Assembly (NCBI GenBank): GCA_041891055.1
Contig: CP169074.1
Location: 64,001 to 128,000, forward strand
DNA length: 64,000 nt
Source of the DNA: Halorutilales archaeon Cl-col2-1
Lineage (GTDB): Archaea; Halobacteriota; Halobacteria; Halobacteriales; Afararchaeaceae
Direction of reading: 5' to 3'
Below are positions 1 to 64,000 of this stretch, in pieces. How positions within the stretch are numbered: the stretch's first letter is position 1; each line of letters begins with the position of its first letter. The notes beneath the pieces are model-generated. The model saw only the letters and a program-made list of their open reading frames with translations, was not told where the DNA came from and searched no databases. The position numbers and the translations under genes were made by a program.

Positions 1-22
1 CCCGCCGACGCCTAAGACTTTC

Positions 23-742
23 ATGGACACCGTCTCGGAGATACTCGAGGTTGGCGGCGACGCCGACGAAACCGCACTCCGATCACCCCCCGTCGAATCG
101 TACTCGTGGGACACCTTCACGGCGACCGTGCGTAAGACCGCGAACCTCGCCTCAGGTCTGGGTCTGAGACGCGGTGACACCATCACAGTCTCCGACCACG
201 ATACCCCAGAGTCCCTCTTTTTCTTTCTCGGTGCGTCTCTCATAGGTGCTCAGACAGTCTTCGGAGATGGAGACGAAGACGCTACCCTCACCGTAACTCC
301 GTGCTCAGAGACTAAAGACGTATCTGCGACGCGTCTGTGTTACGGCGAGAAGCCTGACGACCCTGGGGTTACGCATTACGAGAGAGAGATCTGGGGGGAG
401 AGTCCCCTCTTTCCCTCCGACAGACTCAGCCAACCCGACGACACCGTACTCCTCTCGGGTTCACGCCGGTACACACAGGAAGAACTTGTGACTGCGGCGG
501 AGGAGGTCGCCGACGACTACGGAATAGCTGAGTACGACGAGGCTGTAACCGGTTCGGTATCGACACCCGAGACACTCGTAGCCGGGATTCTCGCGCCTCT
601 GATCTCACGTACTACGGTGTCTCTCCCTGGGGATGGGAGCCGAGACTCCGACACAGACACCGACACTGATTCGGATGCTGTTCTACTCCGCCGAGGCGAC
701 ACACAGAGAACTCTCGGGATCGAGTCGGTCTCTATAAAATAA
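23..742 (+). CDS. Hypothetical protein resembling the N-terminal AMP-binding/acyl-CoA synthetase-like domain (TIGR03089-like)
   Basis: 239 aa; YSWDTF..TVRKTANLASGLGLRRGDTI and FFFLGASLIGA resemble adenylation-domain N-termini; no full AMP-binding motif. Confidence 0.5.
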   Translation: MDTVSEILEVGGDADETALRSPPVESYSWDTFTATVRKTANLASGLGLRRGDTITVSDHDTPESLFFFLGASLIGAQTVFGDGDEDATLTVTPCSETKDVSATRLCYGEKPDDPGVTHYEREIWGESPLFPSDRLSQPDDTVLLSGSRRYTQEELVTAAEEVADDYGIAEYDEAVTGSVSTPETLVAGILAPLISRTTVSLPGDGSRDSDTDTDTDSDAVLLRRGDTQRTLGIESVSIK

Positions 743-765
743 AAGAAGCTGTCTGTTACTCTACT

Positions 766-978
766 CTATTCGTTGTCGCTCGTCGCTACGCGTCTCACGT
801 CGATAGCTCTTGGACCTTCTTCTGCCTCCTCAATCTCGAACTCGACTACGTCATCTTCGTCAATCTCGGCACCTAGAACCTCCGTGATATGGAAAAACAC
901 GTCCTCGTCGCCGTCCTCACGCTCTATAAATCCGTAACTCTTCTCGTTGTGGAAGAATTTTACAGTACCTTCTGCCAT
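766..978 (-). CDS. Cold-shock domain protein
   Basis: MAEGTVKFF..SYGFI (RNP1)..DVFFH (RNP2)..GPRAIDV; start reassigned to the ATG at 978. Confidence 0.92.
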   Translation of the reverse strand: MAEGTVKFFHNEKSYGFIEREDGDEDVFFHITEVLGAEIDEDDVVEFEIEEAEEGPRAIDVRRVATSDNE

Positions 979-1079
979 TTGAGTTCTCCTTTGAGGTCTG
1001 TAGGTTCTTGGTCTTAAAAAGAATTCTGGTGGTCTTCCGTTTCCGTAAGTATAATCCGGGAACCTCCCCAACTCGGCGT

Positions 1080-1532
1080 ATGTCACTCATAGACAACGTG
1101 ATGGCGTCGCTTCACGTGATATTTGCCGCAGTCTGGATAGGAAGTGCCCTCTTCATGGCGGGGGTTGTTGTACCCGCCGCGCGCGACGGGAAGATGAGTG
1201 CTGAACTCGCGTCGCACGTCGCCGACAGGTTCTCTCTCGTCTCGATCGTCGGCTCCGCAGTCATGTTCGTGACGGGAGGACATATGGCTGGCACGATGTA
1301 TACCTTTGGTGCCCTCCTCAACACAGTCGGCGGCAACCTCGTTCTTACTATGGTCGTCCTCTGGTTCCTGATCTCGGGATTCCTACATATGGCGACGAAG
1401 AGGTTCAAGGACGGAGTCGACGAAGACAGGGTCAGGACACCGGCTAAGAACAGCTTAGTCTGGTACAGGATCTCGGCGGTTCTCGGATTCCTCCTTCTCG
1501 TGAACGGCGCGCTCCTCAGCTTCGTGTATTAG
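1080..1532 (+). CDS. CopD-like 4-TM membrane protein
   Basis: LHVIFAAVWIGSALF motif and four hydrophobic helices; ATG at 1080. Confidence 0.65.
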   Translation: MSLIDNVMASLHVIFAAVWIGSALFMAGVVVPAARDGKMSAELASHVADRFSLVSIVGSAVMFVTGGHMAGTMYTFGALLNTVGGNLVLTMVVLWFLISGFLHMATKRFKDGVDEDRVRTPAKNSLVWYRISAVLGFLLLVNGALLSFVY

Positions 1533-1535
1533 AGA

Positions 1536-2327
1536 TCAGTCACTCGTCCTTACGAGACGGTGTTCGATACCTTCTGACTGGAGCCTGTCTGTCAGACCTC
1601 CGGTTCTGTCCTCGACTACACAGACGACCGCCGAGACACCGTTGAGACATGCCTCGACGACTCCTTCCTCGACTCCGTACCGAATGTAGTCTTCGACCCC
1701 TGACTTTTCGAGTGCGACCTCGGCTTCGGTTCCGAGTCCGAATACGACATCGGCGTCGTTGGTTTCATTTCTGACGACGTCTGTCTCGACTTCTCGGCTT
1801 CCGCCGTCCTCGACCGAGGGAACCTGAAGGACTGTAACCGAACCCGGCTCCATCTCTATCAGACCCTCGAACTCGGTTATTCCGACGTCCTCGCCTTCTT
1901 CGGCGGCTGTGACGGCTACGGCAGTCGGAGAGTCGTCGCCGTCGGCGCGTGATACGTACATCCTCCCTTTCTCCATCTCTATGCTCACTCTGTCGCCCTC
2001 GTCTATCTCCTCCCTTGCAACAGCCGTCTCCACGAATACCTCCCCCATTACGTCACCCGTGACGTGTTCGAGGTAGTCGTCTAGCTCCTCAGCGTGCGAG
2101 AGTATTAGGTCAGCGCCTTCCTTAGTCACCGTGTACCTTCCGCGCGCGAGGTTCTCGACGAGACCCTCGTCGACGAGGTAATGCATGTGATCCGAGACAG
2201 CCTGCGGGGTTATACCTATGCTGTCGGCTATCTCCGTCTGGCTTATAGCGGGCTGGTTCTCCGCAATCTGAACGAGTATCTGGAACCTGGTTATCTCCCT
2301 CTTGTCGTTGAGAAGTCGGCTCTTCAT
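1536..2327 (-). CDS. Winged-HTH (MarR/Crp-like, COG1497-type) archaeal transcription regulator
   Basis: N-terminal SQTEIADSIGITPQAVSDHMHYLVDEGLV..GRYTVTKEG. Confidence 0.8.
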   Translation of the reverse strand: MKSRLLNDKREITRFQILVQIAENQPAISQTEIADSIGITPQAVSDHMHYLVDEGLVENLARGRYTVTKEGADLILSHAEELDDYLEHVTGDVMGEVFVETAVAREEIDEGDRVSIEMEKGRMYVSRADGDDSPTAVAVTAAEEGEDVGITEFEGLIEMEPGSVTVLQVPSVEDGGSREVETDVVRNETNDADVVFGLGTEAEVALEKSGVEDYIRYGVEEGVVEACLNGVSAVVCVVEDRTGGLTDRLQSEGIEHRLVRTSD

Positions 2328-2426
2328 TAACTGATCTTGGCGCGTATAGACGTGTTCGAGACTAATCTATCTTGCCAAGCCGTCCTCGACTAAAGATATA
2401 TTAAGCGTGAGCGTGATTAAGACGCC

Positions 2427-3479
2427 ATGGACTCTCCAACGAACAGGAGAAGGTTCCTCGCGTCTGTCGGTGTCTTAGCCTTGGCGGGCTGTGTTCAGGC
2501 AACGGATCAGCAGAACGGGAACCAGACTGATGGGGGCGGAGACTCCGAAAACGGCTCCGGAGGTGGTTCCGAAGGCGGAGACAGTGGTAACGACAACGCC
2601 GGAGACACGTCTCAGAACGAGACACAGAACGAGACGGCGAACGAGACTGCCGAGGTCGAGGAGGAGGTCGACTACGTCTCGGAGCCGAGAAGGGACAGAC
2701 GTGTGAGCTTAGTCCGTGACTCGGTAATGGTTCAACACGGTGGTGGGACAAGTGGCGATGTGATAGGTGAGGTCGAGAACACAGGGAACGTTCCCCTCAT
2801 GGGAAGCGACGTCGAGATCGTCGGAAACATGATCGACAACGACGGTATCGAGATACTGAGGGGTGAGACTAACCCGGAGGACGTCTATTTCGAGCCGGGC
2901 GAGACGTTACCCTTCAAGTTCACCGTGAGTGAGAAGTCGGGAGTCATCGACAGCCAGAGGATACGTGAGACCATAAAGGAACGTCTGGAAGCGGCGGAAC
3001 AGCTCTCGAAGTTCGGACAGAGAATCGCGGACAACCTACATCTCGAAGCCAACGTTGTGTCCAAGTCGGAGATAGACATACCAATACCTAGGAGACATTT
3101 CGGAGCTGACGTCCTTGAACTCCTCGAAGGCGAGATCGTCGAAGTCAATACGTCGGTTACTTCCGAGGGAAGTATACTCCCGGAGTTCGGGGAGCCCAAG
3201 TTCGAACTCCGTCTCAACAACCTCTCGGGAATGGAGATAAGGAACCTCGGCGTCATGATGATACTCAGGAAATCGGGGTCGACCCCCCACGTTGTCTCCT
3301 TCATAATTAACAGCTATACCATAGAAGCCGATAGCAGGGGTACTCAGAGGCGGGTGGAGGACGTCAACATGAACAGCGGCACGACTCTAAATAACGTCCC
3401 GGTCTCCGAGGTCGGCGACCCTGAGATACGTATAACTCTCTATGAGAACACCGAAATAGTAGCTGCGGACGCTGAATAG
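2427..3479 (+). CDS. Tat-exported lipoprotein with FxLYD-like Ig domain(s)
   Basis: NRRRFL twin-arginine motif, LAGC lipobox, G/S/N/E/T-rich linker, GEVENTG and EPGETLPF motifs. Confidence 0.7.
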   Translation: MDSPTNRRRFLASVGVLALAGCVQATDQQNGNQTDGGGDSENGSGGGSEGGDSGNDNAGDTSQNETQNETANETAEVEEEVDYVSEPRRDRRVSLVRDSVMVQHGGGTSGDVIGEVENTGNVPLMGSDVEIVGNMIDNDGIEILRGETNPEDVYFEPGETLPFKFTVSEKSGVIDSQRIRETIKERLEAAEQLSKFGQRIADNLHLEANVVSKSEIDIPIPRRHFGADVLELLEGEIVEVNTSVTSEGSILPEFGEPKFELRLNNLSGMEIRNLGVMMILRKSGSTPHVVSFIINSYTIEADSRGTQRRVEDVNMNSGTTLNNVPVSEVGDPEIRITLYENTEIVAADAE

Positions 3480-3489
3480 ACTGCCTACT

Positions 3490-3807
3490 CTACACTTCTT
3501 CTAGGTGCTCTATTCCCTTCTTGCTCACGTTCGCCTCTGTGATCTCGTCGGGCATCCAGTCGGGCTTGTTCTCGGGGGCTTCCTCCTCCCAAGACCACGC
3601 GTCGTATATGTGTACCTTGTCGGTACCCTTCTCACGCAGACGTATCTCAGTCGCGTTGTCCTTTGCGTCTTCCTCCGACCCATAGACGTCGTCGAGCCTT
3701 CTTGCGGCTTTGAGCGCAGCCTGTCTAGGCGTGTTGCCGCTGAAAACGCTTGTCTCTTGACCGTCCTCTCTTAGTGCGAAGTTTCTTTTACCGTCTTCTC
3801 TTACCAT
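3490..3807 (-). CDS. Non-histone chromosomal protein MC1
   Basis: KRNFALR..VFSGNTPRQAALKAARR..IRLREKGTDKVHIY..PDWMP signature. Confidence 0.93.
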   Translation of the reverse strand: MVREDGKRNFALREDGQETSVFSGNTPRQAALKAARRLDDVYGSEEDAKDNATEIRLREKGTDKVHIYDAWSWEEEAPENKPDWMPDEITEANVSKKGIEHLEEV

Positions 3808-3937
3808 TTTTGGCACACCGTATGGGGAAGTCTATTCCGTACTGTAATATTAAATTAACGGCGGTCTGCATCTATTTCGCCGAAAGATACTTAAGACAAG
3901 ATAGAAGGAGGGGGCGAAACAGACCCAACCGCGCGGA

Positions 3938-5149
3938 TCACGTCGTCGTTATGATATCGTCGACGACGTCATTGACTCCCATCGCTATTCCCTCGACCTC
4001 TATGCCGCCTTTACCCTTCGCGGCGTCGCCCACTACGTAGACGTCGTCGATCGGCGTCTCAGTTCCCGCCTTGTAGCCGTTCGCAACTCGGTTGACGGGC
4101 CAGTCTCCCTTGTAGCCCTGTGACAGGAGTATCTCGTAGTCGGCGTCGGGGAAGATATCTTCGAGGTCTGACTTCGCCTTACGTATCGCTTCGCCTGCCG
4201 TCTCTTCGTCGGGGTTCCAGCTCATATGTGCCTCCGTGAGATGTTTGCCGTCGGGCGCAAGGCTCGGGTCGGCGTGTGTGACCTCGTTTATGCCGTCTAT
4301 CCTCTCGGCGTCGGGAGCGAAGAGTATCCCGTTGTAACCCAGGAGAGGCTCGTCGACTCCTAAGCTCATCTTTATTCCCGGCGACGGCGGGCGACTCTCC
4401 GCTTCTTCGAGGTAGTCGTCGTCCCCCATCAGACGCGCTGTGATACGGTGTCCTGCGTTCGAGATTACGTAGTCGGCTTCGACCGTCTCGCCGTCGACTG
4501 TGATCTCGCCCTCGTCTATCGCCTCGACCTCGTGTCTCGTATGTATCTCGCCACCCTCCGACTCCACGACGTCGGCGAGTGCGTCGACGACTCCCGAACA
4601 GCCGCCCTTCGGAACCCCGGGCATCCCGTACTTCTTAGTGTTCTTCATTATGGCGTAGATCTCGTCGACGGGCATCTCCTCCGCCGTCAGAGAACATGAC
4701 CAGCCACAGAAGGCGTCGGCTACGTCACGCATCTCACCGCTCGTGATGTCGTCGAGATTCCTCCCTCTCATGAGACCGTACCACGCTCTGAGATACCACA
4801 GGGCGTTCTTGACGAGACCGTACTTGCCGAATACGTACTCGTTCATGGGGACGTCGTCGCGGTCGTCCTCGAAACGTATCTTAGCCGCGGGATCGCATTC
4901 GACTATTTCGACGTCCGCGCCTACGTCGTCGAGTATCCTTCCGAGAGGACCCGTGGCTCCATGAGGGATCATATGGAGCGCCCCGCTCGTAAGCTCGTAG
5001 CCCTCGTACTCGAGGTTGCGGAAACGTCCTCCTATCTCGTAGTTCTTCTCGAAGACCTCGACCTCGAAGCCCTCCCTCGCGAGCTTAGCGCCCGCTGAGA
5101 GACCTCCGATCCCCGCGCCGACGACGACGGCTCTGGGTTTCGTAGCCAT
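3938..5149 (-). CDS. FAD-dependent oxidoreductase, archaeal phytoene-desaturase-like family
   Basis: GAGIGG dinucleotide fold, EK..IGGR, GALHMIPHG..GPL, C-terminal YVVGDAAKG.GG.EVEG. Confidence 0.8.
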   Translation of the reverse strand: MATKPRAVVVGAGIGGLSAGAKLAREGFEVEVFEKNYEIGGRFRNLEYEGYELTSGALHMIPHGATGPLGRILDDVGADVEIVECDPAAKIRFEDDRDDVPMNEYVFGKYGLVKNALWYLRAWYGLMRGRNLDDITSGEMRDVADAFCGWSCSLTAEEMPVDEIYAIMKNTKKYGMPGVPKGGCSGVVDALADVVESEGGEIHTRHEVEAIDEGEITVDGETVEADYVISNAGHRITARLMGDDDYLEEAESRPPSPGIKMSLGVDEPLLGYNGILFAPDAERIDGINEVTHADPSLAPDGKHLTEAHMSWNPDEETAGEAIRKAKSDLEDIFPDADYEILLSQGYKGDWPVNRVANGYKAGTETPIDDVYVVGDAAKGKGGIEVEGIAMGVNDVVDDIITTT

Positions 5150-5160
5150 TAATTCGTTAC

Positions 5161-6198
5161 TTACAGGATTCTCTCGGCTATGACCTCAGCGTTGAGTAGG
5201 CTCGCTCCTGCCGCGCCTCTTACCGTGTTGTGTGCGAGACACGAGTACTTTGTTCCCTTCGTGTCGTCACGTACTCTTCCGACACTCACCGACATTCCGT
5301 TCCCCGCGTTCCTGTCGAGTCTCGGCTGTGGTCTGTCGGGCTCGTCGTGGACTATGATCGTCTGGTCGGGAGCCGTCGGGAGATCGAGAGTGTTGAAGCT
5401 ACGGAATGCCTCCTTTAGCTCGTCGACTGTTGGATCTTCGTCTAGCTCGCCCCAGACGTTTTCGAGATGTCCGTCGAATGTAGCGACGCGGTTACACGAA
5501 GCCGAGATGTCGATCTCAGCCTCGTCTATCTCGGAGCCGTTGAACTCGCCGAGTATCTTGAGGGGCTCTGTCTCTATCTTCTTCTCCTCGTTGCTTATGT
5601 AGGGGATGACGTTGTCGAGTATCTCCATGCTACTGACTCCCGAGTACCCGGCTCCGCTGACCGCCTGGAGCGTCGCGACGACGACACGTGAGAGACCGAA
5701 CTCACGCAGAGCGGCTATCGTCGGCGTCATCGTGATCGCAGAACAGTTGGGGTTTTTGACTATGCCGCCGTCCCAGCCTCTCTCGTCGGACTGAACTTCG
5801 AGGAGGTCAAGATGGTCGGCATTTATCTCGGGTATAACGAGGGGTATGTCGTCTTCCATACGTGCCCATCCCGCGTTCGACGCCACTATGTATCCCTCAT
5901 CTGCGAAGGCGGGCTCGACCTCCTGTGCCGCCGACGACGGAAGCGCGCTGAAGACTATATCGACGTCGTCGTCGACATCGTCGGGCTGCGTCACTCCTAC
6001 CTCCAACTCCTTAGCCATCTCGGGGAGACGTGAGTCGAGTCTCCAGTCGACTACCTCCTCGTAGGTCTTTCCTGCGGAAGACTCGCTCGCTGTGACCGAC
6101 GCTAGCTCGAACCACGGGTGGTCGTCGAGAAGCTGTATGAAACGCTGTCCCACGTTTCCGGTTGCTCCTAGGACTCCGACTTTCGTGTTGTTAGTCAT
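5161..6198 (-). CDS. asd: Aspartate-semialdehyde dehydrogenase
   Basis: GATGNVGQRF, catalytic NPNCS, QAVSGAG, HNTVRGAAG. Confidence 0.96.
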   Translation of the reverse strand: MTNNTKVGVLGATGNVGQRFIQLLDDHPWFELASVTASESSAGKTYEEVVDWRLDSRLPEMAKELEVGVTQPDDVDDDVDIVFSALPSSAAQEVEPAFADEGYIVASNAGWARMEDDIPLVIPEINADHLDLLEVQSDERGWDGGIVKNPNCSAITMTPTIAALREFGLSRVVVATLQAVSGAGYSGVSSMEILDNVIPYISNEEKKIETEPLKILGEFNGSEIDEAEIDISASCNRVATFDGHLENVWGELDEDPTVDELKEAFRSFNTLDLPTAPDQTIIVHDEPDRPQPRLDRNAGNGMSVSVGRVRDDTKGTKYSCLAHNTVRGAAGASLLNAEVIAERIL

Positions 6199-6234
6199 GT
6201 ATCTGGTGGAGAACTCCCAAAGCCTAAACCTTTT

Positions 6235-6531
6235 CTATGTTTCGACTCCGAGGAGAAGAGCGGCTATCCTGTGTAGAAAGACGCCGGTTATTACGACTAC
6301 GATAGCGACCCTGTGGTTCACTGCGAGTAAAGACCATCCGAGGCTGAAGACCGAAGATACGAATAGACGGCTCGTCTCGTTCCTCGAAGCTTCTTTCCAC
6401 TCGTCTGCTGACTCGGACTCCGAAGATCCTCTCCGGGCTATCCAGAGCCAGTATACCCTGTGTACGACACCCAAGAAAGGAACGTAGTCCACCAGACTGC
6501 TTCTTCCCCAGTCCCTCTTAGACTTCTCCAT
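6235..6531 (-). CDS. Small hypothetical membrane protein
   Basis: ATG at 6531 just downstream of the DUF555 gene; hydrophobic C-terminal segments. Confidence 0.45.
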   Translation of the reverse strand: MEKSKRDWGRSSLVDYVPFLGVVHRVYWLWIARRGSSESESADEWKEASRNETSRLFVSSVFSLGWSLLAVNHRVAIVVVITGVFLHRIAALLLGVET

Positions 6532-6544
6532 TCCGGCTGCTGAG

Positions 6545-6973
6545 TTACTCTTCGAGTATGTCGTCAAGACCCGGAAGATCGCCTTCCTCTCCCTCACTTG
6601 TCTCGGCTCCGGCTTCGACTTCTTCGACTTCCTCTTCTTCTATCTCCTCGACCTCAGTGACCTTGAGTGGTATGTCGGAGAGCTTCTGACCTATCTCCTT
6701 ACGAGCGACTCGTGAGGCGTGTTCCTCGCTCTCGACGTTGAACACCTTCATCTCAAGCTCGAGAGCCACGAGACCCTCATCTGCGGCTATGAAAGCGGGG
6801 TCTTGTTCGGCTCCACACTCCTCACACTCCCTGTCGCCTACGTTGATCTCGACGTAGTTGAGGTCGGGATTGAGCATGTCTCCGACCTTGCTTATCGCAA
6901 TCCTGACTGCCTCGTCGCTTGTCTCTACGTCGTAAACCGGTACTGCTGCTTCAACGACTACTTTGTAGTTCAT
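6545..6973 (-). CDS. DUF555/UPF0212 family protein
   Basis: YKVVVEAAVPVYDVE..DEAVRIAISK..LNPDLNYVEI..CxxC..HASRVA. Confidence 0.85.
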   Translation of the reverse strand: MNYKVVVEAAVPVYDVETSDEAVRIAISKVGDMLNPDLNYVEINVGDRECEECGAEQDPAFIAADEGLVALELEMKVFNVESEEHASRVARKEIGQKLSDIPLKVTEVEEIEEEEVEEVEAGAETSEGEEGDLPGLDDILEE

Positions 6974-7090
6974 GGTTTTACCTTCTCTCCTGCGTCTGCA
7001 ACATCTGAACGCCTTTACTGCGGCGTGTTATTTATATTCCTTAGTAGAACCTCAAAAATCTTCCGCTGTTTTGGGTAGGTCAACGAAGCC

Positions 7091-7098
7091 TTTAATAA
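7091..7098 (+). promoter_or_regulatory. TATA box of a probably leaderless tfe operon
   Basis: TTTAATAA 24-31 nt upstream of the ATG at 7122. Confidence 0.55.
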
Positions 7099-7121
7099 GT
7101 TCACAGACTCGGTTTAACCCA

Positions 7122-7655
7122 ATGACGGATTTCGAGGATCTACTCTCGAACGAGGTAGTACAGGCATATCTCCAGAAGCTTGTGGGGTCGGAGGGTATGC
7201 CTGTCGCGATGAACCCCGCCGAGGAGGAGATCACTGACGAGGATCTCGCCGAGGAACTCGACATGGAGCTAAACATAGTGAGGAGGACACTCTTCATACT
7301 CTACGAGAACGACCTCGCGTCTTACAGACGTCTCCGTGACGAGGAGACGGGCTGGCTCACGTATCTCTGGACCTTCGAGTACGACGAGATACACGACAAC
7401 CTCAAAGATGAGATGGAGAAGCTCTACGAGAGTCTCGACGAGAGGTACGAGTACGAGCGCCAGCATCAGTTCTACATCTGTGAGGTCTGTGGAATACGTT
7501 TCGAGTTCGAGGAGGCTATGGAGCTCGACTTCAACTGCCCCGAGTGTGGATCTCCGCTCGAATCGATGGACAACGACGACCTCCTTGGCGCTCTCGAGTC
7601 GAGGATGGAGAGCATAGAGGAAGAGCTTAATCTCAAGACTCCTCAGTCCCAGTAA
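7122..7655 (+). CDS. tfe: Transcription factor E (TFE alpha)
   Basis: wHTH TDEDLAEEL..VRRTLFILYE..GWLTYLW plus zinc ribbon CEVC..FNCPECG; ATG at 7122. Confidence 0.95.
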   Translation: MTDFEDLLSNEVVQAYLQKLVGSEGMPVAMNPAEEEITDEDLAEELDMELNIVRRTLFILYENDLASYRRLRDEETGWLTYLWTFEYDEIHDNLKDEMEKLYESLDERYEYERQHQFYICEVCGIRFEFEEAMELDFNCPECGSPLESMDNDDLLGALESRMESIEEELNLKTPQSQ

Positions 7656-8332
7656 TGAAGAAGGTTCTCAACTCGAAGATCTACGTAGAGGGAGACGCCC
7701 GCGGCAGGGCACTCGACGGCGCGGAAGCCGTCATAAGAGACAGGCTCGAAGGACTCGACGTCGAGTACGAGGTACGTCTGAGGGAAGATGACAGAATAGA
7801 GGTCGAAGGGATCGGAGAAGACATAGAGATGGCTCTCAGCCTACTCGCCGACGAGTTCGGTGAGTTCGAGACCGATCCCGAGAAGGGCGAGACCTACGTC
7901 GGAACCTTGGAGTCGTGGGACGAGGACGGCTTCACAGTCGACATAGGACGCGAAGTTCTCGTGCCCGCGGAGTCTCTCGATGCCTTAGGCGCAGGAACCC
8001 CGTCACAGATACGTGAGAGGTACGGCTTAGTCCAGCACACCCCCTTAGAGGTCGTCTGGGAAGACACTCCGCACCTCTCCGACGACCAGGCTGACGAGCT
8101 CTGGGACTGGCAGAAGGGGAACGGACGTATCAATGTCAACTCGTCGACGCGCGGAGAGGTCAGGGCTACTGTCAACAGGGCTGGACACGCCCAGGACATA
8201 GTCACAGTCGAACGTCTCGGCTTCTTAGAACAGAGCATAATCTGTAAGCAGGACACAGACCCGCCGGGTCTCTTGGCGGAGATAGGCAAGTACATACAGG
8301 GTGAGATGAAGTGCGTCGTGGCGTCGTCTTAG
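7655..8332 (+). CDS. DUF2110 family protein
   Basis: Conserved neighbour of tfe; TAATG coupling; VERLGFLEQSIICK..TDPPGLLAEIG. Confidence 0.8.
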   Translation: MKKVLNSKIYVEGDARGRALDGAEAVIRDRLEGLDVEYEVRLREDDRIEVEGIGEDIEMALSLLADEFGEFETDPEKGETYVGTLESWDEDGFTVDIGREVLVPAESLDALGAGTPSQIRERYGLVQHTPLEVVWEDTPHLSDDQADELWDWQKGNGRINVNSSTRGEVRATVNRAGHAQDIVTVERLGFLEQSIICKQDTDPPGLLAEIGKYIQGEMKCVVASS

Positions 8333-9003
8333 CCGCAGTCGTCGCGTTAGTAGTGATCTCGGGATGTATGGGATCGCCGGGGGAAGAGTCGGCGGAGTAC
8401 GACTGGGAAACCCCTGACGGTGTCGACGTCTACTACGACCTCAACTCCAACAACTACACCGCCGTTATCGACGTGAGTAACGTCGAGGGCGAGACTTTAG
8501 AGCTTTCACAGGAGGACTCATTCGGAGGACGTATACCCGTGCGCGCTACGACTGTGCGTTTCCGGTACCCCAACTCGACAGTTATAAATGCCTCCGTCGA
8601 GACCGAGTCGGAGAAGGCAGTCGTAGACCTACCATCGAACACGGGAAAGCTCGCGTACACGTCGCCTATGAGATCTAACTCGTTCGCGCGTGAGGTACCC
8701 GTGCCAATAGACGGCGATGTCGTAGTCGTCCTCCCCGAGGGCAAGGACGCCAGGAACAGGATACTCGGCGGAATATCGCCGAGTGGCTACGAGGTAGTCT
8801 CCGAGTCGCCTCTGACACTCAGATGGGACGTCAAGGGCTTAGAAGAGGGCGATACCGTTGACATCAGCTTCTACGACAGGGGTAACTCACGTCTCCTACT
8901 CTACCTCGTAGGAGGACTCATAGCCGGCGCAGTCGGCGTCTTAATCTACTTCAGACAGCGTCTCATCGATCTGCGTGAGAAGAGGAAGAAGTACGAGTAC
9001 TAG
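8311..9003 (+). CDS. DUF5803-like membrane-anchored lipoprotein
   Basis: ISGC lipobox, VVLPEG..RN.ILGGISPSGY, C-terminal TM helix plus basic tail. Confidence 0.7.
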   Translation: MRRGVVLAAVVALVVISGCMGSPGEESAEYDWETPDGVDVYYDLNSNNYTAVIDVSNVEGETLELSQEDSFGGRIPVRATTVRFRYPNSTVINASVETESEKAVVDLPSNTGKLAYTSPMRSNSFAREVPVPIDGDVVVVLPEGKDARNRILGGISPSGYEVVSESPLTLRWDVKGLEEGDTVDISFYDRGNSRLLLYLVGGLIAGAVGVLIYFRQRLIDLREKRKKYEY

Positions 9004-9476
9004 TCCTTCTCAAGCTCGACGAACTCAAGTGACCTACCGTGTTCACAGTCGATGTCGGAGCCTCCGGCTGTCTCCTTTATAGTGTAGTCCTCTCCGAAGT
9101 CGAGACCGTCAGGGACGCAGTACTTGTAGCCCTTGCACTCCTTCTTGTCACACGTCTCCTCGTCTATCGATACCGTCGATCCCTCGAACGCCTTCTTCGA
9201 GTCGACCTGTGCTAAGACGGGAGACTCAGTGACTTCGACCGCACGCACGCTTCCTCCGGCGTGGACTCCACAGTCGAGATCCTGACCTCCCTCACGGACG
9301 TCGACGATCCGGTAACGGACGCCCTCTTCGAGGCTGAGACACGTAGAGCTGTGAGGACAGTCGTCACAGCCCTCGGCACCGCCCTCGAATATGAACTCGT
9401 TCCCCACCTCCGCTAGCTTCTTTCCTATCAGAGTAATCTGTGTGTTCTGATGTGTTGATGTTGAGTCTGTGGACAT
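9000..9476 (-). CDS. UPF0179 family protein
   Basis: ITLIGKKLAEVGNEFIF, Cys-rich CxxC..C, C..H motifs. Confidence 0.85.
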   Translation of the reverse strand: MSTDSTSTHQNTQITLIGKKLAEVGNEFIFEGGAEGCDDCPHSSTCLSLEEGVRYRIVDVREGGQDLDCGVHAGGSVRAVEVTESPVLAQVDSKKAFEGSTVSIDEETCDKKECKGYKYCVPDGLDFGEDYTIKETAGGSDIDCEHGRSLEFVELEKD

Positions 9477-9596
9477 ATCCGTATATGTTCTATCTATCTT
9501 GATATGCCTTCCGTCAGACGCCCGATCCGTACTCTTCCCCAAAACCACCGAAACGAGACGTTAGTCTTAAATCCCGGACGTGTGTCTCTTGAAAAG

Positions 9597-10658
9597 ATGG
9601 AAGAAGACGAAGGCTTCAGGAAGTCTACGTGGATAAGCCTCCCGAGTGACGTCGTCGTGGGACACGGCGTCCTCGAAGAGGTCACGGACGTTCTCGACAA
9701 GTCGTCTGAGTCGGCTCTCGTCGTGACTTCATCCACGACGCGCGGGATAGCCGGGGACCGCGTCGCGGAGCAACTCGTAGACGCCGGGATGGAGTCGGAG
9801 ACGGTTGTAGTAGAGGGCGCGAGCTTCGACTCGATAGACGACGTGATATCGACCGCGGAGGAAATAGGTGCGGACGCCCTCTTAGGGGTCGGTGGGGGCG
9901 TGCCGATAGATACAGCCAAGGTTGCGTCACACCGTCTCGACGTACCGTTCGTGAGCGTCCCTACGGCGGCGTCACACGATGGAATCGTTTCGTCGCGCGC
10001 CTCTATACCCGACGGCGAGTCGCGTCACTCTGTCGCGGCGTCGCCTCCCCTAGGGGTCGTAGCCGATACACGGATACTCGCCGACGCACCTCGGCGTCTC
10101 ACAGCGAGCGGCTGTGCTGACATAATCTCGAACTACACCGCTGTCAAGGACTGGAGACTCGCACAGCGTCTCCAGAACGCGAGTTACAGCGGATACGCGG
10201 GGGCTCTGAGCGAGATGACCGCCGAGATACTTCTTGACAACGCCGACTCGATAAAGCCCGGCTTGGAGGAAAGTGCGTGGATGGTAGTCAAAGCCCTAGT
10301 CTCCTCGGGCGTCGCGATGAGTATAGCCGGGTCGTCACGTCCCGCGAGCGGGAGCGAACACAAGTTCTCTCACGCACTCGACCGTATAGACTCGAAGAGA
10401 GCTCTCCACGGAGAACAGTGCGGCGTCGGGAGCATAATGATGATGTACCTCCACGGCGATGACTGGGAACGTATAAGAGACGCACTCGAAACCATAGGTG
10501 CTCCGACGACCGCCGACGATCTCGGATTTGGGCGTGACGAGATAATCGAGGCACTCGTGACCGCCCACGAGATAAGACCCGAACGTTACACTATACTCGG
10601 AAGCGGACTCACCCCCGAAGCCGCGGAGAACGTCGCCGAGATTACGGGTGTGGTGTGA
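9597..10658 (+). CDS. egsA: sn-glycerol-1-phosphate dehydrogenase
   Basis: GVGGG..IDTAK, VPTAASHDGI.S, SRPASGSEHKFSHALD, LHGEQCG. Confidence 0.95.
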   Translation: MEEDEGFRKSTWISLPSDVVVGHGVLEEVTDVLDKSSESALVVTSSTTRGIAGDRVAEQLVDAGMESETVVVEGASFDSIDDVISTAEEIGADALLGVGGGVPIDTAKVASHRLDVPFVSVPTAASHDGIVSSRASIPDGESRHSVAASPPLGVVADTRILADAPRRLTASGCADIISNYTAVKDWRLAQRLQNASYSGYAGALSEMTAEILLDNADSIKPGLEESAWMVVKALVSSGVAMSIAGSSRPASGSEHKFSHALDRIDSKRALHGEQCGVGSIMMMYLHGDDWERIRDALETIGAPTTADDLGFGRDEIIEALVTAHEIRPERYTILGSGLTPEAAENVAEITGVV

Positions 10659-10725
10659 ACCGCTCAGGGTCAAGCGGCTTGGAACACCTAACGTCGCAAC
10701 AACAGAAGTCGGTTAGCCTAGGGGG

Positions 10726-10905
10726 TCAATCAGCCGCTTCTAACTGATCCTCGCCGAGACCCGCTATTCTCTCGTCGTCGACCTCGACGGTGTAGGTGTT
10801 GCCTCCGAACATCGTCTCGCTGACCTGTACTACCTCTCCTTCCTCTCCGTTCTTGTCGTGGTACTCGTCCTTGAGGATGATGCTGTCTCCTTTCTCGAAG
10901 CTCAT
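10726..10905 (-). CDS. Small SH3/KOW-like haloarchaeal protein (59 aa, not in the ORF track)
   Basis: Translated by hand: MSFEKGDSIILKDEYHDKNGEEGEVVQVSETMFGGNTYTVEVDDERIAGLGEDQLEAAD; acidic with typical codon usage. Confidence 0.8.
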   Translation of the reverse strand: MSFEKGDSIILKDEYHDKNGEEGEVVQVSETMFGGNTYTVEVDDERIAGLGEDQLEAAD

Positions 10906-10951
10906 ACACGTAGGAAGAAGTCGATGGTCAAAAGAATTTGTTATTCGCTTT

Positions 10952-13000
10952 TTACATCTCGTCTTCTATGAAGCCGCGCGCGTCGTCGATCTCGTCTTGT
11001 GAGAGTTCGAAGGAGCCGTCTGACGACTCGACTCTCAGACCCGACTCTGTGACCTCTCCGATCACGGTAACCTCGAGATCGGTTGTCTCAGAGACAGCGT
11101 CGGCGTCGTCGGTGACAAAGACCACTCTTCCGTAGGTCTCGTCGAAGGGATCTTCGTACTCGACTGAGGCTCCGTTCTCGCCACACATCTCGGCGAGAGC
11201 GACCACGAGACCACCTTCTGAGATGTCGTGTGACGCCGAGACGGATCGAAGGCGCGCTATCTCGACGGTGTCGTCGATTACGTCTCTCGGATCGGCGTCG
11301 GTGCCGTCGACGACGACTACGGAGTCGCCAACGTCGGCTTCCGAGAGGTCTGCGCGCGGGGCGTCGGGGTCGGGTGTCCTTCCGAAGACACCGACGCTGG
11401 GTGTGGGATTTACGGCGGTTCCGAACTCCTCCGACTCATTGTAGAGGGAGACGTTTCCGCCTACGATAGGAACGTCTATCTCGTGAGCCATGTCACCTAA
11501 GCCGCCGACTGCATCGGCGAAGACGCCGTATACATCGGGTCTCTCAGGGTTTCCGAAGTTGAGACAGTCGACCATAGCGATGGGCTCGGCACCCTTGACA
11601 GCGAGGTTCATCGCGTTCTCAAAGACAACGTCGCGCGCGCCCTTCTCGGGGTCGGCGTCGACACGTTTCGAGTTACAGCCCGACGAGACCGCGAGACCCG
11701 TTCCGTCTATGTTGAGAACACAGGCGTCGTCGCCCGGCTTTACGACTGTACGTGTCTGAACCTCGTGGTCGTACTGTCGGTATACCCACCGCTTCGAGGC
11801 GTTGTTGGGGTCTGAGAGTAGGTCGAGTGCGTCCTCCTCCGTGACGTCTCTGTCGGCGTTCGGCGCGTACTCCTCGACGTCGGGCTCCTCTATTCCGAGG
11901 TCGTGTGTCGGCGCGCCGTCGGCGAGATACTCCGCGGGGAGGTCGACGACTGTCTCTCCGTCGAACTCGGCGACGTATCTCTCTCCTTCTGTGACCTCGC
12001 CTATCACAGTCGCTTCGAGGTCGTACTTGTCGGCTATCTCCTCGACAGCCTCGACGTCATCGTGATCGAGTTCGAAGAGCATCCTCTCCTGTGACTCGCT
12101 GAGGAGGATTTCGAGAGCGTTCATCCCTGTCTCGCGGAGATGTACCTCGTCCAGGTCGATACGTGCTCCCGTACCGCCTATCGCCGCCATCTCACTTGAG
12201 GCTCCCGCGAGACCCGCCGCGCCGAGGTCACGTGCCGCCTTCGCGTACTCACGTATTTCGAGTGTCGCGTCTATCAGGAGCTTCTCTGTGTAGGGGTCGC
12301 CGACCTGTACGGCGGGACGTTCCTCTGTCTCTGCCTCTTCACCTAAGTCTTCACTCGCGAACGAGGCACCGCCTAAGCCGTCTCTACCGGTCGACGAGCC
12401 GACTAAGACGAGCTTGTTCCCGGGCTGCTTACATCCCGCAGTCACGATGTCGTCCTTCTGTGCGACTCCGACACAGACGACGTTGACAAGCGGGTTTCCG
12501 TTGTACGACTCGTCGAAGAAGGTCTGTCCTCCGACGGTCGGGACGCCTATCGAGTTTCCATAGTCGGAGATTCCGTCGACGACTCCGTCGAAGAGGTAAC
12601 GCGTCTTCTCCCTCTCGAACTCGCCGAAGTAGATAGTGTCCATCAGAGCTATCGGACGAGCACCCATGCTGAGTATGTCACGGACTATTCCGCCGACACC
12701 AGTCGCGGCTCCGTCGTAGGGATCGACGTAAGAAGGATGGTTGTGGCTCTCCATTCCGACGGCTATGACTGTGTCGTCGTCAGAGCCGGAGTCAGAGTCG
12801 AGTTCGAGGACAGCGGCGTCATCGCCGGGTCCTATGTAGACGTCGTCGGAGTCACTCGGCAGATCGGAGAGAAACATACGCGACGATCTGTAGGCGCAGT
12901 GTTCGCTCCACAGGTTGACGAAGAGTGCTTCCTCGACCTCGTTCGGAGGTCTGTTTAGCTCTTCCTCGACGAGTTCGTAGTCGTCCTCGGAGAGTTCCAT
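10952..13000 (-). CDS. purL: Phosphoribosylformylglycinamidine synthase subunit PurL
   Basis: [54 protein letters not shown]. Confidence 0.97.
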
Positions 13001-13066
13001 GTTGTGGTTGTGTTGTGTCTTAGCTGACTTACGCGTTCGTATTCGTATTCGTATTTTACTTCAGAT

Positions 13067-14641
13067 TCAGAGAGAGACGTACTTCGCCGACTTGATTCCG
13101 TCCTCGGATGTGATCTCATCCCTGACCTCACGCGAGACTTCGGAGTCGACGTTTAGGACTATGATAGCCTCTCCGCCCGACGACTCACGCGCGTTGAACA
13201 TTCCGGCTATGTTGATGCCGTGTTCTCCGAGCATCGAGCCGACACGTCCTATCATTCCGGGTCTGTCCTCGTTGTGGATCACGAGCATATGTCCGTGGGG
13301 GAGAGCGTCGACACGGTAGTCGTCGATGTAGACGATCCTCGGCTCGTTCTTTCCGAAGAGTGTTCCCTCGACCTTCGTCTCGTCGCCGTCCTCCGTCCTT
13401 GCTGTGACTGAGACGAGTGAGACGAAGTCCTCCGTATGTCCCGTCTTCGACTCGGTGACCTTGACTCCTCTCTCCTCTGCTAAGACCGGAGCGTTTACGA
13501 AGTTGACGGGGTCGTCGAGTATGGGCTCGAGCATCCCCTTCTGTACCGAGACGGTGAGAGGCGATGTGTCCTCGTCGGCTATCTCTCCGCTGTACTCTAT
13601 CTCAAGCTCCTCGGTGCTCGTGTCGGTTATCTGTGCTGTGAGCTTTCCTAGAGTCTCAGCGAGGTTGGCGTATGCCCTCATCTTGGGGCTTCCCGTAGCT
13701 GCGGGGGCGTTGAGTGCGTTCTCGGCGACGCCTCCCTCTAAGACGTCTATGACCTGTTCGACTATCGAGGTCGCGACGTTTCTCTGTGCCTCCTCCGTCG
13801 ACGCACCGAGATGGGGAGTGACTATGATGTCCTCGACACCGAGTAGAGGCGAGTCCTTCGGGGGCTCCTCCTCGAAGACGTCGAAGGCGGCTCCCGCTAT
13901 CTCTCCTGACTCGACGCCGTCTGCTATCGCCTCCTCGTCGACGACTCCTCCGCGTGAAGCGTGTACGAGACGTGCGTGATCCTGCATGATCTCGACCTCG
14001 TCGTGGCTGATCATGTGGTGTGTCTCGTCTGTGAGAGGAGTGTGTACGGTGATGAAGTCACCACGTCTCAGAACCTCCTCCATCGACGCGAGTTCGGCTC
14101 CGAGCTCCTCTGCACGGCTCTCGCTCACATAGGGGTCGAAGGCGACGAGATCCATTCCGAGCTTCGAGGCTCTCTTGGCGACCTGACCGCCTATACGTCC
14201 GAGCCCGAGCACGCCGAGAGTCTTGTTGTTGACCTCGACTCCTATGAAGTCGCTCTTACGCCACTCTCCGTCCTTGAGAGAGTCGTGAGCCTGAGGTATG
14301 TTACGCGCCATCGAGAGCATCAGAGTCACTGCGTGTTCGGCGGCGGCGACAGTGTTGCCCTCGGGAGCGTTCGCGACGATTATACCTTTCTGTGTCGCGG
14401 CGTCGATGTCTATGTTGTCAACACCGACGCCCGCCCTGCCTATTATCTTGAGGCTGTCGGCGTTCTCGATGACCTTCGGCGTCATCTGTGTCCCACTCCG
14501 CACGATTATGGCATCGTACTCGCCGATCTGAGACGCGAGCTCTTCCTCGGTGAGCTCGGTCTTTATATCGACGGCATACGACTCTCTGAGACGCTCAACG
14601 CCCTCGTCTGAGATCGGGTCGCTGATTAGAACCTTCGGCAT
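13067..14641 (-). CDS. serA: D-3-phosphoglycerate dehydrogenase
   Basis: [28 protein letters not shown]-terminal ASB and ACT domains. Confidence 0.96.
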
Positions 14642-14704
14642 GCTGGTTTGTTCCAGAGAAGACGCCTTGAGGCTTTCTATACCTCTCTGGTCTCAGGTTC
14701 GTGA

Positions 14705-14802
14705 GTTCGTAAATCTTGATTTCGTTAGCCCGCGAGAACGGAGTTCTCGGGACGTTCAGAAATCAAAGATTTCTGAGCCCACGAGAGCAAAGCTCTCGGG
14801 AC
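14705..14802. repeat. REP-like array: two tandem 49-bp units, each with two short hairpins
   Basis: gttcgtaaatcttgatttcgttagcccgcgagaacggagttctcgggac / gttcagaaatcaaagatttctgagcccacgagagcaaagctctcgggac. Confidence 0.8.
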
Positions 14803-14813
14803 GCTTCCAAAAT

Positions 14814-14833
14814 TGATTTATACTGATAAATCA
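14814..14833. promoter_or_regulatory. Perfect 8-4-8 inverted repeat (putative operator) over the TATA box of the acyl-CoA synthetase gene
   Basis: TGATTTAT-actg-ATAAATCA containing TTTATA, about 27-31 nt upstream of the ATG at 14848. Confidence 0.6.
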
Positions 14834-14847
14834 GCATTATTCTATAT

Positions 14848-16491
14848 ATGTTAGAAGGCATGGATCTTTCGGGAGTCGAAAGCTACGAAGAGGCGAGGGA
14901 GGAGTTCGAGTGGGAGATCCCCGACAAGTTCAACATGGGTACGGCGGCGATAGACCAGCACGCCGACGACCGCGGAAGGGTCGCCCATTTCTGGGAGAAC
15001 AAGTACGGTGAGAACGAGACGTGGACATTCTGGCAGTTCCAGAAGAGAGCCAACCAGTACGGAAACGCGCTCGACGATCTCGGTATTACACAGGACGACG
15101 TCGTCGCAGTACACGTTCCCCAGCAGCCCGAGACGATAATCGCACATACCGGAACGTGGAGGTACGGCGCTATCTCACTCCCTCTCGCGTACACCTTCGA
15201 GAAGGATGGAATCCGTTACAGGCTCAACGACTCCGAGACGAAGGCGATAGTCGTCCACGAGACGAAGATGGACACTATACGTGAGATAAAGGACGACGTC
15301 GACTCTCTCGAACACATACTCATAGTTGGAGACGGAGAGCCACAGGACGACGACGAGATACTCTTCAACGACTACCTCGACGAGAAGTCGACCGAGTTCG
15401 AGCCCGCCGACACCACACCTGAGGACGACTGTCTCCTGATGTACACCTCGGGTACTACGGGAGACCCCAAGGGAGTCCTCCACGGACACAGGATACTTAT
15501 TGGACATCTCCCCGGCTTCCAGATGCTCCACAACATGGAGATGGAAGGAGTCTACTACACGCCCGCAGACTGGGCGTGGGCGGGAGGAATGTTCGACTGT
15601 CTCGTTCCCGCTCTCTTCTACGGACAGCCCGTTGTGGGTACCAACCTCGGCAAGTTCATACCCGAACAGCAGTACGAGCTCATGGAGAAGTTCGGCATCA
15701 GCCACGGCTTCGTGCCTCCGACGGCTCTCAACATGCTGAGACAGGAAGACGACGACCCCTACGACCTCGAACTAGAGTTCATCGTCTCTGGAGGAGAGTC
15801 GCTCACTCCCGAGGCTCTCGAATGGGGACAGGAACGCGGCATCCATATAAACGAGCTATACGGACAGACAGAGGCGAACCTCCTCGTCGGAAACTGCGAC
15901 AAGCTCTGGGACGTCAAGCCCGGCAGCATGGGACTTCCGTTCCCCGGACACGAGGTCGAGGTCATAGACCAGGATACCCTAGAGCCGTGTGAGCCCCGTG
16001 AACTCGGCGAGATCGCTCTCAAGGCGGACGACCCCGTCAAGTTCAAGAAGTACATAAACAAGCCCGAGAAGACCGAGGAGGTACACGAGGGCGACTGGTA
16101 CCTCACCGGAGACCTCGCCGAGAAGGACGAGGACGGCTTCATCTGGTTCCAGTCGAGAGACGACGACCTCATAATATCGTCGGGCTACCGCATAGGACCC
16201 GTCGAGGTCGAGAACGAGATCATGGAGGTTGAGGAGGTCGCCGAGGTCGCTGTCGTGGGTATACCCGACGAGGTCAGAGGAAACATAGTCAAGGCTTACG
16301 TCCAGGTCGCTGACGGCGCCGAGCCTTCCGACGGTCTCAGGGAGAAGATACAGGATCACGTCAAGAACAACCTCGCGAAGCACGAGTATCCGCGTGAACT
16401 CGACTTCGTCGACGAGTTCCCGAAGACTGCGACAGGGAAGATACGTAGGAAGACTCTCAGAGACCGCGAGATAGAGAAGCAGCAGGATTAG
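14848..16491 (+). CDS. AMP-forming acyl-CoA synthetase (acetate/medium-chain type)
   Basis: YTSGTTGDPKG, YGQTE, TGD, SGYRIGP.EVE, PKTATGKI. Confidence 0.92.
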   Translation: MLEGMDLSGVESYEEAREEFEWEIPDKFNMGTAAIDQHADDRGRVAHFWENKYGENETWTFWQFQKRANQYGNALDDLGITQDDVVAVHVPQQPETIIAHTGTWRYGAISLPLAYTFEKDGIRYRLNDSETKAIVVHETKMDTIREIKDDVDSLEHILIVGDGEPQDDDEILFNDYLDEKSTEFEPADTTPEDDCLLMYTSGTTGDPKGVLHGHRILIGHLPGFQMLHNMEMEGVYYTPADWAWAGGMFDCLVPALFYGQPVVGTNLGKFIPEQQYELMEKFGISHGFVPPTALNMLRQEDDDPYDLELEFIVSGGESLTPEALEWGQERGIHINELYGQTEANLLVGNCDKLWDVKPGSMGLPFPGHEVEVIDQDTLEPCEPRELGEIALKADDPVKFKKYINKPEKTEEVHEGDWYLTGDLAEKDEDGFIWFQSRDDDLIISSGYRIGPVEVENEIMEVEEVAEVAVVGIPDEVRGNIVKAYVQVADGAEPSDGLREKIQDHVKNNLAKHEYPRELDFVDEFPKTATGKIRRKTLRDREIEKQQD

Positions 16492-16611
16492 TGTAGTAGC
16501 TACGCTTTTCTGCTTTCTGCTTTTTAATCACTGTCTTCTGATCGAGCAACAAAGCCAACTTTAATTATATCTCGGGCTTACTTCTTGAGACAGATGGGTG
16601 CAACTTCGGGG

Positions 16612-17457
16612 ATGAGTCGGAGGGAGCGTATACCCTTCGGGCTCGCGACTCTCGACACGATGTTCAACGGCGGCGTTCCGCGCGGAAGCTTCGTACTTCT
16701 GTCGGGAGAGACGGGAGCCGGAGCCCCCGAGTTCGCATATACGAGTGCCGCGATGGTTCTGATGGCGAGACACGCCCCTGACAGGTTCTCTGTCTACCAC
16801 GGCGGTGATGTCGAGGAGTCTAATCTGCCGAGTGACATACATTACCTGAGCTTCACGAGGAGCAAATCGGACGTCCTCAACGAACTCAGGTATGTCCTCA
16901 ATGACGACATGTACGATGTGATGACCGAGAACCTCGTCTTCAGGGACTTCTCGAAGTCGTACTTCCAGAACACAGCGGTTCCGAGGTCTTGGATGGGAGA
17001 GGAACTCAGAGGTCTCAAGGGTCTGGGAGCCTCCGAGAGCACCGAGGGTCTACTGTCGGAGTTCGCCGACTACCTAGACAGAAACGCGGGCGACAACCTC
17101 ATAATAATAGACTCTTTGACGTCGCTCGTGAGGGCGACCAACGTCCGTATAGACTGGAATGATCTCCTCGTTCTCCTAGCAGGTCTCCAGAAGATGTCGA
17201 AGGAGTGGAACGGTCTCATATACGGTCTCTTAGACGAGAAGACTCTCAGCGAGAACAGACACGAGTCTATCTCGGCGACTGTCGACGGTACGTTACATTT
17301 TGAGTGGGCGAAGGGGGAGATGCAGAGACAGAGGACTATGTACATAGGCTCGTTCAGAGGAGCGATGGCTGAGCTCAGCGAAAACGAGAACGACGTCTAT
17401 GAGACGAGCGTGACCGACGAGGGATTCGAGATAAGTAGTATAAGAAAGTACGGGTGA
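16612..17457 (+). CDS. RAD55/KaiC-family ATPase-like protein with degenerate Walker A
   Basis: RIPFGLATLDTMFNGGVPRGS..LLSGETGAGAPEF (no GK[ST]); IIIDSL Walker B. Confidence 0.8.
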   Translation: MSRRERIPFGLATLDTMFNGGVPRGSFVLLSGETGAGAPEFAYTSAAMVLMARHAPDRFSVYHGGDVEESNLPSDIHYLSFTRSKSDVLNELRYVLNDDMYDVMTENLVFRDFSKSYFQNTAVPRSWMGEELRGLKGLGASESTEGLLSEFADYLDRNAGDNLIIIDSLTSLVRATNVRIDWNDLLVLLAGLQKMSKEWNGLIYGLLDEKTLSENRHESISATVDGTLHFEWAKGEMQRQRTMYIGSFRGAMAELSENENDVYETSVTDEGFEISSIRKYG

Positions 17458-17466
17458 GAGAAGAGG

Positions 17467-18351
17467 ATGTCAGACGAAGAAGACGACTTCGGCTTCGGAG
17501 AGTTCGGCGACGACGAAGGCGACACTGGGGAAGAGCCAGAGCCGGAGTTAGAGCGAGTAGACGACGAGGCAGGTGACCTAGGCGATCCGGACGACTGGTT
17601 CCCCGACGTGACGAAGGGGAAGAACAAAGGCGACGAGGAGGATCTGGAGGTCGGAGAGAACCGTATAAGGACGGGTGTCAACGGTCTTGACGAGATGATC
17701 GACCGCGGAATACCCCGCGGAAGCATGATAGCAACCGTCGGAAGTCCGGGTACGGGTAAGACGACCTTCGGGATGCAGTTCATCCACGAGGGACTCTCGA
17801 ACGGAGAGAAATGCGTCTTCTTCGCGCTCGAACAGACCGAGGACTCGGTGAGATCGACCGCCGACAGTATGGGATGGGAGTTCAGCAAGTACGAGGACGA
17901 GGGCTCTCTCGAAATCGTACATATGAATCCCGTCGAGGTTGCCACGAGCCTCAACAGCATACGTAACGAACTCCCGCGTATGCTCACTGACTTCGGCGCT
18001 AGCCGTGTCGTCTTCGACTCGGTGACACTCATAGAGATGATGTTCGACACAGCGGGGGAGAGACGTAACCAGGTCTTCAGGTTCGGAAAGAGTCTCAAGG
18101 ACGCCGGAATAACAGTTCTGATGACGAGCGAGGCGGCGGACGACGACGCCTACAAGTCGAAGTACGGCATAATAGAGTACCTCGCTGACGCCTTCGTAGT
18201 CCTACGTTACGTACGTGAGGAAGGCGGCTCCGGAACACGGATGGCTGTCGAGATAGTCAAGATACGTGACACGTCCCACTCACGCAGCATAAGACCCTAC
18301 GAACTCACATCGGAGGGGATAGAGGTCTACTCACGCGCGAGTATATTCTGA
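17467..18351 (+). CDS. Archaeal KaiC-domain ATPase
   Basis: GSPGTGKT Walker A, RVVFDS Walker B, IEYLAD, EIVKIR..SHSR. Confidence 0.9.
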   Translation: MSDEEDDFGFGEFGDDEGDTGEEPEPELERVDDEAGDLGDPDDWFPDVTKGKNKGDEEDLEVGENRIRTGVNGLDEMIDRGIPRGSMIATVGSPGTGKTTFGMQFIHEGLSNGEKCVFFALEQTEDSVRSTADSMGWEFSKYEDEGSLEIVHMNPVEVATSLNSIRNELPRMLTDFGASRVVFDSVTLIEMMFDTAGERRNQVFRFGKSLKDAGITVLMTSEAADDDAYKSKYGIIEYLADAFVVLRYVREEGGSGTRMAVEIVKIRDTSHSRSIRPYELTSEGIEVYSRASIF

Positions 18352-18419
18352 CTTCTGACCTCTGACACCGGAAAAAACAGATGGAGAAAGCCGAAACCCG
18401 AGTTGGGTTTTAGTTTATC

Positions 18420-18737
<318 letters not shown>

Positions 18738-18771
18738 TTACAAATGATCTTTTAGTATTATAATGTTTACG

Positions 18772-19461
18772 CTACGATGCCTCGAACTCGGCGGAGAGCC
18801 AGTCGGCTGCGTCCTCGACCTCGTCCTCGTCGCCGGAGGTGAGCTTGACGCGCACCTCCTCGCCCTCGCCGCCGGGGTAGCTTCCGACCTGTACGTCGAA
18901 TTTTTGACGCACCTCTTCGAGGTATCCGAGTATTTCGCTCTCGTACATCGTGGTGTAGACGAACCTCGTGTGTCTCTCATCGCCCTCAAACTCGTCCTCG
19001 ACCTTCTCGAACATCGACTTCATCTCTACGGGAACCCCGGGTAAGACATAGACGTTCTCGACTATGCATCCGGGGGCAACGCCCTCGTGGTTCACGACGA
19101 CGCGGCAGTCCTCGGGAAGCTCCGCGGTGGCTTCGAGGCTCGTCTGCCCCGAGTATCCCTCACGCAGATGTTCGAGAGCCTCGTCGTTGAGTTCGAGATT
19201 CTTTTCGAAGGCTTGTGAGACCGCCTCTACTGTGACGTCGTCGTGAGTGGGTCCGAGGCCTCCGGTTACTACGACTGCGTCGTAGAGACTGCTGTGTTCC
19301 CTCACAGTTGACGAGATGACCTCTCTTCTGTCTGGGAGGACACAGATACGTTCGACGTCGACACCGATCTCGGAAAACTGCGAGGCTAGCCACGTCGAGT
19401 TGGTGTTCTGTATGTCTCCGTCGAGTATCTCGTCGCCGACGTTGAGTATGGATACCTTCAA
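18772..19461 (-). CDS. CinA-like molybdopterin-binding domain protein
   Basis: VGDEILDG.IQNTN, VTGGLGPTHDD.T, LPGVP.EM. Confidence 0.88.
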   Translation of the reverse strand: MKVSILNVGDEILDGDIQNTNSTWLASQFSEIGVDVERICVLPDRREVISSTVREHSSLYDAVVVTGGLGPTHDDVTVEAVSQAFEKNLELNDEALEHLREGYSGQTSLEATAELPEDCRVVVNHEGVAPGCIVENVYVLPGVPVEMKSMFEKVEDEFEGDERHTRFVYTTMYESEILGYLEEVRQKFDVQVGSYPGGEGEEVRVKLTSGDEDEVEDAADWLSAEFEAS

Positions 19462-19473
19462 GACGGTGTCTGT

Positions 19474-20385
19474 TTAGTGGTCGTGATCGTGATCGTGTTC
19501 CTCAGCAGCCTGTATGTCCTCTGCTATCTCCTCGGCGGAGACTTCCTCGCCGCCCTCGTTGGGAACGACCTCGGGTCCGAGCCCTCCCATTCCCATGCCC
19601 ATTCCCTCGCCTGCGTCTATCGTCTCTCTCACGACTACCCTGTCGACGTCTAGCTGGTCGATTATCTCCTGTGCGACCTGGTTCTTGCCTATTATCCAGT
19701 TCTGGTTCATCGAGAGCTCGGGGGTCTGTTCTATGTAGAGTGTCTCGACATCGACTTCCTCTTCTTCCTCGATTTCGTCACCTTCGTCGGTCTCGACGAC
19801 CTCTGTTTCGGTCTTCGTCTCGGTGCCGAGCGTGACGTCGACCTCGGCACCAGCGTTGAGTAAGACGAGAGCCTCCGCCTTCTCGACTTTACCTTCGACT
19901 GTGTCGACTACCTCGAAGTCGTACTCTATGTCCTGTCCTGCGAGGGGGTGGTTGAAGTCGACTCTCGCGCGTCCTCCGACGACTGTCTCTATGTAGCCCT
20001 GCTGTCCGTCTACCTCGACCTGAGCACCGGGGTAACGGTTCTCCTCGTCTATCTTCTTGACGTTGACGGTCTCGACGTTCTCGGGATCGTACTCTCCGAA
20101 TGCGTTCTCCGCCGAAATCGTGATCTCTCCCGAGTATCCGACGTCCTCACCGACTATCTCGTCCTCGACCTCCTCGAATATCTGTCCCTCTCCAACTATG
20201 ATGGGCTGGGGCTCGAAGGATCTACCCTCTTCGTCGAGTCCCTCTTCATCTGCGACCTCCTGTCTCGTGGTGTCGACGACTGTTCCTTCCTCAGTCGTCG
20301 CGGTGTAGTCTACGAGTATGAAGTCTCCTTCCTGAATTCCGGACTGCGTCTCGTCTTCGGACTCGTCGGCTTCTTGTTCAGTCAT
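19474..20385 (-). CDS. Long-type FKBP peptidyl-prolyl isomerase
   Basis: GDFILVDYT..VVDTT, AFGEYD, VDFNHPLAG; acidic tail ending HDHDHDH. Confidence 0.92.
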   Translation of the reverse strand: MTEQEADESEDETQSGIQEGDFILVDYTATTEEGTVVDTTRQEVADEEGLDEEGRSFEPQPIIVGEGQIFEEVEDEIVGEDVGYSGEITISAENAFGEYDPENVETVNVKKIDEENRYPGAQVEVDGQQGYIETVVGGRARVDFNHPLAGQDIEYDFEVVDTVEGKVEKAEALVLLNAGAEVDVTLGTETKTETEVVETDEGDEIEEEEEVDVETLYIEQTPELSMNQNWIIGKNQVAQEIIDQLDVDRVVVRETIDAGEGMGMGMGGLGPEVVPNEGGEEVSAEEIAEDIQAAEEHDHDHDH

Positions 20386-20490
20386 AGAGTAAGACAGACG
20401 GCTTAGATACTTAATCTGTTTGTTTGTTAAGCCACCAAGAGAGACGAGCCGTGGAGGTTAAGTGTGACCGCGACCTACTTCTCCGTAGTT

Positions 20491-20802
20491 ATGGAGTTCT
20501 GTCCAGAGTGTGGCTCGATGATGTACCTAGACGACGGCGTCTTCAAGTGCAAGGAGTGTGGCGCGGTCAAGGTGAAGGAAGACGACGCCGACTACACGAC
20601 AACTGAGGAGGGTGGACGGGGCGAAGTCACCGTCCTTGAGGACGAAGAGGACAAGGGTCTGCCGACCACGGAGGAGAGATGTCCCGAATGTGGCAACGAC
20701 ACAGCCTACTGGTATCTCCAGCAGACGCGCGCCGCAGACGAGTCGGAGACACGTTTCTACATCTGTACCGAGTGCGACCACAAGTGGAGGGACTACGACT
20801 AG
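20491..20802 (+). CDS. tfs: Transcription factor S
   Basis: MEFCPECGSMM..CKECG and CPECG..QTRAADE..TRFYICTEC..W. Confidence 0.94.
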   Translation: MEFCPECGSMMYLDDGVFKCKECGAVKVKEDDADYTTTEEGGRGEVTVLEDEEDKGLPTTEERCPECGNDTAYWYLQQTRAADESETRFYICTECDHKWRDYD

Positions 20803-20861
20803 ACCGACATTGACGTCGACGTCGTAAGCTTAAAACCCCGAAGACACAAGGTTAGTTTAGA

Positions 20862-20935
20862 GGGTCGGTAGTCTAGTTGGTCATGACACCGCCTTCACAC
20901 GGCGGAGGCCGTCGGTTCGAACCCGACCCGACCCA
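20862..20935 (+). tRNA. tRNA-Val (anticodon CAC), intronless, CCA not encoded
   Basis: Acceptor GGGTCGG/CCGACCC+A, anticodon arm CCGCC-TTCACAC-GGCGG, T arm GTCGG-TTCGAAC-CCGAC; CTTAAAA TATA-like element at 20829-20835. Confidence 0.96.
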
Positions 20936-20987
20936 TGGATCGATATCCCCTCTTTTATACTGTTTCGCGGTTTAGTGTAGATAGCAC

Positions 20988-22256
20988 ATGTCCATACTGT
21001 CTTCTGTCACCGAAGAGTTAGGTCTCAAAGGTCATCTCTCGAAGTCGGATCAGCATCTCCTAGCCTACTCGACCGCGGCACACTCACTCAACCACGCAGT
21101 GATGCTATCGATACCCATTCTGGTGCCGATCTGGGTGACTGAGTTCGGGGTCACGAGATACGAGTTGGGTCTCGTCGTGACAGCGATGGCGGCTCTCTTC
21201 GGGGTAACGTCGCTACCCGCGGGGATCATAAGCGACAGACTCGGTGCCGATACTGCGATAGACCTCTTCCTCTTCGGAACCGGGGCGGCTCTCCTCGGGA
21301 TCTACTTCGTAGACAGCTTTTGGGTCTTAGCAGTCGTCGTCGCACTCACAGGAGCTGGCGCGGGACTCTACCACTCGCCCGCACTCAGCCTCATAAGTAG
21401 ACGTGCCGACGAGCCGAGCAAGGGGTTCGCGTACCACGGTCTCGGCGCGAACATAGGAATAGGTCTCGGGCCCTTGGGAGTTACTCTCGGTCTCGCGTTC
21501 ACCGACTGGCGGACGCTCCTCGTTCTCCTCGGCGCGTCGCTCGTGGTTTTCGGCGTCGTCTTCCGTGTATGGGGACCCGACGATCCCGTGTCCACGTCGA
21601 CTGACGAGAACGGGGACGAGATCCGTACGGGATTTCTCACACAGATGAGTTCTTTCGCAACTGTGGGATTCGCCGCGGTCGTCGGCGTCTACATCTTCGC
21701 GGGGATGTATTACAGAGGCTCCCTTACCTTCCTCCCCGACTTCCTCAATACAGTGTCGTCTCTCCCAGACCTCCAACTCGCCGGAAAAACTGTCGAGTCG
21801 GGACGGTGGGTCTACTCGGTCATACTCCTGATAGGCTCTGTGGGACAGATAGTCGGAGGTAACCTGGGAGAGAGATTCGAGGTCGAGACAGTCCTGAGGG
21901 GAGTCTACGTCGCCACGAGCGCGTCATTCGTCGTCCTCGGACTCGGGTCAGGCAGATGGATACTCGCAGGTGGAGTCGCCTTCGGCGCGCTCCTCTTCAC
22001 ACTTCCACCTCTCCACTCGACTGTCGTGACTAAGTACCTCCCCGAGGACAACAGAGGTGTCGGGTTCGGTCTCGTCTTCGGTATAAACTTCGGCGTAGGT
22101 GCTGTGGGTGCCGCCTTGGTGGGATGGGTTCTGACACAGACAGGAGGCAACTACACCGCGATGTTCTTCCTCCTCGCCGTCTTTCCACTTGGGTCGCTCG
22201 TCTCTATAATGGCTCTGAAACGCGTGTCGGGAGGCGAACCAGTCGTGAGTATGTAA
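20988..22256 (+). CDS. MFS transporter
   Basis: About 12 TM helices; GIISDRLG motif A; GLYHSPALSLIS. Confidence 0.9.
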   Translation: MSILSSVTEELGLKGHLSKSDQHLLAYSTAAHSLNHAVMLSIPILVPIWVTEFGVTRYELGLVVTAMAALFGVTSLPAGIISDRLGADTAIDLFLFGTGAALLGIYFVDSFWVLAVVVALTGAGAGLYHSPALSLISRRADEPSKGFAYHGLGANIGIGLGPLGVTLGLAFTDWRTLLVLLGASLVVFGVVFRVWGPDDPVSTSTDENGDEIRTGFLTQMSSFATVGFAAVVGVYIFAGMYYRGSLTFLPDFLNTVSSLPDLQLAGKTVESGRWVYSVILLIGSVGQIVGGNLGERFEVETVLRGVYVATSASFVVLGLGSGRWILAGGVAFGALLFTLPPLHSTVVTKYLPEDNRGVGFGLVFGINFGVGAVGAALVGWVLTQTGGNYTAMFFLLAVFPLGSLVSIMALKRVSGGEPVVSM

Positions 22257-22452
22257 TGTAGAAAAGAAATATATGTCTCACAGCCGTCTTCGGGTCTATT
22301 CCGGGGACAGAGACACAGAGAACAGCCGAGTTCAGACGTATAACGGATCTAGAGTCGGAGTCACCCACACTCGTTGAGGGGTCACAGGCACAGGGACAGA
22401 CACAAGAGCCGAACGGTGAAACCGGTATGTACCAGTAAATAAGAGTAAGTAC

Positions 22453-22881
22453 ATGAGACTCAGATACATTGTCACTGTCTTAGGACTTGCTCTCGTAGTC
22501 GTTACCGCGGGATGTACCGCGCCGACCGACGGAACTGACAGCGAGAGGGAGAGTCTGAGTCTCGGACTCAACGACTCGGGTAGGTGTTACGAGGTCGAAA
22601 GCGGCACCGAGTTCACGGTAAGACTCTCGGAGAACCCGTCGACAGGATACAGATGGAACGTCACACAGAAGGAGGGCGTACGTATACAGAACAGTACCTA
22701 CGTGGAGCCCGACTCGTCTAAGCTGGGTGCTCCGGGCACGAGACTGATAGACGGAGTTGTCGAGGAGACCGGAGGTCTGAGAGCCGAGTACGTCAGGGGA
22801 TTCGACGACTCCGAGCCCGAAGAGGTCTTCGAGGTGAGCTTCGGAGTCGGCGAGAGGTGTCCCATAGGCTCGTCGGAGTAG
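22453..22881 (+). CDS. Chagasin-like cysteine protease inhibitor (I42) lipoprotein
   Basis: TAGC lipobox; LSENPSTGYRW and GAPG motifs. Confidence 0.8.
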   Translation: MRLRYIVTVLGLALVVVTAGCTAPTDGTDSERESLSLGLNDSGRCYEVESGTEFTVRLSENPSTGYRWNVTQKEGVRIQNSTYVEPDSSKLGAPGTRLIDGVVEETGGLRAEYVRGFDDSEPEEVFEVSFGVGERCPIGSSE

Positions 22882-22947
22882 TGTGGTGTGGCGTGGGAAC
22901 CGAAGACAAACGACAAACGGCATAAACACCCAAGAACTACACGGCGT

Positions 22948-23889
22948 ATGGGTATGAAGAAACGCAGTCTGGGGGAGATTGAGGTCTCTGAGGTCGGATT
23001 CGGGGGATGGGGAATAGGAGGAGACGAGTACGGCAACTCTTACGGTCCTACCGAAGACGACGAGTCGGTAGCCGCTGTACGTAAAGCGCGCGAACTCGGC
23101 GTCGATTTCTTCGACACAGCCGACGTCTACGGACACGGTCACTCGGAGGAGATACTCGCCGAGGCAGTCGAGACTAACTCCGACGATGTACGTGTCTGCA
23201 CGAAGGGAGGAGCCGACTTCTACCAGGACGGCGATATGAACTTCGACTCTCAGTACATAAAGTACGCCGCGGTCAAGAGCATAGAACGTCTCCGAGCCGA
23301 GTACATAGACGTCTACATGCTTCAGAACCCGCCGCGTAAGGCACTCTCCGACCCCGGGACATATGAGTCACTCAAAAGGATGAAGAACGAGGGCGTGATA
23401 GGACAGTACGGCGTCTCTGTACACGAGCCTGCCGAGGGACGTATAGCCGCCGAGACAGGAGACGTAGACGTCGTCGAGGTCGGCTTCAACATAATAAAGA
23501 AGGGCGCTAAGAGAGACCTCTTCGACTACGCCGAGGACAACGACGTGAGTATAGTCGCGCGTGAGCCCCTCGCCAACGGCTTCCTGACGGGAAAGTACGA
23601 CGAGGATCACACCTTCCGTACGACTGATATGAGGGAGGGAATGCCCGACGAACTCGTGAGACAGAGAGTGCGCGCGGGAAACGAACTCAAGAGCCTTGTC
23701 GAGGAGGAGAACAAAGATTACAGCCCCACACAGGCGGCTATAAAGTATGTACTCGCACACGACGCTGTCTCTGTGACTATACCCGGCGCGAAGACTCCCG
23801 AACAGGTTGAGGAGAACGTCGCCGCGGCGACCGAGTACGAGCCGATGTCAGACGAGATGGTCGAGAAGATAGAGTCTCTGGTGTTCTGA
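22948..23889 (+). CDS. Aldo/keto reductase
   Basis: VSEVGFGGW, FFDTADVYG.G.SE, TK, PLA.GFLTGKY, IPGAKTPEQVEEN. Confidence 0.92.
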   Translation: MGMKKRSLGEIEVSEVGFGGWGIGGDEYGNSYGPTEDDESVAAVRKARELGVDFFDTADVYGHGHSEEILAEAVETNSDDVRVCTKGGADFYQDGDMNFDSQYIKYAAVKSIERLRAEYIDVYMLQNPPRKALSDPGTYESLKRMKNEGVIGQYGVSVHEPAEGRIAAETGDVDVVEVGFNIIKKGAKRDLFDYAEDNDVSIVAREPLANGFLTGKYDEDHTFRTTDMREGMPDELVRQRVRAGNELKSLVEEENKDYSPTQAAIKYVLAHDAVSVTIPGAKTPEQVEENVAAATEYEPMSDEMVEKIESLVF

Positions 23890-23890
23890 T

Positions 23891-24523
23891 ATGGATCGGC
23901 AGGAACGCGCACAGGAGGTCTACGAACGTCTGGAGGAGGAGTATCCCGAGGCACACACTACACTTGACTACGAGACTCCGTTTCAGCTACTCGTAGCCAC
24001 GGTTCTGTCGGCACAGTGTACTGACGAGCGCGTGAACAAGGTCACACCCGAGCTCTTCGACGAGTATCCGACGCCCGACGCGATGGCAGAGGCGGACGAG
24101 GATAGGCTGAAGGAGATTATCCGTTCGACGGGCTACTACAACTCAAAGTCGGATTACCTCTTAGAGTCGTCGCGGCGTATAGTCGAGGAGTACGGCGGCG
24201 AGGTACCGAGGAGCATGGACGAACTCACGACACTCAAGGGGGTGGCGAGGAAGACCGCGAACGTCGTCCTGTCGAATGCCTTCGACAGCCACGAGGGAAT
24301 CGCAGTCGACACACACGTTCAGCGGGTCTCACAGCGTCTCGGTATCACAGAAGAGGAGAAGCCCGAGAGGATAGAGGAAGACCTGATGGAGATATACGAC
24401 AGAGACCAGTGGAGACTCGTCTCACATCTCCTGATATTCCACGGAAGGGCGACGTGTACGGCGAGATCGCCCGACTGCGCCGACTGTGTCCTCGAAGACA
24501 TCTGTCCGTCGTCGGAACTCTGA
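23891..24523 (+). CDS. nth: Endonuclease III
   Basis: LSAQCTD, HhH GVARKTANVV, AVDTHV, C..R.P.C..C.L...C 4Fe-4S motif. Confidence 0.95.
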   Translation: MDRQERAQEVYERLEEEYPEAHTTLDYETPFQLLVATVLSAQCTDERVNKVTPELFDEYPTPDAMAEADEDRLKEIIRSTGYYNSKSDYLLESSRRIVEEYGGEVPRSMDELTTLKGVARKTANVVLSNAFDSHEGIAVDTHVQRVSQRLGITEEEKPERIEEDLMEIYDRDQWRLVSHLLIFHGRATCTARSPDCADCVLEDICPSSEL

Positions 24524-24577
24524 CCCGTAGTTCTAACCGAAAGTATCAAACCCTCGGGACGTCTACCCTTATGCACT

Positions 24578-24856
24578 ATGAAGATGCCGAGACGTTTCAG
24601 GACTTACTGTCCCAACTGTGACTCCCACCAGGAGATGGAAGTCGAGAAGGTACAGAGAGGACGAGAGACGGGTATGAAATGGATAGACCGACAGAGGGAG
24701 CGTAACTCGGGAATAGGTAACGACGGTAAGTTCTCGAAGGTTCCGGGAGGAAACAAGCCGACTAAGAAGACTGACCTGCGTTACCGATGCAGTGAGTGTG
24801 GCAAGGCACATCTCAGAGAGGGATGGAGAGCCGGAAAGCTCGAACTGGAGGACTAA
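24578..24856 (+). CDS. rpl44e: 50S ribosomal protein L44e
   Basis: [31 protein letters not shown]. Confidence 0.96.
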
Positions 24857-24857
24857 G

Positions 24858-25031
24858 ATGGCGGGAAGATTCCTCAAGGTCAAGTGTGACGACTGTGAGA
24901 ACGAACAGGTAGTCTTCGAGAAGGCGGCTTCGGAGGTACCGTGTGCAGTCTGTGGCTCGACTCTCGTTGTCCCGACGGGAGGAGAGGCTGAGATACAGGC
25001 AGACGTAGTAGAGGTAGCGGAGGCGCGGTAG
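24858..25031 (+). CDS. rps27e: 30S ribosomal protein S27e
   Basis: [26 protein letters not shown]. Confidence 0.95.
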
Positions 25032-25035
25032 ACGG

Positions 25036-25845
25036 ATGAAGTACAGCGGCTGGCCTGATCCCGGAGAGCTCGTCGTGGGTAAGGTTACAGAGGTCGAGGA
25101 CTTCGGTGCCTTCGTCGACCTCGTCGAGTACGAGGACAAGGAGGGTCTCGTCCACGTCTCGGAGGTCTCGAGCGGCTGGGTCAAGTACATACGTGACTAC
25201 GTCCGCGAGGATCAGACAGTCGTCTGTAAGGTTCTGGAAGTCGACAAGGAGAGTCACCAGATAGACCTCTCGATCAAGGACGTCAACGACAAGCAGAAGA
25301 GGACGAAGATACAGGAGTGGAAGAACGAGCAGAAAGCCGACAAATGGGTCACGATGGCTCTCGAAGACGAAGAGGTCGACGTCGAAGACCCAGACGAGGC
25401 TTTCACGCGTGTAGCCGAAGCCCTCATTAACACCCACGGCACGATGTACGAGGCTCTCGAGGAAGCGGCAAAGGGCGGAGTCGAGGTAATCGAGGAAGCC
25501 GAAGTAGAGCCCGAGATCGCCGAGAGCATCACACGTGTCGCACGTGAGAACGTCAGCGTTCCCTATGTCGAGATAGACGGATTCGTAGATCTTGAGACCG
25601 TCTCGCTCGGCGGCGTCGATGACATAAAGGAAGCCCTCGAAGAGATAGGATACGACGGAGAGGAGGAGGTCGAGATAGACGTCGAGTACGTCTCGGCACC
25701 CGAGTACCGTATAACAGCGAAGGCACACGACTACAAGACCGCCGAGAGGGCAGTCGAGGAAGCCGCACAGAAGGCAGTCGACAGGATAAAAGACCTCGGA
25801 GGTACGGGAGAGTACCACTCTGAGTCACGGACTGCCGAAGCATAG
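25036..25845 (+). CDS. eif2a: Translation initiation factor 2 alpha
   Basis: S1 domain KEGLVHVSEVSSGWVK, IDLSIK, SAPEYRI. Confidence 0.96.
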   Translation: MKYSGWPDPGELVVGKVTEVEDFGAFVDLVEYEDKEGLVHVSEVSSGWVKYIRDYVREDQTVVCKVLEVDKESHQIDLSIKDVNDKQKRTKIQEWKNEQKADKWVTMALEDEEVDVEDPDEAFTRVAEALINTHGTMYEALEEAAKGGVEVIEEAEVEPEIAESITRVARENVSVPYVEIDGFVDLETVSLGGVDDIKEALEEIGYDGEEEVEIDVEYVSAPEYRITAKAHDYKTAERAVEEAAQKAVDRIKDLGGTGEYHSESRTAEA

Positions 25846-25900
25846 CATAGCACATCACGACACGACTTTCTAATTAATTAATATCCGTAATCCACAGATA

Positions 25901-26077
25901 ATGAAATCGATAATCAGGAGATGTCTCTCGGACGAACACGACAAGCCTGTCTATAGCTTAGGTGAGACGTGCCGAGTCTGTGGAAAAGAGACAGAAAACA
26001 GTTCACCGCCTCGTTTTTCACCCAAGGACAAGTACGGTAAGTACAGGAGGAAGACAAAATGGGAAGATCACAGATAG
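25901..26077 (+). CDS. nop10: H/ACA RNP protein Nop10 (58 aa, not in the ORF track)
   Basis: Translated by hand: MKSIIRRC..VYSLGETCRVCG..SPPRFSPKDKYGKYRR; canonical position between eIF2a and PAC2. Confidence 0.92.
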   Translation: MKSIIRRCLSDEHDKPVYSLGETCRVCGKETENSSPPRFSPKDKYGKYRRKTKWEDHR

Positions 26078-26844
26078 AGACAGAAGAGATAGCCGTCGAG
26101 GAGGTCGCAGAGGTCGAAGTAGAGAGCCCGGTTCTGATAGAGGGGCTCCCGGGAGTCGGACACGTCGGGAAGCTCGTCTCGGATCACATAGTCGGTGAGT
26201 TCGAGTCGGAGGTCGTGAGACGTATCTACTCACAGCATTTCCCTCCACAGTCAGAGGTCGACGACGAGGGGATGGCGGAGCTTGTGAGCATAGAGCTTCA
26301 CCACTGTGAGGTCGAGGGCAACGACTTCCTCGTCCTTACGGGCGACCACCAGTCACAGACGATGGACGGACATTACAAGGTCACGGGACGTGTCCTCGAT
26401 ATTGCCGAGGAGTTCGGCGTCGAGAGAGTCTACACACTCGGTGGCGTCCCGACAGGAGAGCTCGTCGAGGAGTACGACGTCTACGGCGCGGCTAACGACC
26501 GCGACTTCCTAGAGGAGACGAAAGAACTCGGAGTCGACTTCGAGAGCGACGAGCCCGCTGGCGGAATAGTCGGAATATCGGGTCTCCTACTCGGGTTAGG
26601 AGAACAGAGAGGAGTCCCCGCTGTCTGTCTCATGGGAGAGACGAGCGGCTACATGGTCGATCCCAAGAGCGCACAGGCAGTCTTAGAAGTCCTGACCCAG
26701 GCACTCGGCTTCGAGGTCGACATGGAAGAGCTTGAGGAACGCGCCGAGGAGATGGAAGAGGTCGTACAGCGTCTCCAGGACATGAACCAGATACAGCAGT
26801 CCCCGTCGGCGGCGGGCGAAAACGATCTGAGGTACATAGGGTAA
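26059..26844 (+). CDS. PAC2 family proteasome assembly chaperone
   Basis: LIEGLPGVGHVGKL, FPPQ, YTLGG, CLMGETSGY.VDPKSA, C-terminal YIG. Confidence 0.9.
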   Translation: MGRSQIETEEIAVEEVAEVEVESPVLIEGLPGVGHVGKLVSDHIVGEFESEVVRRIYSQHFPPQSEVDDEGMAELVSIELHHCEVEGNDFLVLTGDHQSQTMDGHYKVTGRVLDIAEEFGVERVYTLGGVPTGELVEEYDVYGAANDRDFLEETKELGVDFESDEPAGGIVGISGLLLGLGEQRGVPAVCLMGETSGYMVDPKSAQAVLEVLTQALGFEVDMEELEERAEEMEEVVQRLQDMNQIQQSPSAAGENDLRYIG

Positions 26845-26850
26845 TAAATA

Positions 26851-27249
26851 ATGCCAGTAAAAAGAGACTCAGACGTCGAGTTAGAGGAGGTCGGAAGAGG
26901 CGACGGAGTTGAGGTTCGGCGTTTCATCACGGAGGACGACGGCGCTCCCAACTTCAACCTGAGGAAGTTCTACATGGAGCCCGGCGGCGGAATGCCGAGG
27001 CATTATCATCCCGGAACCGAACACGAACAGTACCTGATACAGGGAGAGATACGTCTGACACTCGGGGGCGGCGACGAAGACGAACATGAAGACGAACACG
27101 AAGAGACACAGACCGTCGAATCCGGCGACACAGTCTACATACCCGCGGGAACCCCACATGAGTACGAGGTCGTGAGCGACGAGCCCGCCGAGTTCATCTG
27201 TGTGGTTCCGCAGGGTGAGACCGAGACGGTATTCGTCGACAAAGAATAA
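26851..27249 (+). CDS. Cupin domain protein
   Basis: PRHYH..EHEQY..G and GDTVYIPAGTPH. Confidence 0.88.
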   Translation: MPVKRDSDVELEEVGRGDGVEVRRFITEDDGAPNFNLRKFYMEPGGGMPRHYHPGTEHEQYLIQGEIRLTLGGGDEDEHEDEHEETQTVESGDTVYIPAGTPHEYEVVSDEPAEFICVVPQGETETVFVDKE

Positions 27250-27262
27250 CTATCCAGTTATT

Positions 27263-27517
27263 TTATCTGTTGTTGTCTATCCATCTGCAAAACTCGTCGA
27301 AGTCATCCGCGCCAGCTTGGTCAGCTATGTTACGTAATGTGCCGGTTCGTAGCGATTCGTGTCGAGGTACTGTAACAGTACGCGGATTAGTATCGTGGTT
27401 TTCGGGAGGCTCCCACTTCAGAATCATATGATCTCCTGTCGTCCGATCCCAGACGAAGTTGCCTTTGTTAACTAGAACTCGGGCGACATCATCCCCCGAG
27501 AAGTTACGTGTCACCAT
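27263..27517 (-). CDS. hicA: HicA family toxin (mRNA interferase)
   Basis: TTGDHMIL..VTVPRH..LRTGTLRNI..QAG. Confidence 0.88.
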   Translation of the reverse strand: MVTRNFSGDDVARVLVNKGNFVWDRTTGDHMILKWEPPENHDTNPRTVTVPRHESLRTGTLRNIADQAGADDFDEFCRWIDNNR

Positions 27518-27524
27518 CCTTCTA

Positions 27525-27785
27525 CTACTTCAGAAAGTCAGGGAGTTCGCCTCCGGCTTCGTTATCGTTGTCGTTGTCCTCGGGATCTATGCCGATCTCA
27601 CGGAGCTCTTCCTCGGTAGGCTCACGTCCTATCTCGCCCTTGTGTAAGGCGACCGCCTCCTCAAGGTTATCGAGGGCTTCTTCCTTCGTCGATCCCTGAG
27701 ACGCCACTCCCTCATCTTCATCCTTAGCCACCCAGACGCCGTCTTCTTGGGTCAGGGTTATCTTGCGTTTTATTTCGGTACTCAT
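27525..27785 (-). CDS. hicB: HicB family antitoxin (short form)
   Basis: EDGVWVA..GVASQGSTKEEALDNLEEAV. Confidence 0.88.
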   Translation of the reverse strand: MSTEIKRKITLTQEDGVWVAKDEDEGVASQGSTKEEALDNLEEAVALHKGEIGREPTEEELREIGIDPEDNDNDNEAGGELPDFLK

Positions 27786-27866
27786 TTTCCCACCATCAGG
27801 TTTTGGGTTGTTCCTCTCTGTCTCCTGTGTCCGTACCGCTTCTTCACGAATAAAGCCTTCGCCAGA

Positions 27867-28982
27867 TCACACCACACCCATCTCCGACAGCCTCTCGGGG
27901 AGGTACTCGTCTGTCACGAAGTCGAGACCGTACGAAGCGAGTGACTGCTGTTCCGCCTTCTTGTCTATGTCTAACTGAAGCTCGATCTGTTCCCTCCAGT
28001 AGGGGGTGTCAAACCTCGGATCTGTAAGCTCGTTTTCGAGAGCGTTTATGTCGGAGTCACTCAGAGGGTCGGTCGGCAGGTCGTAGTCGACTATGTCGGA
28101 GGGCTGTATGCCTATGAACTCAGCCTCGGGAGTCGCGAGATGCTTCGAGAGATGAGCGCTCTTTATCGAGCCGTAGGCGACGCTGCTGTATATCCTGTAA
28201 GACCACGGGTCACTGTCAGTGAAGACGACGACGGGAAGGTCACGCTCGTCGTGGAGCCTCTTTATGATACGTCTCGTCGAACGCGCAGGCTGCCCCTTGA
28301 GATGCACGATGATCGAGCTGTGTGACTCGTCGAAGCCGTTCTCGACGAGACGGTCACGCATACCACCCGTCTCGACTGCTAAGACGAAGTCAGCGTCGTC
28401 GTCGAGGAACTCGACTGTGTCGACGTCGGTGGGTATCTGGTAGCCTCCCTCACCGACGTCCTCCTGACAGTGTATGTCGCGCTCGCCACGTCTCGTCTGT
28501 TCACGGAGTTCGAGAGGTCCTATGACGGTCGCGCCGTCCTCCTCGGGACGCATATGTAGAGCCTCACGTCTCAGGTCGCCGAGTATCTCGAGATCCTCTA
28601 TGAGGCGGTCGCTCTCGTCCTGTGACGAGAACTGGGCGTTCTCCCATCCCTCGGAGAGGTAGTATAGCTCCCTCAGTGTCGACGACCTCTCCTCCTCTAT
28701 CTGTTCGCGGAGGAACTCGGTAGTGTAGACGAGACGCAGAAGCTTACGCGCGCCGCTGACCGAGTTCGCCGACCGCGTACTCTTCGAGTCTCCGTAGACC
28801 CAGACGTCGGACTCCTCGTCGTACTCGACGTTGTTCTTCGTACGTGTCGGGAGACGTACACGTGGTATCTCCCCGTCGTCGAACTGTTCGTATATCTCGT
28901 CGGCGAGTTCGAGGAGTGTCTCGCGTGCCGCCTCCTCCCTCGACATCTCGGTGCTGTCAGTGTCGGTGTTACTCTTACTCAT
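27867..28982 (-). CDS. top6A: DNA topoisomerase VI subunit A
   Basis: STLRELYY catalytic Tyr, VETGG, KGQP.RSTR, TDSDPW TOPRIM, KAEQQ. Confidence 0.96.
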
Positions 28983-31419
28983 TGTGGTGTTCGTGTATCT
29001 GTATTAGGTCGTCCTCTATCCCCTCGGCTGTGATCTGTACGTGGCTGTCGCTGTCGCCCTCAGCCGAGTCGGTGTCGTACTCTATGCTCGCCGACTCGCC
29101 CTTCGCGAGGTCTACGTTCCAGACCAAGTCGTACTCGCCGTCGAGGTCGACTACCTCTACGCCGTCTGTGTTACCGTCGACACTCGGCTCGGCGTCGGTG
29201 AAGATGTGAAGCTCGAAGCTCTCACCCGAGTTCGAGTGGTTGGTGACCTGGATCGACTCCGACGACTCGCCGCCGTCGGATTCGACAGAGACGTAGACCT
29301 TGTTCATTATCTCGGCGACTGTCTCGTCTATCTCAGGAGTCTCCTTCCCCGTGATTTCGGCGACCTTCTCAGCCATCTCGGGGAGTATCTTCCCTATGAC
29401 ACGTTCCTTCTTCTTCCTTTTTTGGCGCGACCTCTGTTTACTCAGGTGATCCTTGAGGTCACGTGCAACCTCCCTCACAGCGAGTTCGACCTCGTCGTGT
29501 ATCTCAGGGACTCCGGCGACGGCGTCCTTCGACTCGCTTGTGAAGGGAACGTTTGTCGAGGCGACGTGTACCATTATCACGAGAGGACCCTCGGGTAGCG
29601 ACCCCGACGACTGGCTCAGACCGTAGTTCCTCCAGCCTATCTCCTCGACTGCGTCGGTTATGACACACGCTCCCTGCTGGTAGACGAGTGGAACCCTGTT
29701 GGCGAACCTCAGAAGGTCTGCTTTCGAGTCGCCGTGGAGTGATCCGCCGTATGCGATTCCCGCCTCGACGACAAAGGGGTCGCCTCCGTGGACGCTCGCG
29801 TCACGCGTCGCCGTCGAGTAGAACTCGGCGTCGAACTCCTTTCTGAGACCCTTCTCCATGAGGTCGGGTGTTATGGGAGACAGACAGCCCGTCGGAGGCG
29901 ACATCACGTCTGTCGCACGCATCGAGTCGAGGAGAAGACGTGCGGTGTCTCTGTCTTCGGCTACCTCTCTCACGAGAGGCACGTCGTCGGGGACAGTCCT
30001 CATCGTATCCCATGTCTCGTCCGTGATATTCTGCCTCGCTGTCTCACCCACACGGACATCACGTAGCTCCTCGACCGAGTCAGCCGCCCTGTCGACGTAT
30101 TCGGTGACGTCGTCGTAGACGTATCTCGATCCGAGTGTGTCATCAGTCCCGTCTTCATCCTCACCTTCGCCATCACGTACGAGCTTCGGCGCGAGTCTCT
30201 TCGATATCTCCTCGACAGTCTCTGTGTCCTTCGAGGTCGTGGTCGCCGACTCGACTATCTCGCGGACATCGTCCACGGGGTCGTTGGTCAAGGAGTCGTA
30301 GACCGCCTCGGTGGCTTTCTGACGTACTGTCTCGCCGAATGTCGTCCCGGTCTCGTCTTGTGTCTTCTCGGCGGCGTCGTCGACCTCATCACGTATCTCG
30401 AACCCAGCTAAGGTCTCGTGCTGAAGTAGGTTCTCGACTACGTGGTCGGCGAACTTCCGCGTGTCACCGGTGGTCTTGTTCGAGACCGAGTCTATGACTG
30501 ACTGTCTCATGTCCGCGACACCGTCGGGCGAGGGAGTCGACCACGCCATCTCTCTCCCGTAGTACCTGTCACGGAACTCGTCGAGTATCCCGTCGGAGGT
30601 CTTCGACCCTACCCGCGTGAACTCCTGTCTCACGAACGCCCCGACGTTGTACGAGTCGGTCGACTCTAACATACGTATGAGAGTTCCGAGCTCTATTCCG
30701 TGGGGATGTGGCTTTATCTCCTCAGCCTTCTCGGGTAGCTCGTCGGTCGCCCTCTCGAACTCGAAGTCGTTCTCGGGCTCCCTGAGACGTATACGTGCGT
30801 GGGGATTGACGACAGCCGTGTTCTTGATGTAGGTATGGAGCTGTCTCCTCGCTCGCATGTTCGCCTCGAGCTCTATCTCAATACGTGTGCCGTGTGTCCT
30901 GTCCCAGTCGACTATCTCGTCGCTGAGTATCTCGGGGTCGTTGGTGTCGGTGTCGATGGTTATCTCGAACTCGTGAGCCTCGCCGCTCTCGGTCTTCGAG
31001 ACGATCTTCGCGGGCTTTCCGCTCGTGAGCTGTGAGTAGAGGACAGCGGCGGAGATTCCTATACCTTGCTGACCTCTCGACTGAACACGTTTCCCGAACC
31101 TGCTTCCGTAGAGGAGCTTACCGAATATCTTCGGAATCTGCTTTCTAACTATCCCTGGACCGTTGTCCTCGATCACGAGCCTGTAAGTCTCGTCGAGCTC
31201 CTCTATCTCGACGAATATGTCGGGAAGTATCTCCGCCTCCTCACACGCGTCGAGTGAGTTGTCGACCCCCTCCTTGACAGCCGTCACGAGACCACGTGCT
31301 CCCGAGTCGAAGCCGAGCATATGTTTGTTCTTCTCGAAGAACTCGGCTACGGAGATCGAACGCTGTTCCTGTGCTAGTTCCTCAGCAATATCGTCCGTAA
31401 GTTTAGATTGATAAGACAC
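28975..31419 (-). CDS. top6B: DNA topoisomerase VI subunit B
   Basis: [43 protein letters not shown]; haloarchaeal-type insertion in the H2TH region; GTG start. Confidence 0.96.
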
Positions 31420-31536
31420 CTTGAAGAAAAGTAGTCGTCGAGGATTTAAACGCGTTACGGAACGCCGAAAGGCACATCAGGACGGCGGTATACCGGAACC
31501 CAAACGGAGTAGAAGACCGAGACAGAGAAGTCGTGT

Positions 31537-31824
31537 CTACTCCTGTGTCCTTCGGAGGTACTCGGCGGTCTTCTCCTCGGGAGACGCGCTCGGCATCTCC
31601 TCCTCGATCTCCTCGAATACGTTTTCGACCTCTCCCCTCTCGTGAGTCGCGTAGTCTATCTCGTCGCCACAGTCGGGGCATACGAGGTCGATGTTGTCGA
31701 GCTCTGTGTTCTCGGAGTTTCCGTCACGGTAGTAAATTTCGAACGAGTCCCTGGACAGACTCTCTCCGCAGGCGATACAGACGTGCTGTTTCCATTTCCA
31801 GACTCTCCAGTCGTTGACACTCAT
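31537..31824 (-). CDS. Small zinc-finger protein with a degenerate HNH-like motif
   Basis: CIACG..FEIYYRDGNSENTELDNIDLVCPDC follows HNH spacing but lacks the His residues. Confidence 0.6.
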   Translation of the reverse strand: MSVNDWRVWKWKQHVCIACGESLSRDSFEIYYRDGNSENTELDNIDLVCPDCGDEIDYATHERGEVENVFEEIEEEMPSASPEEKTAEYLRRTQE

Positions 31825-31850
31825 TTAGTGGTTCACCTGGGTTTTAGACC

Positions 31851-31869
31851 CTTGGTAACTATTACCAAG
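31851..31869. promoter_or_regulatory. Perfect 8-3-8 palindrome upstream of the HNH-like gene (operator or terminator)
   Basis: CTTGGTAA-cta-TTACCAAG. Confidence 0.5.
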
Positions 31870-31906
31870 TTATGACTTATATCCTTTTTGCTAACAGTTG
31901 ACATTC

Positions 31907-34711
31907 TCACCGGAGTCGGCTTACTACGCCGACCAAGACGAGTATCAAGACTAAGGGAGCTCCGACGACCTTCAGACGTGTTATGTTGAGGGAGCTCCAG
32001 CCTCCGTCAGCCCCGGTCGTGTTCTTTACGTCCCTGACAGCCTGAGTCGCCACGGTCGAGTTAGACACACGTGACCCCGTCGAGTTGACGACTTCGAGAC
32101 GGTTTCCGAGCGGATTGGTGTTGTTGTACTCGAAGATGTAGTAAGACTCGCCGCCGAGGTCTGTCTTTCCGACATACCGGTTCCCTGAGTCGAAGAAGAC
32201 GACCGACTCCGGAGGCGTAGGCACGTCGACGCTCGAATTAGAAGACGACTCAGATCCGGGGTTGAAGCTCGTCGTCGAGAAGTTCTGTTCGAAGGGCTCG
32301 ACTTCGACTTCGAAGCTTCGGTTGGTCGAGCCGCTCGAATACTGTATAGTCTTCTCACCCGTCGTGAGAGCCGTCGCCTCCACTGAGAGCGTGTCGGTAC
32401 TGTTAGACTCCCAGTCACCCTCGGCTGTTACGACTATGCTACCGTAGGTGTAGCTCACGTCGAGCCCTGACGACGAGGACGACTCGGAGACAGCAAAGCT
32501 CGAAGGGAAGGTGAGCGAGTGGGAGCCGAATCCCGTGCCACCCGTGTTACGGCTCGTGAGATTGACTATGATCGAGTCAGCCGTGTTGACCTCAGAGGGG
32601 TGGTCTACGTCTACGAAGCTTATATTGGAGGGCGAAGACTCTACGACAGCTTGGGTGTCAGTCTCAGAGTACGAGTAGATTCCGATCCCACGTGGACGTA
32701 TCGTGGGGAGACCCTCCGACGTCCTTCCCGTATTTACGACACCTTTGACGAGTATGTCGTTCCCGGCTGCGAGGTCTATTGTCGACGGATACTCGATAAC
32801 GAGCTTAGTGCCGTCCTCGCCCCTCACCACGGCTCTGTCAGTCGACTCCTCCTCTTCTACCCCTCTTGTCTCACCGACCTTGACGACTGAGGCGTTGAAA
32901 GCGGTACGTCGCGAGTAGATACTCGTAGCCTCGGAGGCGTTCACCATCGTGTACCGGTCTAGAAGACCGAGGTTGCCGGGTATACTCAGACCTCCACGTG
33001 CACCCTCACGCAGGAAAGCAGCACCTCTGACAGAGACAGCGTAATGTGTTGCCGCGCCCTCGCCGACGGTGTACGGTGAAAACACCTCGAAGTCGTCGAC
33101 CTGTATCTCCTCGGTTGAGACGCGTCCCAAGACTGTGTAGTTCTCGGCGAGACGTAGCTGTCCCGCGTGGACGTCTCTCGCGAGTACCGTGTTGTCTCCT
33201 CCATCGAGGTAGACGTCGTCCTCGCCCGCGACAGACTCCTTTATGTACTTGACATACGAGTCGAAGACGACCCTCGCACCCACGAACTCCTCGACCTCGT
33301 CCCTGTCTACTCTTATGTAATGACTGTCGCCGACTGGAACGGCGTCAACTGCCTGGAAAGTACCGAAGGGGTCTGACTGGCGTATCTCCTCGGATCCAGG
33401 TATGGCGTCGTCGTCACCACCCGTGACTGTGTCTCCGTCTACCTCTTCGAGAAAACTGGATATACGGACTATATCGAGTATGTACCACTCACCCTCCTCG
33501 ACCGAGAGACCGAAGTCGGGACGGAGGACTCCGCGGAAGTACTGACGTCTGTTCTGTCTCGGTGGATAGCTCGGGTCTTGTCTCGTGCCGTCGGACGCCC
33601 AGAACTCGACGAGTGCCGCCCTCTCCGACGTGGACTCGACCTTTGCGACGACAGTAGTTCTCTCTCCTAGGTCTAACGAATCGAGTTCAGCGACGGGTGT
33701 GGCGTCGTAGGGCTCCGAAGTCGGGGGGCTCGCGTTCTGGCTGCCTTGGTTCCCGAACGTCTCGGGTGTGAAAATCGGCTCCTTCCTCATCTCTGCTTCT
33801 CCGACTTCGGTGTAGTTCTCGCTGACTATCTGGAACTCGTGGGTGTCGAATCCGACGTCTGCGTTACGTGAGAAAGCCTCGATCCTGTACCTCCCTAGAG
33901 TGTAGCCCTCGGTGTCGAAACCCGATCCGTCGAGGTCGTCTACGTCTGCGAGATCCCATCTTCCGTCGAAGTCTTCCTCGTCGTCGGGGTCTATAGGTAC
34001 CTTCCATCTCTCGACGGTTCTCATCGAGGTACTGTCAGTCGGTGTGTTGAGTTGGTTTATCTCGACGGTAATCTCGTCGACCGTCTTTTCGACGTTCTCT
34101 GAGAACCTGCCTTCGAGACGCCCCGTTATGCTGAGAGTATCGCCCACTACGACGTTACGGTCGAGGTCGTCTATGGTGACATCAGTTCGACGTTCGACGA
34201 CTTCGAAGCTCAGAACCGATATTACGTCGTCGGAGCCCGCCTCCCCCGCCGTCTCGGCTCTCAGGGTCTCCTCAAGCTGTGAGTAGGTCCACTGAGGGTT
34301 GTTCCTGACGAGGCTCTCAAGACTACTTGCTGTATTCGAGGTTCCGAATGTACCGTCACAGCCGCTACTCACCACAATAGCACGGTAGTCGCCCGGATGT
34401 GGTTCAGTAGGCAGGTCGAAGCTAAATCTCCCTGAGCCTCCGGAGTCGAACACAGCCGTGTCGGAGACGAAGCCAGCGTTTGTGTCGTCACGTGTCACGA
34501 CGGCGACGTACTCGGGTGTCTCGTTGGTGTCACGCACCTCACACCGTGAGTCGGATGCCTCGACAGCATATACGTTAGAGTCACCGTCTCCGAAGTATAC
34601 GGTGTTGGTACTCTGGGTCACACGGTAGTCAGACGAGTCCTGTGCGGCTCCGACGGGAAGTAAGAGAAGACACAGAGACGCAACGATAACCAGAGCGGCT
34701 GAGGAACGCAT
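31907..34711 (-). CDS. Large secreted, C-terminally anchored surface protein (S-layer-like N-terminal domains, putative OB folds, Ig/CARDB-like domain)
   Basis: Sec signal peptide; C-terminal TM plus SRLR; many N-x-S/T sites; VVSSGCDGTFG..AGSDDVI resembles S-layer glycoprotein domains. Confidence 0.65.
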   Translation of the reverse strand: MRSSAALVIVASLCLLLLPVGAAQDSSDYRVTQSTNTVYFGDGDSNVYAVEASDSRCEVRDTNETPEYVAVVTRDDTNAGFVSDTAVFDSGGSGRFSFDLPTEPHPGDYRAIVVSSGCDGTFGTSNTASSLESLVRNNPQWTYSQLEETLRAETAGEAGSDDVISVLSFEVVERRTDVTIDDLDRNVVVGDTLSITGRLEGRFSENVEKTVDEITVEINQLNTPTDSTSMRTVERWKVPIDPDDEEDFDGRWDLADVDDLDGSGFDTEGYTLGRYRIEAFSRNADVGFDTHEFQIVSENYTEVGEAEMRKEPIFTPETFGNQGSQNASPPTSEPYDATPVAELDSLDLGERTTVVAKVESTSERAALVEFWASDGTRQDPSYPPRQNRRQYFRGVLRPDFGLSVEEGEWYILDIVRISSFLEEVDGDTVTGGDDDAIPGSEEIRQSDPFGTFQAVDAVPVGDSHYIRVDRDEVEEFVGARVVFDSYVKYIKESVAGEDDVYLDGGDNTVLARDVHAGQLRLAENYTVLGRVSTEEIQVDDFEVFSPYTVGEGAATHYAVSVRGAAFLREGARGGLSIPGNLGLLDRYTMVNASEATSIYSRRTAFNASVVKVGETRGVEEEESTDRAVVRGEDGTKLVIEYPSTIDLAAGNDILVKGVVNTGRTSEGLPTIRPRGIGIYSYSETDTQAVVESSPSNISFVDVDHPSEVNTADSIIVNLTSRNTGGTGFGSHSLTFPSSFAVSESSSSSGLDVSYTYGSIVVTAEGDWESNSTDTLSVEATALTTGEKTIQYSSGSTNRSFEVEVEPFEQNFSTTSFNPGSESSSNSSVDVPTPPESVVFFDSGNRYVGKTDLGGESYYIFEYNNTNPLGNRLEVVNSTGSRVSNSTVATQAVRDVKNTTGADGGWSSLNITRLKVVGAPLVLILVLVGVVSRLR

Positions 34712-34759
34712 CTTTTGTCTACTCTACTGAGCCTCGACGTATAAGAAGTTGGGTAAGAG

Positions 34760-36046
34760 TTATCCCACGACGTCGGTCACCGACTCGGCGATCCCGAGTA
34801 GCTTCGCGTCCTCGAAGCTTCCCGCGGTAATCTGGAGACCCACGGGGAGTCCGTCGACGTCGCCCGCTGGGAGGCTTATCGAGGGCACACCCGCTAAGTT
34901 GACGGGAGTAGTGTTTGCGTCGGCGAGGTACATCTGCATCGGGTCGTCGAGTGTCTCGCCTATACGGAAGGGAGTCACGGGCATAGTCGGCGAGGCAACC
35001 ACGTCGGCTTCGTCGAGAGCCTCGTCGAAGTCTCTCTTTACGAGTTCTCGGGCGTTCTGTGCCTTCTTGTAGTACTTTCCGTGGTAGCCCTCGCTCAGGG
35101 CGTAGGTTCCGAGCATTATACGGCGTTTGACCTCCTCTCCGAAACGGCTCCTCGCCTCCGAGAAAGCCTCGTTCCAGCTCTTGCCCTCTGGGTCGTCGGC
35201 TTTTCCGTACCTCACGCCGTCGAAACGCGCGAGGTTACTCGATGCCTCTCCCATGGCTATGACGTAGTAGGCGGCGAGTGCGTGTTCGAGACTCGGGAGG
35301 GAGACATAATGGTACGACGCGCCGGCGTCTTCGAGTTGGTCGAGTGCCGCCTCGAAGACCTCACGGACGCCGTCCTCTGTGCCTTCTCCGATAAGCTCCT
35401 CGGGAACCGCGATACTGAGACCGTCGACGTCTACGGGGTCTTCGACGGCTTCGACGTAACTCCCGTCGGTCGGTGCAGAAGTAGACGTCGAGTCGTTGTC
35501 GTCTTCCCCCGCGATTACGTCGAGGACACGTGCGACCGTCTCTACGTCACGTGCCATCGGACCTATGGTTTCGAGAGAGTTGGCGTAGGCGATCAGACCG
35601 TAACGGGAGACGAGACCGTAAGTGGGCTTGAGACCGACGATTCCACAGAAGGCGGCGGGACACCGTACCGAGCCGCCGGTGTCAGTCCCGAGTGCGGCGT
35701 CGACCTCTCCCGAGGCGACAGCGGCGGCACTTCCTCCCGACGACCCTCCGGGAACGTACTCCTCGTTGACGGGGTTCTTCGTGGAGCCGTAGGCACTCGT
35801 CTCTGTCGTCGTACCCATTCCGAACTCGTCCATGTTGGTCTTTCCGAGTATTCTCGCGCCCTCGTCCTTGAGACGGCTCACAGCCGTGGCGTCGTAGGGC
35901 GGGACGTAGCCTTCGAGAACCTCGGAGCCACACGTCGTCTCGACCCCCTCGGTGGATATGTTGTCCTTGACTCCGATGGTGAGGTCGGAGAGTTTGCCGT
36001 CGCCACCGCCTATCTCACACCGGCTTATGAATGCGTTGTAGCTCAT
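34760..36046 (-). CDS. gatA: Asp/Glu-tRNA amidotransferase subunit A
   Basis: GKTNMDEFGMG, GGSSGGSAAAV, GTDTGGSVRCPA, EVKRRIMLGT. Confidence 0.96.
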   Translation of the reverse strand: MSYNAFISRCEIGGGDGKLSDLTIGVKDNISTEGVETTCGSEVLEGYVPPYDATAVSRLKDEGARILGKTNMDEFGMGTTTETSAYGSTKNPVNEEYVPGGSSGGSAAAVASGEVDAALGTDTGGSVRCPAAFCGIVGLKPTYGLVSRYGLIAYANSLETIGPMARDVETVARVLDVIAGEDDNDSTSTSAPTDGSYVEAVEDPVDVDGLSIAVPEELIGEGTEDGVREVFEAALDQLEDAGASYHYVSLPSLEHALAAYYVIAMGEASSNLARFDGVRYGKADDPEGKSWNEAFSEARSRFGEEVKRRIMLGTYALSEGYHGKYYKKAQNARELVKRDFDEALDEADVVASPTMPVTPFRIGETLDDPMQMYLADANTTPVNLAGVPSISLPAGDVDGLPVGLQITAGSFEDAKLLGIAESVTDVVG

Positions 36047-36048
36047 CT

Positions 36049-36357
36049 TTAGTCTGACTCCGACACCTTAGGTGCCTTTACGTATCCGTCCTCGGTCTCG
36101 GGAGCGTTTTCGAGGACATCTTCCTGTGGGAGCGACGCCTCGACCTCGTCTTCCCTCATGACGTTCTCGAAGTCGTCGGATCTCTCGACGTCGTCGGGAA
36201 TCTCGTCGAGACCCTCGAAGTAGTCGAGTATCTGGTTGAAGTCGTCTACGAAGGGCTCGACCTCGTCTTCGTCGAGATCTATACGTGCGAGGTCGGCGAT
36301 ATGTTCGACGTCGTCACGTCCGAGCTGTGTGTCGGTACCCGTGTCGGTGTCGGTCAT
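36049..36357 (-). CDS. gatC: Amidotransferase subunit C
   Basis: VEHIADLARIDL..NVMREDEV..NAPETEDGYVKAPKV. Confidence 0.92.
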   Translation of the reverse strand: MTDTDTGTDTQLGRDDVEHIADLARIDLDEDEVEPFVDDFNQILDYFEGLDEIPDDVERSDDFENVMREDEVEASLPQEDVLENAPETEDGYVKAPKVSESD

Positions 36358-36413
36358 ACACGACAAGATACTCCGGAGCGCATAAAGAGTTTCTCAAGAC
36401 ATCCGGTTTCGAA

Positions 36414-36860
36414 TCAGCATCTCTCGTCTATGACCGCGTCTATGATCGAGGTAGTAGAGAGTATCTCGTAGTCGCGCTCCTCTCTCTTGCCTACTCTCAC
36501 GACTTCTATCTCGAATCCCCTGTCTTCGAGCTCTTCCTCAAGCTCCTCCTCGGAGTAGTACTGGTCGTAGCCGAGTGTGATTACGTCGGGGTCGAGGTCT
36601 TCGAGCGGGTCGAATATAGAGTCCTCGCTCCCGAGTACGGCGGTATCGACGGGATCGAGAGCCTCGACCATATCACGTCTCTGTCTCCCGGGTACCACGG
36701 GAGGCTCCTTGTGGTCTATCATAGACTCACGCGCAACAATGACGTGAAGCTCGTCGCCTAGCTCCCTCGACTCCGAGAGGTAATGGAGATGTCCCGGGTG
36801 GAGTAGATCGAAGGTACCCGTTGCGAGCACGCGAGTCTGCGTCTCTGCCGTCTCAGTCAT
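36414..36860 (-). CDS. ribL: Archaeal FAD synthase
   Basis: ATGTFDLLHPGH, ITLGYDQ, STTSII. Confidence 0.88.
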   Translation of the reverse strand: MTETAETQTRVLATGTFDLLHPGHLHYLSESRELGDELHVIVARESMIDHKEPPVVPGRQRRDMVEALDPVDTAVLGSEDSIFDPLEDLDPDVITLGYDQYYSEEELEEELEDRGFEIEVVRVGKREERDYEILSTTSIIDAVIDERC

Positions 36861-36864
36861 GTCT

Positions 36865-36968
36865 CAAATCCCTCCCTAATGGAGGGATTTGTGATCATCC
36901 CGAATCTGTGATTCGCGGGTACACGAGAATGAATTCTCGTGATCATCTCGAAAATTATATTATTTTCG
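36865..36968. repeat. REP-like hairpin array (four stem-loops; GTGATCATC repeated at 48-bp spacing)
   Basis: caaatccctcc/ggagggatttg, cgaatc-tgt-gattcg, cacgagaat-ga-attctcgtg, cgaaaat/attttcg. Confidence 0.7.
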
Positions 36969-37460
36969 CTCATCTCTCAACTCTTCTTCGGTGAAGTCAA
37001 AAAAGTCATCGTCTTCGTGTTCGTCGTCTAAATCGACGTCGAGGACGTCTATTTCCCTCTCTATGCCCCTGTCGTCGTAACACTCCCACGAGTTACGCGT
37101 GTAGGGATGTCCGACTATTATGTGGTAGTTGCCCTTCTTAGAGAATGTATCGAGATCCTGCTGACTCGGTATCGTGTTTCCCGAGGGATGTGAGTGGACG
37201 GTTCCAACTGTCGAGGCGTTCGTAGGTGTGGGTATCATCTCATCCCTCATCGTGGCTATCGCCTCACCCGACTCAGTACCCGGAACTACGACGACATCTG
37301 TTATCACGAGTCCGTCGCGGTCTATCCCGAGACGTCTCGCCTGAGTCGTACTCAGGAGACCCAGGAACTCGTTGGGATGGGTGTCACGGCACGTCGCTAG
37401 TATGAACTCAACCGTCTCGTCGGCGATTCCGAGGACGTTTCTGGATCTGAAGAGTCTCAT
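36960..37460 (-). CDS. JAMM/MPN+ metalloprotease (JAMM2-like)
   Basis: HPNEF catalytic Glu; HSHPSGNTIPSQQD. Confidence 0.88.
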   Translation of the reverse strand: MRLFRSRNVLGIADETVEFILATCRDTHPNEFLGLLSTTQARRLGIDRDGLVITDVVVVPGTESGEAIATMRDEMIPTPTNASTVGTVHSHPSGNTIPSQQDLDTFSKKGNYHIIVGHPYTRNSWECYDDRGIEREIDVLDVDLDDEHEDDDFFDFTEEELRDERK

Positions 37461-38140
37461 CTGAGTAGGATGTCTAAAGTCTGTCTGACCTCCGAGACCG
37501 TAAGCTGTCCGGGGGCTGTCGAGTCGTCACCGAGAGACGCATACGTCAGACGCGACCCGTAGAGGGGCGCGACGACGCGCGAGTGAGAGCCTTTCTCCCC
37601 CATCGCTATGGTACAGACATCGCCGTCGTATTCGAGTGTAGCCTCCAAGAGCCGGAGAACGTCGTCTCTCGACTCTGCTTGGACGGCGAGTTTGGGAACC
37701 CCAATACCGGAAGCTTCCGATAATATTTCGCGTATCTCGTCGTCGGAGGGAGTCGAGTCAAAGTCGTGGTACGAGGCGATTACAGTCGCCTCGGCGTCGT
37801 CGGCGGCATCGAGTACCTCGTCGTGAACCTCGTCGGAGGCGTTTAGCTCGACGTCGACTGCATCCGCGTACTCCGCAGCGCGTCTGAGGGTCTCGACACG
37901 TGCGTCCTCGTCGCCCTCGAAGTCCCCGCCCTCCCAACTCGGACGGTTGGTGGCTATAACCGGGAGGTCGACGTCGGAGTCGGTGAGACTCCGGAGACCG
38001 TCGAGTGGATCGCCGTCGGGATCGTATAGATCGAGACGTACCTCAACTGCGTCGGCTCCTCTCTCGTCGGCTTCACGTGCGTTTTCGACGAGGTCGGAAG
38101 TCAGACTTGCGACAACGAGGGGCTGTGAGAAATCTAGCAT
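37457..38140 (-). CDS. aroD: Type I 3-dehydroquinate dehydratase
   Basis: EVRLD, TNR..EGG, DVEL, SYHDF..TP, KLAV, AMG..G..SR, APGQ. Confidence 0.93.
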   Translation of the reverse strand: MLDFSQPLVVASLTSDLVENAREADERGADAVEVRLDLYDPDGDPLDGLRSLTDSDVDLPVIATNRPSWEGGDFEGDEDARVETLRRAAEYADAVDVELNASDEVHDEVLDAADDAEATVIASYHDFDSTPSDDEIREILSEASGIGVPKLAVQAESRDDVLRLLEATLEYDGDVCTIAMGEKGSHSRVVAPLYGSRLTYASLGDDSTAPGQLTVSEVRQTLDILLR

Positions 38141-38162
38141 CAGTTTCGATTGAGTTTGAGTT

Positions 38163-39311
38163 TTATTTTTCGAGAACGCTCTCCTCGACCTGTGTTCCGA
38201 AATGTCTCCCGCCTTCTTCTATGTATATCTTAATCTCGTCTCCCTCGTCTATCTCGGTCACCGACTTCGGACCGTCGGGTGTCACGAGCTTTATCGTCTC
38301 GGCGTTCTGGAGTAACGTCCTGTATCTCTCGCCGTCCTTCTCGACCTCGACGAGCATCATGGGGCGTTTCTCTATCTTCGACCTGCCGACTATCGACTGT
38401 CTCGTCTCGCCGTCCTCGTCGACTATGAGGACGTCGTCTCCGGCTTCGAGTTCGCTGAGGTACTTCGTCTCTCCGCCGGGGACACGTATGTAGGCGTGGA
38501 CGGCTCCAGCGTTGACTCGGAAGGGGCGTGACGCGACGTAGGGCGACTCGGCGGTCTCTGCGTGTACGAGGAAGAGACCGCTTGACATAGACCCGACGAG
38601 CATTCCCTCTCCTGGCTCCATGAGCGTCGCGGTGTCGACACAGACCCTGTCAGCCATCTCGGTGGGCTCGACAGTCGTGACCTCTGCGGTCGTGAGATCG
38701 ATCTCCTCCGATTCCGCCCTGTCCCTCGCCTCTACTGTGTCCTTTATGACTCCGGGATCGTCGGTGTCTAAGAGGACACCGTCGGAGCCTATTTCGAGTG
38801 TCTCGAATGCTGTCTCCGCCTCCTCCGCCGAGTCGACTCCTGCTATAAGCTGGGTCTCGTCTCCTACGTCGGCGATCAGGTTTTCGAGAGGGATTATCTT
38901 CCAGTCCTCTCCTATCGCGACGACGTAGTCGGCGTCCTTAGCCGCCTCCGCCGCGAACCTCTCGTACTCCTTGTTCTGTATCTCGACGTAGCTCGCGACA
39001 TTGCGGTCGTCGATCTGTCTTACTTTCGATAGGTCGCTTGATCCCCCTAAGTCAGGAGGGAACTCGGTCGTTCCGTCGCCCTCGGCGTCCTTTCCGACTA
39101 CGACGACGTCGGCGTCTGTCTCGACCTCCTTCGATGTGTTCGAGTCGACGAAAGCCGCTACCTTCGTCTCTCCGAGTTCGCGCACCTTCTCGACGTCTTC
39201 GTCGTCGACGAGTATGTAGTCGACGCCGCTCTCTATCGCTGCCGTAATCAGGGGAAGTCTGTCGTCCCAGTCGCCCTCGTCCGCCTTGTACCATACCTCT
39301 TTCTCTGTCAT
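38163..39311 (-). CDS. aroB': 3-dehydroquinate synthase II (archaeal AroB')
   Basis: WKIIPLENLIA, DRVCVDT, RPFRVNAGAVHAY, LQNAETI, GRHFG. Confidence 0.94.
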   Translation of the reverse strand: MTEKEVWYKADEGDWDDRLPLITAAIESGVDYILVDDEDVEKVRELGETKVAAFVDSNTSKEVETDADVVVVGKDAEGDGTTEFPPDLGGSSDLSKVRQIDDRNVASYVEIQNKEYERFAAEAAKDADYVVAIGEDWKIIPLENLIADVGDETQLIAGVDSAEEAETAFETLEIGSDGVLLDTDDPGVIKDTVEARDRAESEEIDLTTAEVTTVEPTEMADRVCVDTATLMEPGEGMLVGSMSSGLFLVHAETAESPYVASRPFRVNAGAVHAYIRVPGGETKYLSELEAGDDVLIVDEDGETRQSIVGRSKIEKRPMMLVEVEKDGERYRTLLQNAETIKLVTPDGPKSVTEIDEGDEIKIYIEEGGRHFGTQVEESVLEK

Positions 39312-40096
39312 AGTCCCGACTCCTCCATCGCCTCATCTACCGAGACGCCGCCGTGGACAATCGAGGAGATCGCATTTACCATAGACGGGACGTTGTCCCT
39401 CTGGAAGACGTTTCTTCCCATCGCGACACCTCTCGCTCCGACGTCCATCGCGTCACTTATGTCCTGGAGAACCTCCCTCTCTGTCTCAGCCTTGGGTCCG
39501 CCGGCTATAACGACGGGCGCGGGACAGCCCTCTATGACCTGTCTGTACTCGTCGGGGTCTCCGGTGTAGGCGGTCTTTACGACATCGGCTCCGAGTTCGG
39601 CTCCTATACGTGTCGCATGGGCTATGTTCTCGACGTCGGCGCTGTCGACGTCGTGTCCACGTACGTACATCATAGCTACGAGAGGCATACCGTACTTCTC
39701 ACACTCGTCGGCGACCTTACCGAGATCCTGAAGCTGCTGTGGCTCGGTTTCGCTTCCGACGTTGACCTGTACAGAGACGGCGTCGGCGCCGCGGCGCACA
39801 GCCTCCTCCACGGTTCCTACGAGAACCTTGTTGTTAGGCTCGCCGAGAGAAGTAGCCGCGTTTATGTGGACGATCAGACCCATGTCACGTCCCTTTCCTC
39901 TGTGTCCCTCACTCACTATACCTTTCTGCATCAGAACAGCGTCGCCGCCGCCCTCTGCTATGTCGTTTACCGTGGATTCGAGATCTCTTAGCCCCTCGAC
40001 GGGGCCAATAGAGACGCCGTGATCCATTGGGATAATTACGAAGTTCTTCGACTCCCTGTCACGTATCCTGTCGAGCCGTATCTCCTTACCAATCAT
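39308..40096 (-). CDS. aroA': 2-amino-3,7-dideoxy-D-threo-hept-6-ulosonate synthase (class I aldolase)
   Basis: PMDHGVS.GP, ELGADVVKT.Y, AGGPK, GRNVFQ; in an operon with aroB' and aroD. Confidence 0.92.
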   Translation of the reverse strand: MIGKEIRLDRIRDRESKNFVIIPMDHGVSIGPVEGLRDLESTVNDIAEGGGDAVLMQKGIVSEGHRGKGRDMGLIVHINAATSLGEPNNKVLVGTVEEAVRRGADAVSVQVNVGSETEPQQLQDLGKVADECEKYGMPLVAMMYVRGHDVDSADVENIAHATRIGAELGADVVKTAYTGDPDEYRQVIEGCPAPVVIAGGPKAETEREVLQDISDAMDVGARGVAMGRNVFQRDNVPSMVNAISSIVHGGVSVDEAMEESGL

Positions 40097-40155
40097 GTGA
40101 TAACCTATATCATGCCAGAGTATTTTATGGTTGTCCTTCAGTTCAGAGAAAAAAG

Positions 40156-40395
40156 TCAGTCGCCTAGTGCTTCGGCGACCGTGTCGGCGAGGTCGTCGGC
40201 GTTCTCGAACGGGAAGTCGTCGCTTATTGCCTTGCCTATCTCGACCGCAGAGAACGACTCTCCGTCAACCTCTACAGTTGTCGAGAGACCGTCGGGGAGA
40301 TGCGGGACGAGATCCATTGGCTTCTCTACGGGGTAGCTCGCGTCCTCTACGACCTCGTAGATCCTGTCACGCAGATCCTCAGTATCGGTATCCAT
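40156..40395 (-). CDS. MTH865 family protein
   Basis: ASYPVEKPMDLVPHLPDG..T..DFPFENADDL. Confidence 0.82.
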   Translation of the reverse strand: MDTDTEDLRDRIYEVVEDASYPVEKPMDLVPHLPDGLSTTVEVDGESFSAVEIGKAISDDFPFENADDLADTVAEALGD

Positions 40396-40431
40396 ACAGA
40401 CGCGTTTCGGCGAGTTAACAAACATCTTTTC

Positions 40432-40446
40432 ATAACCAGAGGTTAT
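40432..40446. promoter_or_regulatory. Palindromic putative operator upstream of the thrC2-ubl BRE/TATA
   Basis: ATAACC-aga-GGTTAT; AGTAGAAA-ATATTATAA promoter-like element at 40453-40469. Confidence 0.5.
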
Positions 40447-40492
40447 ATCCTGAGTAGAAAATATTATAACCGTGCATTACATCTCTGGCTGT

Positions 40493-41761
40493 ATGAGCCA
40501 TGTCAAGGGACTAAGATGCAGGGAGTGTGGGGAGGAGTATCCGGCGGTAATGAAGAATACGTGTGAGTCGTGTTTCGGACCTCTCGAAGTTGAGTACGAC
40601 TGGAGTGAGGTAGACGTATCGCGCGAGGAGATAGAGTCAGGTCCGAACTCGATCTGGAGGTACGCCGACCTTCTTCCGATAGACAACGAGGACTCGGTCG
40701 TCGACCTCGGGACAGGATTCAACCATCTCTACGAGGCGGACAACCTAGCCGACGAACTCGGAATAGGAGAGCTCTACATACTCAACGACTCGGTGAACCC
40801 GAGCTTCTCGTTCAAGGACCGTGTCACGGGGGTCGCGGTCGCAAAGGCGATAGAGTTCGGCGTAGACGCGATAGGCTGTGCGTCGACGGGTAACTTAGCT
40901 TCGAGTGTCGCTGCTCACGCCGCGAAGGCGGATCTTCCGGCTTACATCTTCATACCCGACACGATAGAGAAGGGCAAGATAACACAGACACTGACGTATG
41001 ACCCTGAGATAGTTCCTGTTGAGGGCAACTACGACGACGCCAACAGGCTCGCCACCGAGGTCGCCGATGAGAACGGCTGGGGATTCGTCAACATCAACCT
41101 GCGTCCCTACTACACAGAGGGTTCGAACACGATGGCTTACGAGGTCGCCGAACAGCTCGGCTGGGAGGCTCCCGACCACGTCGTCCATCCGATGGCGGCG
41201 GGTGCGTCTCTCCTGTCGGTTCAGAAGGGATACAAGCAGCTTGAGAAGCTCGGTCTGATAGAAGACGGCGATGTCAAGATGAGCGGATCACAGCCCGAGG
41301 GATTCCCGATAGCCGAGGCTGTGAGAAACGACGAGCCCGTGAAGCCGATACAGGAGTACGAGACACTCGCTCACTCTCTCGCGATAGGAAGTCCCGCCGA
41401 CGGATTCTACGCCAAGGACGCGATACTCGAGTCGGGAGGATACGCCGCAAACCCCGACGACGACGCCATCATCGAGGGTATCAAGCTCCTCGCACGCACC
41501 GAGGGAATATTCACAGAGCCCGCGGGAGGTACGACAGTCGCGGGTCTCAGACAGCTCGCCGAGGAGGGACGTATCGACGACGACGAGACCGTAGTCGTCA
41601 ACATAACCGGAAACGGTCTCAAGGCAGAGAGTACTCTCTCGGAGTTCGTGACTGTACCCGAGAGTATATCTCCGAGTATCGGTGAGTTCGAGGACAGGAA
41701 GCAGAGACAGAAGAGCAAGACCAAGAGCAAGAAAGAGGCAGTTCCTGGAGGTGATTACTAA
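40493..41761 (+). CDS. Threonine-synthase-like PLP enzyme, ThrC2/MetM-like clade
   Basis: CRECG..CESCFGPLEV, NPSFSFKDR (PLP Lys), ASTGN, FVNINLRPYY.EGS, SLAIGSPADG, LLARTEGIF. Confidence 0.88.
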   Translation: MSHVKGLRCRECGEEYPAVMKNTCESCFGPLEVEYDWSEVDVSREEIESGPNSIWRYADLLPIDNEDSVVDLGTGFNHLYEADNLADELGIGELYILNDSVNPSFSFKDRVTGVAVAKAIEFGVDAIGCASTGNLASSVAAHAAKADLPAYIFIPDTIEKGKITQTLTYDPEIVPVEGNYDDANRLATEVADENGWGFVNINLRPYYTEGSNTMAYEVAEQLGWEAPDHVVHPMAAGASLLSVQKGYKQLEKLGLIEDGDVKMSGSQPEGFPIAEAVRNDEPVKPIQEYETLAHSLAIGSPADGFYAKDAILESGGYAANPDDDAIIEGIKLLARTEGIFTEPAGGTTVAGLRQLAEEGRIDDDETVVVNITGNGLKAESTLSEFVTVPESISPSIGEFEDRKQRQKSKTKSKKEAVPGGDY

Positions 41762-42036
41762 TGGCAGACGTCAGATTTTCGAGCGCACTCAAGAAGGTGA
41801 CGGGAGAGACGACGACACAGGTCGAGGCAGAGACTGTCGAGGAAGCCATAGACAGACTCACGGAGAGATACGGTGACGACTTCGAGGATCGTCTGATGGA
41901 CGACGGCGAGATACAGAGGTTCGTCAACCTCTATGTCAACGGAGAGGACGTGAGACACGGCGAAGGTCTCGAAACGAGTATCGAGGACGACGACGAGATT
42001 TCGATTCTCCCCGCCGTGAGTGGAGGGTCAACTTAG
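41761..42036 (+). CDS. MoaD/CysO/SAMP-like ubiquitin-like sulfur carrier with masked C-terminus (GG-ST)
   Basis: FVNLYVNGEDVR..LET...DEISILPAVSGGST; TAATG overlap and GGAGGTGA SD at 41747-41754. Confidence 0.9.
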   Translation: MADVRFSSALKKVTGETTTQVEAETVEEAIDRLTERYGDDFEDRLMDDGEIQRFVNLYVNGEDVRHGEGLETSIEDDDEISILPAVSGGST

Positions 42037-42128
42037 CGTAGTACTCGCCATCCATAACGTAGTACACATAACATAACCATAACACGAATACCCGTGTCTT
42101 TAGGGGAGTTCCACGCCTAAGCTATTAC

Positions 42129-42563
42129 ATGCCGAGTCTTCTAGACACACGCGTCGAAAACACCGAGATAGTACAGCCCAACGACACCAACATAGTCGAC
42201 ACCGCACACGGCGGTACCGTCGTGAAATGGATGGACGAGACGGGCGGAATATCGGCTATAAGATTCGCGGGGAACGTCTGTGTCACCGCGGGGATGGAGA
42301 GCGTCGACTTCCACCATCCGATACACAGAGGCGACGCCGCTGTCATACGTTCTTACGTCTACGACGTCGGGACTTCGAGCATAGACGTACGTATCTGTGT
42401 CTACTCGGAGAACCTCAAGACGGGAGAGAGACAGCTAACTACGGAGTCGTACTTCACCTACGTCGCAATAGACGACGACGGAAACCCCGTTGAGGTTCCC
42501 GAACTCGAAGTCGAGACCGAGAAAGAGAAGGAGTTACGTGACGAGGCTCTCGAAGGTGAGTAA
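42129..42563 (+). CDS. Acyl-CoA thioesterase (hotdog fold)
   Basis: QPNDTN..TAHGG.VVKWMDE, VDFHHPI..GD, FTYVAID. Confidence 0.88.
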   Translation: MPSLLDTRVENTEIVQPNDTNIVDTAHGGTVVKWMDETGGISAIRFAGNVCVTAGMESVDFHHPIHRGDAAVIRSYVYDVGTSSIDVRICVYSENLKTGERQLTTESYFTYVAIDDDGNPVEVPELEVETEKEKELRDEALEGE

Positions 42564-42564
42564 T

Positions 42565-43656
42565 ATGAGAACCTCAGAACGCACCGACGCGATAAGCATA
42601 AGCGGTATACGCCGTGTCTTCGAGGCGGCGGACGACGACGCCATAAACCTGGGTCTGGGACAGCCCGACTTCGACACTCCCGAGAACGTCAAGAAGGCGG
42701 CTGTCGAGGCTATCGAGACGGGGAAGGCTAGCTCGTACACCTCGAACAGAGGGATTCCGGAGCTAAGAGAGGCGGTCGCCGACAGCTTCAGCTTCGAGAC
42801 GTCTCCCGACGACGTCATAGTCACCTCGGGGGCGAGCGAGGCACTCCACATAGCCGTCGAGGCTCACGTCAACACAGGAGACGAGGTTCTAATTCCCGAC
42901 CCGGGATTCGTCTCTTACGAGGCTCTCTCGAAGGTCGCAGACGCGCGTCCGAAAGGTGTCGAACTCGCCGACGACCTGCGTCTCGAACCCGAGTCAGTAA
43001 AGGAGGCGATCACCGATGAGACTTCGGCGTTCGTGGTCAACTCCCCCGCGAACCCGACGGGTGCGGTACAGACACGTGACGACATGAGAGCCTTCGCCGA
43101 GATAGCCGACGACTACGGAGTGACACTCATAAGCGACGAGGTCTATGAGCCTTTCGTCTACGAGGGCGAGCACCACTCCCCCGCGGAGTTCGGTGAGAAC
43201 GTCGTCACAGTCAACGCAGCGTCGAAGGCTTACTCGATGACAGGATGGCGTCTCGGATACGTCACTGCGCCCGAGACCGAGAACATGTTACGTGTCCATC
43301 AGTACATACAGGCGTGTGCGAGTGCGCCGTCGCAGTACGCAGCCCTCGAGGCACTCGAAGGTCCTCAGTACGCTGTGAGCGAGATGAAGGACGAGTTCGA
43401 GGCGAGACGTGACCTGATACTCGACGCCTTCGAGGAGATGGGTCTCGACTGTCCGACGCCGAAGGGTGCATTCTACGCCTTCCCGGAGGTTCCCGACGGC
43501 TTCGTCGACGCGTGTATAGAAGAAGGAGTCGTTGTAGTTCCGGGAGATGCATTCGGAGAGGGCGGAGAGGGACACGCCCGCGTCTCTTACGCCAACTCAC
43601 GTGAGAACCTGCGTGAGGCTCTCGATGTGATGGAGTCGGTTCTCGAAGATCTCTGA
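42565..43656 (+). CDS. Class I/II PLP aminotransferase (aspartate aminotransferase-like)
   Basis: LGLGQPDF, NSPANPTG, SDEVY, SKAYSMTGWRLG. Confidence 0.92.
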   Translation: MRTSERTDAISISGIRRVFEAADDDAINLGLGQPDFDTPENVKKAAVEAIETGKASSYTSNRGIPELREAVADSFSFETSPDDVIVTSGASEALHIAVEAHVNTGDEVLIPDPGFVSYEALSKVADARPKGVELADDLRLEPESVKEAITDETSAFVVNSPANPTGAVQTRDDMRAFAEIADDYGVTLISDEVYEPFVYEGEHHSPAEFGENVVTVNAASKAYSMTGWRLGYVTAPETENMLRVHQYIQACASAPSQYAALEALEGPQYAVSEMKDEFEARRDLILDAFEEMGLDCPTPKGAFYAFPEVPDGFVDACIEEGVVVVPGDAFGEGGEGHARVSYANSRENLREALDVMESVLEDL

Positions 43657-43664
43657 GAGAGTTG

Positions 43665-44177
43665 TCAGTCGGGGTAGTCGGTCTGGTTGACCTGTTTTAT
43701 CCTGTCCACTCCATCGACCTCGTCTATGACGTCTTCGACCGGGTCGGGAACGAGGTCTCTCCAGTCGCCTCCCTCGATCATCCTCTTACGTATCTCCCTC
43801 CCCGAGTATCTGCTTCTGTCGAAGAGAGGATTCTTCCTGACCTCCTTTCCGTCCTCCTCGAAGAGACGTATCACGAGAGGATTGTTCGAGTAGATGACGT
43901 CGAACTCGGGTGCCATCGACTCTATGTGTGAGACCCAGAGTGAGTTACGGTTGATGTCCTCTATCGGAATTACGTAGGTCGTCGCGTCCAAGTCGTTGAC
44001 GCTCTTCCTCACCATGCTGACACGTTCGCCCGCCGTAAACGGGTTCTTCACTGTGTGGGACGCCTGTGCGGTTCCTATCGCTATGACTATCTCGGGGACG
44101 TCTTCGGCAACCTCTTCGAGAACCTTGTAATGCCCCAGATGGAAGGGCTGGAACCTCCCGACGTAGAATCCGCGCAT
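43665..44177 (-). CDS. nadM: Nicotinamide-nucleotide adenylyltransferase
   Basis: GRFQPFHLGH, SHT..NPFTAGER, SNNPLV, SGREIR. Confidence 0.94.
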   Translation of the reverse strand: MRGFYVGRFQPFHLGHYKVLEEVAEDVPEIVIAIGTAQASHTVKNPFTAGERVSMVRKSVNDLDATTYVIPIEDINRNSLWVSHIESMAPEFDVIYSNNPLVIRLFEEDGKEVRKNPLFDRSRYSGREIRKRMIEGGDWRDLVPDPVEDVIDEVDGVDRIKQVNQTDYPD

Positions 44178-44299
44178 ACTCCGTATAGGCGACCCAGGCT
44201 TTAATTTCTATGTTTGTGTATGGTCATTTCATATCCCACATCACTCTTTCCCGACGTCGGAAGACAAGACTTATTCGTTAGACAGGCTAAGTCGTCTGT

Positions 44300-44830
44300 A
44301 TGGCAGGAAAACCTGGGAGTATGTACCGCGATATCGAAGGTATGGCGTACACGAGGAAGGAGTACATAGACGGTATTCCGGGTTCTAAGATCACTCAGTT
44401 CAACATGGGTGACGTCTCGGCTGACGACGACGAGTACCCCGTCGCCGTGAGCCTAGTCGCCGACGAGTCGTGTCAGATACGACACTCGGCGCTCGAAAGT
44501 GCCCGAGTTGCCGCTAACAGTAACATGATAAAGGAACTCGGTGAGGAGGGCTACAAGATGAGACTCCGCGTCCATCCCCACCAGGTTCTGAGGGAGAACA
44601 AGCAGGCGACGGGAGCGGGAGCCGACCGTGTCTCCGACGGAATGAGACAGTCGTTCGGAAGACCCGTCGGAACCGCTGCGAGGGTCGACGTCGGACAGAA
44701 GATCTTCACTGCGAGGGTCGTCGAGGCTGACTTCGAGGTCGCTAAGGACTCTCTCCGCAGAGCCTACACGAAGCTTCCCGGACCCTACTCGATCTCTGTC
44801 GACGAGGGCGAAGAGATCATCAGAGACTAA
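44300..44830 (+). CDS. rpl10e: 50S ribosomal protein L10e (uL16)
   Basis: YTRKEYI.GIPGSKI, LRENK.ATGAGADRVSDGMR..FGRP.GTAARV. Confidence 0.96.
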   Translation: MAGKPGSMYRDIEGMAYTRKEYIDGIPGSKITQFNMGDVSADDDEYPVAVSLVADESCQIRHSALESARVAANSNMIKELGEEGYKMRLRVHPHQVLRENKQATGAGADRVSDGMRQSFGRPVGTAARVDVGQKIFTARVVEADFEVAKDSLRRAYTKLPGPYSISVDEGEEIIRD

Positions 44831-44930
44831 ACCGAATTTGAGTCGGTGGGAAGTACAGTAGAGTAGTACAGTCTCCCAAACTCGACGCAACGCGACAAGA
44901 CCCGATCCGTCTTAGCTATATATCCATCTC

Positions 44931-47012
44931 ATGTCTCTCGAAAACGTAGAACTCACAGAGAAGTGGGAGTCTTTCTACCGGAGTTATTACGACAACGAGA
45001 TCGGTAAGCTCGCTCAGAAGTACCCGAGAGAGGAGAGATCCCTCTACATAGACTACCAGGATCTCTTCCAGTACGACCCCGAGCTCGCTGAAGACCTCAG
45101 GAGGAATCCCGAGGAGATGCTCCGGTACGCAGAGGAAGCCCTCCACGAGTACGATGTCCCTGTCGCCGACGTGCGTTTTGCCGACGCCAATCTCCGTATA
45201 AAGAACGTCGGCGAGACCACCGACATCCGTGGCATACGTTCGAAGGACGTCAACACACTAATCTCGGTCGAGGGTATCGTGAGAAAGGCTACCGAGGTGC
45301 GTCCGAAGGCGATCAAGACAGTCTTCGAGTGCGAGCGGTGTGGAACTACGACGACTATAACACAGACCGACGACAGCAGTCTCAGAGAACCCTACGAGTG
45401 CAAGGGATGTGAGAGACAGGGTCCTTTTAGTCTACTCTTCGACCAGAGCGAGTTCGTCGACTCACAGAAGGTCAGGGTACAGGAGTCTCCCGAGGATCTC
45501 AGAGGAGGCGAGAATCCACAGACGATAGATGTCGAGATAGAGGACGACATCACGGGCGAGGTCACTCCCGGGGACAGGGTCACTGTCGTCGGAGTCCTGA
45601 GAGCGACACAGGACGGCGACTCGACGACGTTCGATGTCTACATCGAGGGTAACAACATAGAGATAGAGGACCAGGAGTTCGAGGAGTTCGCGATAACCGA
45701 CGAGGACGAGGAACGGATAGAGGAGATTGCAAGCTCTCCCGATGTATACGAGAAGATAGTCGACAGCATCGCTCCGGGTATATACGGCTACGAGACCGAG
45801 AAGCTCGCGATGGCTCTCCAGCTCTTCTCGGGAGTCACGAAGAATCTCCCCGACGAGACACGTATAAGGGGAGACATGCATATTCTGATGGTGGGAGATC
45901 CGGGTACCGCCAAGTCACAGCTACTCCAGTACGTTAAGAAGATAGCGCCAAGAGGTGTCTATACTTCGGGTAAAGGATCGAGTGCCGCAGGGCTCACCGC
46001 CGCAGCAGTACAGGACGACTTCGGAGACGGAAAATGGACACTCGAAGCCGGCGCTCTCGTCTTAGCCGACAAGGGAATAGCGTGTGTCGACGAGGTCGAC
46101 AAGATGGATCCGAAGGACCGATCGGCACTCCACGAGGCGCTAGAGCAGCAGTCCGTTAGCATATCCAAGGCGGGCATCAATGCGACGCTCAAGTCGAGAT
46201 GTGCACTCCTCGGAGCGGCGAACCCGAAGTACGGAAGGTTCGACGAGTACGAGGGTATCGCAGAGCAGATAGAGTTAGAGCCCGCCCTGATATCACGTTT
46301 CGACCTTATATTCACGGTGACAGATGAGGCGGACGAAGAGAAGGACTCACGTCTCGCCGAACATATACTCACGACGAACTACGCGGGCGAGGTCTACGCC
46401 TCCGACTCAGAGGTACGACCCGAACGCGAGGCAGAAGACGCCGACGAGATACAGGAAGAGATCTACCCCGAGATAGAGTCCGAGATGCTCCGGAAGTACG
46501 TCGCCTACTCTCGGCGAGAGTGTAAGCCGCGAATGAAAGACGAAGCGCGCAAAAGAGTGCGTGAGTTCTACGTCGACCTGCGTTCGGAGGGTGAGGGATC
46601 GGACGTCATACCCATAACAGCGAGGAAGCTCGAAGCCCTCGTGCGTCTCGCCGAGGCTAGCGCGAGGATGCGTCTGAGCGACGAGGTCGAAGTCGAGGAC
46701 GCCGAACGTGCGATAGACATAGTCAAGGAGTCTCTAAGAGACGTGAGTTACGATCCCGAGACGGGTCAGTTAGACGCCGACATAGTCGAGACGGGACACT
46801 CGTCGTCACAGCGCGAGAGGATAAAGGATCTGAGCGACATCATACAGACGATAGCCGACGAGAGAGACGACGGGAAGGCTCCGCGCGAGGAGATACTCGA
46901 AACAGCCGAGGATCACGGGATGGAACGTGAGAAGGCGAGGAAGGAGCTGGAGACTTTACAGAGGAACGGCGAGGTAATAGAGCCGTCACACGGACATTTC
47001 CGTCTGGTTTAG
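44931..47012 (+). CDS. mcm: MCM replicative helicase (no intein)
   Basis: CERC..CKGC zinc finger, GDPGTAKSQ, CVDEVDKM, SRFD arginine finger, ITARKLE. Confidence 0.96.
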   Translation: MSLENVELTEKWESFYRSYYDNEIGKLAQKYPREERSLYIDYQDLFQYDPELAEDLRRNPEEMLRYAEEALHEYDVPVADVRFADANLRIKNVGETTDIRGIRSKDVNTLISVEGIVRKATEVRPKAIKTVFECERCGTTTTITQTDDSSLREPYECKGCERQGPFSLLFDQSEFVDSQKVRVQESPEDLRGGENPQTIDVEIEDDITGEVTPGDRVTVVGVLRATQDGDSTTFDVYIEGNNIEIEDQEFEEFAITDEDEERIEEIASSPDVYEKIVDSIAPGIYGYETEKLAMALQLFSGVTKNLPDETRIRGDMHILMVGDPGTAKSQLLQYVKKIAPRGVYTSGKGSSAAGLTAAAVQDDFGDGKWTLEAGALVLADKGIACVDEVDKMDPKDRSALHEALEQQSVSISKAGINATLKSRCALLGAANPKYGRFDEYEGIAEQIELEPALISRFDLIFTVTDEADEEKDSRLAEHILTTNYAGEVYASDSEVRPEREAEDADEIQEEIYPEIESEMLRKYVAYSRRECKPRMKDEARKRVREFYVDLRSEGEGSDVIPITARKLEALVRLAEASARMRLSDEVEVEDAERAIDIVKESLRDVSYDPETGQLDADIVETGHSSSQRERIKDLSDIIQTIADERDDGKAPREEILETAEDHGMEREKARKELETLQRNGEVIEPSHGHFRLV

Positions 47013-48839
47013 TTAGTTAAGGAAGAAGACGAGGGCGCTCAGCATCAGTGCGGCGAAGGTCGCGACGACTGCGAGCGCCGTGCCCATCGAAGCCACGGCG
47101 TTAGTGGTACTCGCGAGACGTTCTATCCTGTCGTTTCCGAAGACGATAACTTCTGTCTCGTTCGACGCCATGCCGGCTTCGACTTCCTCTAAGTCGTTGA
47201 CTGCGTCCGTCACAAGTGAGCGAATTATAGTCTTTAGCTCTCCGTGGGGGATGTGTTCACCTATCCGGTTGTGGCTCTCGACCCTGTTGACGACGTGTGT
47301 GTCGGTCGTCATGACCTCAGCGTTGTCGACGCCGGCGTCGTCGGTTATGACGTCGACTATCTCGTCTCTGAGCATAGGAACCATGTTGTTGCCGTCTACG
47401 AGGGCGTAAGCGGTAGTCTGGTCGCCGGCTTCGAGGACTGCGACACGTATCCCAAGAGGCCCCATTCCGTCCTCGATCTCCCATCTCGTCGGCGACTGAG
47501 CGGTTCCGAGACGTAACGGGTAGGTATCGTCGGAGACGAGTGCCTCGGAGAGATCGGCGGAACAGTCCATTATGTTGTAGCTCCTCTCCGACCCCGGACT
47601 GACTATCGTCCCCGAGTTGGCGGCGTAACAGTTGTGGGCGTCAACGAGCATCGTCTCCTCGGCTCCGCTGGCGTGTGACTCGCTTATCGCACTCAGACCC
47701 ACGCTGAAACGGATGTCGTCACACGACTTGGGCGAACACGTCGTAGCGAGGAAGACGCCGTCGCCGAACCTCTGTCCTATCATGTGTGAGTCGCCGCAGT
47801 CGAGACGTCGGCTCCTTGTTGCTTCTGAGTTGTACTCGACCGACTCGACGGCTCTGTCTGCGGCGGCACGTAGCTTCTCGACCTCTCTCTGGCTCACGGG
47901 GTTGAAGTCGTGGTCAGCAGTCGCGTGAGGCACGAAACACAGCGAGTCGGAGGTTTCGGCTAAGCGGAAGGGGAGATTTCCGCCGCCTATCTCCCCCATT
48001 ATTCCGGGATGTACCATCGGAAGTACGAACCTCGCCTTCTCGCGACTTCGGCTTTGGTTTTGGTTTAAGTCATCTCCCTCGGAGTCGGGTTCATCAGTCT
48101 CAGTCTTCTTCCTCCTAAAGACGAGAACCGTGACAGGAACCCTGACTGACTCTCCCATCCTCTCAAAGACTTCTTCGAGTTCACGCGTGTTCTCAGTGAG
48201 GTAACCGAGGAAGCCGCGGAGGAGTTCGAGACCCGAGACACCTATGCTCGTCCTCATCGGGTGGTCGATGAGACGTACGAGTACGTACGACCCCATGACG
48301 TAGAGCCCCGAGGTTATCACGAGGTTGGTGAAGTAGTCACCCGAGAGCGGAAGACCCGTGTAGAAGTAGAGTATTACAGCCGCAAAGCCGGTCTGGAGAC
48401 TAGCGGGAACTAGGGTTCGGAGGGCGGAGTCTCTACTCACAGCCATCAGGACTAGGAAACGTAGCCCGAAGATTAGAGCCAGAGAGGCTATGAGGGCGTC
48501 GTAGACAAAGCTCTCGAAGCCGAGGTACTTCTGGAAGACTGCGGCGACGGAGATCAGGACGACGGTTACACCCTCACACAGGACGGCGAGGAAGGCGGAA
48601 CGGTTCCACGTCATGTTTCCGCCGAAGTACCTGTCTATCGGGGTCGTGGCGAGTGCGGCACCCACAGTTGGAACGCCTATGAAGAGAAATCCCATGACAG
48701 CAGCTACTAATCCGTCACCGAAGCCTCCGAGACCTGTTATGCTACCTGCGACGAGGGCGAACGAGAGAGAGAGATACCAGCGGGGGGTTCTGAATAGGTA
48801 ACGCGTCAGACGTGACGCGTGTCCGTATCCGAGAGACAT
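47013..48839 (-). CDS. DUF2070 family membrane protein
   Basis: N-terminal TM bundle; VHPG.MGEIGGGNLP, PHATADHDFNPV, VDAHNC, DGNNM, TTDTH. Confidence 0.85.
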   Translation of the reverse strand: MSLGYGHASRLTRYLFRTPRWYLSLSFALVAGSITGLGGFGDGLVAAVMGFLFIGVPTVGAALATTPIDRYFGGNMTWNRSAFLAVLCEGVTVVLISVAAVFQKYLGFESFVYDALIASLALIFGLRFLVLMAVSRDSALRTLVPASLQTGFAAVILYFYTGLPLSGDYFTNLVITSGLYVMGSYVLVRLIDHPMRTSIGVSGLELLRGFLGYLTENTRELEEVFERMGESVRVPVTVLVFRRKKTETDEPDSEGDDLNQNQSRSREKARFVLPMVHPGIMGEIGGGNLPFRLAETSDSLCFVPHATADHDFNPVSQREVEKLRAAADRAVESVEYNSEATRSRRLDCGDSHMIGQRFGDGVFLATTCSPKSCDDIRFSVGLSAISESHASGAEETMLVDAHNCYAANSGTIVSPGSERSYNIMDCSADLSEALVSDDTYPLRLGTAQSPTRWEIEDGMGPLGIRVAVLEAGDQTTAYALVDGNNMVPMLRDEIVDVITDDAGVDNAEVMTTDTHVVNRVESHNRIGEHIPHGELKTIIRSLVTDAVNDLEEVEAGMASNETEVIVFGNDRIERLASTTNAVASMGTALAVVATFAALMLSALVFFLN

Positions 48840-48967
48840 TCGTTTTCGTGTAGTAGAGACAGTCGTGCCTCCGTATTAAGCTTGTTCTGTCTCCGTCGAC
48901 GTAGTACTGTACTGGGGTCAATTTCCCATCAAAAGTTACTTGCGCACGACGTCCGTAGGAGTAGGCA

Positions 48968-49564
48968 GTGATAGACCCGACCGTAGTACATGAACTCGGA
49001 CTCACCTCTGTCCTACTCTCGCTGTCGATGTCGGAGTACCCCGCACTCGACGCCTTTCTGAGATCGGCTGTTGAGACTGCGACGGGATGGTTCGGTCTCG
49101 CCATGATAGGGGTCTACTCGTTCCTCATAGCAGTCATCCTACCTATGCCGAGCGAGGTAGTTCTTGCCCCTGTCAACACCCTCGACATAGGATTCGGTGA
49201 GGTCGGAACCCTCGTTGCCATAATGCTCGTGAGTGGCGTCGGTAAGGCAGGAGGAAGCGTTGCGGCTCTCCATCTCGGCATACAGGCGAGGGAGTCGGGG
49301 CCTGTGACGAGGTTCTTCCAGAAAAGGGGTTACGATCCCGTCGAGTGGTCGCACAAGAAGAGCGTTGAGGTCGCGAAGAAATGGGGTTACATCGGAATGG
49401 CGCTTCTTCTCTCTGTGCCGTTCTTCCCCGACACTATCTCGATATACGCATTCGCCGTCTTAGAAGACGACTACCTCAAGTTCGCCGCGGCGGCTTTCGT
49501 GGGAAGTGTCGGGAGGCTCCTCGTGACAGTCGGCATATTCGAGGGAGGAAGCCTTCTCGTCTAA
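48968..49564 (+). CDS. YqaA/DedA (VTT domain) membrane protein
   Basis: YSFLIAVILPMPSEVVL, LSVPFFPDT, GSVGR. Confidence 0.8.
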   Translation: MIDPTVVHELGLTSVLLSLSMSEYPALDAFLRSAVETATGWFGLAMIGVYSFLIAVILPMPSEVVLAPVNTLDIGFGEVGTLVAIMLVSGVGKAGGSVAALHLGIQARESGPVTRFFQKRGYDPVEWSHKKSVEVAKKWGYIGMALLLSVPFFPDTISIYAFAVLEDDYLKFAAAAFVGSVGRLLVTVGIFEGGSLLV

Positions 49565-49594
49565 ACGAAAAGCAGCGCGATCTCCCCGTCCTTC

Positions 49595-49630
49595 CGAAAA
49601 CCGCAGTTTTTCGCAAATCCTCGATTTGCG
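49595..49630. repeat. Short REP-like double hairpin between convergent genes
   Basis: cgaaaac-cgca-gtttttcg and cgcaaatc-ctc-gatttgcg. Confidence 0.55.
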
Positions 49631-49657
49631 TCAACACCGCGCCCGAGGCTGTTTACT

Positions 49658-50335
49658 CTATCTACTGATTCCTTCCCCGGCGTCGAGTATCTCGACCTCA
49701 GCGTCGTCTACCTTCTCCGCGAACTCGTCGGGGTTCTGCTGTATAGGAGGGAAGGTGTCGTAATGGATGGGTATAGCCGTCTCGACTCCGAGCCAGTCGA
49801 CGGCGACCGCTGCCTCATCTATGCCCATCGTGAAATGGTCGCCTATCGGAACCGCAGCGACGTCGGGGTCGTAGACTCCGCCGATGACCTTCTCCATGTC
49901 GCCGAATAGGGCGGTGTCGCCAGCGTGGTAGAAGCTAGTCTCGCCGTCGTCTATGACGTAACCAGCGGGGGTTCCTCCGTATCCGTCGAAGTCCGCTTCT
50001 CCCGGCGTTCCCGACGAGTGGAAAGCCTTCGTCATCTGGAACTCGACGCCGTCGTGTTCGTAGCTTCCGCCGACGTTCATTCCCACCGAGTCTTCGTGTC
50101 CCTGCTTGCCTAAGTAGCCCGCGACCTCGGGCTGTGCGATCACGGTCGCGTCGAACTCGTGTGCCTCGGCGACGTGGTCGAAATGACCGTGTGTCACCGC
50201 GACGACGTCGGGATCGAAATCGTCGGGCGTGACGTCGTTCCAGTCGTTGCCCTCGGTGAAGGGATCGACGAGTATCTGTGTGCCGTTCTCAGCCTCTATC
50301 TCGAAGAATGCGTGTCCGTGGTATCTTATCTCCAT
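49658..50335 (-). CDS. UPF0173 metallo-beta-lactamase-fold hydrolase
   Basis: YHGHA, THGHFDH, AFHSS, YHAGDT, PIGDHFTM, PIHYDTFP. Confidence 0.9.
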   Translation of the reverse strand: MEIRYHGHAFFEIEAENGTQILVDPFTEGNDWNDVTPDDFDPDVVAVTHGHFDHVAEAHEFDATVIAQPEVAGYLGKQGHEDSVGMNVGGSYEHDGVEFQMTKAFHSSGTPGEADFDGYGGTPAGYVIDDGETSFYHAGDTALFGDMEKVIGGVYDPDVAAVPIGDHFTMGIDEAAVAVDWLGVETAIPIHYDTFPPIQQNPDEFAEKVDDAEVEILDAGEGISR

Positions 50336-50425
50336 GTCTACGAAATAACGAACTTCGTATAAATACCCAACGCAACACGTAGAACTTTGGACTTAAGTAA
50401 CTGGCTGTGGTAGATCCGCCAACAC

Positions 50426-50686
50426 ATGAGCGACGAAGAAACCCTCCACGAGTCGGGTGAAAAGCTGGACGAGATAATAGAAGACGACTCAGTTCCGCGT
50501 AACATACGTGAGTCCCTCGAAGAGGCTCAGGAGTATCTCCTCGACGACTCGGAGGCTGCGAGCGAGAGAGCGGCGAACGCCATAAACATCTTCAACGACG
50601 TCTCGAACGACCCCAACTTGCCGATGCACACACGGACGACTATCTGGAACATCTCGGGGGAGCTAGAGGGTCTGACATCGGAGTAG
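50426..50686 (+). CDS. UPF0147 family protein
   Basis: IIEDDSVPRNIR..RAANAI..NDPNLPMHTRT.IW. Confidence 0.9.
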   Translation: MSDEETLHESGEKLDEIIEDDSVPRNIRESLEEAQEYLLDDSEAASERAANAINIFNDVSNDPNLPMHTRTTIWNISGELEGLTSE

Positions 50687-50713
50687 ATCCGAATTCTCCT
50701 TCCTCACACTCTT

Positions 50714-51874
50714 CTATTCGGGAACCAGACGTACCAGAGGAACACCGTCGCCGTCGTAGACGAGATAGACATAGCCATCGTCTCCCACCGCGACGTCACG
50801 TACCCTCCAGCCTCGGTCTTCGAGCAACGTATCGACCTGTTCGACGTCACGTCCGTCGACCTCGAAACGTCCGAGAACCCTCCCTGCTAAGTTTCCGACG
50901 AGTAGGTCTCCCTGCCAGTCCTCGAATAAGTCGCCGTCGTAGAAATCCGCGCCGGAAGGAGGAAAGCCTCCCGTACCGCATTCCCAGACGTAGACTGGAG
51001 ACACGACGTCTTCGCGCTCGGAGTGGCTCACTCCTACGGGTATGTCGGTGTTGTACTCACACGCCTCGGTCGCCACGGGCCAGCCGTAGTTCTCCCCTTT
51101 CTCTATGACGTTGATCTCGTCACCGTCGCGCTCTCCGTGTTCGGTCTCCCAGATCTCTCCCGTCTCGGGATGTACTGTGAGACCCTGTGGGTTTCTGTGT
51201 CCGTAGCTGTAGACAGCGTCTGCGCCCTCGCCGTCAACGAAGGGGTTGTCTGAGGGTACCGATCCGTCGTCTTCGAGACGCAGAACTGCGCCGAGCTGGT
51301 TGTCGAGTCTCTGAGCGATGTGGTCTGAGCCGAAGTTCTTGAACTGTCTGTCGCCCGAGGTGACGTAGAGACTTCTGTCTTCGCCGAAGGTGGCGCGCGA
51401 TCCGTAGTGGTTGTTGGAGTCTACGAAGGGTTCTGCGACATGTAGAACCTCGAATTCCTCGAGTCGCGGAGTGTCATCGTCGAGTCTTCCGGCTCCAACG
51501 TGGGTCGCCGACTTACCTTCTGTGTCGGTCGCCGAGTAGGTGAGGTAGACGCGCGGGTCGTCGGGGTAATTCGGATGCACTTCGACGTCGAGAAGACCGC
51601 CCTGTCCTGCGACGTAGACTTCGGGTACGCCCTCAACCCCCTCGGCGGTACCCGACCCGACGTCGATGAGGCTGAGACTTCCACGGCGTCCCGTGACGAG
51701 ACACCGTCGGTCGTCTATGAACTCTATCCCCCACGGCTCCGTGAGTCCTCCGACGACAGTCTCGATGTCGTATCCTGAACTCGAACCACTGTCTCCCTCC
51801 CCTGAGCCGAGACAGCCCGCAGTCAGAGCCACCGACGCCGAGCCCACCTGCCTCAAGAAGGATCGTCTGTCCAT
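50714..51874 (-). CDS. Tat lipoprotein, PQQ-dependent sugar (glucose/sorbosone) dehydrogenase family
   Basis: MDRRSFL plus TAGC; GQGGLLD, HYGSR, PSDNPF, YSYGHRNPQG, EHG..GDEIN, NYGWP. Confidence 0.9.
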   Translation of the reverse strand: MDRRSFLRQVGSASVALTAGCLGSGEGDSGSSSGYDIETVVGGLTEPWGIEFIDDRRCLVTGRRGSLSLIDVGSGTAEGVEGVPEVYVAGQGGLLDVEVHPNYPDDPRVYLTYSATDTEGKSATHVGAGRLDDDTPRLEEFEVLHVAEPFVDSNNHYGSRATFGEDRSLYVTSGDRQFKNFGSDHIAQRLDNQLGAVLRLEDDGSVPSDNPFVDGEGADAVYSYGHRNPQGLTVHPETGEIWETEHGERDGDEINVIEKGENYGWPVATEACEYNTDIPVGVSHSEREDVVSPVYVWECGTGGFPPSGADFYDGDLFEDWQGDLLVGNLAGRVLGRFEVDGRDVEQVDTLLEDRGWRVRDVAVGDDGYVYLVYDGDGVPLVRLVPE

Positions 51875-51973
51875 GTATCCCTTATTCGGCAGCCACGTTT
51901 GAAACTGACGCTGGTGCAAATTATATACAATTATCACAAAATATATGTTGAGGTGTGTTGACCTTTTCCACAT

Positions 51974-52780
51974 ATGCAGATGAGCACACGAACGAGACGT
52001 CTTCTGATTATAGCTGCTGTGTCAGTACTCGTAGCACTCGCGGGATGTCAGGGGGGCAACGGCGGAGCGTCGGTCGACGACGCCACGTCTGAGACAGGTC
52101 AAGGAACCGAGAACGTCGACTCTGACGCCGAAACTGACGGCGACGGTGAGACGACCGAGACTGACACAGAAACAGGAGACGGGAATGAGATGGACGCCCA
52201 CGACAGGATCGGATCACTCTCTGAGAACGAGTTCGAGACGAAGAAGGCACAAGCCGAGAACGCCTCGAAACGCATGATGTCGACCCTCTCGGGAAGACTC
52301 CAGTCGGCTATGAAGGAAGGGGGTCCGACTCGCGGAATAGAGGTCTGTACCGACGACGCCATAGAGATAAAACACAACATATCGCGCGAGACGGGATGGC
52401 AGGTCACACGTGTGAGTGACAAAGTAAGAGACCCGCTTCTCGGTACTCCCGATCCGTGGGAGCAGAGGAGCTTTGAGAAGATGAAAAAAGCTGTCGCCGA
52501 GGGCAAAGACCCCGCGAACGTGTCGAGGGCGGAGGTCGTAGACGAGCCCAACGGCGAGTACCTGAGATACATGTCGCCGATACCGACGCGTCCGGTCTGT
52601 ACCAACTGCCACGGCACCCAGGATCAGATAAGTCCCGAGGTCGAGGAACTACTTGACGAGCATTATCCTCACGACGAAGCCACGGGTTACGAGGTCGGTG
52701 AGCTAAGAGGTGCCGTGAGCGTCAAGATGCCTCTCAACGAGTCTACGAACAGTACTGACACAACGATGACAATGGAGTAG
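51974..52780 (+). CDS. DUF3365/Tll0287-like c-type heme lipoprotein
   Basis: LAGC lipobox; GG...IEVC, RVSDKVR, PDPWE, RYMSPI..CTNCHG, YP.D.ATGY..GELRGAVSV. Confidence 0.85.
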   Translation: MQMSTRTRRLLIIAAVSVLVALAGCQGGNGGASVDDATSETGQGTENVDSDAETDGDGETTETDTETGDGNEMDAHDRIGSLSENEFETKKAQAENASKRMMSTLSGRLQSAMKEGGPTRGIEVCTDDAIEIKHNISRETGWQVTRVSDKVRDPLLGTPDPWEQRSFEKMKKAVAEGKDPANVSRAEVVDEPNGEYLRYMSPIPTRPVCTNCHGTQDQISPEVEELLDEHYPHDEATGYEVGELRGAVSVKMPLNESTNSTDTTMTME

Positions 52781-52815
52781 AGAGCCGTATTCCGGCTTTC
52801 TGAGTGCCTCTGCCT

Positions 52816-54696
52816 CTAACCGTTCACTTCTTGACCGAGCTTCTCTTGAAGTACGTCCGAGACTAGCTCTCCGTCCGCCTTACCTCTCATCTCTTCCATC
52901 ACGACCCCCATCAGGGCGCCGAAGGCACCCATGCCCTGTTCGTCTATGAGACCCTGCTTCTCGTCTATGACGTCCTCTACGACCTCTTCGACCTCGCCAC
53001 GTCCCGCGCTTCTCAGACCGAGGTCGTCGACGAGCGCGTCCGTCTCCTTCCCGGTCTCAGCGAGTCCCGTCAGAAGCTCGGGGACTCCCTCCTTAGCTAT
53101 CTCGTCTTCGACGACGAGCTCGAAGACAGAGAGTATCTCGTCGTCGGTGATCTCCTCGACGGCGACGCCTTCCCTCCTGAGTTCGACGAGGTCGCTTTCG
53201 AGGGTCTGTGCCACGAGAGACGGGTCGGCTCCCATCTCGACGCCCTTCTCGAAGAGAGGCATGTTACGTCCGAATGCGACCTGCTCGGCGAGGTTCGAGT
53301 CGAGACCGTACTCCTCCTCGTACCTCTCCGCTCTCTGGGTCAGAAGCTCGGGCTCCTCGACCTCGACGTCGCCGAGATCGACCTCGAAGACGTCGGTTTC
53401 GGGATACATCCTCGCCGCTCCCGGGAGAGGACGCAGGTAGCTCGAAGTTCCGTCCTGGTTGGCGTCGCGCGTCTCCTCGGGGACTCCCTCAAGCGCTTCC
53501 TCCGCACGTTCCTTCGCCGCCTCTATCGCTCTCTCGGCGACCTCGGGCGAGTCAGCGACTATCGCGACGGCGTCGTCTTCGCCGGCTCCGACTTCGTCCC
53601 TCAGCCTCCCGATCTCTTCCTCGGTAATTCCGTACCCCGGGAGCTCGTCGGTGTGGAATATACCTCCTGCCCCTCTCTTCTTCGCCCTGTCACTCATCTC
53701 GGTTCCGAGTCTCCTGTCGTCCTGTATCTCTCTTCCCACGACGCCATCGAATCCTCTCAGGACGACTCCCATGACACGTCCGCCCGAGTCGAGCGCGCCT
53801 CTCAGGACTCCTGACTCTGTACCGTCGAAGACGGCTGTGACGTCGTGTATCTCTCCGACTTCCGCCTCATTTTCGGCGAGTTCGTCACGTATTTCGAGGA
53901 GGCTCTTCTGTCGCCTCGCCTCTTTCTCGACTATCTCGCCTATCATGTCGAGTTCCTGGACGCCCTTGATCTCGATACGCGCACCCCCTTCTATCGATAT
54001 GTTAATGTCCTGACGTACAGTCCCGAGTCCTCTCTTGACCTTACCCGTCGACCTCAGAAGCATGCCTATCCTCTCTGCCGCTTCCTGTGCCTGCTGAGGC
54101 GTCCGTATGTCGGGCTCAGTTCCTATCTCGACGAGCGGAATCCCAAGTCTGTCGAGTGAGAAGACGACCTCGCCGTCGGTCTCCTCGACCCTCTGTGCCG
54201 ACTCCTCTTCGAGACACAGGTCGGCGACACGCACATCTCCCTCCGAGGTCTCGACCTCGCCGCCGTATGCGACCATAGACGACCTCTGGAACCCCGTCGT
54301 GTTCGAGCCGTCTATGACTATCTTCCTCATGACGTGTGCCTCGTCGACTCGACTCATCTCCATCATCTCAGCTATCTCTAGCGCGGTTTCGAGAGCCTCG
54401 TCATCGATCTCCTTCGGAGGCTCGTCGTCCTCCTCTACGAGACATGTCGTGTCGTAAGCCTTGTACCGGAAGACGCGGTCGAGTATGCTCTCTTCGAGCG
54501 CCGCCTCGTCTATCTCTCCGAGTTCGCTCCTCGCGGGATGGAGGTAACGTTCGAACTCCCTCTCGGCTTCGTCGACCTCTCTCAGACTCGTGGGACAGTT
54601 ACAGAAGAGCTTCGTCTCAGTGTCGAGCTGCTGGTGTATTTCGAGCCCCGCCTTGAGACCGAGGTCGGAGTAGTCGAGATCCGCGTTCGTGCTCAT
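52816..54696 (-). CDS. gatE: Glu-tRNA(Gln) amidotransferase subunit E
   Basis: GLEIHQQL, MRKIVIDGSNTTGFQR, DRLGIPLVEI, RPLPGAARMYPETD. Confidence 0.96.
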   Translation of the reverse strand: MSTNADLDYSDLGLKAGLEIHQQLDTETKLFCNCPTSLREVDEAEREFERYLHPARSELGEIDEAALEESILDRVFRYKAYDTTCLVEEDDEPPKEIDDEALETALEIAEMMEMSRVDEAHVMRKIVIDGSNTTGFQRSSMVAYGGEVETSEGDVRVADLCLEEESAQRVEETDGEVVFSLDRLGIPLVEIGTEPDIRTPQQAQEAAERIGMLLRSTGKVKRGLGTVRQDINISIEGGARIEIKGVQELDMIGEIVEKEARRQKSLLEIRDELAENEAEVGEIHDVTAVFDGTESGVLRGALDSGGRVMGVVLRGFDGVVGREIQDDRRLGTEMSDRAKKRGAGGIFHTDELPGYGITEEEIGRLRDEVGAGEDDAVAIVADSPEVAERAIEAAKERAEEALEGVPEETRDANQDGTSSYLRPLPGAARMYPETDVFEVDLGDVEVEEPELLTQRAERYEEEYGLDSNLAEQVAFGRNMPLFEKGVEMGADPSLVAQTLESDLVELRREGVAVEEITDDEILSVFELVVEDEIAKEGVPELLTGLAETGKETDALVDDLGLRSAGRGEVEEVVEDVIDEKQGLIDEQGMGAFGALMGVVMEEMRGKADGELVSDVLQEKLGQEVNG

Positions 54697-54742
54697 ACAG
54701 TTTGGTCGAACGCAGGGAGTTTAAGAGTAACGTAAACCGGAC

Positions 54743-55792
54743 TTAGCCGTCGGTGTATCTCTCGAAGACGTAGTCGTCGGGTTTTCCTCTTAGGACGTAT
54801 ACTCCGTACCCCGTGTCTTCGAGAACCTCGGCGACCTCCCTCTGGCGTTTCGACATACGGCTGTCGCCGTACTTGACCTCGACGAAACACGGCTCCTCGG
54901 GTCTCCAGTTCGACTCCTCGGTCTCGTCGTCCCAGTCGTCGATCCTTGACTGAGAACCCTCGACGTAAAAATCAGGGACGCCGCTCACGTCTCCGAAGAC
55001 GTGTTCGAGCCTGTGTCGCACGTCTCCGAGTCGCGCTTCTCTCAGAGCCTCACGTCCCCGGCGACAGTCGAATCCCCTCTCGGCGCACAGATTCGAGAAG
55101 AACTCCTCGAATCCGCGCCCCTTCCTCTGGTTTTCGACTGATAATCTTGTCCTATCGGCGAGTGAGTCGCGGTACTTCTCACGGACGTGTCTCCACACAT
55201 CGGCTTCGAGTCCGCGTGTTACTCGGTGTCGGTGTAGAATCGGATATCTCTCGCTGAGAAGAGCTTCGACGTCTTCCCGTCTCTCGATCTCTGTCAGATC
55301 CGAGTCCACGAAGATGTCTTCGAGTAGGTCATCTCTGATCCTCTCGCGAGTCTCCTCGGAGACGAATGAGCCGAAGTCGACGACTGACGACGGAGTGGCG
55401 AACCTACGTATCTCCCAGACCTCTGACCCCGACGCTCGTACGACTTCGCGGAGGTAGTAATCTGAGAGAACCTCGTCATCCTCGAATGCTTCGACGACGC
55501 CCCACTCGCTCGTCTCGGTGACATACTCATCCACTGCCGTCCTGAGTATCTCCGAGGTCATCGACTCGACATCCTCGGCTGTCGTGCCTCCCACGACTAT
55601 CCTCTCGTCGTCGAGGCTCAGACACGCGATATGACCCACTCTGCCGACCTCGTCTATATAACAGCCGAAGCAGTAGGTCTCGGCGTCGTCTCTCGAAGAC
55701 GTTAATCCGTTCTCGACGAAGAGGTCGGTCTCCAGAGAGCCCGTCTCGCCACAGACGCGGCACCGTGATCTCGACCAGCCGAAGTAAGCCAT
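54743..55792 (-). CDS. VRR-NUC/PD-(D/E)XK nuclease with N-terminal zinc-finger-like Cys pairs
   Basis: GRGFE..GVPDF..FVEVK..SRMSKRQ; CRVC and CFGC. Confidence 0.72.
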   Translation of the reverse strand: MAYFGWSRSRCRVCGETGSLETDLFVENGLTSSRDDAETYCFGCYIDEVGRVGHIACLSLDDERIVVGGTTAEDVESMTSEILRTAVDEYVTETSEWGVVEAFEDDEVLSDYYLREVVRASGSEVWEIRRFATPSSVVDFGSFVSEETRERIRDDLLEDIFVDSDLTEIERREDVEALLSERYPILHRHRVTRGLEADVWRHVREKYRDSLADRTRLSVENQRKGRGFEEFFSNLCAERGFDCRRGREALREARLGDVRHRLEHVFGDVSGVPDFYVEGSQSRIDDWDDETEESNWRPEEPCFVEVKYGDSRMSKRQREVAEVLEDTGYGVYVLRGKPDDYVFERYTDG

Positions 55793-55796
55793 TGTA

Positions 55797-56561
55797 TTAT
55801 GCTAGACCTCTCGTTACCATTCTCACTCCTATGAACAGTAGAAGGACTCCGAATCCCCTCTTCAGGCTCTCGTCTGGGACATACGCTGAGACGTGGGGTC
55901 CGACGCCCGCTCCCACGGTTATGCCGGCTATCAGGGGAAGCGCGAGTTCGGGTATGAGGTTGCCCTGACCGTACTGTTTGTACGACGCCACGACCGCACT
56001 CGGGAACATGGCGAATAGCGATGTCGCTACTGCGCGCGTGATTGTGAGTCCGAGAAGCATCGTGAGTACGGGAACCATGAGGGAGCCGCCGCCGATACCG
56101 AAGAGACCCGATGAGAAGCCGACGACTCCTCCGAGGACAAAGACAAGTATACTACCATACCGTCCCTCGACGTCGACGGTCGCTGAGACGTCAGAGTTGA
56201 GTGCCATCTTGATCCCGGGATAGAACATGAAGACGCCGAACGACGTCGCTAAGACTGACTCGGGGAGTACGTCGCTCGCAACTGCGCCCGCGTATCCCCC
56301 GACGACTGTCATCGGAGCGATCAGGAGACCCAGTCGGAGGTCGACCGCGCCGTTTCTGAGGTAGCCGACGCTCGAAGAAAGCGACGTGAAGGCGACCGCC
56401 GATATGCTCGTCCCGACCGCGAACTTCGTCTCCGAGACGAAGCCCCCGAGGACGAGAAGGGGCACCATCAGACCCCCTCCTCCTATTCCGAGTAGGCTCG
56501 AAAATACGCCTATGAAGAAAGCCGCGACGAAGAGCGAGACTGTTTCGGCGAAGACGACCAT
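55797..56561 (-). CDS. TauE/SafE (TSUP) sulfur-compound exporter
   Basis: Duplicated G(I)GGG..VP.L motifs, AVGTS/AVATS, about 8 TM helices. Confidence 0.9.
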   Translation of the reverse strand: MVVFAETVSLFVAAFFIGVFSSLLGIGGGGLMVPLLVLGGFVSETKFAVGTSISAVAFTSLSSSVGYLRNGAVDLRLGLLIAPMTVVGGYAGAVASDVLPESVLATSFGVFMFYPGIKMALNSDVSATVDVEGRYGSILVFVLGGVVGFSSGLFGIGGGSLMVPVLTMLLGLTITRAVATSLFAMFPSAVVASYKQYGQGNLIPELALPLIAGITVGAGVGPHVSAYVPDESLKRGFGVLLLFIGVRMVTRGLA

Positions 56562-56609
56562 GCTGTCTAATTGCGTTGGAGTAAAGTCAGTCTTTTCGGA
56601 AGTAGACGT

Positions 56610-57185
56610 ATGGAGATCACTAATCTCACACGAGACTCAGAAGCCTTCACCTCGAACGTCTTCTTAGTCGAGGGCGACACGAACGTCTTGGTCGATGTCG
56701 GTACCGTCCCCGGTATAATAGACGAAGTACGTGAAGCCGGGGGTATCGACGCAGTAGTTCTGACCCACTCACACCGCGACCACGTCGAACTCCTCCCGCG
56801 CGTCAAGCAAGAGTTCGACGTCGAGGTCTGGGGCTACGACGGTTCGTTCGAGGGAACTGACCACGAGATCGACGACGGCGACACCGTCGAGATAGGCGAC
56901 GAGACATTCGAGGTTCTCTTCACTCCGGGTCACAAGACCGACCACGTCTGTCTCGTAGGTGAGACTGTCGTCTTCGCGGGCGACCTGATCTTCGACGGCG
57001 GCGCGTTCGGCAGGACGGACTTAGAGGAGGGGAACCGTGAGTCACTCATCGAGAGCATACAGAGGCTTCTCGAAGAGGTAGAGGACAAAGATGTGGAAGT
57101 CATCTACACGGGGCACGGCTCGGCGATACGCGGCGACGTCGAGGGCGCGGTACGTAGGTCTCTCGAAAACGCGCGTCAGCTTTAG
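56610..57185 (+). CDS. MBL-fold metallo-hydrolase (glyoxalase II-like)
   Basis: LTHSHRDH, TPGH..DH, FAGD, GRTDL, YTGHG. Confidence 0.88.
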   Translation: MEITNLTRDSEAFTSNVFLVEGDTNVLVDVGTVPGIIDEVREAGGIDAVVLTHSHRDHVELLPRVKQEFDVEVWGYDGSFEGTDHEIDDGDTVEIGDETFEVLFTPGHKTDHVCLVGETVVFAGDLIFDGGAFGRTDLEEGNRESLIESIQRLLEEVEDKDVEVIYTGHGSAIRGDVEGAVRRSLENARQL

Positions 57186-57448
57186 CCGCCGCTCGCTGCG
57201 GGAATTATACGTATCTCGTCGTCTTCTTCTAGGCTGGTTTCGACGCCAGCGAGGTTCCTTATGTCCTCACCGTTGACGTAGACGTTTATGTACTCCTTGA
57301 CCTCGCCGTCGTCCATGACCTGGTCTTGTATCTCGGAACCGTGCTCTTCGGTGTAGGCGTCTATCGCCTCCTTTACTGTCGTCGCGTTTACCTCGACCTT
57401 CTTCGATCCCTCGTTCGTGAGAACCGCTGGCACGTTTATTACTGGCAT
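57182..57448 (-). CDS. SAMP/CysO-like ubiquitin-like protein with free C-terminal GG
   Basis: YINVYVNGEDIR..VETSL...DEIRIIPAASGG-stop. Confidence 0.9.
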   Translation of the reverse strand: MPVINVPAVLTNEGSKKVEVNATTVKEAIDAYTEEHGSEIQDQVMDDGEVKEYINVYVNGEDIRNLAGVETSLEEDDEIRIIPAASGG

Positions 57449-57479
57449 TGTGTTAATTAGGGTAGTTTTGTGTCAAAAG

Positions 57480-57917
57480 CTAATCGGTACTACTCTCCCT
57501 AACCTCACTGTCGACCTCTATCTCCTCCCTCTCGAACTCGTCTCCCGTCCAGATCCAAGAGCCTACCTTGGGTTCGTCGTCACCGAGTGAGACTATGACA
57601 TACGAGTGCCCCGTCCACGTTGCCCTCTCGGCGTCAGTCTCACTCGTCCTGAATGGACCCTCGGGATGTGAGTGGTAGAATCCGACTACGTCGAGACCCT
57701 CGTCCTCTATAGCCTCGACTATCTCGAACTGTTCCTGAGGATCTATGAGGTAGTTCGTCTCGGGGGTCTCGCTGACGTTCTCGCAGTCGTAGATCTTCTC
57801 GACTGTCGCCTCTTTTTCACCCCTCTCACCCGCGAGCACGCCACAGATCTCGTAGGGCTTGCCATCCTTCGCGTGGTCTATTATCTCGTCATAGTCGTCG
57901 ACGTCGAACTCTATCAT
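57480..57917 (-). CDS. JAMM1/Mec-like desampylase (M67 metalloprotease)
   Basis: PYEICGVLAG, YLIDPQEQ, GFYHSHP....SETD. Confidence 0.9.
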   Translation of the reverse strand: MIEFDVDDYDEIIDHAKDGKPYEICGVLAGERGEKEATVEKIYDCENVSETPETNYLIDPQEQFEIVEAIEDEGLDVVGFYHSHPEGPFRTSETDAERATWTGHSYVIVSLGDDEPKVGSWIWTGDEFEREEIEVDSEVRESSTD

Positions 57918-57993
57918 CACTCCGTGGTACGCCGCCTCGCGCCTAATATATTCCGGCACGTCTCCCGGCGTCCCATCAGTTTTAAGTCTACGA

Positions 57994-58008
57994 ATTACTA
58001 TCGGTTAT
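57994..58008. promoter_or_regulatory. Putative operator between the TATA box and start of the HTH-CBS gene
   Basis: ATTACT-atc-GGTTAT, 10 of 12 positions match the palindrome at 40432; TTTTAAG at 57980-57986. Confidence 0.35.
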
Positions 58009-58011
58009 ATA

Positions 58012-58638
58012 ATGGATCTTCCGACGCCCGAGAGACTCCGGGAAACGAGAAAGAGCCTCGGACTCACACAGGACGAACTCGCCGAGATGGCTGACGTCTC
58101 ACAGCCTCTCATCGCACGTATCGAGAACGACGACGTCGATCCGCGTTTCTCGACCCTGAGACGTATAATCGACGTCCTCGAATCCGTCGAGGAGGAACAG
58201 AACGTCGAGGGCGAGTCGGTCACGGCTGAGGATCTGATGACGACTGGTATAATCAGTGTCTCGCCCGACGACACAGTCAAGGAGGTCGTCGACACCTTAC
58301 AGGAGACGGGCTACTCACAGCTACCCGTCATAGAGGACGACGTCCCCGTCGGGTCGGTAACCGACGCCCTGATAGCCCACGCTAGGTCCGAGATAGACGA
58401 TCTCCCAGACGCAGAGGTCTCTGAGGTGATGGACGAGTCTTTCCCGACCGTCTCACCCAACGTCGACGTCGACACACTCTCGTCTTTCCTCGACGGAGCG
58501 AGTGCAGTACTCGTCACTACTGAGGGCTGTGTCGAGGGAATAGTCACCGACGCCGACATAGCCGCTTACTTCGGACGTTCCGAGTCTGAGGACGAAGACG
58601 AGCACGGTGGAGACGGCGATGACAGGGACGACGAGTAA
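58012..58638 (+). CDS. XRE-HTH plus tandem CBS domain transcription regulator (COG3620-type)
   Basis: LGLTQDELAEMADVSQPLIARIE..VDPRFSTL; AEDLMT, YSQLPV, GIVTDADI. Confidence 0.9.
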   Translation: MDLPTPERLRETRKSLGLTQDELAEMADVSQPLIARIENDDVDPRFSTLRRIIDVLESVEEEQNVEGESVTAEDLMTTGIISVSPDDTVKEVVDTLQETGYSQLPVIEDDVPVGSVTDALIAHARSEIDDLPDAEVSEVMDESFPTVSPNVDVDTLSSFLDGASAVLVTTEGCVEGIVTDADIAAYFGRSESEDEDEHGGDGDDRDDE

Positions 58639-59179
58639 AAGCCTCGTAGTAGTCTTAGCCCTCGCGCTCACGGTCGCCGGAGCCGGCTGTCTCTCGTCAC
58701 CGGAGCCGTCTCCCGAGGAGACTGATACCGACGCTGACGCCGCCGACGCCGACGGAGACCCTCTCACAAATACGACGGATGGAGCCGAAGCCACTGCAGT
58801 CTTCACCCACGAAGGCGAAGCCGTAGCCAGGCTTAGTCTCGAAGTTGCCGAGACGCCCGAGGAGAGAAGTAGGGGTCTGATGTACCGCGAGAGCCTCGAA
58901 GACCGAAGAGGGATGGTCTTCGTCTACGCCGAAGAGGAGAGACGTTCCTTCTGGATGAAGAACACCTACATACCCCTCGACATGGTCTTCGTCGGCGAGG
59001 ACGGCAGGGTCAACGCCGTGAGGCACGCGTCTCCTCAGCCCAACGCTTCTGTCTCCGAACTCCGGAGGTACACGGGCGACGCCAAGTACGTCATAGAGAC
59101 CAACAGGGGATTTGCCAACGAGACGGGAGTCGGTGAGGGCACACGTGTCGAGATAGATCTCAGTCAAGAAGACGGCTGA
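58619..59179 (+). CDS. DUF192 (UPF0127) lipoprotein
   Basis: GAGC lipobox; EVAETPEERSRGLMYR, GMVFV, FWMKNTYIPLDMVF. Confidence 0.9.
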   Translation: MTGTTSKSLVVVLALALTVAGAGCLSSPEPSPEETDTDADAADADGDPLTNTTDGAEATAVFTHEGEAVARLSLEVAETPEERSRGLMYRESLEDRRGMVFVYAEEERRSFWMKNTYIPLDMVFVGEDGRVNAVRHASPQPNASVSELRRYTGDAKYVIETNRGFANETGVGEGTRVEIDLSQEDG

Positions 59180-60236
59180 GAACGCGTGTCGCCGTCACTA
59201 CCTCGTCGGTCTCGACGTACTCGCGTTCGGAGTGAGCGACTGCGACCTCGTTCCCATCTTCGTCTGTCTCGGATATCGAGCCGGGACCGAAGACTGCGAC
59301 GGGCATCTCCTTAGCGAGGTACGACGCCTCTGTCGCGGCGTCGAAGGGTCTCAGACGTGACTCGCCGGTGGCCTCCTCGACTGCGTCGACGAGACGCTCC
59401 ACGTCGTCTTCGTCGGTACGGAAGGCATCGAGGAAAGGTGTCGGACGTTCGGAGAACCTCACCTCGTAGTCGCAGTCTATACCTTTCATCTCCCTGTCGA
59501 CCTCTTCGAGGAACTTGTCCTGTGTCTCGGGGGGAACGCTTCTCCTGTCTATGAAGAGGCTCGCGTTCTCGGGAACCTGGTTCTTCGCCTCGCCGCCGTC
59601 TATCTGTGTCACTGTCAGACTACTCTCTCCGAGGAGGTCATCGTACTTCTGTTGTGTGGCTTCGAGCCTTCTCACCGCCTCTGCGACACACGAGACGGCG
59701 TTCAGACCGCTCTCCGGCGCGGCGGCGTGTGCAGCCTCGCCGAAGAAGTCAGCTATCACCTCGTAACGTCCTCTCGCGGCTGTGCAGACGTCGAGGTTGG
59801 TAGGCTCTCCGACTACACACAGGTCGGCGTCGAGGCTCACGTCTTCGAGGTAGTCGTAGAGACCTACTGAGTCGGTCTCCTCGTCAGGTGAGACTACGAG
59901 AGTCACGCGTCCGTCCTCGGGATCGGCGCGCGAGAACGCCGACACCATCGCTGCGAGGCTCGCCTTCGCGTCACACGAGCCTCTTCCCCTCACGACACCT
60001 GAGTCGGCGTCGTATCCGTACTCGATGTGGGGCGGTACCGTGTCCATATGTGTGTTGAGTACGGTGTGGAAGCCGCCGCTGTCTCCCTTCTCGGCGACTA
60101 CACAGCCCGAACTATGGAGCTTCGCGCCGTCGATGGATTCGAGTAGATACTCACGTATCTCGTCGACCGAGTCGTGGCTCTGTATCTGAACCATCTCTCT
60201 CAGGAGGTCTACCGGACTCTGGGGATCTGTCTTCAT
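59160..60236 (-). CDS. M20 family metallopeptidase/deacylase (ArgE/DapE-like)
   Basis: NTHMDTVP, GRGSCDAK, DEET, VGEPT, AHAA, AHSERE. Confidence 0.9.
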   Translation of the reverse strand: MKTDPQSPVDLLREMVQIQSHDSVDEIREYLLESIDGAKLHSSGCVVAEKGDSGGFHTVLNTHMDTVPPHIEYGYDADSGVVRGRGSCDAKASLAAMVSAFSRADPEDGRVTLVVSPDEETDSVGLYDYLEDVSLDADLCVVGEPTNLDVCTAARGRYEVIADFFGEAAHAAAPESGLNAVSCVAEAVRRLEATQQKYDDLLGESSLTVTQIDGGEAKNQVPENASLFIDRRSVPPETQDKFLEEVDREMKGIDCDYEVRFSERPTPFLDAFRTDEDDVERLVDAVEEATGESRLRPFDAATEASYLAKEMPVAVFGPGSISETDEDGNEVAVAHSEREYVETDEVVTATRVLSRLLD

Positions 60237-60324
60237 GTCTCCGAAGACGAGACCTCGACGTAAGTCTCTTTAGAGATCTGGCTGACCCGAGGCTTGATTA
60301 ATCCCGGGATCAACTACTCAGACA

Positions 60325-62073
60325 ATGGCTGTCGAGTCGGCACCTGCGACCGATCTGGCTATGATAATAGTAATAGCCACAGGCGTCGGCTTCGTCGCGC
60401 GCCGGACGGGACAGCCTACGATAATCGCTTACATACTCACTGGACTTCTCCTTGGACCACCCGTACTCGGAGCCGTAACCCCGAGCGACCTCACGGAGTT
60501 GATGTCGGAACTCGGACTTGCCTTCCTCCTCTTCTTACTCGGTATCAAGATGAGGATCGAAGATATCAGACACGTACTCTCGCCCGTAGTTAGGGTCTCT
60601 ATCCCTCAGATGCTACTCGTCGCAGCCGCGGGAGCCGTCACAGCAGTCGGTCTCGGCTTCAGTCTCATCGAGTCGGCTCTGATAGGCGCGGCTGTGACAT
60701 ACAGCTCGACGGCGGTCGTCATCAAGATGCTCACAGACAACGACGAAGCCACGACGCTCCCCGGGAAGATCGACATAGGCGTACTTCTGGTACAGGACAT
60801 CGCCGTGGTGGTTCTCCTCGCTCTTCTCTCGACCGGTGGAACCCGTGGAGTCACCGATACGGCTCTCAAACTCGTCACAGTACTCGTCCTAATAGCCCTC
60901 ATAGGCGTGATCTCTATGGCTTCCTCGCGTTACCTCCTTCCGGGGGTCTTCCGGCGGGTCGCCGATGACAAGGAGGTCTTCCTCGTAGTCTCGATAGGAT
61001 GGGCATTCCTCTTCATACTCGTGTCTCTCCGGCTCGGTCTCTCGGTTGAGATAGGCGCGTTTCTCGCGGGGGTCGCTATCGCACAGCTACCCTACAGCAC
61101 CGAGCTACAGGATCGGATAACCCCTCTCACCGACCTCTTCATACTCGTCTTCTTCGCGTCGGTCGGTCTCGGACTCGAAGCTTCGGATCTCACCGCGTAT
61201 CTCGGGGAGGCAGCCGTCGCCTCAGCCGTACTCGTACTCGTCAAGTTCGTGGTCTTCTTCGTACTTATCGGATCACAGGACTTCAGCCTCGAAACTACCT
61301 TCCTCGGGAGCATATATATGGTACAGGTCAGTGAGTTCGCGCTCGTCCTCGGCGCGGTCGCAGTCTCCGAGGGTCTGATAGACGAGGGGGTTCTCGGATT
61401 CTTGAGTCTCGTCGCCGTCTTTACGATGGTCTTCTCCGTCTATGCCATAAAGTACAGCCACAGTCTCTACGACTTAGTCTCGCCGTGGCTCTCTGACTTC
61501 CGTGACTGGGACGGCAGGGAGGAGGTCTCCACCGAACACGAGTCACACGCCGTCGCAGTGGGCTTCGACAGGCTCACCGAGGACGTACTACCCATACTAC
61601 AGGACAGTTATGGAGACGTCGTCGTCATAGACCGGAAGACGAGCCACATACAACAGCTAAGAGCTGAGGGGAAGTACGACTACGTCTTCGGTGACCTCCG
61701 CCATACCAAGGTGCGTAAGGAAGCGAATCTCAAGAAAGCCGCCTTCGTCCTGAGTTCGAGCGTCGAGACCGACGTCAACAGAACCATAGTCGAGGAGACT
61801 CCCGACGACACGACTGTCTTCGTAGAAGCCGAGCGCACCGACGACGCCATCCAACTCTACAACGCTGGTGTCGACTACGTCATAATGAGCACACATCTTG
61901 CGGCGGAGAAGGTCTCGGGCTACCTGGAGTCCTACTTCGAGTCGCGCGACGCCTTCTTCGACGCAGTACGGCACGATGTAGACTTGATACGCAGGGGAGA
62001 CGTGCCATCTGAGACAGATACTGGTTCTGATCCGGACGGGACTGTCGAAGCCGGAGGTGGTGACAGTGGCTGA
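60325..62073 (+). CDS. CPA2 (Kef-type) cation:proton antiporter with C-terminal TrkA-N/RCK domain
   Basis: ELGLAFLLF.LG, SSTAVVIK, LLVQD, GAFLAG, QVSEF. Confidence 0.9.
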   Translation: MAVESAPATDLAMIIVIATGVGFVARRTGQPTIIAYILTGLLLGPPVLGAVTPSDLTELMSELGLAFLLFLLGIKMRIEDIRHVLSPVVRVSIPQMLLVAAAGAVTAVGLGFSLIESALIGAAVTYSSTAVVIKMLTDNDEATTLPGKIDIGVLLVQDIAVVVLLALLSTGGTRGVTDTALKLVTVLVLIALIGVISMASSRYLLPGVFRRVADDKEVFLVVSIGWAFLFILVSLRLGLSVEIGAFLAGVAIAQLPYSTELQDRITPLTDLFILVFFASVGLGLEASDLTAYLGEAAVASAVLVLVKFVVFFVLIGSQDFSLETTFLGSIYMVQVSEFALVLGAVAVSEGLIDEGVLGFLSLVAVFTMVFSVYAIKYSHSLYDLVSPWLSDFRDWDGREEVSTEHESHAVAVGFDRLTEDVLPILQDSYGDVVVIDRKTSHIQQLRAEGKYDYVFGDLRHTKVRKEANLKKAAFVLSSSVETDVNRTIVEETPDDTTVFVEAERTDDAIQLYNAGVDYVIMSTHLAAEKVSGYLESYFESRDAFFDAVRHDVDLIRRGDVPSETDTGSDPDGTVEAGGGDSG

Positions 62074-63736
62074 GTCCGAAATACTGACAGCACTCGGCGT
62101 AATCTTCGTGGGAGCGGGGGCGACACTCCTCGTCACGAGCCGTCTCCCGGTGTCGAGCCTCCCGTTATACATACTCGTCGGAATGGCTGTGAGTCCTTTC
62201 GTCGACCACACGACTCTCCTTGACCTCGCACGGTGGGGGATAGCCTTCTTAGTCTTCGTCCTCGCGACACGGATCGAGTTCGAGGCTGTCTCGTCTGTCT
62301 TCCGTGACATAGAGCTTGCCACGCTGACACAGATCGCCGTCGTGGGACCTCTAGGATTCGGTATCGGATACTTCGTCTTCGGTCTCGACCTCCTTTCCTC
62401 AGTCTACTTCGCCGTCGCCGGTACACTGAGTTCGACCCTCGTGGGGGGCAAGTACTTCGAGACCTCGGGAGGATACAGACTCATACACGACAGACTCTCG
62501 TCGTCTATACATCTCTTCGACGACCTCGTAGCAGTCGGCGTCCTTCTCGTCCTCTCAGCTGAGACTTACAGCCCCGACGCCGTCGCAGCCAATATAGGAT
62601 ACGGAGCCGTTATCCTACTCGTCGCTGCCTTCGTCTACCGGTACGTCTTCGGTCTCCTAGTACGTCTCGCTGAGGGCTCCGACGAGCTAGTTCTAATGGG
62701 ATCTATCTCTGTACTGTTTGTCTTTCTCACCGCCGCGGAGTTCTCGGGTGTTTCTCCCGTCGTGGGTGCCTTCGCCGGAGGGGTAGCCGTCAGACGTGAC
62801 TCGACACAGACCATCGATGTCTTCAACGGAATCCAGTCTATTAGGGACTTCTTCGTCACCGTCTTCTTCGTGACACTAGGAGCACTCGTCGAGGTTCCTA
62901 CCTTCGAAGTCGTAGTCTGGGCGTTCTCACTCGTCGTATTAGTCCTCGTCGTGAACCCCGCGATCACAGTCCTCGCACTCGTCTATGAGGGCTACGACGC
63001 CCGAACAGCGCATCTCGTGGGTGCGAGCACCGACCAGGTCAGCGAGATGTCTCTCATAATAGCCATAGAGGGCTTCCTAGTGGGAAGCCTAGGAGCCGAT
63101 GTCTTCGACTCTATCATAATAGCTGCGTCTGTCACAATGATTCTCACCTCGGTGGTTCGTAGCTACGAGAGATCCTTCTACGAAGACGTTGCTGAGAGCC
63201 TCATACCCGGGAGACAGATGGAGAAGATCGACCGGAGGAGCCATGTCGAGGACGTCTCAAACCACGTCGTAGTCGTGGGATACGGACGTCAGGGTAGATA
63301 TATAACTCAAGTCTGTGAGAGACACGACCGTGACTACGTCGTGGTAGAGAACGATCCCCTTCTCTGGGACGAAATACGTCTGACTTCCGGCAGCTACGTC
63401 TTCGGTGACGCACTCACCGACTACTCGTGGGAGAAAGCAGAAATCACAGACGCCGATCTGGTTGTCTCGACCGCCGATAACCCCGAGACCTCCGAGAAGA
63501 TACTCGGTCTCGACACATCCGCCGACGTGGTTCTCCGTTCGAGATCGGTCGAGAACGCGAGGAGATGGCTCGACGAGGGTGCCACCTACGTCGCAGTCCC
63601 CGACTTGGTCGCCTCCGAACAGCTGATCGACCATGTCGAGTCGGTAGTTGGAGGAGAGAAGGACGCCGACGAGCTACGTGACTCTCATCTCAGAGAGATA
63701 CTTAAATCGGGTCTCCGTAACGTCAGTCGTGGTTAG
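62057..63736 (+). CDS. Second CPA2 antiporter with TrkA-N domain
   Basis: LSST, FDD, GAFAGG, FFVTLG, QVSE; VVVGYGRQG Rossmann motif; start may be the GTG at 62066. Confidence 0.88.
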   Translation: MVTVAESEILTALGVIFVGAGATLLVTSRLPVSSLPLYILVGMAVSPFVDHTTLLDLARWGIAFLVFVLATRIEFEAVSSVFRDIELATLTQIAVVGPLGFGIGYFVFGLDLLSSVYFAVAGTLSSTLVGGKYFETSGGYRLIHDRLSSSIHLFDDLVAVGVLLVLSAETYSPDAVAANIGYGAVILLVAAFVYRYVFGLLVRLAEGSDELVLMGSISVLFVFLTAAEFSGVSPVVGAFAGGVAVRRDSTQTIDVFNGIQSIRDFFVTVFFVTLGALVEVPTFEVVVWAFSLVVLVLVVNPAITVLALVYEGYDARTAHLVGASTDQVSEMSLIIAIEGFLVGSLGADVFDSIIIAASVTMILTSVVRSYERSFYEDVAESLIPGRQMEKIDRRSHVEDVSNHVVVVGYGRQGRYITQVCERHDRDYVVVENDPLLWDEIRLTSGSYVFGDALTDYSWEKAEITDADLVVSTADNPETSEKILGLDTSADVVLRSRSVENARRWLDEGATYVAVPDLVASEQLIDHVESVVGGEKDADELRDSHLREILKSGLRNVSRG

Positions 63737-63952
63737 GTTGGGACACGTCGATATTCTCGGGGTCAATCTTTAGAATATGGGATACACGACGTTTCAGGCG
63801 ACCCAATCTGGAGAGACGTACAAGTTATTTTAAAGTTGTGGTTATAATGGGGCTCTATGGATCAATATCTTTATATACTTCTCTATAATTTACTAAACTG
63901 CGAGAGAGCTAACCGGAGAAGTTTGGAATATCTAAAATAATAGAGGACAAAA

Positions 63953-64000
63953 ATGACGACTGTGAACGAAGCGCTCGAAACGATAGAGGAAGAGGACGTA
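63953..64000 (+). CDS. 5' end of a gene cut off by the window edge; possibly glutamine synthetase
   Basis: GAGGA SD at 63943-63947; MTTVNEALETIEEEDV resembles GS I N-termini, but only 16 codons are visible. Confidence 0.35.
   Translation, partial: MTTVNEALETIEEEDV

Follow-up and report, generated by a model that had tools for sequence, protein, structure and literature searches.

The stretch of DNA analysed here, called the window in the following, comprises 64,000 nucleotides from the Halorutilales archaeon Cl-col2-1 (GCA_041891055.1, CP169074.1:64001-128000). On its plus strand, at 41761-42036, it encodes a Ubl of 91 amino acids, a sulfur carrier of the ThiS/MoaD fold according to the ORF translation and the profile matches. 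The protein matches PF02597 (ThiS) over residues 5-89 with 57.7 bits (cut-off 22.5), and the NCBIfam SAMP1 equivalog model NF041918 up to residue 89 with 73.5 bits (cut-off 60). The reactive C-terminal diglycine, placed by the profile ends and by its invariance, is Gly88-Gly89 (codons GGA GGG, 42022-42027, plus strand), and it is followed by a tail of Ser90-Thr91 (TCA ACT) and the stop codon TAG (42028-42036, plus strand). Positions 42022-42036 thus read GGA GGG TCA ACT TAG and the C-terminus is ...ILPAVSGGST, just as an earlier note on this DNA had it when it described the diglycine as masked. Both the SAMP1 and the ThiS profile stop at the second glycine, residue 89, and the Ser-Thr of the Ubl therefore genuinely reaches past the C-terminal end of the family. 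None of the 28 aligned relatives departs from Gly88 and Gly89, and the motif LPAVSGG, which is invariant or nearly so in archaea and bacteria alike, is found in 119 of the 120 listed relatives (120 of 182 matches), the last one being truncated.

A paralogous Ubl of 88 amino acids is encoded on the minus strand at 57182-57448, directly downstream of a desampylase gene. It scores 60.4 bits against the SAMP1 model, is 53% identical to the tailed Ubl and ends in ...IIPAASGG, which agrees with the exposed GG that had been ascribed to it. In total, profile search finds four ThiS-family proteins and one E1 in the genome. The E1 gene (G000:C1:209690-210397) lies outside the window, and there is no added domain within its profile match. 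The solved chains closest to the tailed Ubl are 4n6e_B, of the ThiS/MoaD family (E 4e-14), and Mycobacterium tuberculosis CysO, 3dwg_C (E 4e-13), while the solved chains of Haloferax SAMP1 are more distant (E about 1e-4). Given the NCBIfam equivalog call, the Ubl may have a role in protein conjugation besides sulfur carriage.

The codons of the tail are kept in other data. Positions 42019-42036 are spanned by contigs of four runs from three studies, with no indel, and the substitutions near the tail in these contigs (42015 C>A, 42021 T>C and 42030 A>G) are all synonymous by codon reading. The genome G001, from the same genus, reads ...GGA GGG TCG ACT TAG, where the serine codon is the synonymous TCG and the ST-stop is unchanged. 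That the tail is an artefact, whether from faulty sequencing or from a stop codon lost very recently in a single assembly, is close to inconceivable: the contigs from several studies, which carry synonymous changes and no indel, rule it out together with G001, and orthologs from another family are tailed too.

Upstream of the Ubl is a gene for a ThrC-like PLP enzyme (40472-41761, plus strand; 429 amino acids counted from a GTG), which we propose to be a homocysteine synthase of the MetM type. It matches PALP with 215.5 bits and thrC (TIGR00260) with 284.6 bits, the N-terminus is a Cys-rich, zinc-ribbon-like segment, and orthologs suggest that the ATG near 40493 is the true start. The ATG of the Ubl overlaps the TAA of the ThrC-like gene by one base (TAATG), and the Ubl is translationally coupled to the ThrC paralog. 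There is a second ThrC in the genome (G000:C1:359072-360181), with a higher score (334.2 bits) and 41% identity to the Ubl-linked enzyme, as well as a third ThrC-like gene with a weaker match; a second, better-scoring ThrC is also present in four of five other genomes examined. The CysK/M-like gene of the genome is located elsewhere (L139), away from the Ubl. It is proposed that the Ubl-linked enzyme depends on the carrier thiocarboxylate. A hotdog thioesterase encoded downstream (42129-42563) was considered as a further member of the system and was left out, because the pair in the loci L009 and L010 does not have it as a neighbour.

The window also encodes two JAMM proteases on the minus strand, as the earlier note had claimed; both are confirmed by profile matches and by the motif HxHx7Sx2D. 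The gene at 57480-57959 encodes a JAMM/MPN+ metalloprotease of the HvJAMM1 desampylase type (Prok-JAB 75.7 bits; NF041370 desampylase 161.5, cut-off 130), with HSHPEGPFRTSETD in the translation. The one at 36960-37460 is a core haloarchaeal gene (Prok-JAB 47.1 bits) with the motif HSHPSGNTIPSQQD. In the genome, of 2.06 Mb, no other PF14464 match exceeds the cut-off. The presence of both in the window is mostly a coincidence, as all 41 relatives, with or without the Ubl, have an ortholog of the 36960-37460 gene. Its co-occurrence with the pair therefore fails as a discriminator; it adjoins RibL in six of six loci, and it is found close to the ThrC-like/Ubl pair within the genus only. By elimination this JAMM is of the HvJAMM2 type, and it is the less likely tail-processing enzyme. 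The passages of PMC4895103 that concern the Haloferax volcanii enzymes state that HvJAMM1 alone cleaves SAMP conjugates, in vitro and in vivo, and report recombinant HvJAMM2 as non-functional. Judged by homology, the JAMM at 57480-57959 is most likely the best candidate both for removal of the tail and for release of a product adduct.

Conservation of the gene pair and its possible link to methionine

The orthologs L009 and L010, from another haloarchaeal family, have the same overlapping order of a ThrC-like gene followed by the Ubl. When species genomes were searched with an alignment built from relatives of the Ubl, 80 loci were returned, distributed over archaea (Halobacteria, Methanoperedens, Methanosarcinales, Bathyarchaeia, Brockarchaeota and Nitrososphaerales) and bacteria (Chloroflexota, Acidobacteriota, Verrucomicrobiota and Actinomycetota). 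A ThrC-like gene is found upstream of the Ubl, on the same strand and within 600 bp, at 74 of the 80 loci; the distance is at most 100 bp at 54 loci and 101-600 bp at 20. At two loci it lies further than 600 bp away, and at four, one of which has no upstream sequence, it was not found by the Ubl. All 75 Ubl-linked ThrC-like proteins group together in a single clade of a maximum-likelihood tree (SH-aLRT 99), apart from eight paralogs taken from the genome of the window and three others; the tree is the result of a short search with no bootstraps, and its groups are defined by linkage, which is the very feature under test. The ThrC-like enzyme of the window falls inside the Ubl-linked clade, and the haloarchaeal set is sister to the set from Methanosarcinales and Methanoperedens.

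In bacteria the surroundings of the pair point to methionine. At 10 of 20 bacterial loci the ThrC-like gene is preceded, at a distance of 82-171 nt, by a SAM riboswitch (RF00162; 63-85 bits, gathering score 44.4), and four of the ten riboswitch-negative loci have fewer than 340 upstream bases. Between enzyme and Ubl there is an ORF of about 80 amino acids with a NIL domain at all 10 Chloroflexota loci examined; the NIL domain is known from methionine transporters. A scan of positions 36000-44000 of the window gave no Rfam match, riboswitches included, at E up to 1. The genome of the window encodes ThrB (183 bits, cut-off 168) and MetE, and the genes for JAMM, E1 and ThrB are all unlinked to the ThrC-like/Ubl pair. 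It also encodes an O-acetylhomoserine sulfhydrylase of the MetY type (TIGR01326, 585 bits), and the route that we propose would therefore be a second one, which is not needed to account for methionine prototrophy.

Distribution of post-GG tails and of JAMM proteases

Tails after the diglycine are common, and they are not conserved in length or in sequence. Among the 120 listed database relatives (of 182 matches), 36 are tailed, 83 have a free GG and one is truncated. Most of the tails belong to the 46 closest of the 120 listed (of 182), which are 58-100% identical to the Ubl, acidic and haloarchaeal-like; here 33 are tailed, 12 have a free GG and one is truncated. The other 74 of the 120, mostly Methanoperedens-like, comprise three tailed proteins and 71 with a free GG. 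Tail length in the 46 closest of the listed relatives (120 of 182) varies between one and five residues, and the tails are R (10), C (4), S (3), ST, SRR, RGR, SWELE, SQN, A, V, Q, L and others. Orthologs at E <= 1e-28 were found in five of 401 sampled Halobacteria genomes, from two families, and all five are tailed (ST, ST, S, R and SR), none having a free GG. The earlier note had considered that all orthologs might end at GG, and this is not the case. On the enzyme tree, 23 of the 74 complete pairs are tailed or fused, with at least 12 changes of state; the share is 0/27 in Methanomicrobia, 7/8 in the haloarchaeal clade and 13/20 in Chloroflexota. In-frame fusions after the GG occur in L109 (ThiS-PALP) and L113 (ThiS-CMD).

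A strict motif scan found a JAMM motif within about 4 kb of the pair at one of 84 loci only, and the link to a protease thus rests on presence in the genome and not on operon structure. Among the 80 loci, a JAMM over the Prok-JAB cut-off is encoded in the genomes of all 22 tailed or fused carriers and in 47 of 56 free-GG genomes, the remaining nine free-GG genomes giving no match. The hypergeometric chance of finding none of the 22 tailed genomes without a JAMM is 0.04, a figure to be read with the genomes being related and not independent. The truncated L116 was left out of this tally, and L119 was set apart, since it has no link to ThrC, its genome yielded no JAMM and the last two residues of its tail, SGG, are again GG. 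Because the genomes are related and many of them are incomplete MAGs, the co-occurrence is weak evidence. The nine JAMM-negative free-GG genomes speak against the cycle proposed below, in which product release calls for a JAMM; they are MAGs, however, and parts of them may be missing, or a different hydrolase may take over in them.

Comparison with known carrier systems

A ThiS/MoaD carrier beside a ThrC homolog is likewise described for the MetM/MetO system of Streptomyces albulus (Hasebe et al. 2024, AEM 90:e01247-24, via GapMind 2026/PMC12172450). [quoted passage not shown] To the reported maturation of MetO by a JAMM (Mec) and its dependence on an E1 (MoeZ) correspond the two JAMMs and the single E1 encoded here. 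As stated in excerpts of PMC12172450, a SAM riboswitch lies upstream of S. albulus metM, a trait shared by bacterial members of the Ubl-linked clade, and a metO-like gene adjoins cyanobacterial thrC. The system described here differs from that of S. albulus in being archaeal and halophilic, in having no riboswitch and in having its JAMM and E1 genes unlinked. The likeness is drawn from published descriptions and genomic context.

The CysO-CysM-Mec system of M. tuberculosis follows the same logic, with a carrier thiocarboxylate, a PLP enzyme and a JAMM (the cluster is given in Table 1, row 4d, of PMC1779556). CysO (3dwg) shares the end ...ILPAV(A/S)GG with the Ubl, although CysO in 3dwg ends at GG, whereas the Ubl here has GG-ST. 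The partner enzymes differ as well, since the one found here matches thrC models and not the cysteine-synthase (CysM) type. HcyS of Wolinella succinogenes and QbsE of Pseudomonas are also encoded with residues after the GG, which are removed by a JAMM (the HcyD/HcyF/MetY and QbsD systems), and in Wolinella the JAMM also detaches homocysteine from the carrier. Both of these systems are bacterial. The PLP enzyme in Wolinella is MetY, whose substrate is O-acetylhomoserine (PMC8191291), whereas here the partner is a ThrC paralog.

SAMP1 of H. volcanii has the same fold as the Ubl and matches the same NCBIfam model, and a desampylase of the HvJAMM1 type is encoded in the window. The solved chains of SAMP1 end at GG (in 3po0_A the alignment runs to the final residue of the chain, 89), whereas the Ubl is tailed. 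The partners of SAMP1 are MoaE and protein targets, and in this respect the Ubl is different, its neighbour being ThrC-like and not MoaE. In Caldiarchaeum subterraneum, SAMP precursors are cleaved by CsJAMM, as described in passages of PMC6043591; these are likewise archaeal Ubls of the ThiS/MoaD type with a precursor form and a dedicated JAMM. Lineage and genomic context are other than here, and the same passages describe no ThrC-like partner. A literature search, with the supplements of GapMind 2026 outside its scope, found no archaeal pair of the MetM/MetO type, and a term search of PMC1779556 (Iyer et al. 2006) found no occurrence of "threonine synthase" or "ThrC".

Proposed role of the carrier and its tail

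The Ubl is probably a carrier of the CysO/MetO type that works together with the upstream ThrC paralog, which would make the pair an archaeal counterpart of the Streptomyces MetM/MetO route. We regard the Ubl as a metabolic, MetO-like carrier because it is coupled to a ThrC paralog and because its nearest solved chains are of the CysO type. The cycle that we suggest builds in all its steps on homology and genomic context. A JAMM, most likely the HvJAMM1-type protease at 57480-57959, would cut Ser-Thr off the Ubl after Gly89, the single E1 would adenylate Gly89, and the C-terminus would then be converted to a thiocarboxylate. The ThrC-like enzyme would condense the Ubl thiocarboxylate with O-phosphohomoserine delivered by ThrB, and the same JAMM would hydrolyse the carrier-homocysteine adduct, by which homocysteine is made available to MetE and the carrier-GG is regenerated.

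In pathways of the CysO and HcyS type, the PLP enzyme leaves an amino acid on the C-terminus of the carrier and the JAMM hydrolyses this bond at each turnover. An encoded residue after GG resembles such a carrier-amino-acid adduct, and the same protease would remove both. If the JAMM cuts carrier-GG-amino-acid bonds at every turnover anyway, one or two encoded residues would be cheap, and tails could therefore come and go freely. We hypothesize that the tail of the Ubl is a tolerated cap under permissive JAMM trimming, and not a tuned switch. JAMM removal appears to be the most plausible way to make the Ubl usable, and this part of what the earlier note proposed, a pro-Ubl in need of trimming, is supported by the masked GG, by the commonness of tails and by the JAMM in 22 of 22 tailed genomes.

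The other part, a post-translational switch, is not supported. It would imply that the Ubl is a protein modifier of the SAMP type, made as an inactive precursor, and that regulated trimming by a JAMM controls its conjugation. We find this unlikely, since a switch predicts conservation of the tail and conservation is absent here: sequence and length vary, the tail is lacking in 12 of the 46 closest listed relatives (120 of 182 matches), and at least 12 gains or losses are needed on the enzyme tree. Bacteria moreover keep the ThrC-paralog/Ubl pair, behind SAM riboswitches; among solved chains CysO and not SAMP1 comes nearest, and neither JAMM is specifically tied to the Ubl gene. What speaks for a switch is the SAMP1 score (73.5 bits with a cut-off of 60), the one E1 serving all four ThiS-family proteins of the genome, the tails of all five Halobacteria orthologs, and haloarchaeal SAMPs being reported, in the introduction of PMC6043591, in sulfur transfer as well as in protein conjugation. 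A related idea, which we rate slightly lower still, is that the cap is a licensing device that bars a MetO-like carrier from entering the common pool of E1 and conjugation before a JAMM has taken the cap off; the flux of methionine sulfur and the tagging of proteins would in that way be kept apart or coordinated. Haloarchaea use one UbaA-type E1 for both protein sampylation and sulfur transfer, and a licensing device would account for caps in the haloarchaeal clade (7/8) as opposed to Methanomicrobia (0/27).

It could also be imagined that the tail is never removed and that the C-terminus has no use, with the Ubl acting non-covalently on the ThrC-like enzyme, for instance as a subunit that regulates it or serves as its scaffold. 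The lack of a JAMM beside the pair at 83 of 84 loci and the nine free-GG genomes with no JAMM match would fit such a role. An invariant GG and a nearly invariant LPAVSGG would however make little sense if the C-terminus had no chemical use, and the fusions in L109 and L113 would bury the GG if they were not cleaved; we consider this role unlikely, and a little less probable than the switch or the licensing device.

A JAMM-trimmed archaeal pro-Ubl is already known in kind, from the account of Caldiarchaeum in PMC6043591, and capped carriers that are trimmed by a JAMM have been described in bacteria, in MetO/Mec as well as in HcyS and QbsE. What is added here is a correction of annotation and a comparative observation of how labile the tails are, and no new class of mechanism. 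If the Ubl is indeed a MetO-like carrier, the genes annotated as "threonine synthase" and "SAMP1/MoaD" would need renaming in a few haloarchaeal lineages with small genomes, and equally in Methanoperedens, Methanosarcinales, Bathyarchaeia, Chloroflexota and others. What was reported from Streptomyces in 2024, a thiocarboxylate route that leads from O-phosphohomoserine to homocysteine, would then reach into Archaea. The drift of capped diglycines would also find its explanation, in that JAMM cutting at each turnover leaves a tail nearly free of cost.

The lability of the tails, and the frequency of those with a single residue, Cys included, fit permissive trimming.

Masked diglycines in other haloarchaeal carriers

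Among haloarchaeal SAMP-like genes other than the orthologs of the Ubl, masked diglycines, that is residues encoded after the Gly-Gly of the carrier, are not rare. Of the non-orthologous matches in relatives' loci 7 of 26 carry one (L014, L019, L031, L032 and L034 are among these loci), and the tails SVGR, NAD and SGQR are found on canonical proteins of the FPPVSGG type, while in two proteins of the PPVAGG type the sequence continues past GG as a longer C-terminal domain. Orthologs of the free-GG paralog in two other haloarchaea end in AASGG-R and AASGG-QSK (L017 and L022), and both of these tailed genes are clustered with the E1 and with a desampylase-type JAMM (49% identical). The free-GG paralog of the window is situated directly 3' of the desampylase gene (57182-57959, minus strand).

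Carrier fusions and operon layouts

Two genes from metagenome-assembled genomes have a second domain joined in frame directly after the GG of the carrier, and both have a ThrC-like gene upstream. One, from Bathyarchaeota (L109:3989-5203), is a ThiS-PALP fusion with a PALP part whose N-terminus resembles cysteine synthase, and the other, from Chloroflexi (L113:3995-4756), is a ThiS-carboxymuconolactone decarboxylase fusion. In ten Chloroflexota loci (L099, L102, L104, L105, L107, L122, L123, L125, L127 and L129) the operon order is a SAM riboswitch, the ThrC-like gene, an ORF of about 80 residues with a NIL domain, and the Ubl. In Methanolobus profundi (L075) the E1 gene adjoins the Ubl relative; no ThrC-like gene is present upstream of the relative, and a search of the whole genome with the ThrC-like protein as query found nothing at E <= 1e-15.

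Start and 3' flank of the ThrC-like/Ubl pair

The ThrC-like ORF is listed with a GTG start at 40472 (window 40472-40495). The orthologous proteins begin about seven residues further in, with MT.D/EC.RCRECG, and this suggests an ATG near 40493 as the true start. Just 3' of the Ubl stop, the intergenic stretch 42066-42073 contains short ACATAAC-like repeats and shows small indels between strains (contigs, three runs).

The second JAMM and its neighbours

The second JAMM (36960-37460) belongs to a minus-strand JAMM/aroD/RibL neighbourhood (36414-38140), which we compared with L157-L162; the names RibL and aroD were assigned by reading translations. A more distant extra paralog of this JAMM, 36-37% identical, is absent from the window's genome and occurs in two Halorutilus-like genomes (G011 and G027), both of which have the ThrC-like/Ubl pair. 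The gene that follows the JAMM was taken as the FAD synthase RibL, and JAMM and RibL are neighbours in all six haloarchaeal loci checked. The aroD stop overlaps the JAMM start (ATGA at 37457-37460), and aroD is found next to this type of JAMM within the genus only.

Follow-up and report, generated by a model that had tools for sequence, protein, structure and literature searches.

The Gene Pair at the Locus

The window, that is, the whole 64,000-nucleotide stretch of DNA analysed here, carries two overlapping forward-strand genes. The upstream gene (40493..41761, +) encodes ThrC2, a 422-residue PLP enzyme of the PALP fold with a zinc ribbon, which its ORF, its PALP and thrC model matches, trees and HMM scores mark as a MetM-like candidate. 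The downstream gene (41761..42036, +) encodes Ubl-A, a 91-residue MetO-like sulfur-carrier candidate of the MoaD/SAMP1 family ending in ILPAVSGG-ST, as judged from its ORF, its ThiS and SAMP1 matches and the C-termini of its orthologues. In the ORF list the ThrC2 frame runs from 40472 to 41761 (+) and opens with GTG; an in-frame ATG at 40493 gives a protein beginning MSHVKGLRCRECG. Since this N-terminus matches those of the orthologues (MSHVIGLKCRECG...), 40493 is the likely start. An AT-rich box, AAAATATTATAA, at 40458..40469 (+), lies 24–35 nt upstream of this ATG. It may be an archaeal TATA box serving a transcript with a short leader or none, and its position agrees with the usual haloarchaeal TATA-to-start distance.

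The two genes share a single nucleotide, the TAA stop of ThrC2 (41759–41761) and the ATG of Ubl-A (41761–41763) forming TAATG. A putative Shine–Dalgarno-like sequence, GGAGGTGA (41747..41754, +), lies within the 3′ end of the ThrC2 gene, 6 nt before the Ubl-A ATG. An earlier reading, made from this DNA alone and called here the sequence-only reading, had proposed on these two features that the enzyme gene is coupled to a MoaD-like gene, and both are indeed present. So are the protein motifs it listed: the N-terminal CxxC..CxxC (C9, C12, C24 and C27 of the translation), FVNINLRPYYTEGS, SLAIGSPADG and LLARTEGIF.

ThrC2 scores 215.6 bits against Pfam PALP and 284.6–285.4 bits against the NCBIfam thrC model TIGR00260 (cut-off 167.1). 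Its PLP lysine, K108 in SFKDR, is invariant in all 57 aligned sequences. Ubl-A scores 57.7 bits against Pfam ThiS and 73.5 bits against the NCBIfam SAMP1 model NF041918 (cut-off 60), and its C-terminus is GG-ST, not a bare GG. The GC contents of the ThrC2 and Ubl-A genes are 0.571 and 0.554, versus 0.568 for the window, and both proteins are acidic; the composition of the pair gives no sign of recent arrival by horizontal transfer. A complex prediction for ThrC2 (residues 1–400) with Ubl-A (residues 1–89), from 44-row alignments, gave a score of 0.12 (mark 0.32), which speaks neither for nor against an association.

Distribution of the Pair in Archaea

In all 39 archaeal loci examined, the ThrC2 orthologue is immediately followed by a homologous Ubl gene. 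The other haloarchaeal ThrC paralogue, about 40% identical, has a homologous small gene beside it in none of eight loci, so the ThrC2/Ubl adjacency is not due to chance. The pairing is conserved in no fewer than nine archaeal families and also in the Actinomycetota. In 20 of 30 archaeal loci other than the present one, the pair is flanked by an E1 (ThiF) gene, and in one archaeal group the gene order is ATP-sulfurylase, DsrE-like, ThrC2, Ubl, ThiF. No E1 or JAMM gene adjoins the pair in the haloarchaeal loci. The residues that follow GG in the archaeal Ubl orthologues vary, as follows: ST, S, R, C, V, SL, SR and SWELE.

Among the 401 sampled genomes of the phylum, 34 have a ThrC2-type gene named "threonine synthase". 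These carriers include, with names as the sources give them, halophilic Methanosarcinaceae and Geoglobus, besides members of two haloarchaeal families. Among the haloarchaea sampled, the pair is limited to two small-genome families (11 of the 401 genomes), and just 2 of the 18 haloarchaeal families in the sample have Ubl-A as an extra ThrC2-linked paralogue.

ThrC2 and Canonical Threonine Synthase

In a quick tree of 100 rows, ThrC2 falls with actinobacterial ThrC-like genes in a clade with a support value of 99*. In a careful tree of 41 rows the same group has support of 100/99 on a branch of length 0.32 and excludes canonical ThrC1 (100/100). Thus the phylogeny places ThrC2 with the actinobacterial genes and not with canonical ThrC. 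In an AU test of this group, which was named only after the tree had been seen, a topology that unites archaeal ThrC2 and archaeal ThrC1 was not rejected (lnL 61 lower, p = 0.070). With an HMM made solely from 14 actinobacterial sequences, ThrC2 scores 484.9 bits, versus 324.8 bits with the archaeal ThrC1 HMM.

The two clades are fixed for different residues at 29 positions, including several within conserved ThrC motifs, and at most of these positions the ThrC2-clade residue is found in 31 of 31 sequences. ThrC2 and all 31 clade members have STGNLA and NxNLRPYYxEGS, versus STGNTS and NSxNPxRxEGQ in ThrC1, with the arginine of NxNLRPYYxEGS three positions earlier than in the ThrC1 motif. In ThrC structures the STGNTS and NSxNPxRxEGQ motifs bind the phosphate. 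The motifs that the sequence-only reading named as marks of a ThrC2 clade are thus clade signatures unlike canonical ThrC. The N-terminal zinc ribbon does not set ThrC2 apart, since ThrC1-type proteins also have three of the four cysteines as invariant residues. Assignment as a cysteate synthase was likewise rejected, the TIGR03844 score being 85.2 bits versus a cut-off of 324.9.

The same genome has a canonical thrC, ThrC1, at C1:359210-360178, so that ThrC2 is not its sole thrC. ThrC1 is the better match to TIGR00260, with 334.7 bits, and to the solved threonine synthases (6cgq, 2d1f, 2zsj and 1uim), with 285–327 bits versus 172–197 bits for ThrC2. A ThrC1-type gene is also found in 34 of 36 carrier genomes, and 35 of the 36 have some other gene above the thrC cut-off. 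The carrier genome with no other thrC is G027 (91% complete); no ThrC1-type gene is present in G397 (99% complete). Judged by its sequence, ThrC2 is not the threonine synthase that the cell ordinarily uses. TIGR00260 evidently fails to separate MetM-like proteins, and an excerpt of GapMind 2026 describes MetM as frequently misannotated as threonine synthase.

Actinobacterial Relatives and the MetM/MetO System

SAM riboswitches are not known from archaea. A SAM-I riboswitch (RF00162) lies just upstream in 16 of 16 actinobacterial loci tested. An Rfam scan of the present window gave one tRNA and no other family, hence no SAM riboswitch; as none is known from archaea, this absence is read as a host difference and not as counter-evidence. 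All 80 bacterial loci found for ThrC2 relatives are from Actinomycetota. In 45 of them a small downstream gene matches the archaeal-Ubl HMM and ends in PAVAGG or PAVAGGC, in keeping with the earlier claim that kin of this clade adjoin moaD-like genes; the other 35 have no adjacent carrier. ThrC2 is 45–52% identical to the actinobacterial enzymes, including those of Streptomyces-type loci, which were recognised by architecture (riboswitch plus carrier) and not by characterised MetM itself. Ubl-A is 37–45% identical to the actinobacterial MetO-like proteins, with G88, G89, P84 and A85 invariant.

In Streptomyces albulus, MetM and MetO, with Mec and MoeZ, are reported to form homocysteine, the substrates being O-phospho-L-homoserine and the thiocarboxylate of MetO (Hasebe et al. 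2024, AEM; as related in excerpts of PMC13759103, its bioRxiv version and PMC12172450). The riboswitch and carrier arrangement of the actinobacterial loci is that told of metM/metO in the same excerpts. The archaeal pair resembles this system in having a ThrC-homologous PLP enzyme followed by a MoaD-like carrier of about 91 residues ending in ...PAV(A/S)GG. Both partners are homologous, the clade and its signature residues are common to the two, and in each there is a separate canonical thrC. The carrier has one or more extra C-terminal residues, whose removal would call for a JAMM protease; it ends in GGC in several Streptomyces loci and in GGST here. The differences are the archaeal host, an acidic, salt-adapted protein (pI 4.35), the presence of MetX-MetY alongside, and an E1 that is a stand-alone UbaA with no rhodanese domain, encoded elsewhere.

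Candidate Supporting Genes and Known Homocysteine Routes

Of the genes that the sequence-only reading named for checking, thrB and a UbaA-type E1 are found in the genome, as are JAMM proteases. The homoserine kinase gene, thrB, is at C1:1861704-1862576 (TIGR00191, 183 bits, cut-off 168; NF002288, 311.8 bits). The single ThiF-family (E1) gene is a UbaA equivalog (453.2 bits) that falls below the cut-off of the MoeZ model with 344 bits. At 276 residues it has no fused rhodanese domain, in contrast to MoeZ as its NCBIfam model is named. A desampylase, that is, an HvJAMM1-type JAMM/MPN+ protease, is encoded at 57480..57959 (−) (Prok-JAB, 76 bits; NF041370, 161.5 bits, cut-off 130). Though it has no synteny link to the pair, it may be the enzyme that removes the two residues after the Ubl-A GG. 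Another JAMM-domain protein, encoded at 36960..37460 (−) at the end of an aro operon 3 kb upstream of the pair (Prok-JAB, 47 bits; no NCBIfam match), is a weak alternative candidate for the maturation protease. No JAMM homologue is present in the flanks examined, ±4 kb for the actinobacterial loci and ±1.5 kb for the archaeal ones.

Besides Ubl-A, the genome encodes two SAMP1-family proteins and one SAMP2-like protein. One of the former outscores Ubl-A on the SAMP1 model (91.7 bits) and on the bacterial moaD model (45.8 versus 18.8 bits). Since this protein and MoaE, encoded 1.3 Mb from Ubl-A, are both present, Ubl-A would not be needed as MoaD.

The sequence-only reading held that the carrier route operates instead of direct sulfhydrylation. 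That part fails, since the genome has an intact metX-metY operon, and a ThrC2 route would be additional and parallel to MetX-MetY. More widely, MetY, the HcyBio (DUF39) route or both are present in 31 of 36 carrier genomes, so most phyletic patterns lend no gap-filling support, and phyletic complementarity was set aside as a general argument. Three genomes of one family (f39) have MetE and lack MetY-type and HcyBio genes. Two genes put forward earlier as precursor suppliers, asd (5161-6198, −) and serA (13067-14641, −), do lie in the window; at 26–35 kb from the pair, they are not linked to it.

Proposed Pathway

We propose that ThrC2 and Ubl-A are probably an archaeal member of the MetM/MetO system that is now misannotated as threonine synthase. 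We infer every chemical step, substrate and product of the route, including that the product is homocysteine rather than cysteine, as follows. ThrB would provide O-phospho-L-homoserine. A JAMM protease, probably the desampylase, would trim Ubl-A to its GG end, and the single UbaA-type E1 would adenylate the trimmed carrier and turn its C-terminus into a thiocarboxylate. ThrC2, as a PLP enzyme of threonine-synthase descent, would eliminate phosphate from O-phosphohomoserine, and the Ubl-A thiocarboxylate, instead of water, would attack the γ carbon. An acyl shift and hydrolysis would then give homocysteine, released for MetE. In the literature searched, no published description of the archaeal pair was found, and homologues are mentioned there only in cyanobacteria.

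Alternative Explanations

The same architecture could serve a different product. The carrier thiocarboxylate might act on O-phosphoserine to give cysteine, in the manner of CysM/CysO, or sulfur might be delivered to the β carbon, yielding a thiol amino acid of another kind. ThrC-fold enzymes can accept O-phosphoserine, cysteate synthase being among the ThrC paralogues; the weak match of ThrC2 to TIGR03844 fits such a reading. So do the score of the genome's only CysK/M-like gene, below its family cut-off (254 bits versus 344), and the general sulfur-assimilation context given by the ATP-sulfurylase and DsrE-like genes beside the pair in one archaeal group. However, the SAM riboswitches of the bacterial clade loci are a methionine/SAM signal and not a cysteine signal, ThrC2 has the residues of that clade at the signature positions, and homocysteine is the reported product of the characterised relative. 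We consider a cysteine or other thiol product unlikely.

Alternatively, ThrC2 might be a second threonine synthase, or synthase/deaminase, with the neighbouring Ubl a SAMP for conjugation or regulation and not a substrate. The better-scoring canonical thrC of this genome and the ThrC1-type genes of most carriers argue against this, as does the alteration of STGNTS and NSxNPxRxEGQ throughout the ThrC2 clade. The invariable adjacency, the 1-nt overlap and the frequent E1 neighbour point instead to a sulfur-transfer unit, and the two other SAMP1-family proteins and the SAMP2-like protein would be available for conjugation and Moco. On the other side, ThrC2 clears the cut-off of the curated thrC model and retains the PLP lysine along with many of the residues invariant in ThrC, and the AU test leaves room for a nearer relationship with archaeal ThrC1. 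Proteins of the SAMP1 type are known to modify other proteins (PMC4443979), and a cyanobacterial homologue 51.6% identical to MetM is reported to act as a threonine synthase and deaminase in vitro, and not to raise methionine (excerpt of PMC12172450). We judge this explanation to be quite improbable. That Ubl-A is a mere MoaD subunit of molybdopterin synthase, placed after ThrC2 by historical accident, is very improbable. It does match moaD_arch (TIGR01687, 66.1 bits) as well as SAMP1, and the genome has MoaE; the other SAMP1-like protein is nonetheless the better match to both SAMP1 and bacterial moaD, MoaE is distant, and the association with ThrC2 persists from one archaeal family to another and also in Actinomycetota.

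Comparison with Other Systems

In Mycobacterium tuberculosis, CysM, CysO and Mec+ make cysteine from O-phosphoserine and CysO-thiocarboxylate. This operon type is listed in PMC1779556. The proposed MetM/MetO-like system of ThrC2 and Ubl-A would share with it a PLP β-family enzyme, a MoaD-like thiocarboxylate nucleophile and a JAMM protease acting on the carrier. In contrast, CysM belongs to the CysK/CysM family and not to ThrC, and its substrate is one carbon shorter; cysM models match ThrC2 weakly and are not among its top matches.

The carrier of Wolinella succinogenes is reportedly made with an extra C-terminal residue that is cut off by a JAMM protease. Its HcyS/HcyF/HcyD/MetY system is described as a protein-thiocarboxylate methionine pathway (Krishnamoorthy and Begley 2011, via an excerpt of PMC5764234). 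Its homocysteine sulfur comes from a thiocarboxylate of the ThiS/MoaD type, as is proposed for ThrC2. The Wolinella PLP enzyme is MetY, of the Cys_Met_Meta_PP fold, acting on O-acetylhomoserine, whereas ThrC2 has the ThrC fold and presumably acts on O-phosphohomoserine.

With canonical ThrC, ThrC2 has in common the fold, the SFKDR motif of the PLP lysine, the N-terminal zinc ribbon (as in archaeal ThrC1) and probably the O-phosphohomoserine substrate. Unlike canonical ThrC, it has the 29 clade-fixed substitutions and is always paired with a carrier gene in the archaeal loci (39/39). In Haloferax volcanii, SAMP1 is associated with Moco synthesis and with conjugation to proteins, not with a ThrC-like enzyme. 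The likeness to its SAMP1/UbaA/HvJAMM1 system (PMC4443979) lies in Ubl-A passing the SAMP1 model and in the presence of UbaA and desampylase equivalogs.

Implications

It is tempting to go further, as follows. The ThrC2–Ubl(–E1) unit might be an old archaeal homocysteine route, the sole one in some lineages (f39) and run by the SAMP machinery in haloarchaea. A SAMP-family protein, controlled by JAMM removal of the variable residues after GG, would then link methionine supply to Ubl conjugation, with Ubl-A itself perhaps also attached to proteins. We offer this wider picture as speculation that is considerably more likely wrong than right.

Publication of the MetM/MetO route, for Streptomyces, dates from 2024. 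Should the archaeal pairs act in the same way, a block of archaeal "threonine synthase" genes is misannotated, and the ThrC2 signature together with a downstream GG carrier would give metabolic-reconstruction tools a rule for recognising them. If true, the proposal would also provide a testable candidate for homocysteine synthesis in lineages without any known route, and the SAMP/UbaA/JAMM machinery would gain a role in amino-acid biosynthesis beside those in Moco synthesis, tRNA thiolation and protein conjugation.

The ThrC2–Ubl-A Pair in the Window

ThrC2, the MetM-like candidate enzyme (422 aa), is encoded at 40493–41761 (+), and Ubl-A (91 aa, ending ...ILPAVSGG-ST), the candidate sulfur carrier encoded directly 3′, at 41761–42036 (+). 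The mechanical ThrC2 ORF begins at a GTG, position 40472; the start was taken as the ATG at 40493, since the resulting N-terminus, MSHVKGLRCRECG, agrees with those of the orthologues. ThrC2 has four N-terminal cysteines (C9, C12, C24, and C27) and a full-length PALP domain (215.6 bits), and it passes the NCBI thrC equivalog model TIGR00260 with 284.6–285.4 bits (cut-off 167.1). Ubl-A matches the ThiS/MoaD fold (57.7 bits); on the SAMP1 model it reaches 73.5 bits, exceeding the cut-off of 60. An SD-like GGAGGTGA lies at 41747–41754 (+), and the last A of the ThrC2 TAA stop is the first base of the Ubl-A ATG. Every detail reported by the sequence-only reading, i.e., the cysteines, the PLP enzyme, the SD-like element, the TAA/ATG overlap, and the MoaD-like Ubl, is confirmed. 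Both proteins are acidic (pI 4.35 for ThrC2 and 4.05 for Ubl-A), and the GC content of the pair agrees with that of its surroundings. An AT-rich box at 40458–40469 (+), 24–35 nt before the ThrC2 ATG, is possibly a TATA box.

Upstream of the pair lie an MTH865-like gene and an archaeal aro operon (aroD, DHQ synthase II, ADH synthase; 37457–40096, −). The operon consumes aspartate semialdehyde, a branch-point shared with homoserine. Directly 3′ of Ubl-A, the genes at 42129–43656 (+) encode a hotdog acyl-CoA thioesterase resembling YciA (4HBT) and an aminotransferase of class I; these are not kept beside the pair in other genomes and are therefore probably unrelated to it. Elsewhere in the window, a HicA-toxin-family gene adjoining a DUF7387 gene (27263–27785, −) likely forms a toxin-antitoxin pair, and a 934-aa ORF (31907–34711, −) has no Pfam match at 1e-8.

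ThrC2 and the Housekeeping Threonine Synthase

ThrC2 does not represent the housekeeping threonine synthase but a paralogue of it. In this genome (2.06 Mb, 4 contigs, 99.5% complete), a separate canonical enzyme, ThrC1, is encoded at C1:359210–360178, and it scores 334.7 bits on TIGR00260, above the 285.4 bits of ThrC2. With the solved threonine synthases 6cgq, 2d1f, 2zsj, and 1uim as reference, ThrC1 scores 285–327 bits and ThrC2 172–197. Among the 36 genomes bearing the pair (carrier genomes), a ThrC1-type gene is present in 34 (in G395 as contig-edge fragments only), and some other gene exceeds the thrC cut-off in 35. The exceptions are G027 (91% complete), without another thrC, and G397, without the ThrC1 type. 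The latter, a Methanosarcinaceae-like genome (99% complete, one contig; loci L151/L152), encodes ThrC2 together with a 450-aa ThrC-family protein of a third, long-branched kind, which scores above the cut-off on the thrC model alone (258 bits). IlvA is encoded in the Halorutilales genome as well, as is a third, distant ThrC/CysK-like PALP protein (356 aa; C1:1439473–1440306, L003:1408–2478, −), which scores 186 bits on PRK08197, below the cut-off, and adjoins a HAD hydrolase.

Relationship to Actinobacterial MetM/MetO-like Loci

A profile search found an actinobacterial representative 45% identical to ThrC2, and a species-genome scan with an 11-sequence alignment as the query gave 80 loci, all in Actinomycetota, 14 of them in Streptomyces. 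A carrier HMM made solely from archaeal carriers matches an ORF of about 91 aa just 3′ in 45 of the 80, all 14 Streptomyces loci included, with C-termini ...IIPAVAGG or ...AVAGGC. In the remaining 35, which belong mostly to Micromonosporaceae and relatives (L060–L088 and others), no carrier ORF lies within 4 kb; these may have the carrier gene at another site, or their enzyme may draw on a different sulfur donor. All 16 loci tested with Rfam have a SAM-I riboswitch (RF00162, 62.8–83.8 bits) located 13–102 nt ahead of the match to the ThrC-like gene; L060 was the sole carrier-less locus among them.

In Streptomyces albulus, MetM is reported to be a MetO-thiocarboxylate-dependent homocysteine synthase, and MetO maturation to need Mec, with MoeZ as the ligase (PMC13759103, its bioRxiv version, and PMC12172450). 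PMC12172450 places a SAM riboswitch upstream of metM-metO and describes a cyanobacterial MetM homologue with an adjoining metO-like gene. The order riboswitch, ThrC-like gene, carrier agrees with what has been published for S. albulus metM-metO. The MetO-like carriers of seven Streptomyces loci (L117, L118, L121, L123, L125, L127, and L134) end in GGC rather than GG, which fits the step "[MetO]-L-cysteine hydrolase Mec" in GapMind 2026; at other Streptomyces loci the C-terminus is plain GG or GGAGA.

A quick ML analysis of 100 sequences of the ThrC family unites archaeal ThrC2 (support 98) and the actinobacterial genes in one clade (99). Outside it fall the ThrC1 clade (100), the other paralogue of haloarchaea, and a third type. 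In a careful tree with 41 rows, the joint clade has 100/99 support (branch 0.32) and ThrC1 100/100. On an HMM from 14 actinobacterial sequences, ThrC2 reaches 484.9 bits and the genome's own ThrC1 264.9; on one from 12 sequences of archaeal ThrC1, ThrC2 reaches 324.8. ThrC2 groups with the Streptomyces-type loci, apart from ThrC1. Against this grouping, an AU test does not reject a topology in which archaeal ThrC2 and ThrC1 are constrained to form one group (delta lnL 61, p = 0.070).

Comparison of 31 ThrC2/MetM-like with 12 ThrC1 sequences revealed 29 alignment positions fixed differently (at least 90% per group). ThrC2/MetM-like proteins have STGNLA, NxNLRPYYxEGS, and SLAIGxPADG, whereas ThrC1 proteins have STGNTS, NSxNPxRxEGQ (the Arg being shifted three positions), and AIRIGxPVNA; the PLP lysine, K108, is invariant. 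The three motifs singled out earlier are genuine clade signatures, since they are fixed differently in the two groups, and the N-terminal zinc ribbon is not, being common to ThrC1 too. The altered motifs presumably correspond to substrate-phosphate contacts in ThrC structures.

Distribution and Neighbours in Archaea

Of 40 relatives in the order, only G001, G011, and G027 have ThrC2 orthologues (at least 79% identity). In a wider sample of the order, the gene is present in 11 of 401 genomes, namely 2/2 of family f1 (own genome included) and 9/9 of f11, and in none of the 390 genomes of 16 other families. Sampling at the phylum level shows orthologues (E <= 1e-110) in 34 of 401 genomes, with seven further families represented and 53–67% identity outside the own genus. 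The closest database proteins, bearing the names Methanoperedens, Methanohalophilus mahii, Methanosarcinaceae, and Geoglobus, are all labelled "threonine synthase". A Ubl-A homologue lies directly 3′ of ThrC2 in 39/39 archaeal loci (4/4, 28/28, and 7/7) and beside none of eight loci where other haloarchaea have a distinct ThrC paralogue (~40% identical). The enzyme and its carrier are a conserved unit. An exact GG C-terminus is found in 27 of the first 32 carrier proteins; the haloarchaeal carriers, and that of L046, have variable residues past GG (ST, S, R, SL, C, V, SR, SWELE), with one lacking any extra residue.

The archaeal neighbours, surveyed in flanks of ~1.5 kb, point to sulfur activation. 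A ThiF/E1 gene adjoins the pair in 20 of 30 archaeal loci outside the own genome. In f19, the E1 gene is divergent upstream, and an NMT1-like binding protein is encoded downstream. In f21/f43 (L047–L057), a five-gene cluster is conserved in the order ATP-sulfurylase, DsrE-like, ThrC2, Ubl, ThiF. This cluster could constitute a complete sulfate-to-thiocarboxylate-to-amino-acid module, or it may merely adjoin a dissimilatory sat locus. The haloarchaeal loci examined lack ThiF/E1, ATP-sulfurylase, DsrE-like, and NMT1-like neighbours.

Supporting Genes

The Halorutilales genome encodes ThrB. Its sole ThiF-family gene is a UbaA equivalog, without a rhodanese domain given its length of 276 aa. Four ThiS-family proteins are encoded: Ubl-A, Ubl-B, a SAMP1-like protein, and a SAMP2-like protein ending in GGV. 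Ubl-B (88 aa, GG end; 57182–57448, −) belongs to the SAMP1 family and, with 96 bits on the HMM of ThrC2-linked carriers, is a close paralogue of Ubl-A. The window contains both of the genome's JAMM genes. A desampylase equivalog (161.5 bits; within 57182–57959, −) is directly upstream of Ubl-B, and a second JAMM-domain protein (36960–37460, −; Prok-JAB 47 bits, no NCBIfam match) follows aroD at the end of the aro operon. On the 3′ side of desampylase/Ubl-B are a TauE/SafE sulfite-exporter-family gene (55797–56561, −) and then an unannotated 349-aa ORF (54743–55792, −) with no Pfam match at 1e-8 and no NCBIfam match.

Discussion

The pair is most economically read as an archaeal MetM/MetO system. 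What is observed is its gene content, coupling, homology, and synteny; we infer the substrate, product, and chemistry. ThrB would supply O-phosphohomoserine, a JAMM protease would expose the GG end of Ubl-A, and UbaA would then make the Ubl-A thiocarboxylate, with which ThrC2 would convert O-phosphohomoserine to homocysteine. The sequence-only reading had this route operate instead of direct sulfhydrylation, a claim that fails because the metX-metY operon is intact; the route would rather run parallel to MetX-MetY.

The phyletic pattern mostly gives no further support. No HcyBio (DUF39) gene was found in the own genome, MetY is over the cut-off in 13 of the 36 carrier genomes and HcyBio is found in 25, and f19 has both. 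Only in family f39 would the pair close a gap. Its genomes G165, G367, and G401 (90, 73, and 86% complete) have MetE, no Cys_Met_Meta_PP match above 31 bits, and no HcyBio, and no homocysteine-synthase candidate other than the pair was seen in them; the three count as one observation because they are kin. A rival proposal is that the mechanism is shared with MetM/MetO and the product differs, being cysteine or a β-thiol. ThrC2 could also be a second threonine synthase/deaminase and Ubl-A an unrelated SAMP; the cyanobacterial homologue is reported to have had such activities in vitro (PMC12172450). Finally, Ubl-A could be a plain MoaD; MoaE is encoded, but the top scorer on the SAMP1/moaD models is the SAMP1-like protein, not Ubl-A.

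No archaeal description of the pair or the route was found in full-text searches on MetM/MetO, threonine synthase-MoaD, homocysteine-thiocarboxylate, or SAMP1-homocysteine, in agreement with the earlier statement that no haloarchaeal report was known. Two comparative-genomics studies of prokaryotic Ubls have cysteine synthase contexts, and no ThrC, in the main text. An archaeal MetM/MetO system would be coherent and testable, extending the 2024 discovery without introducing a new principle.
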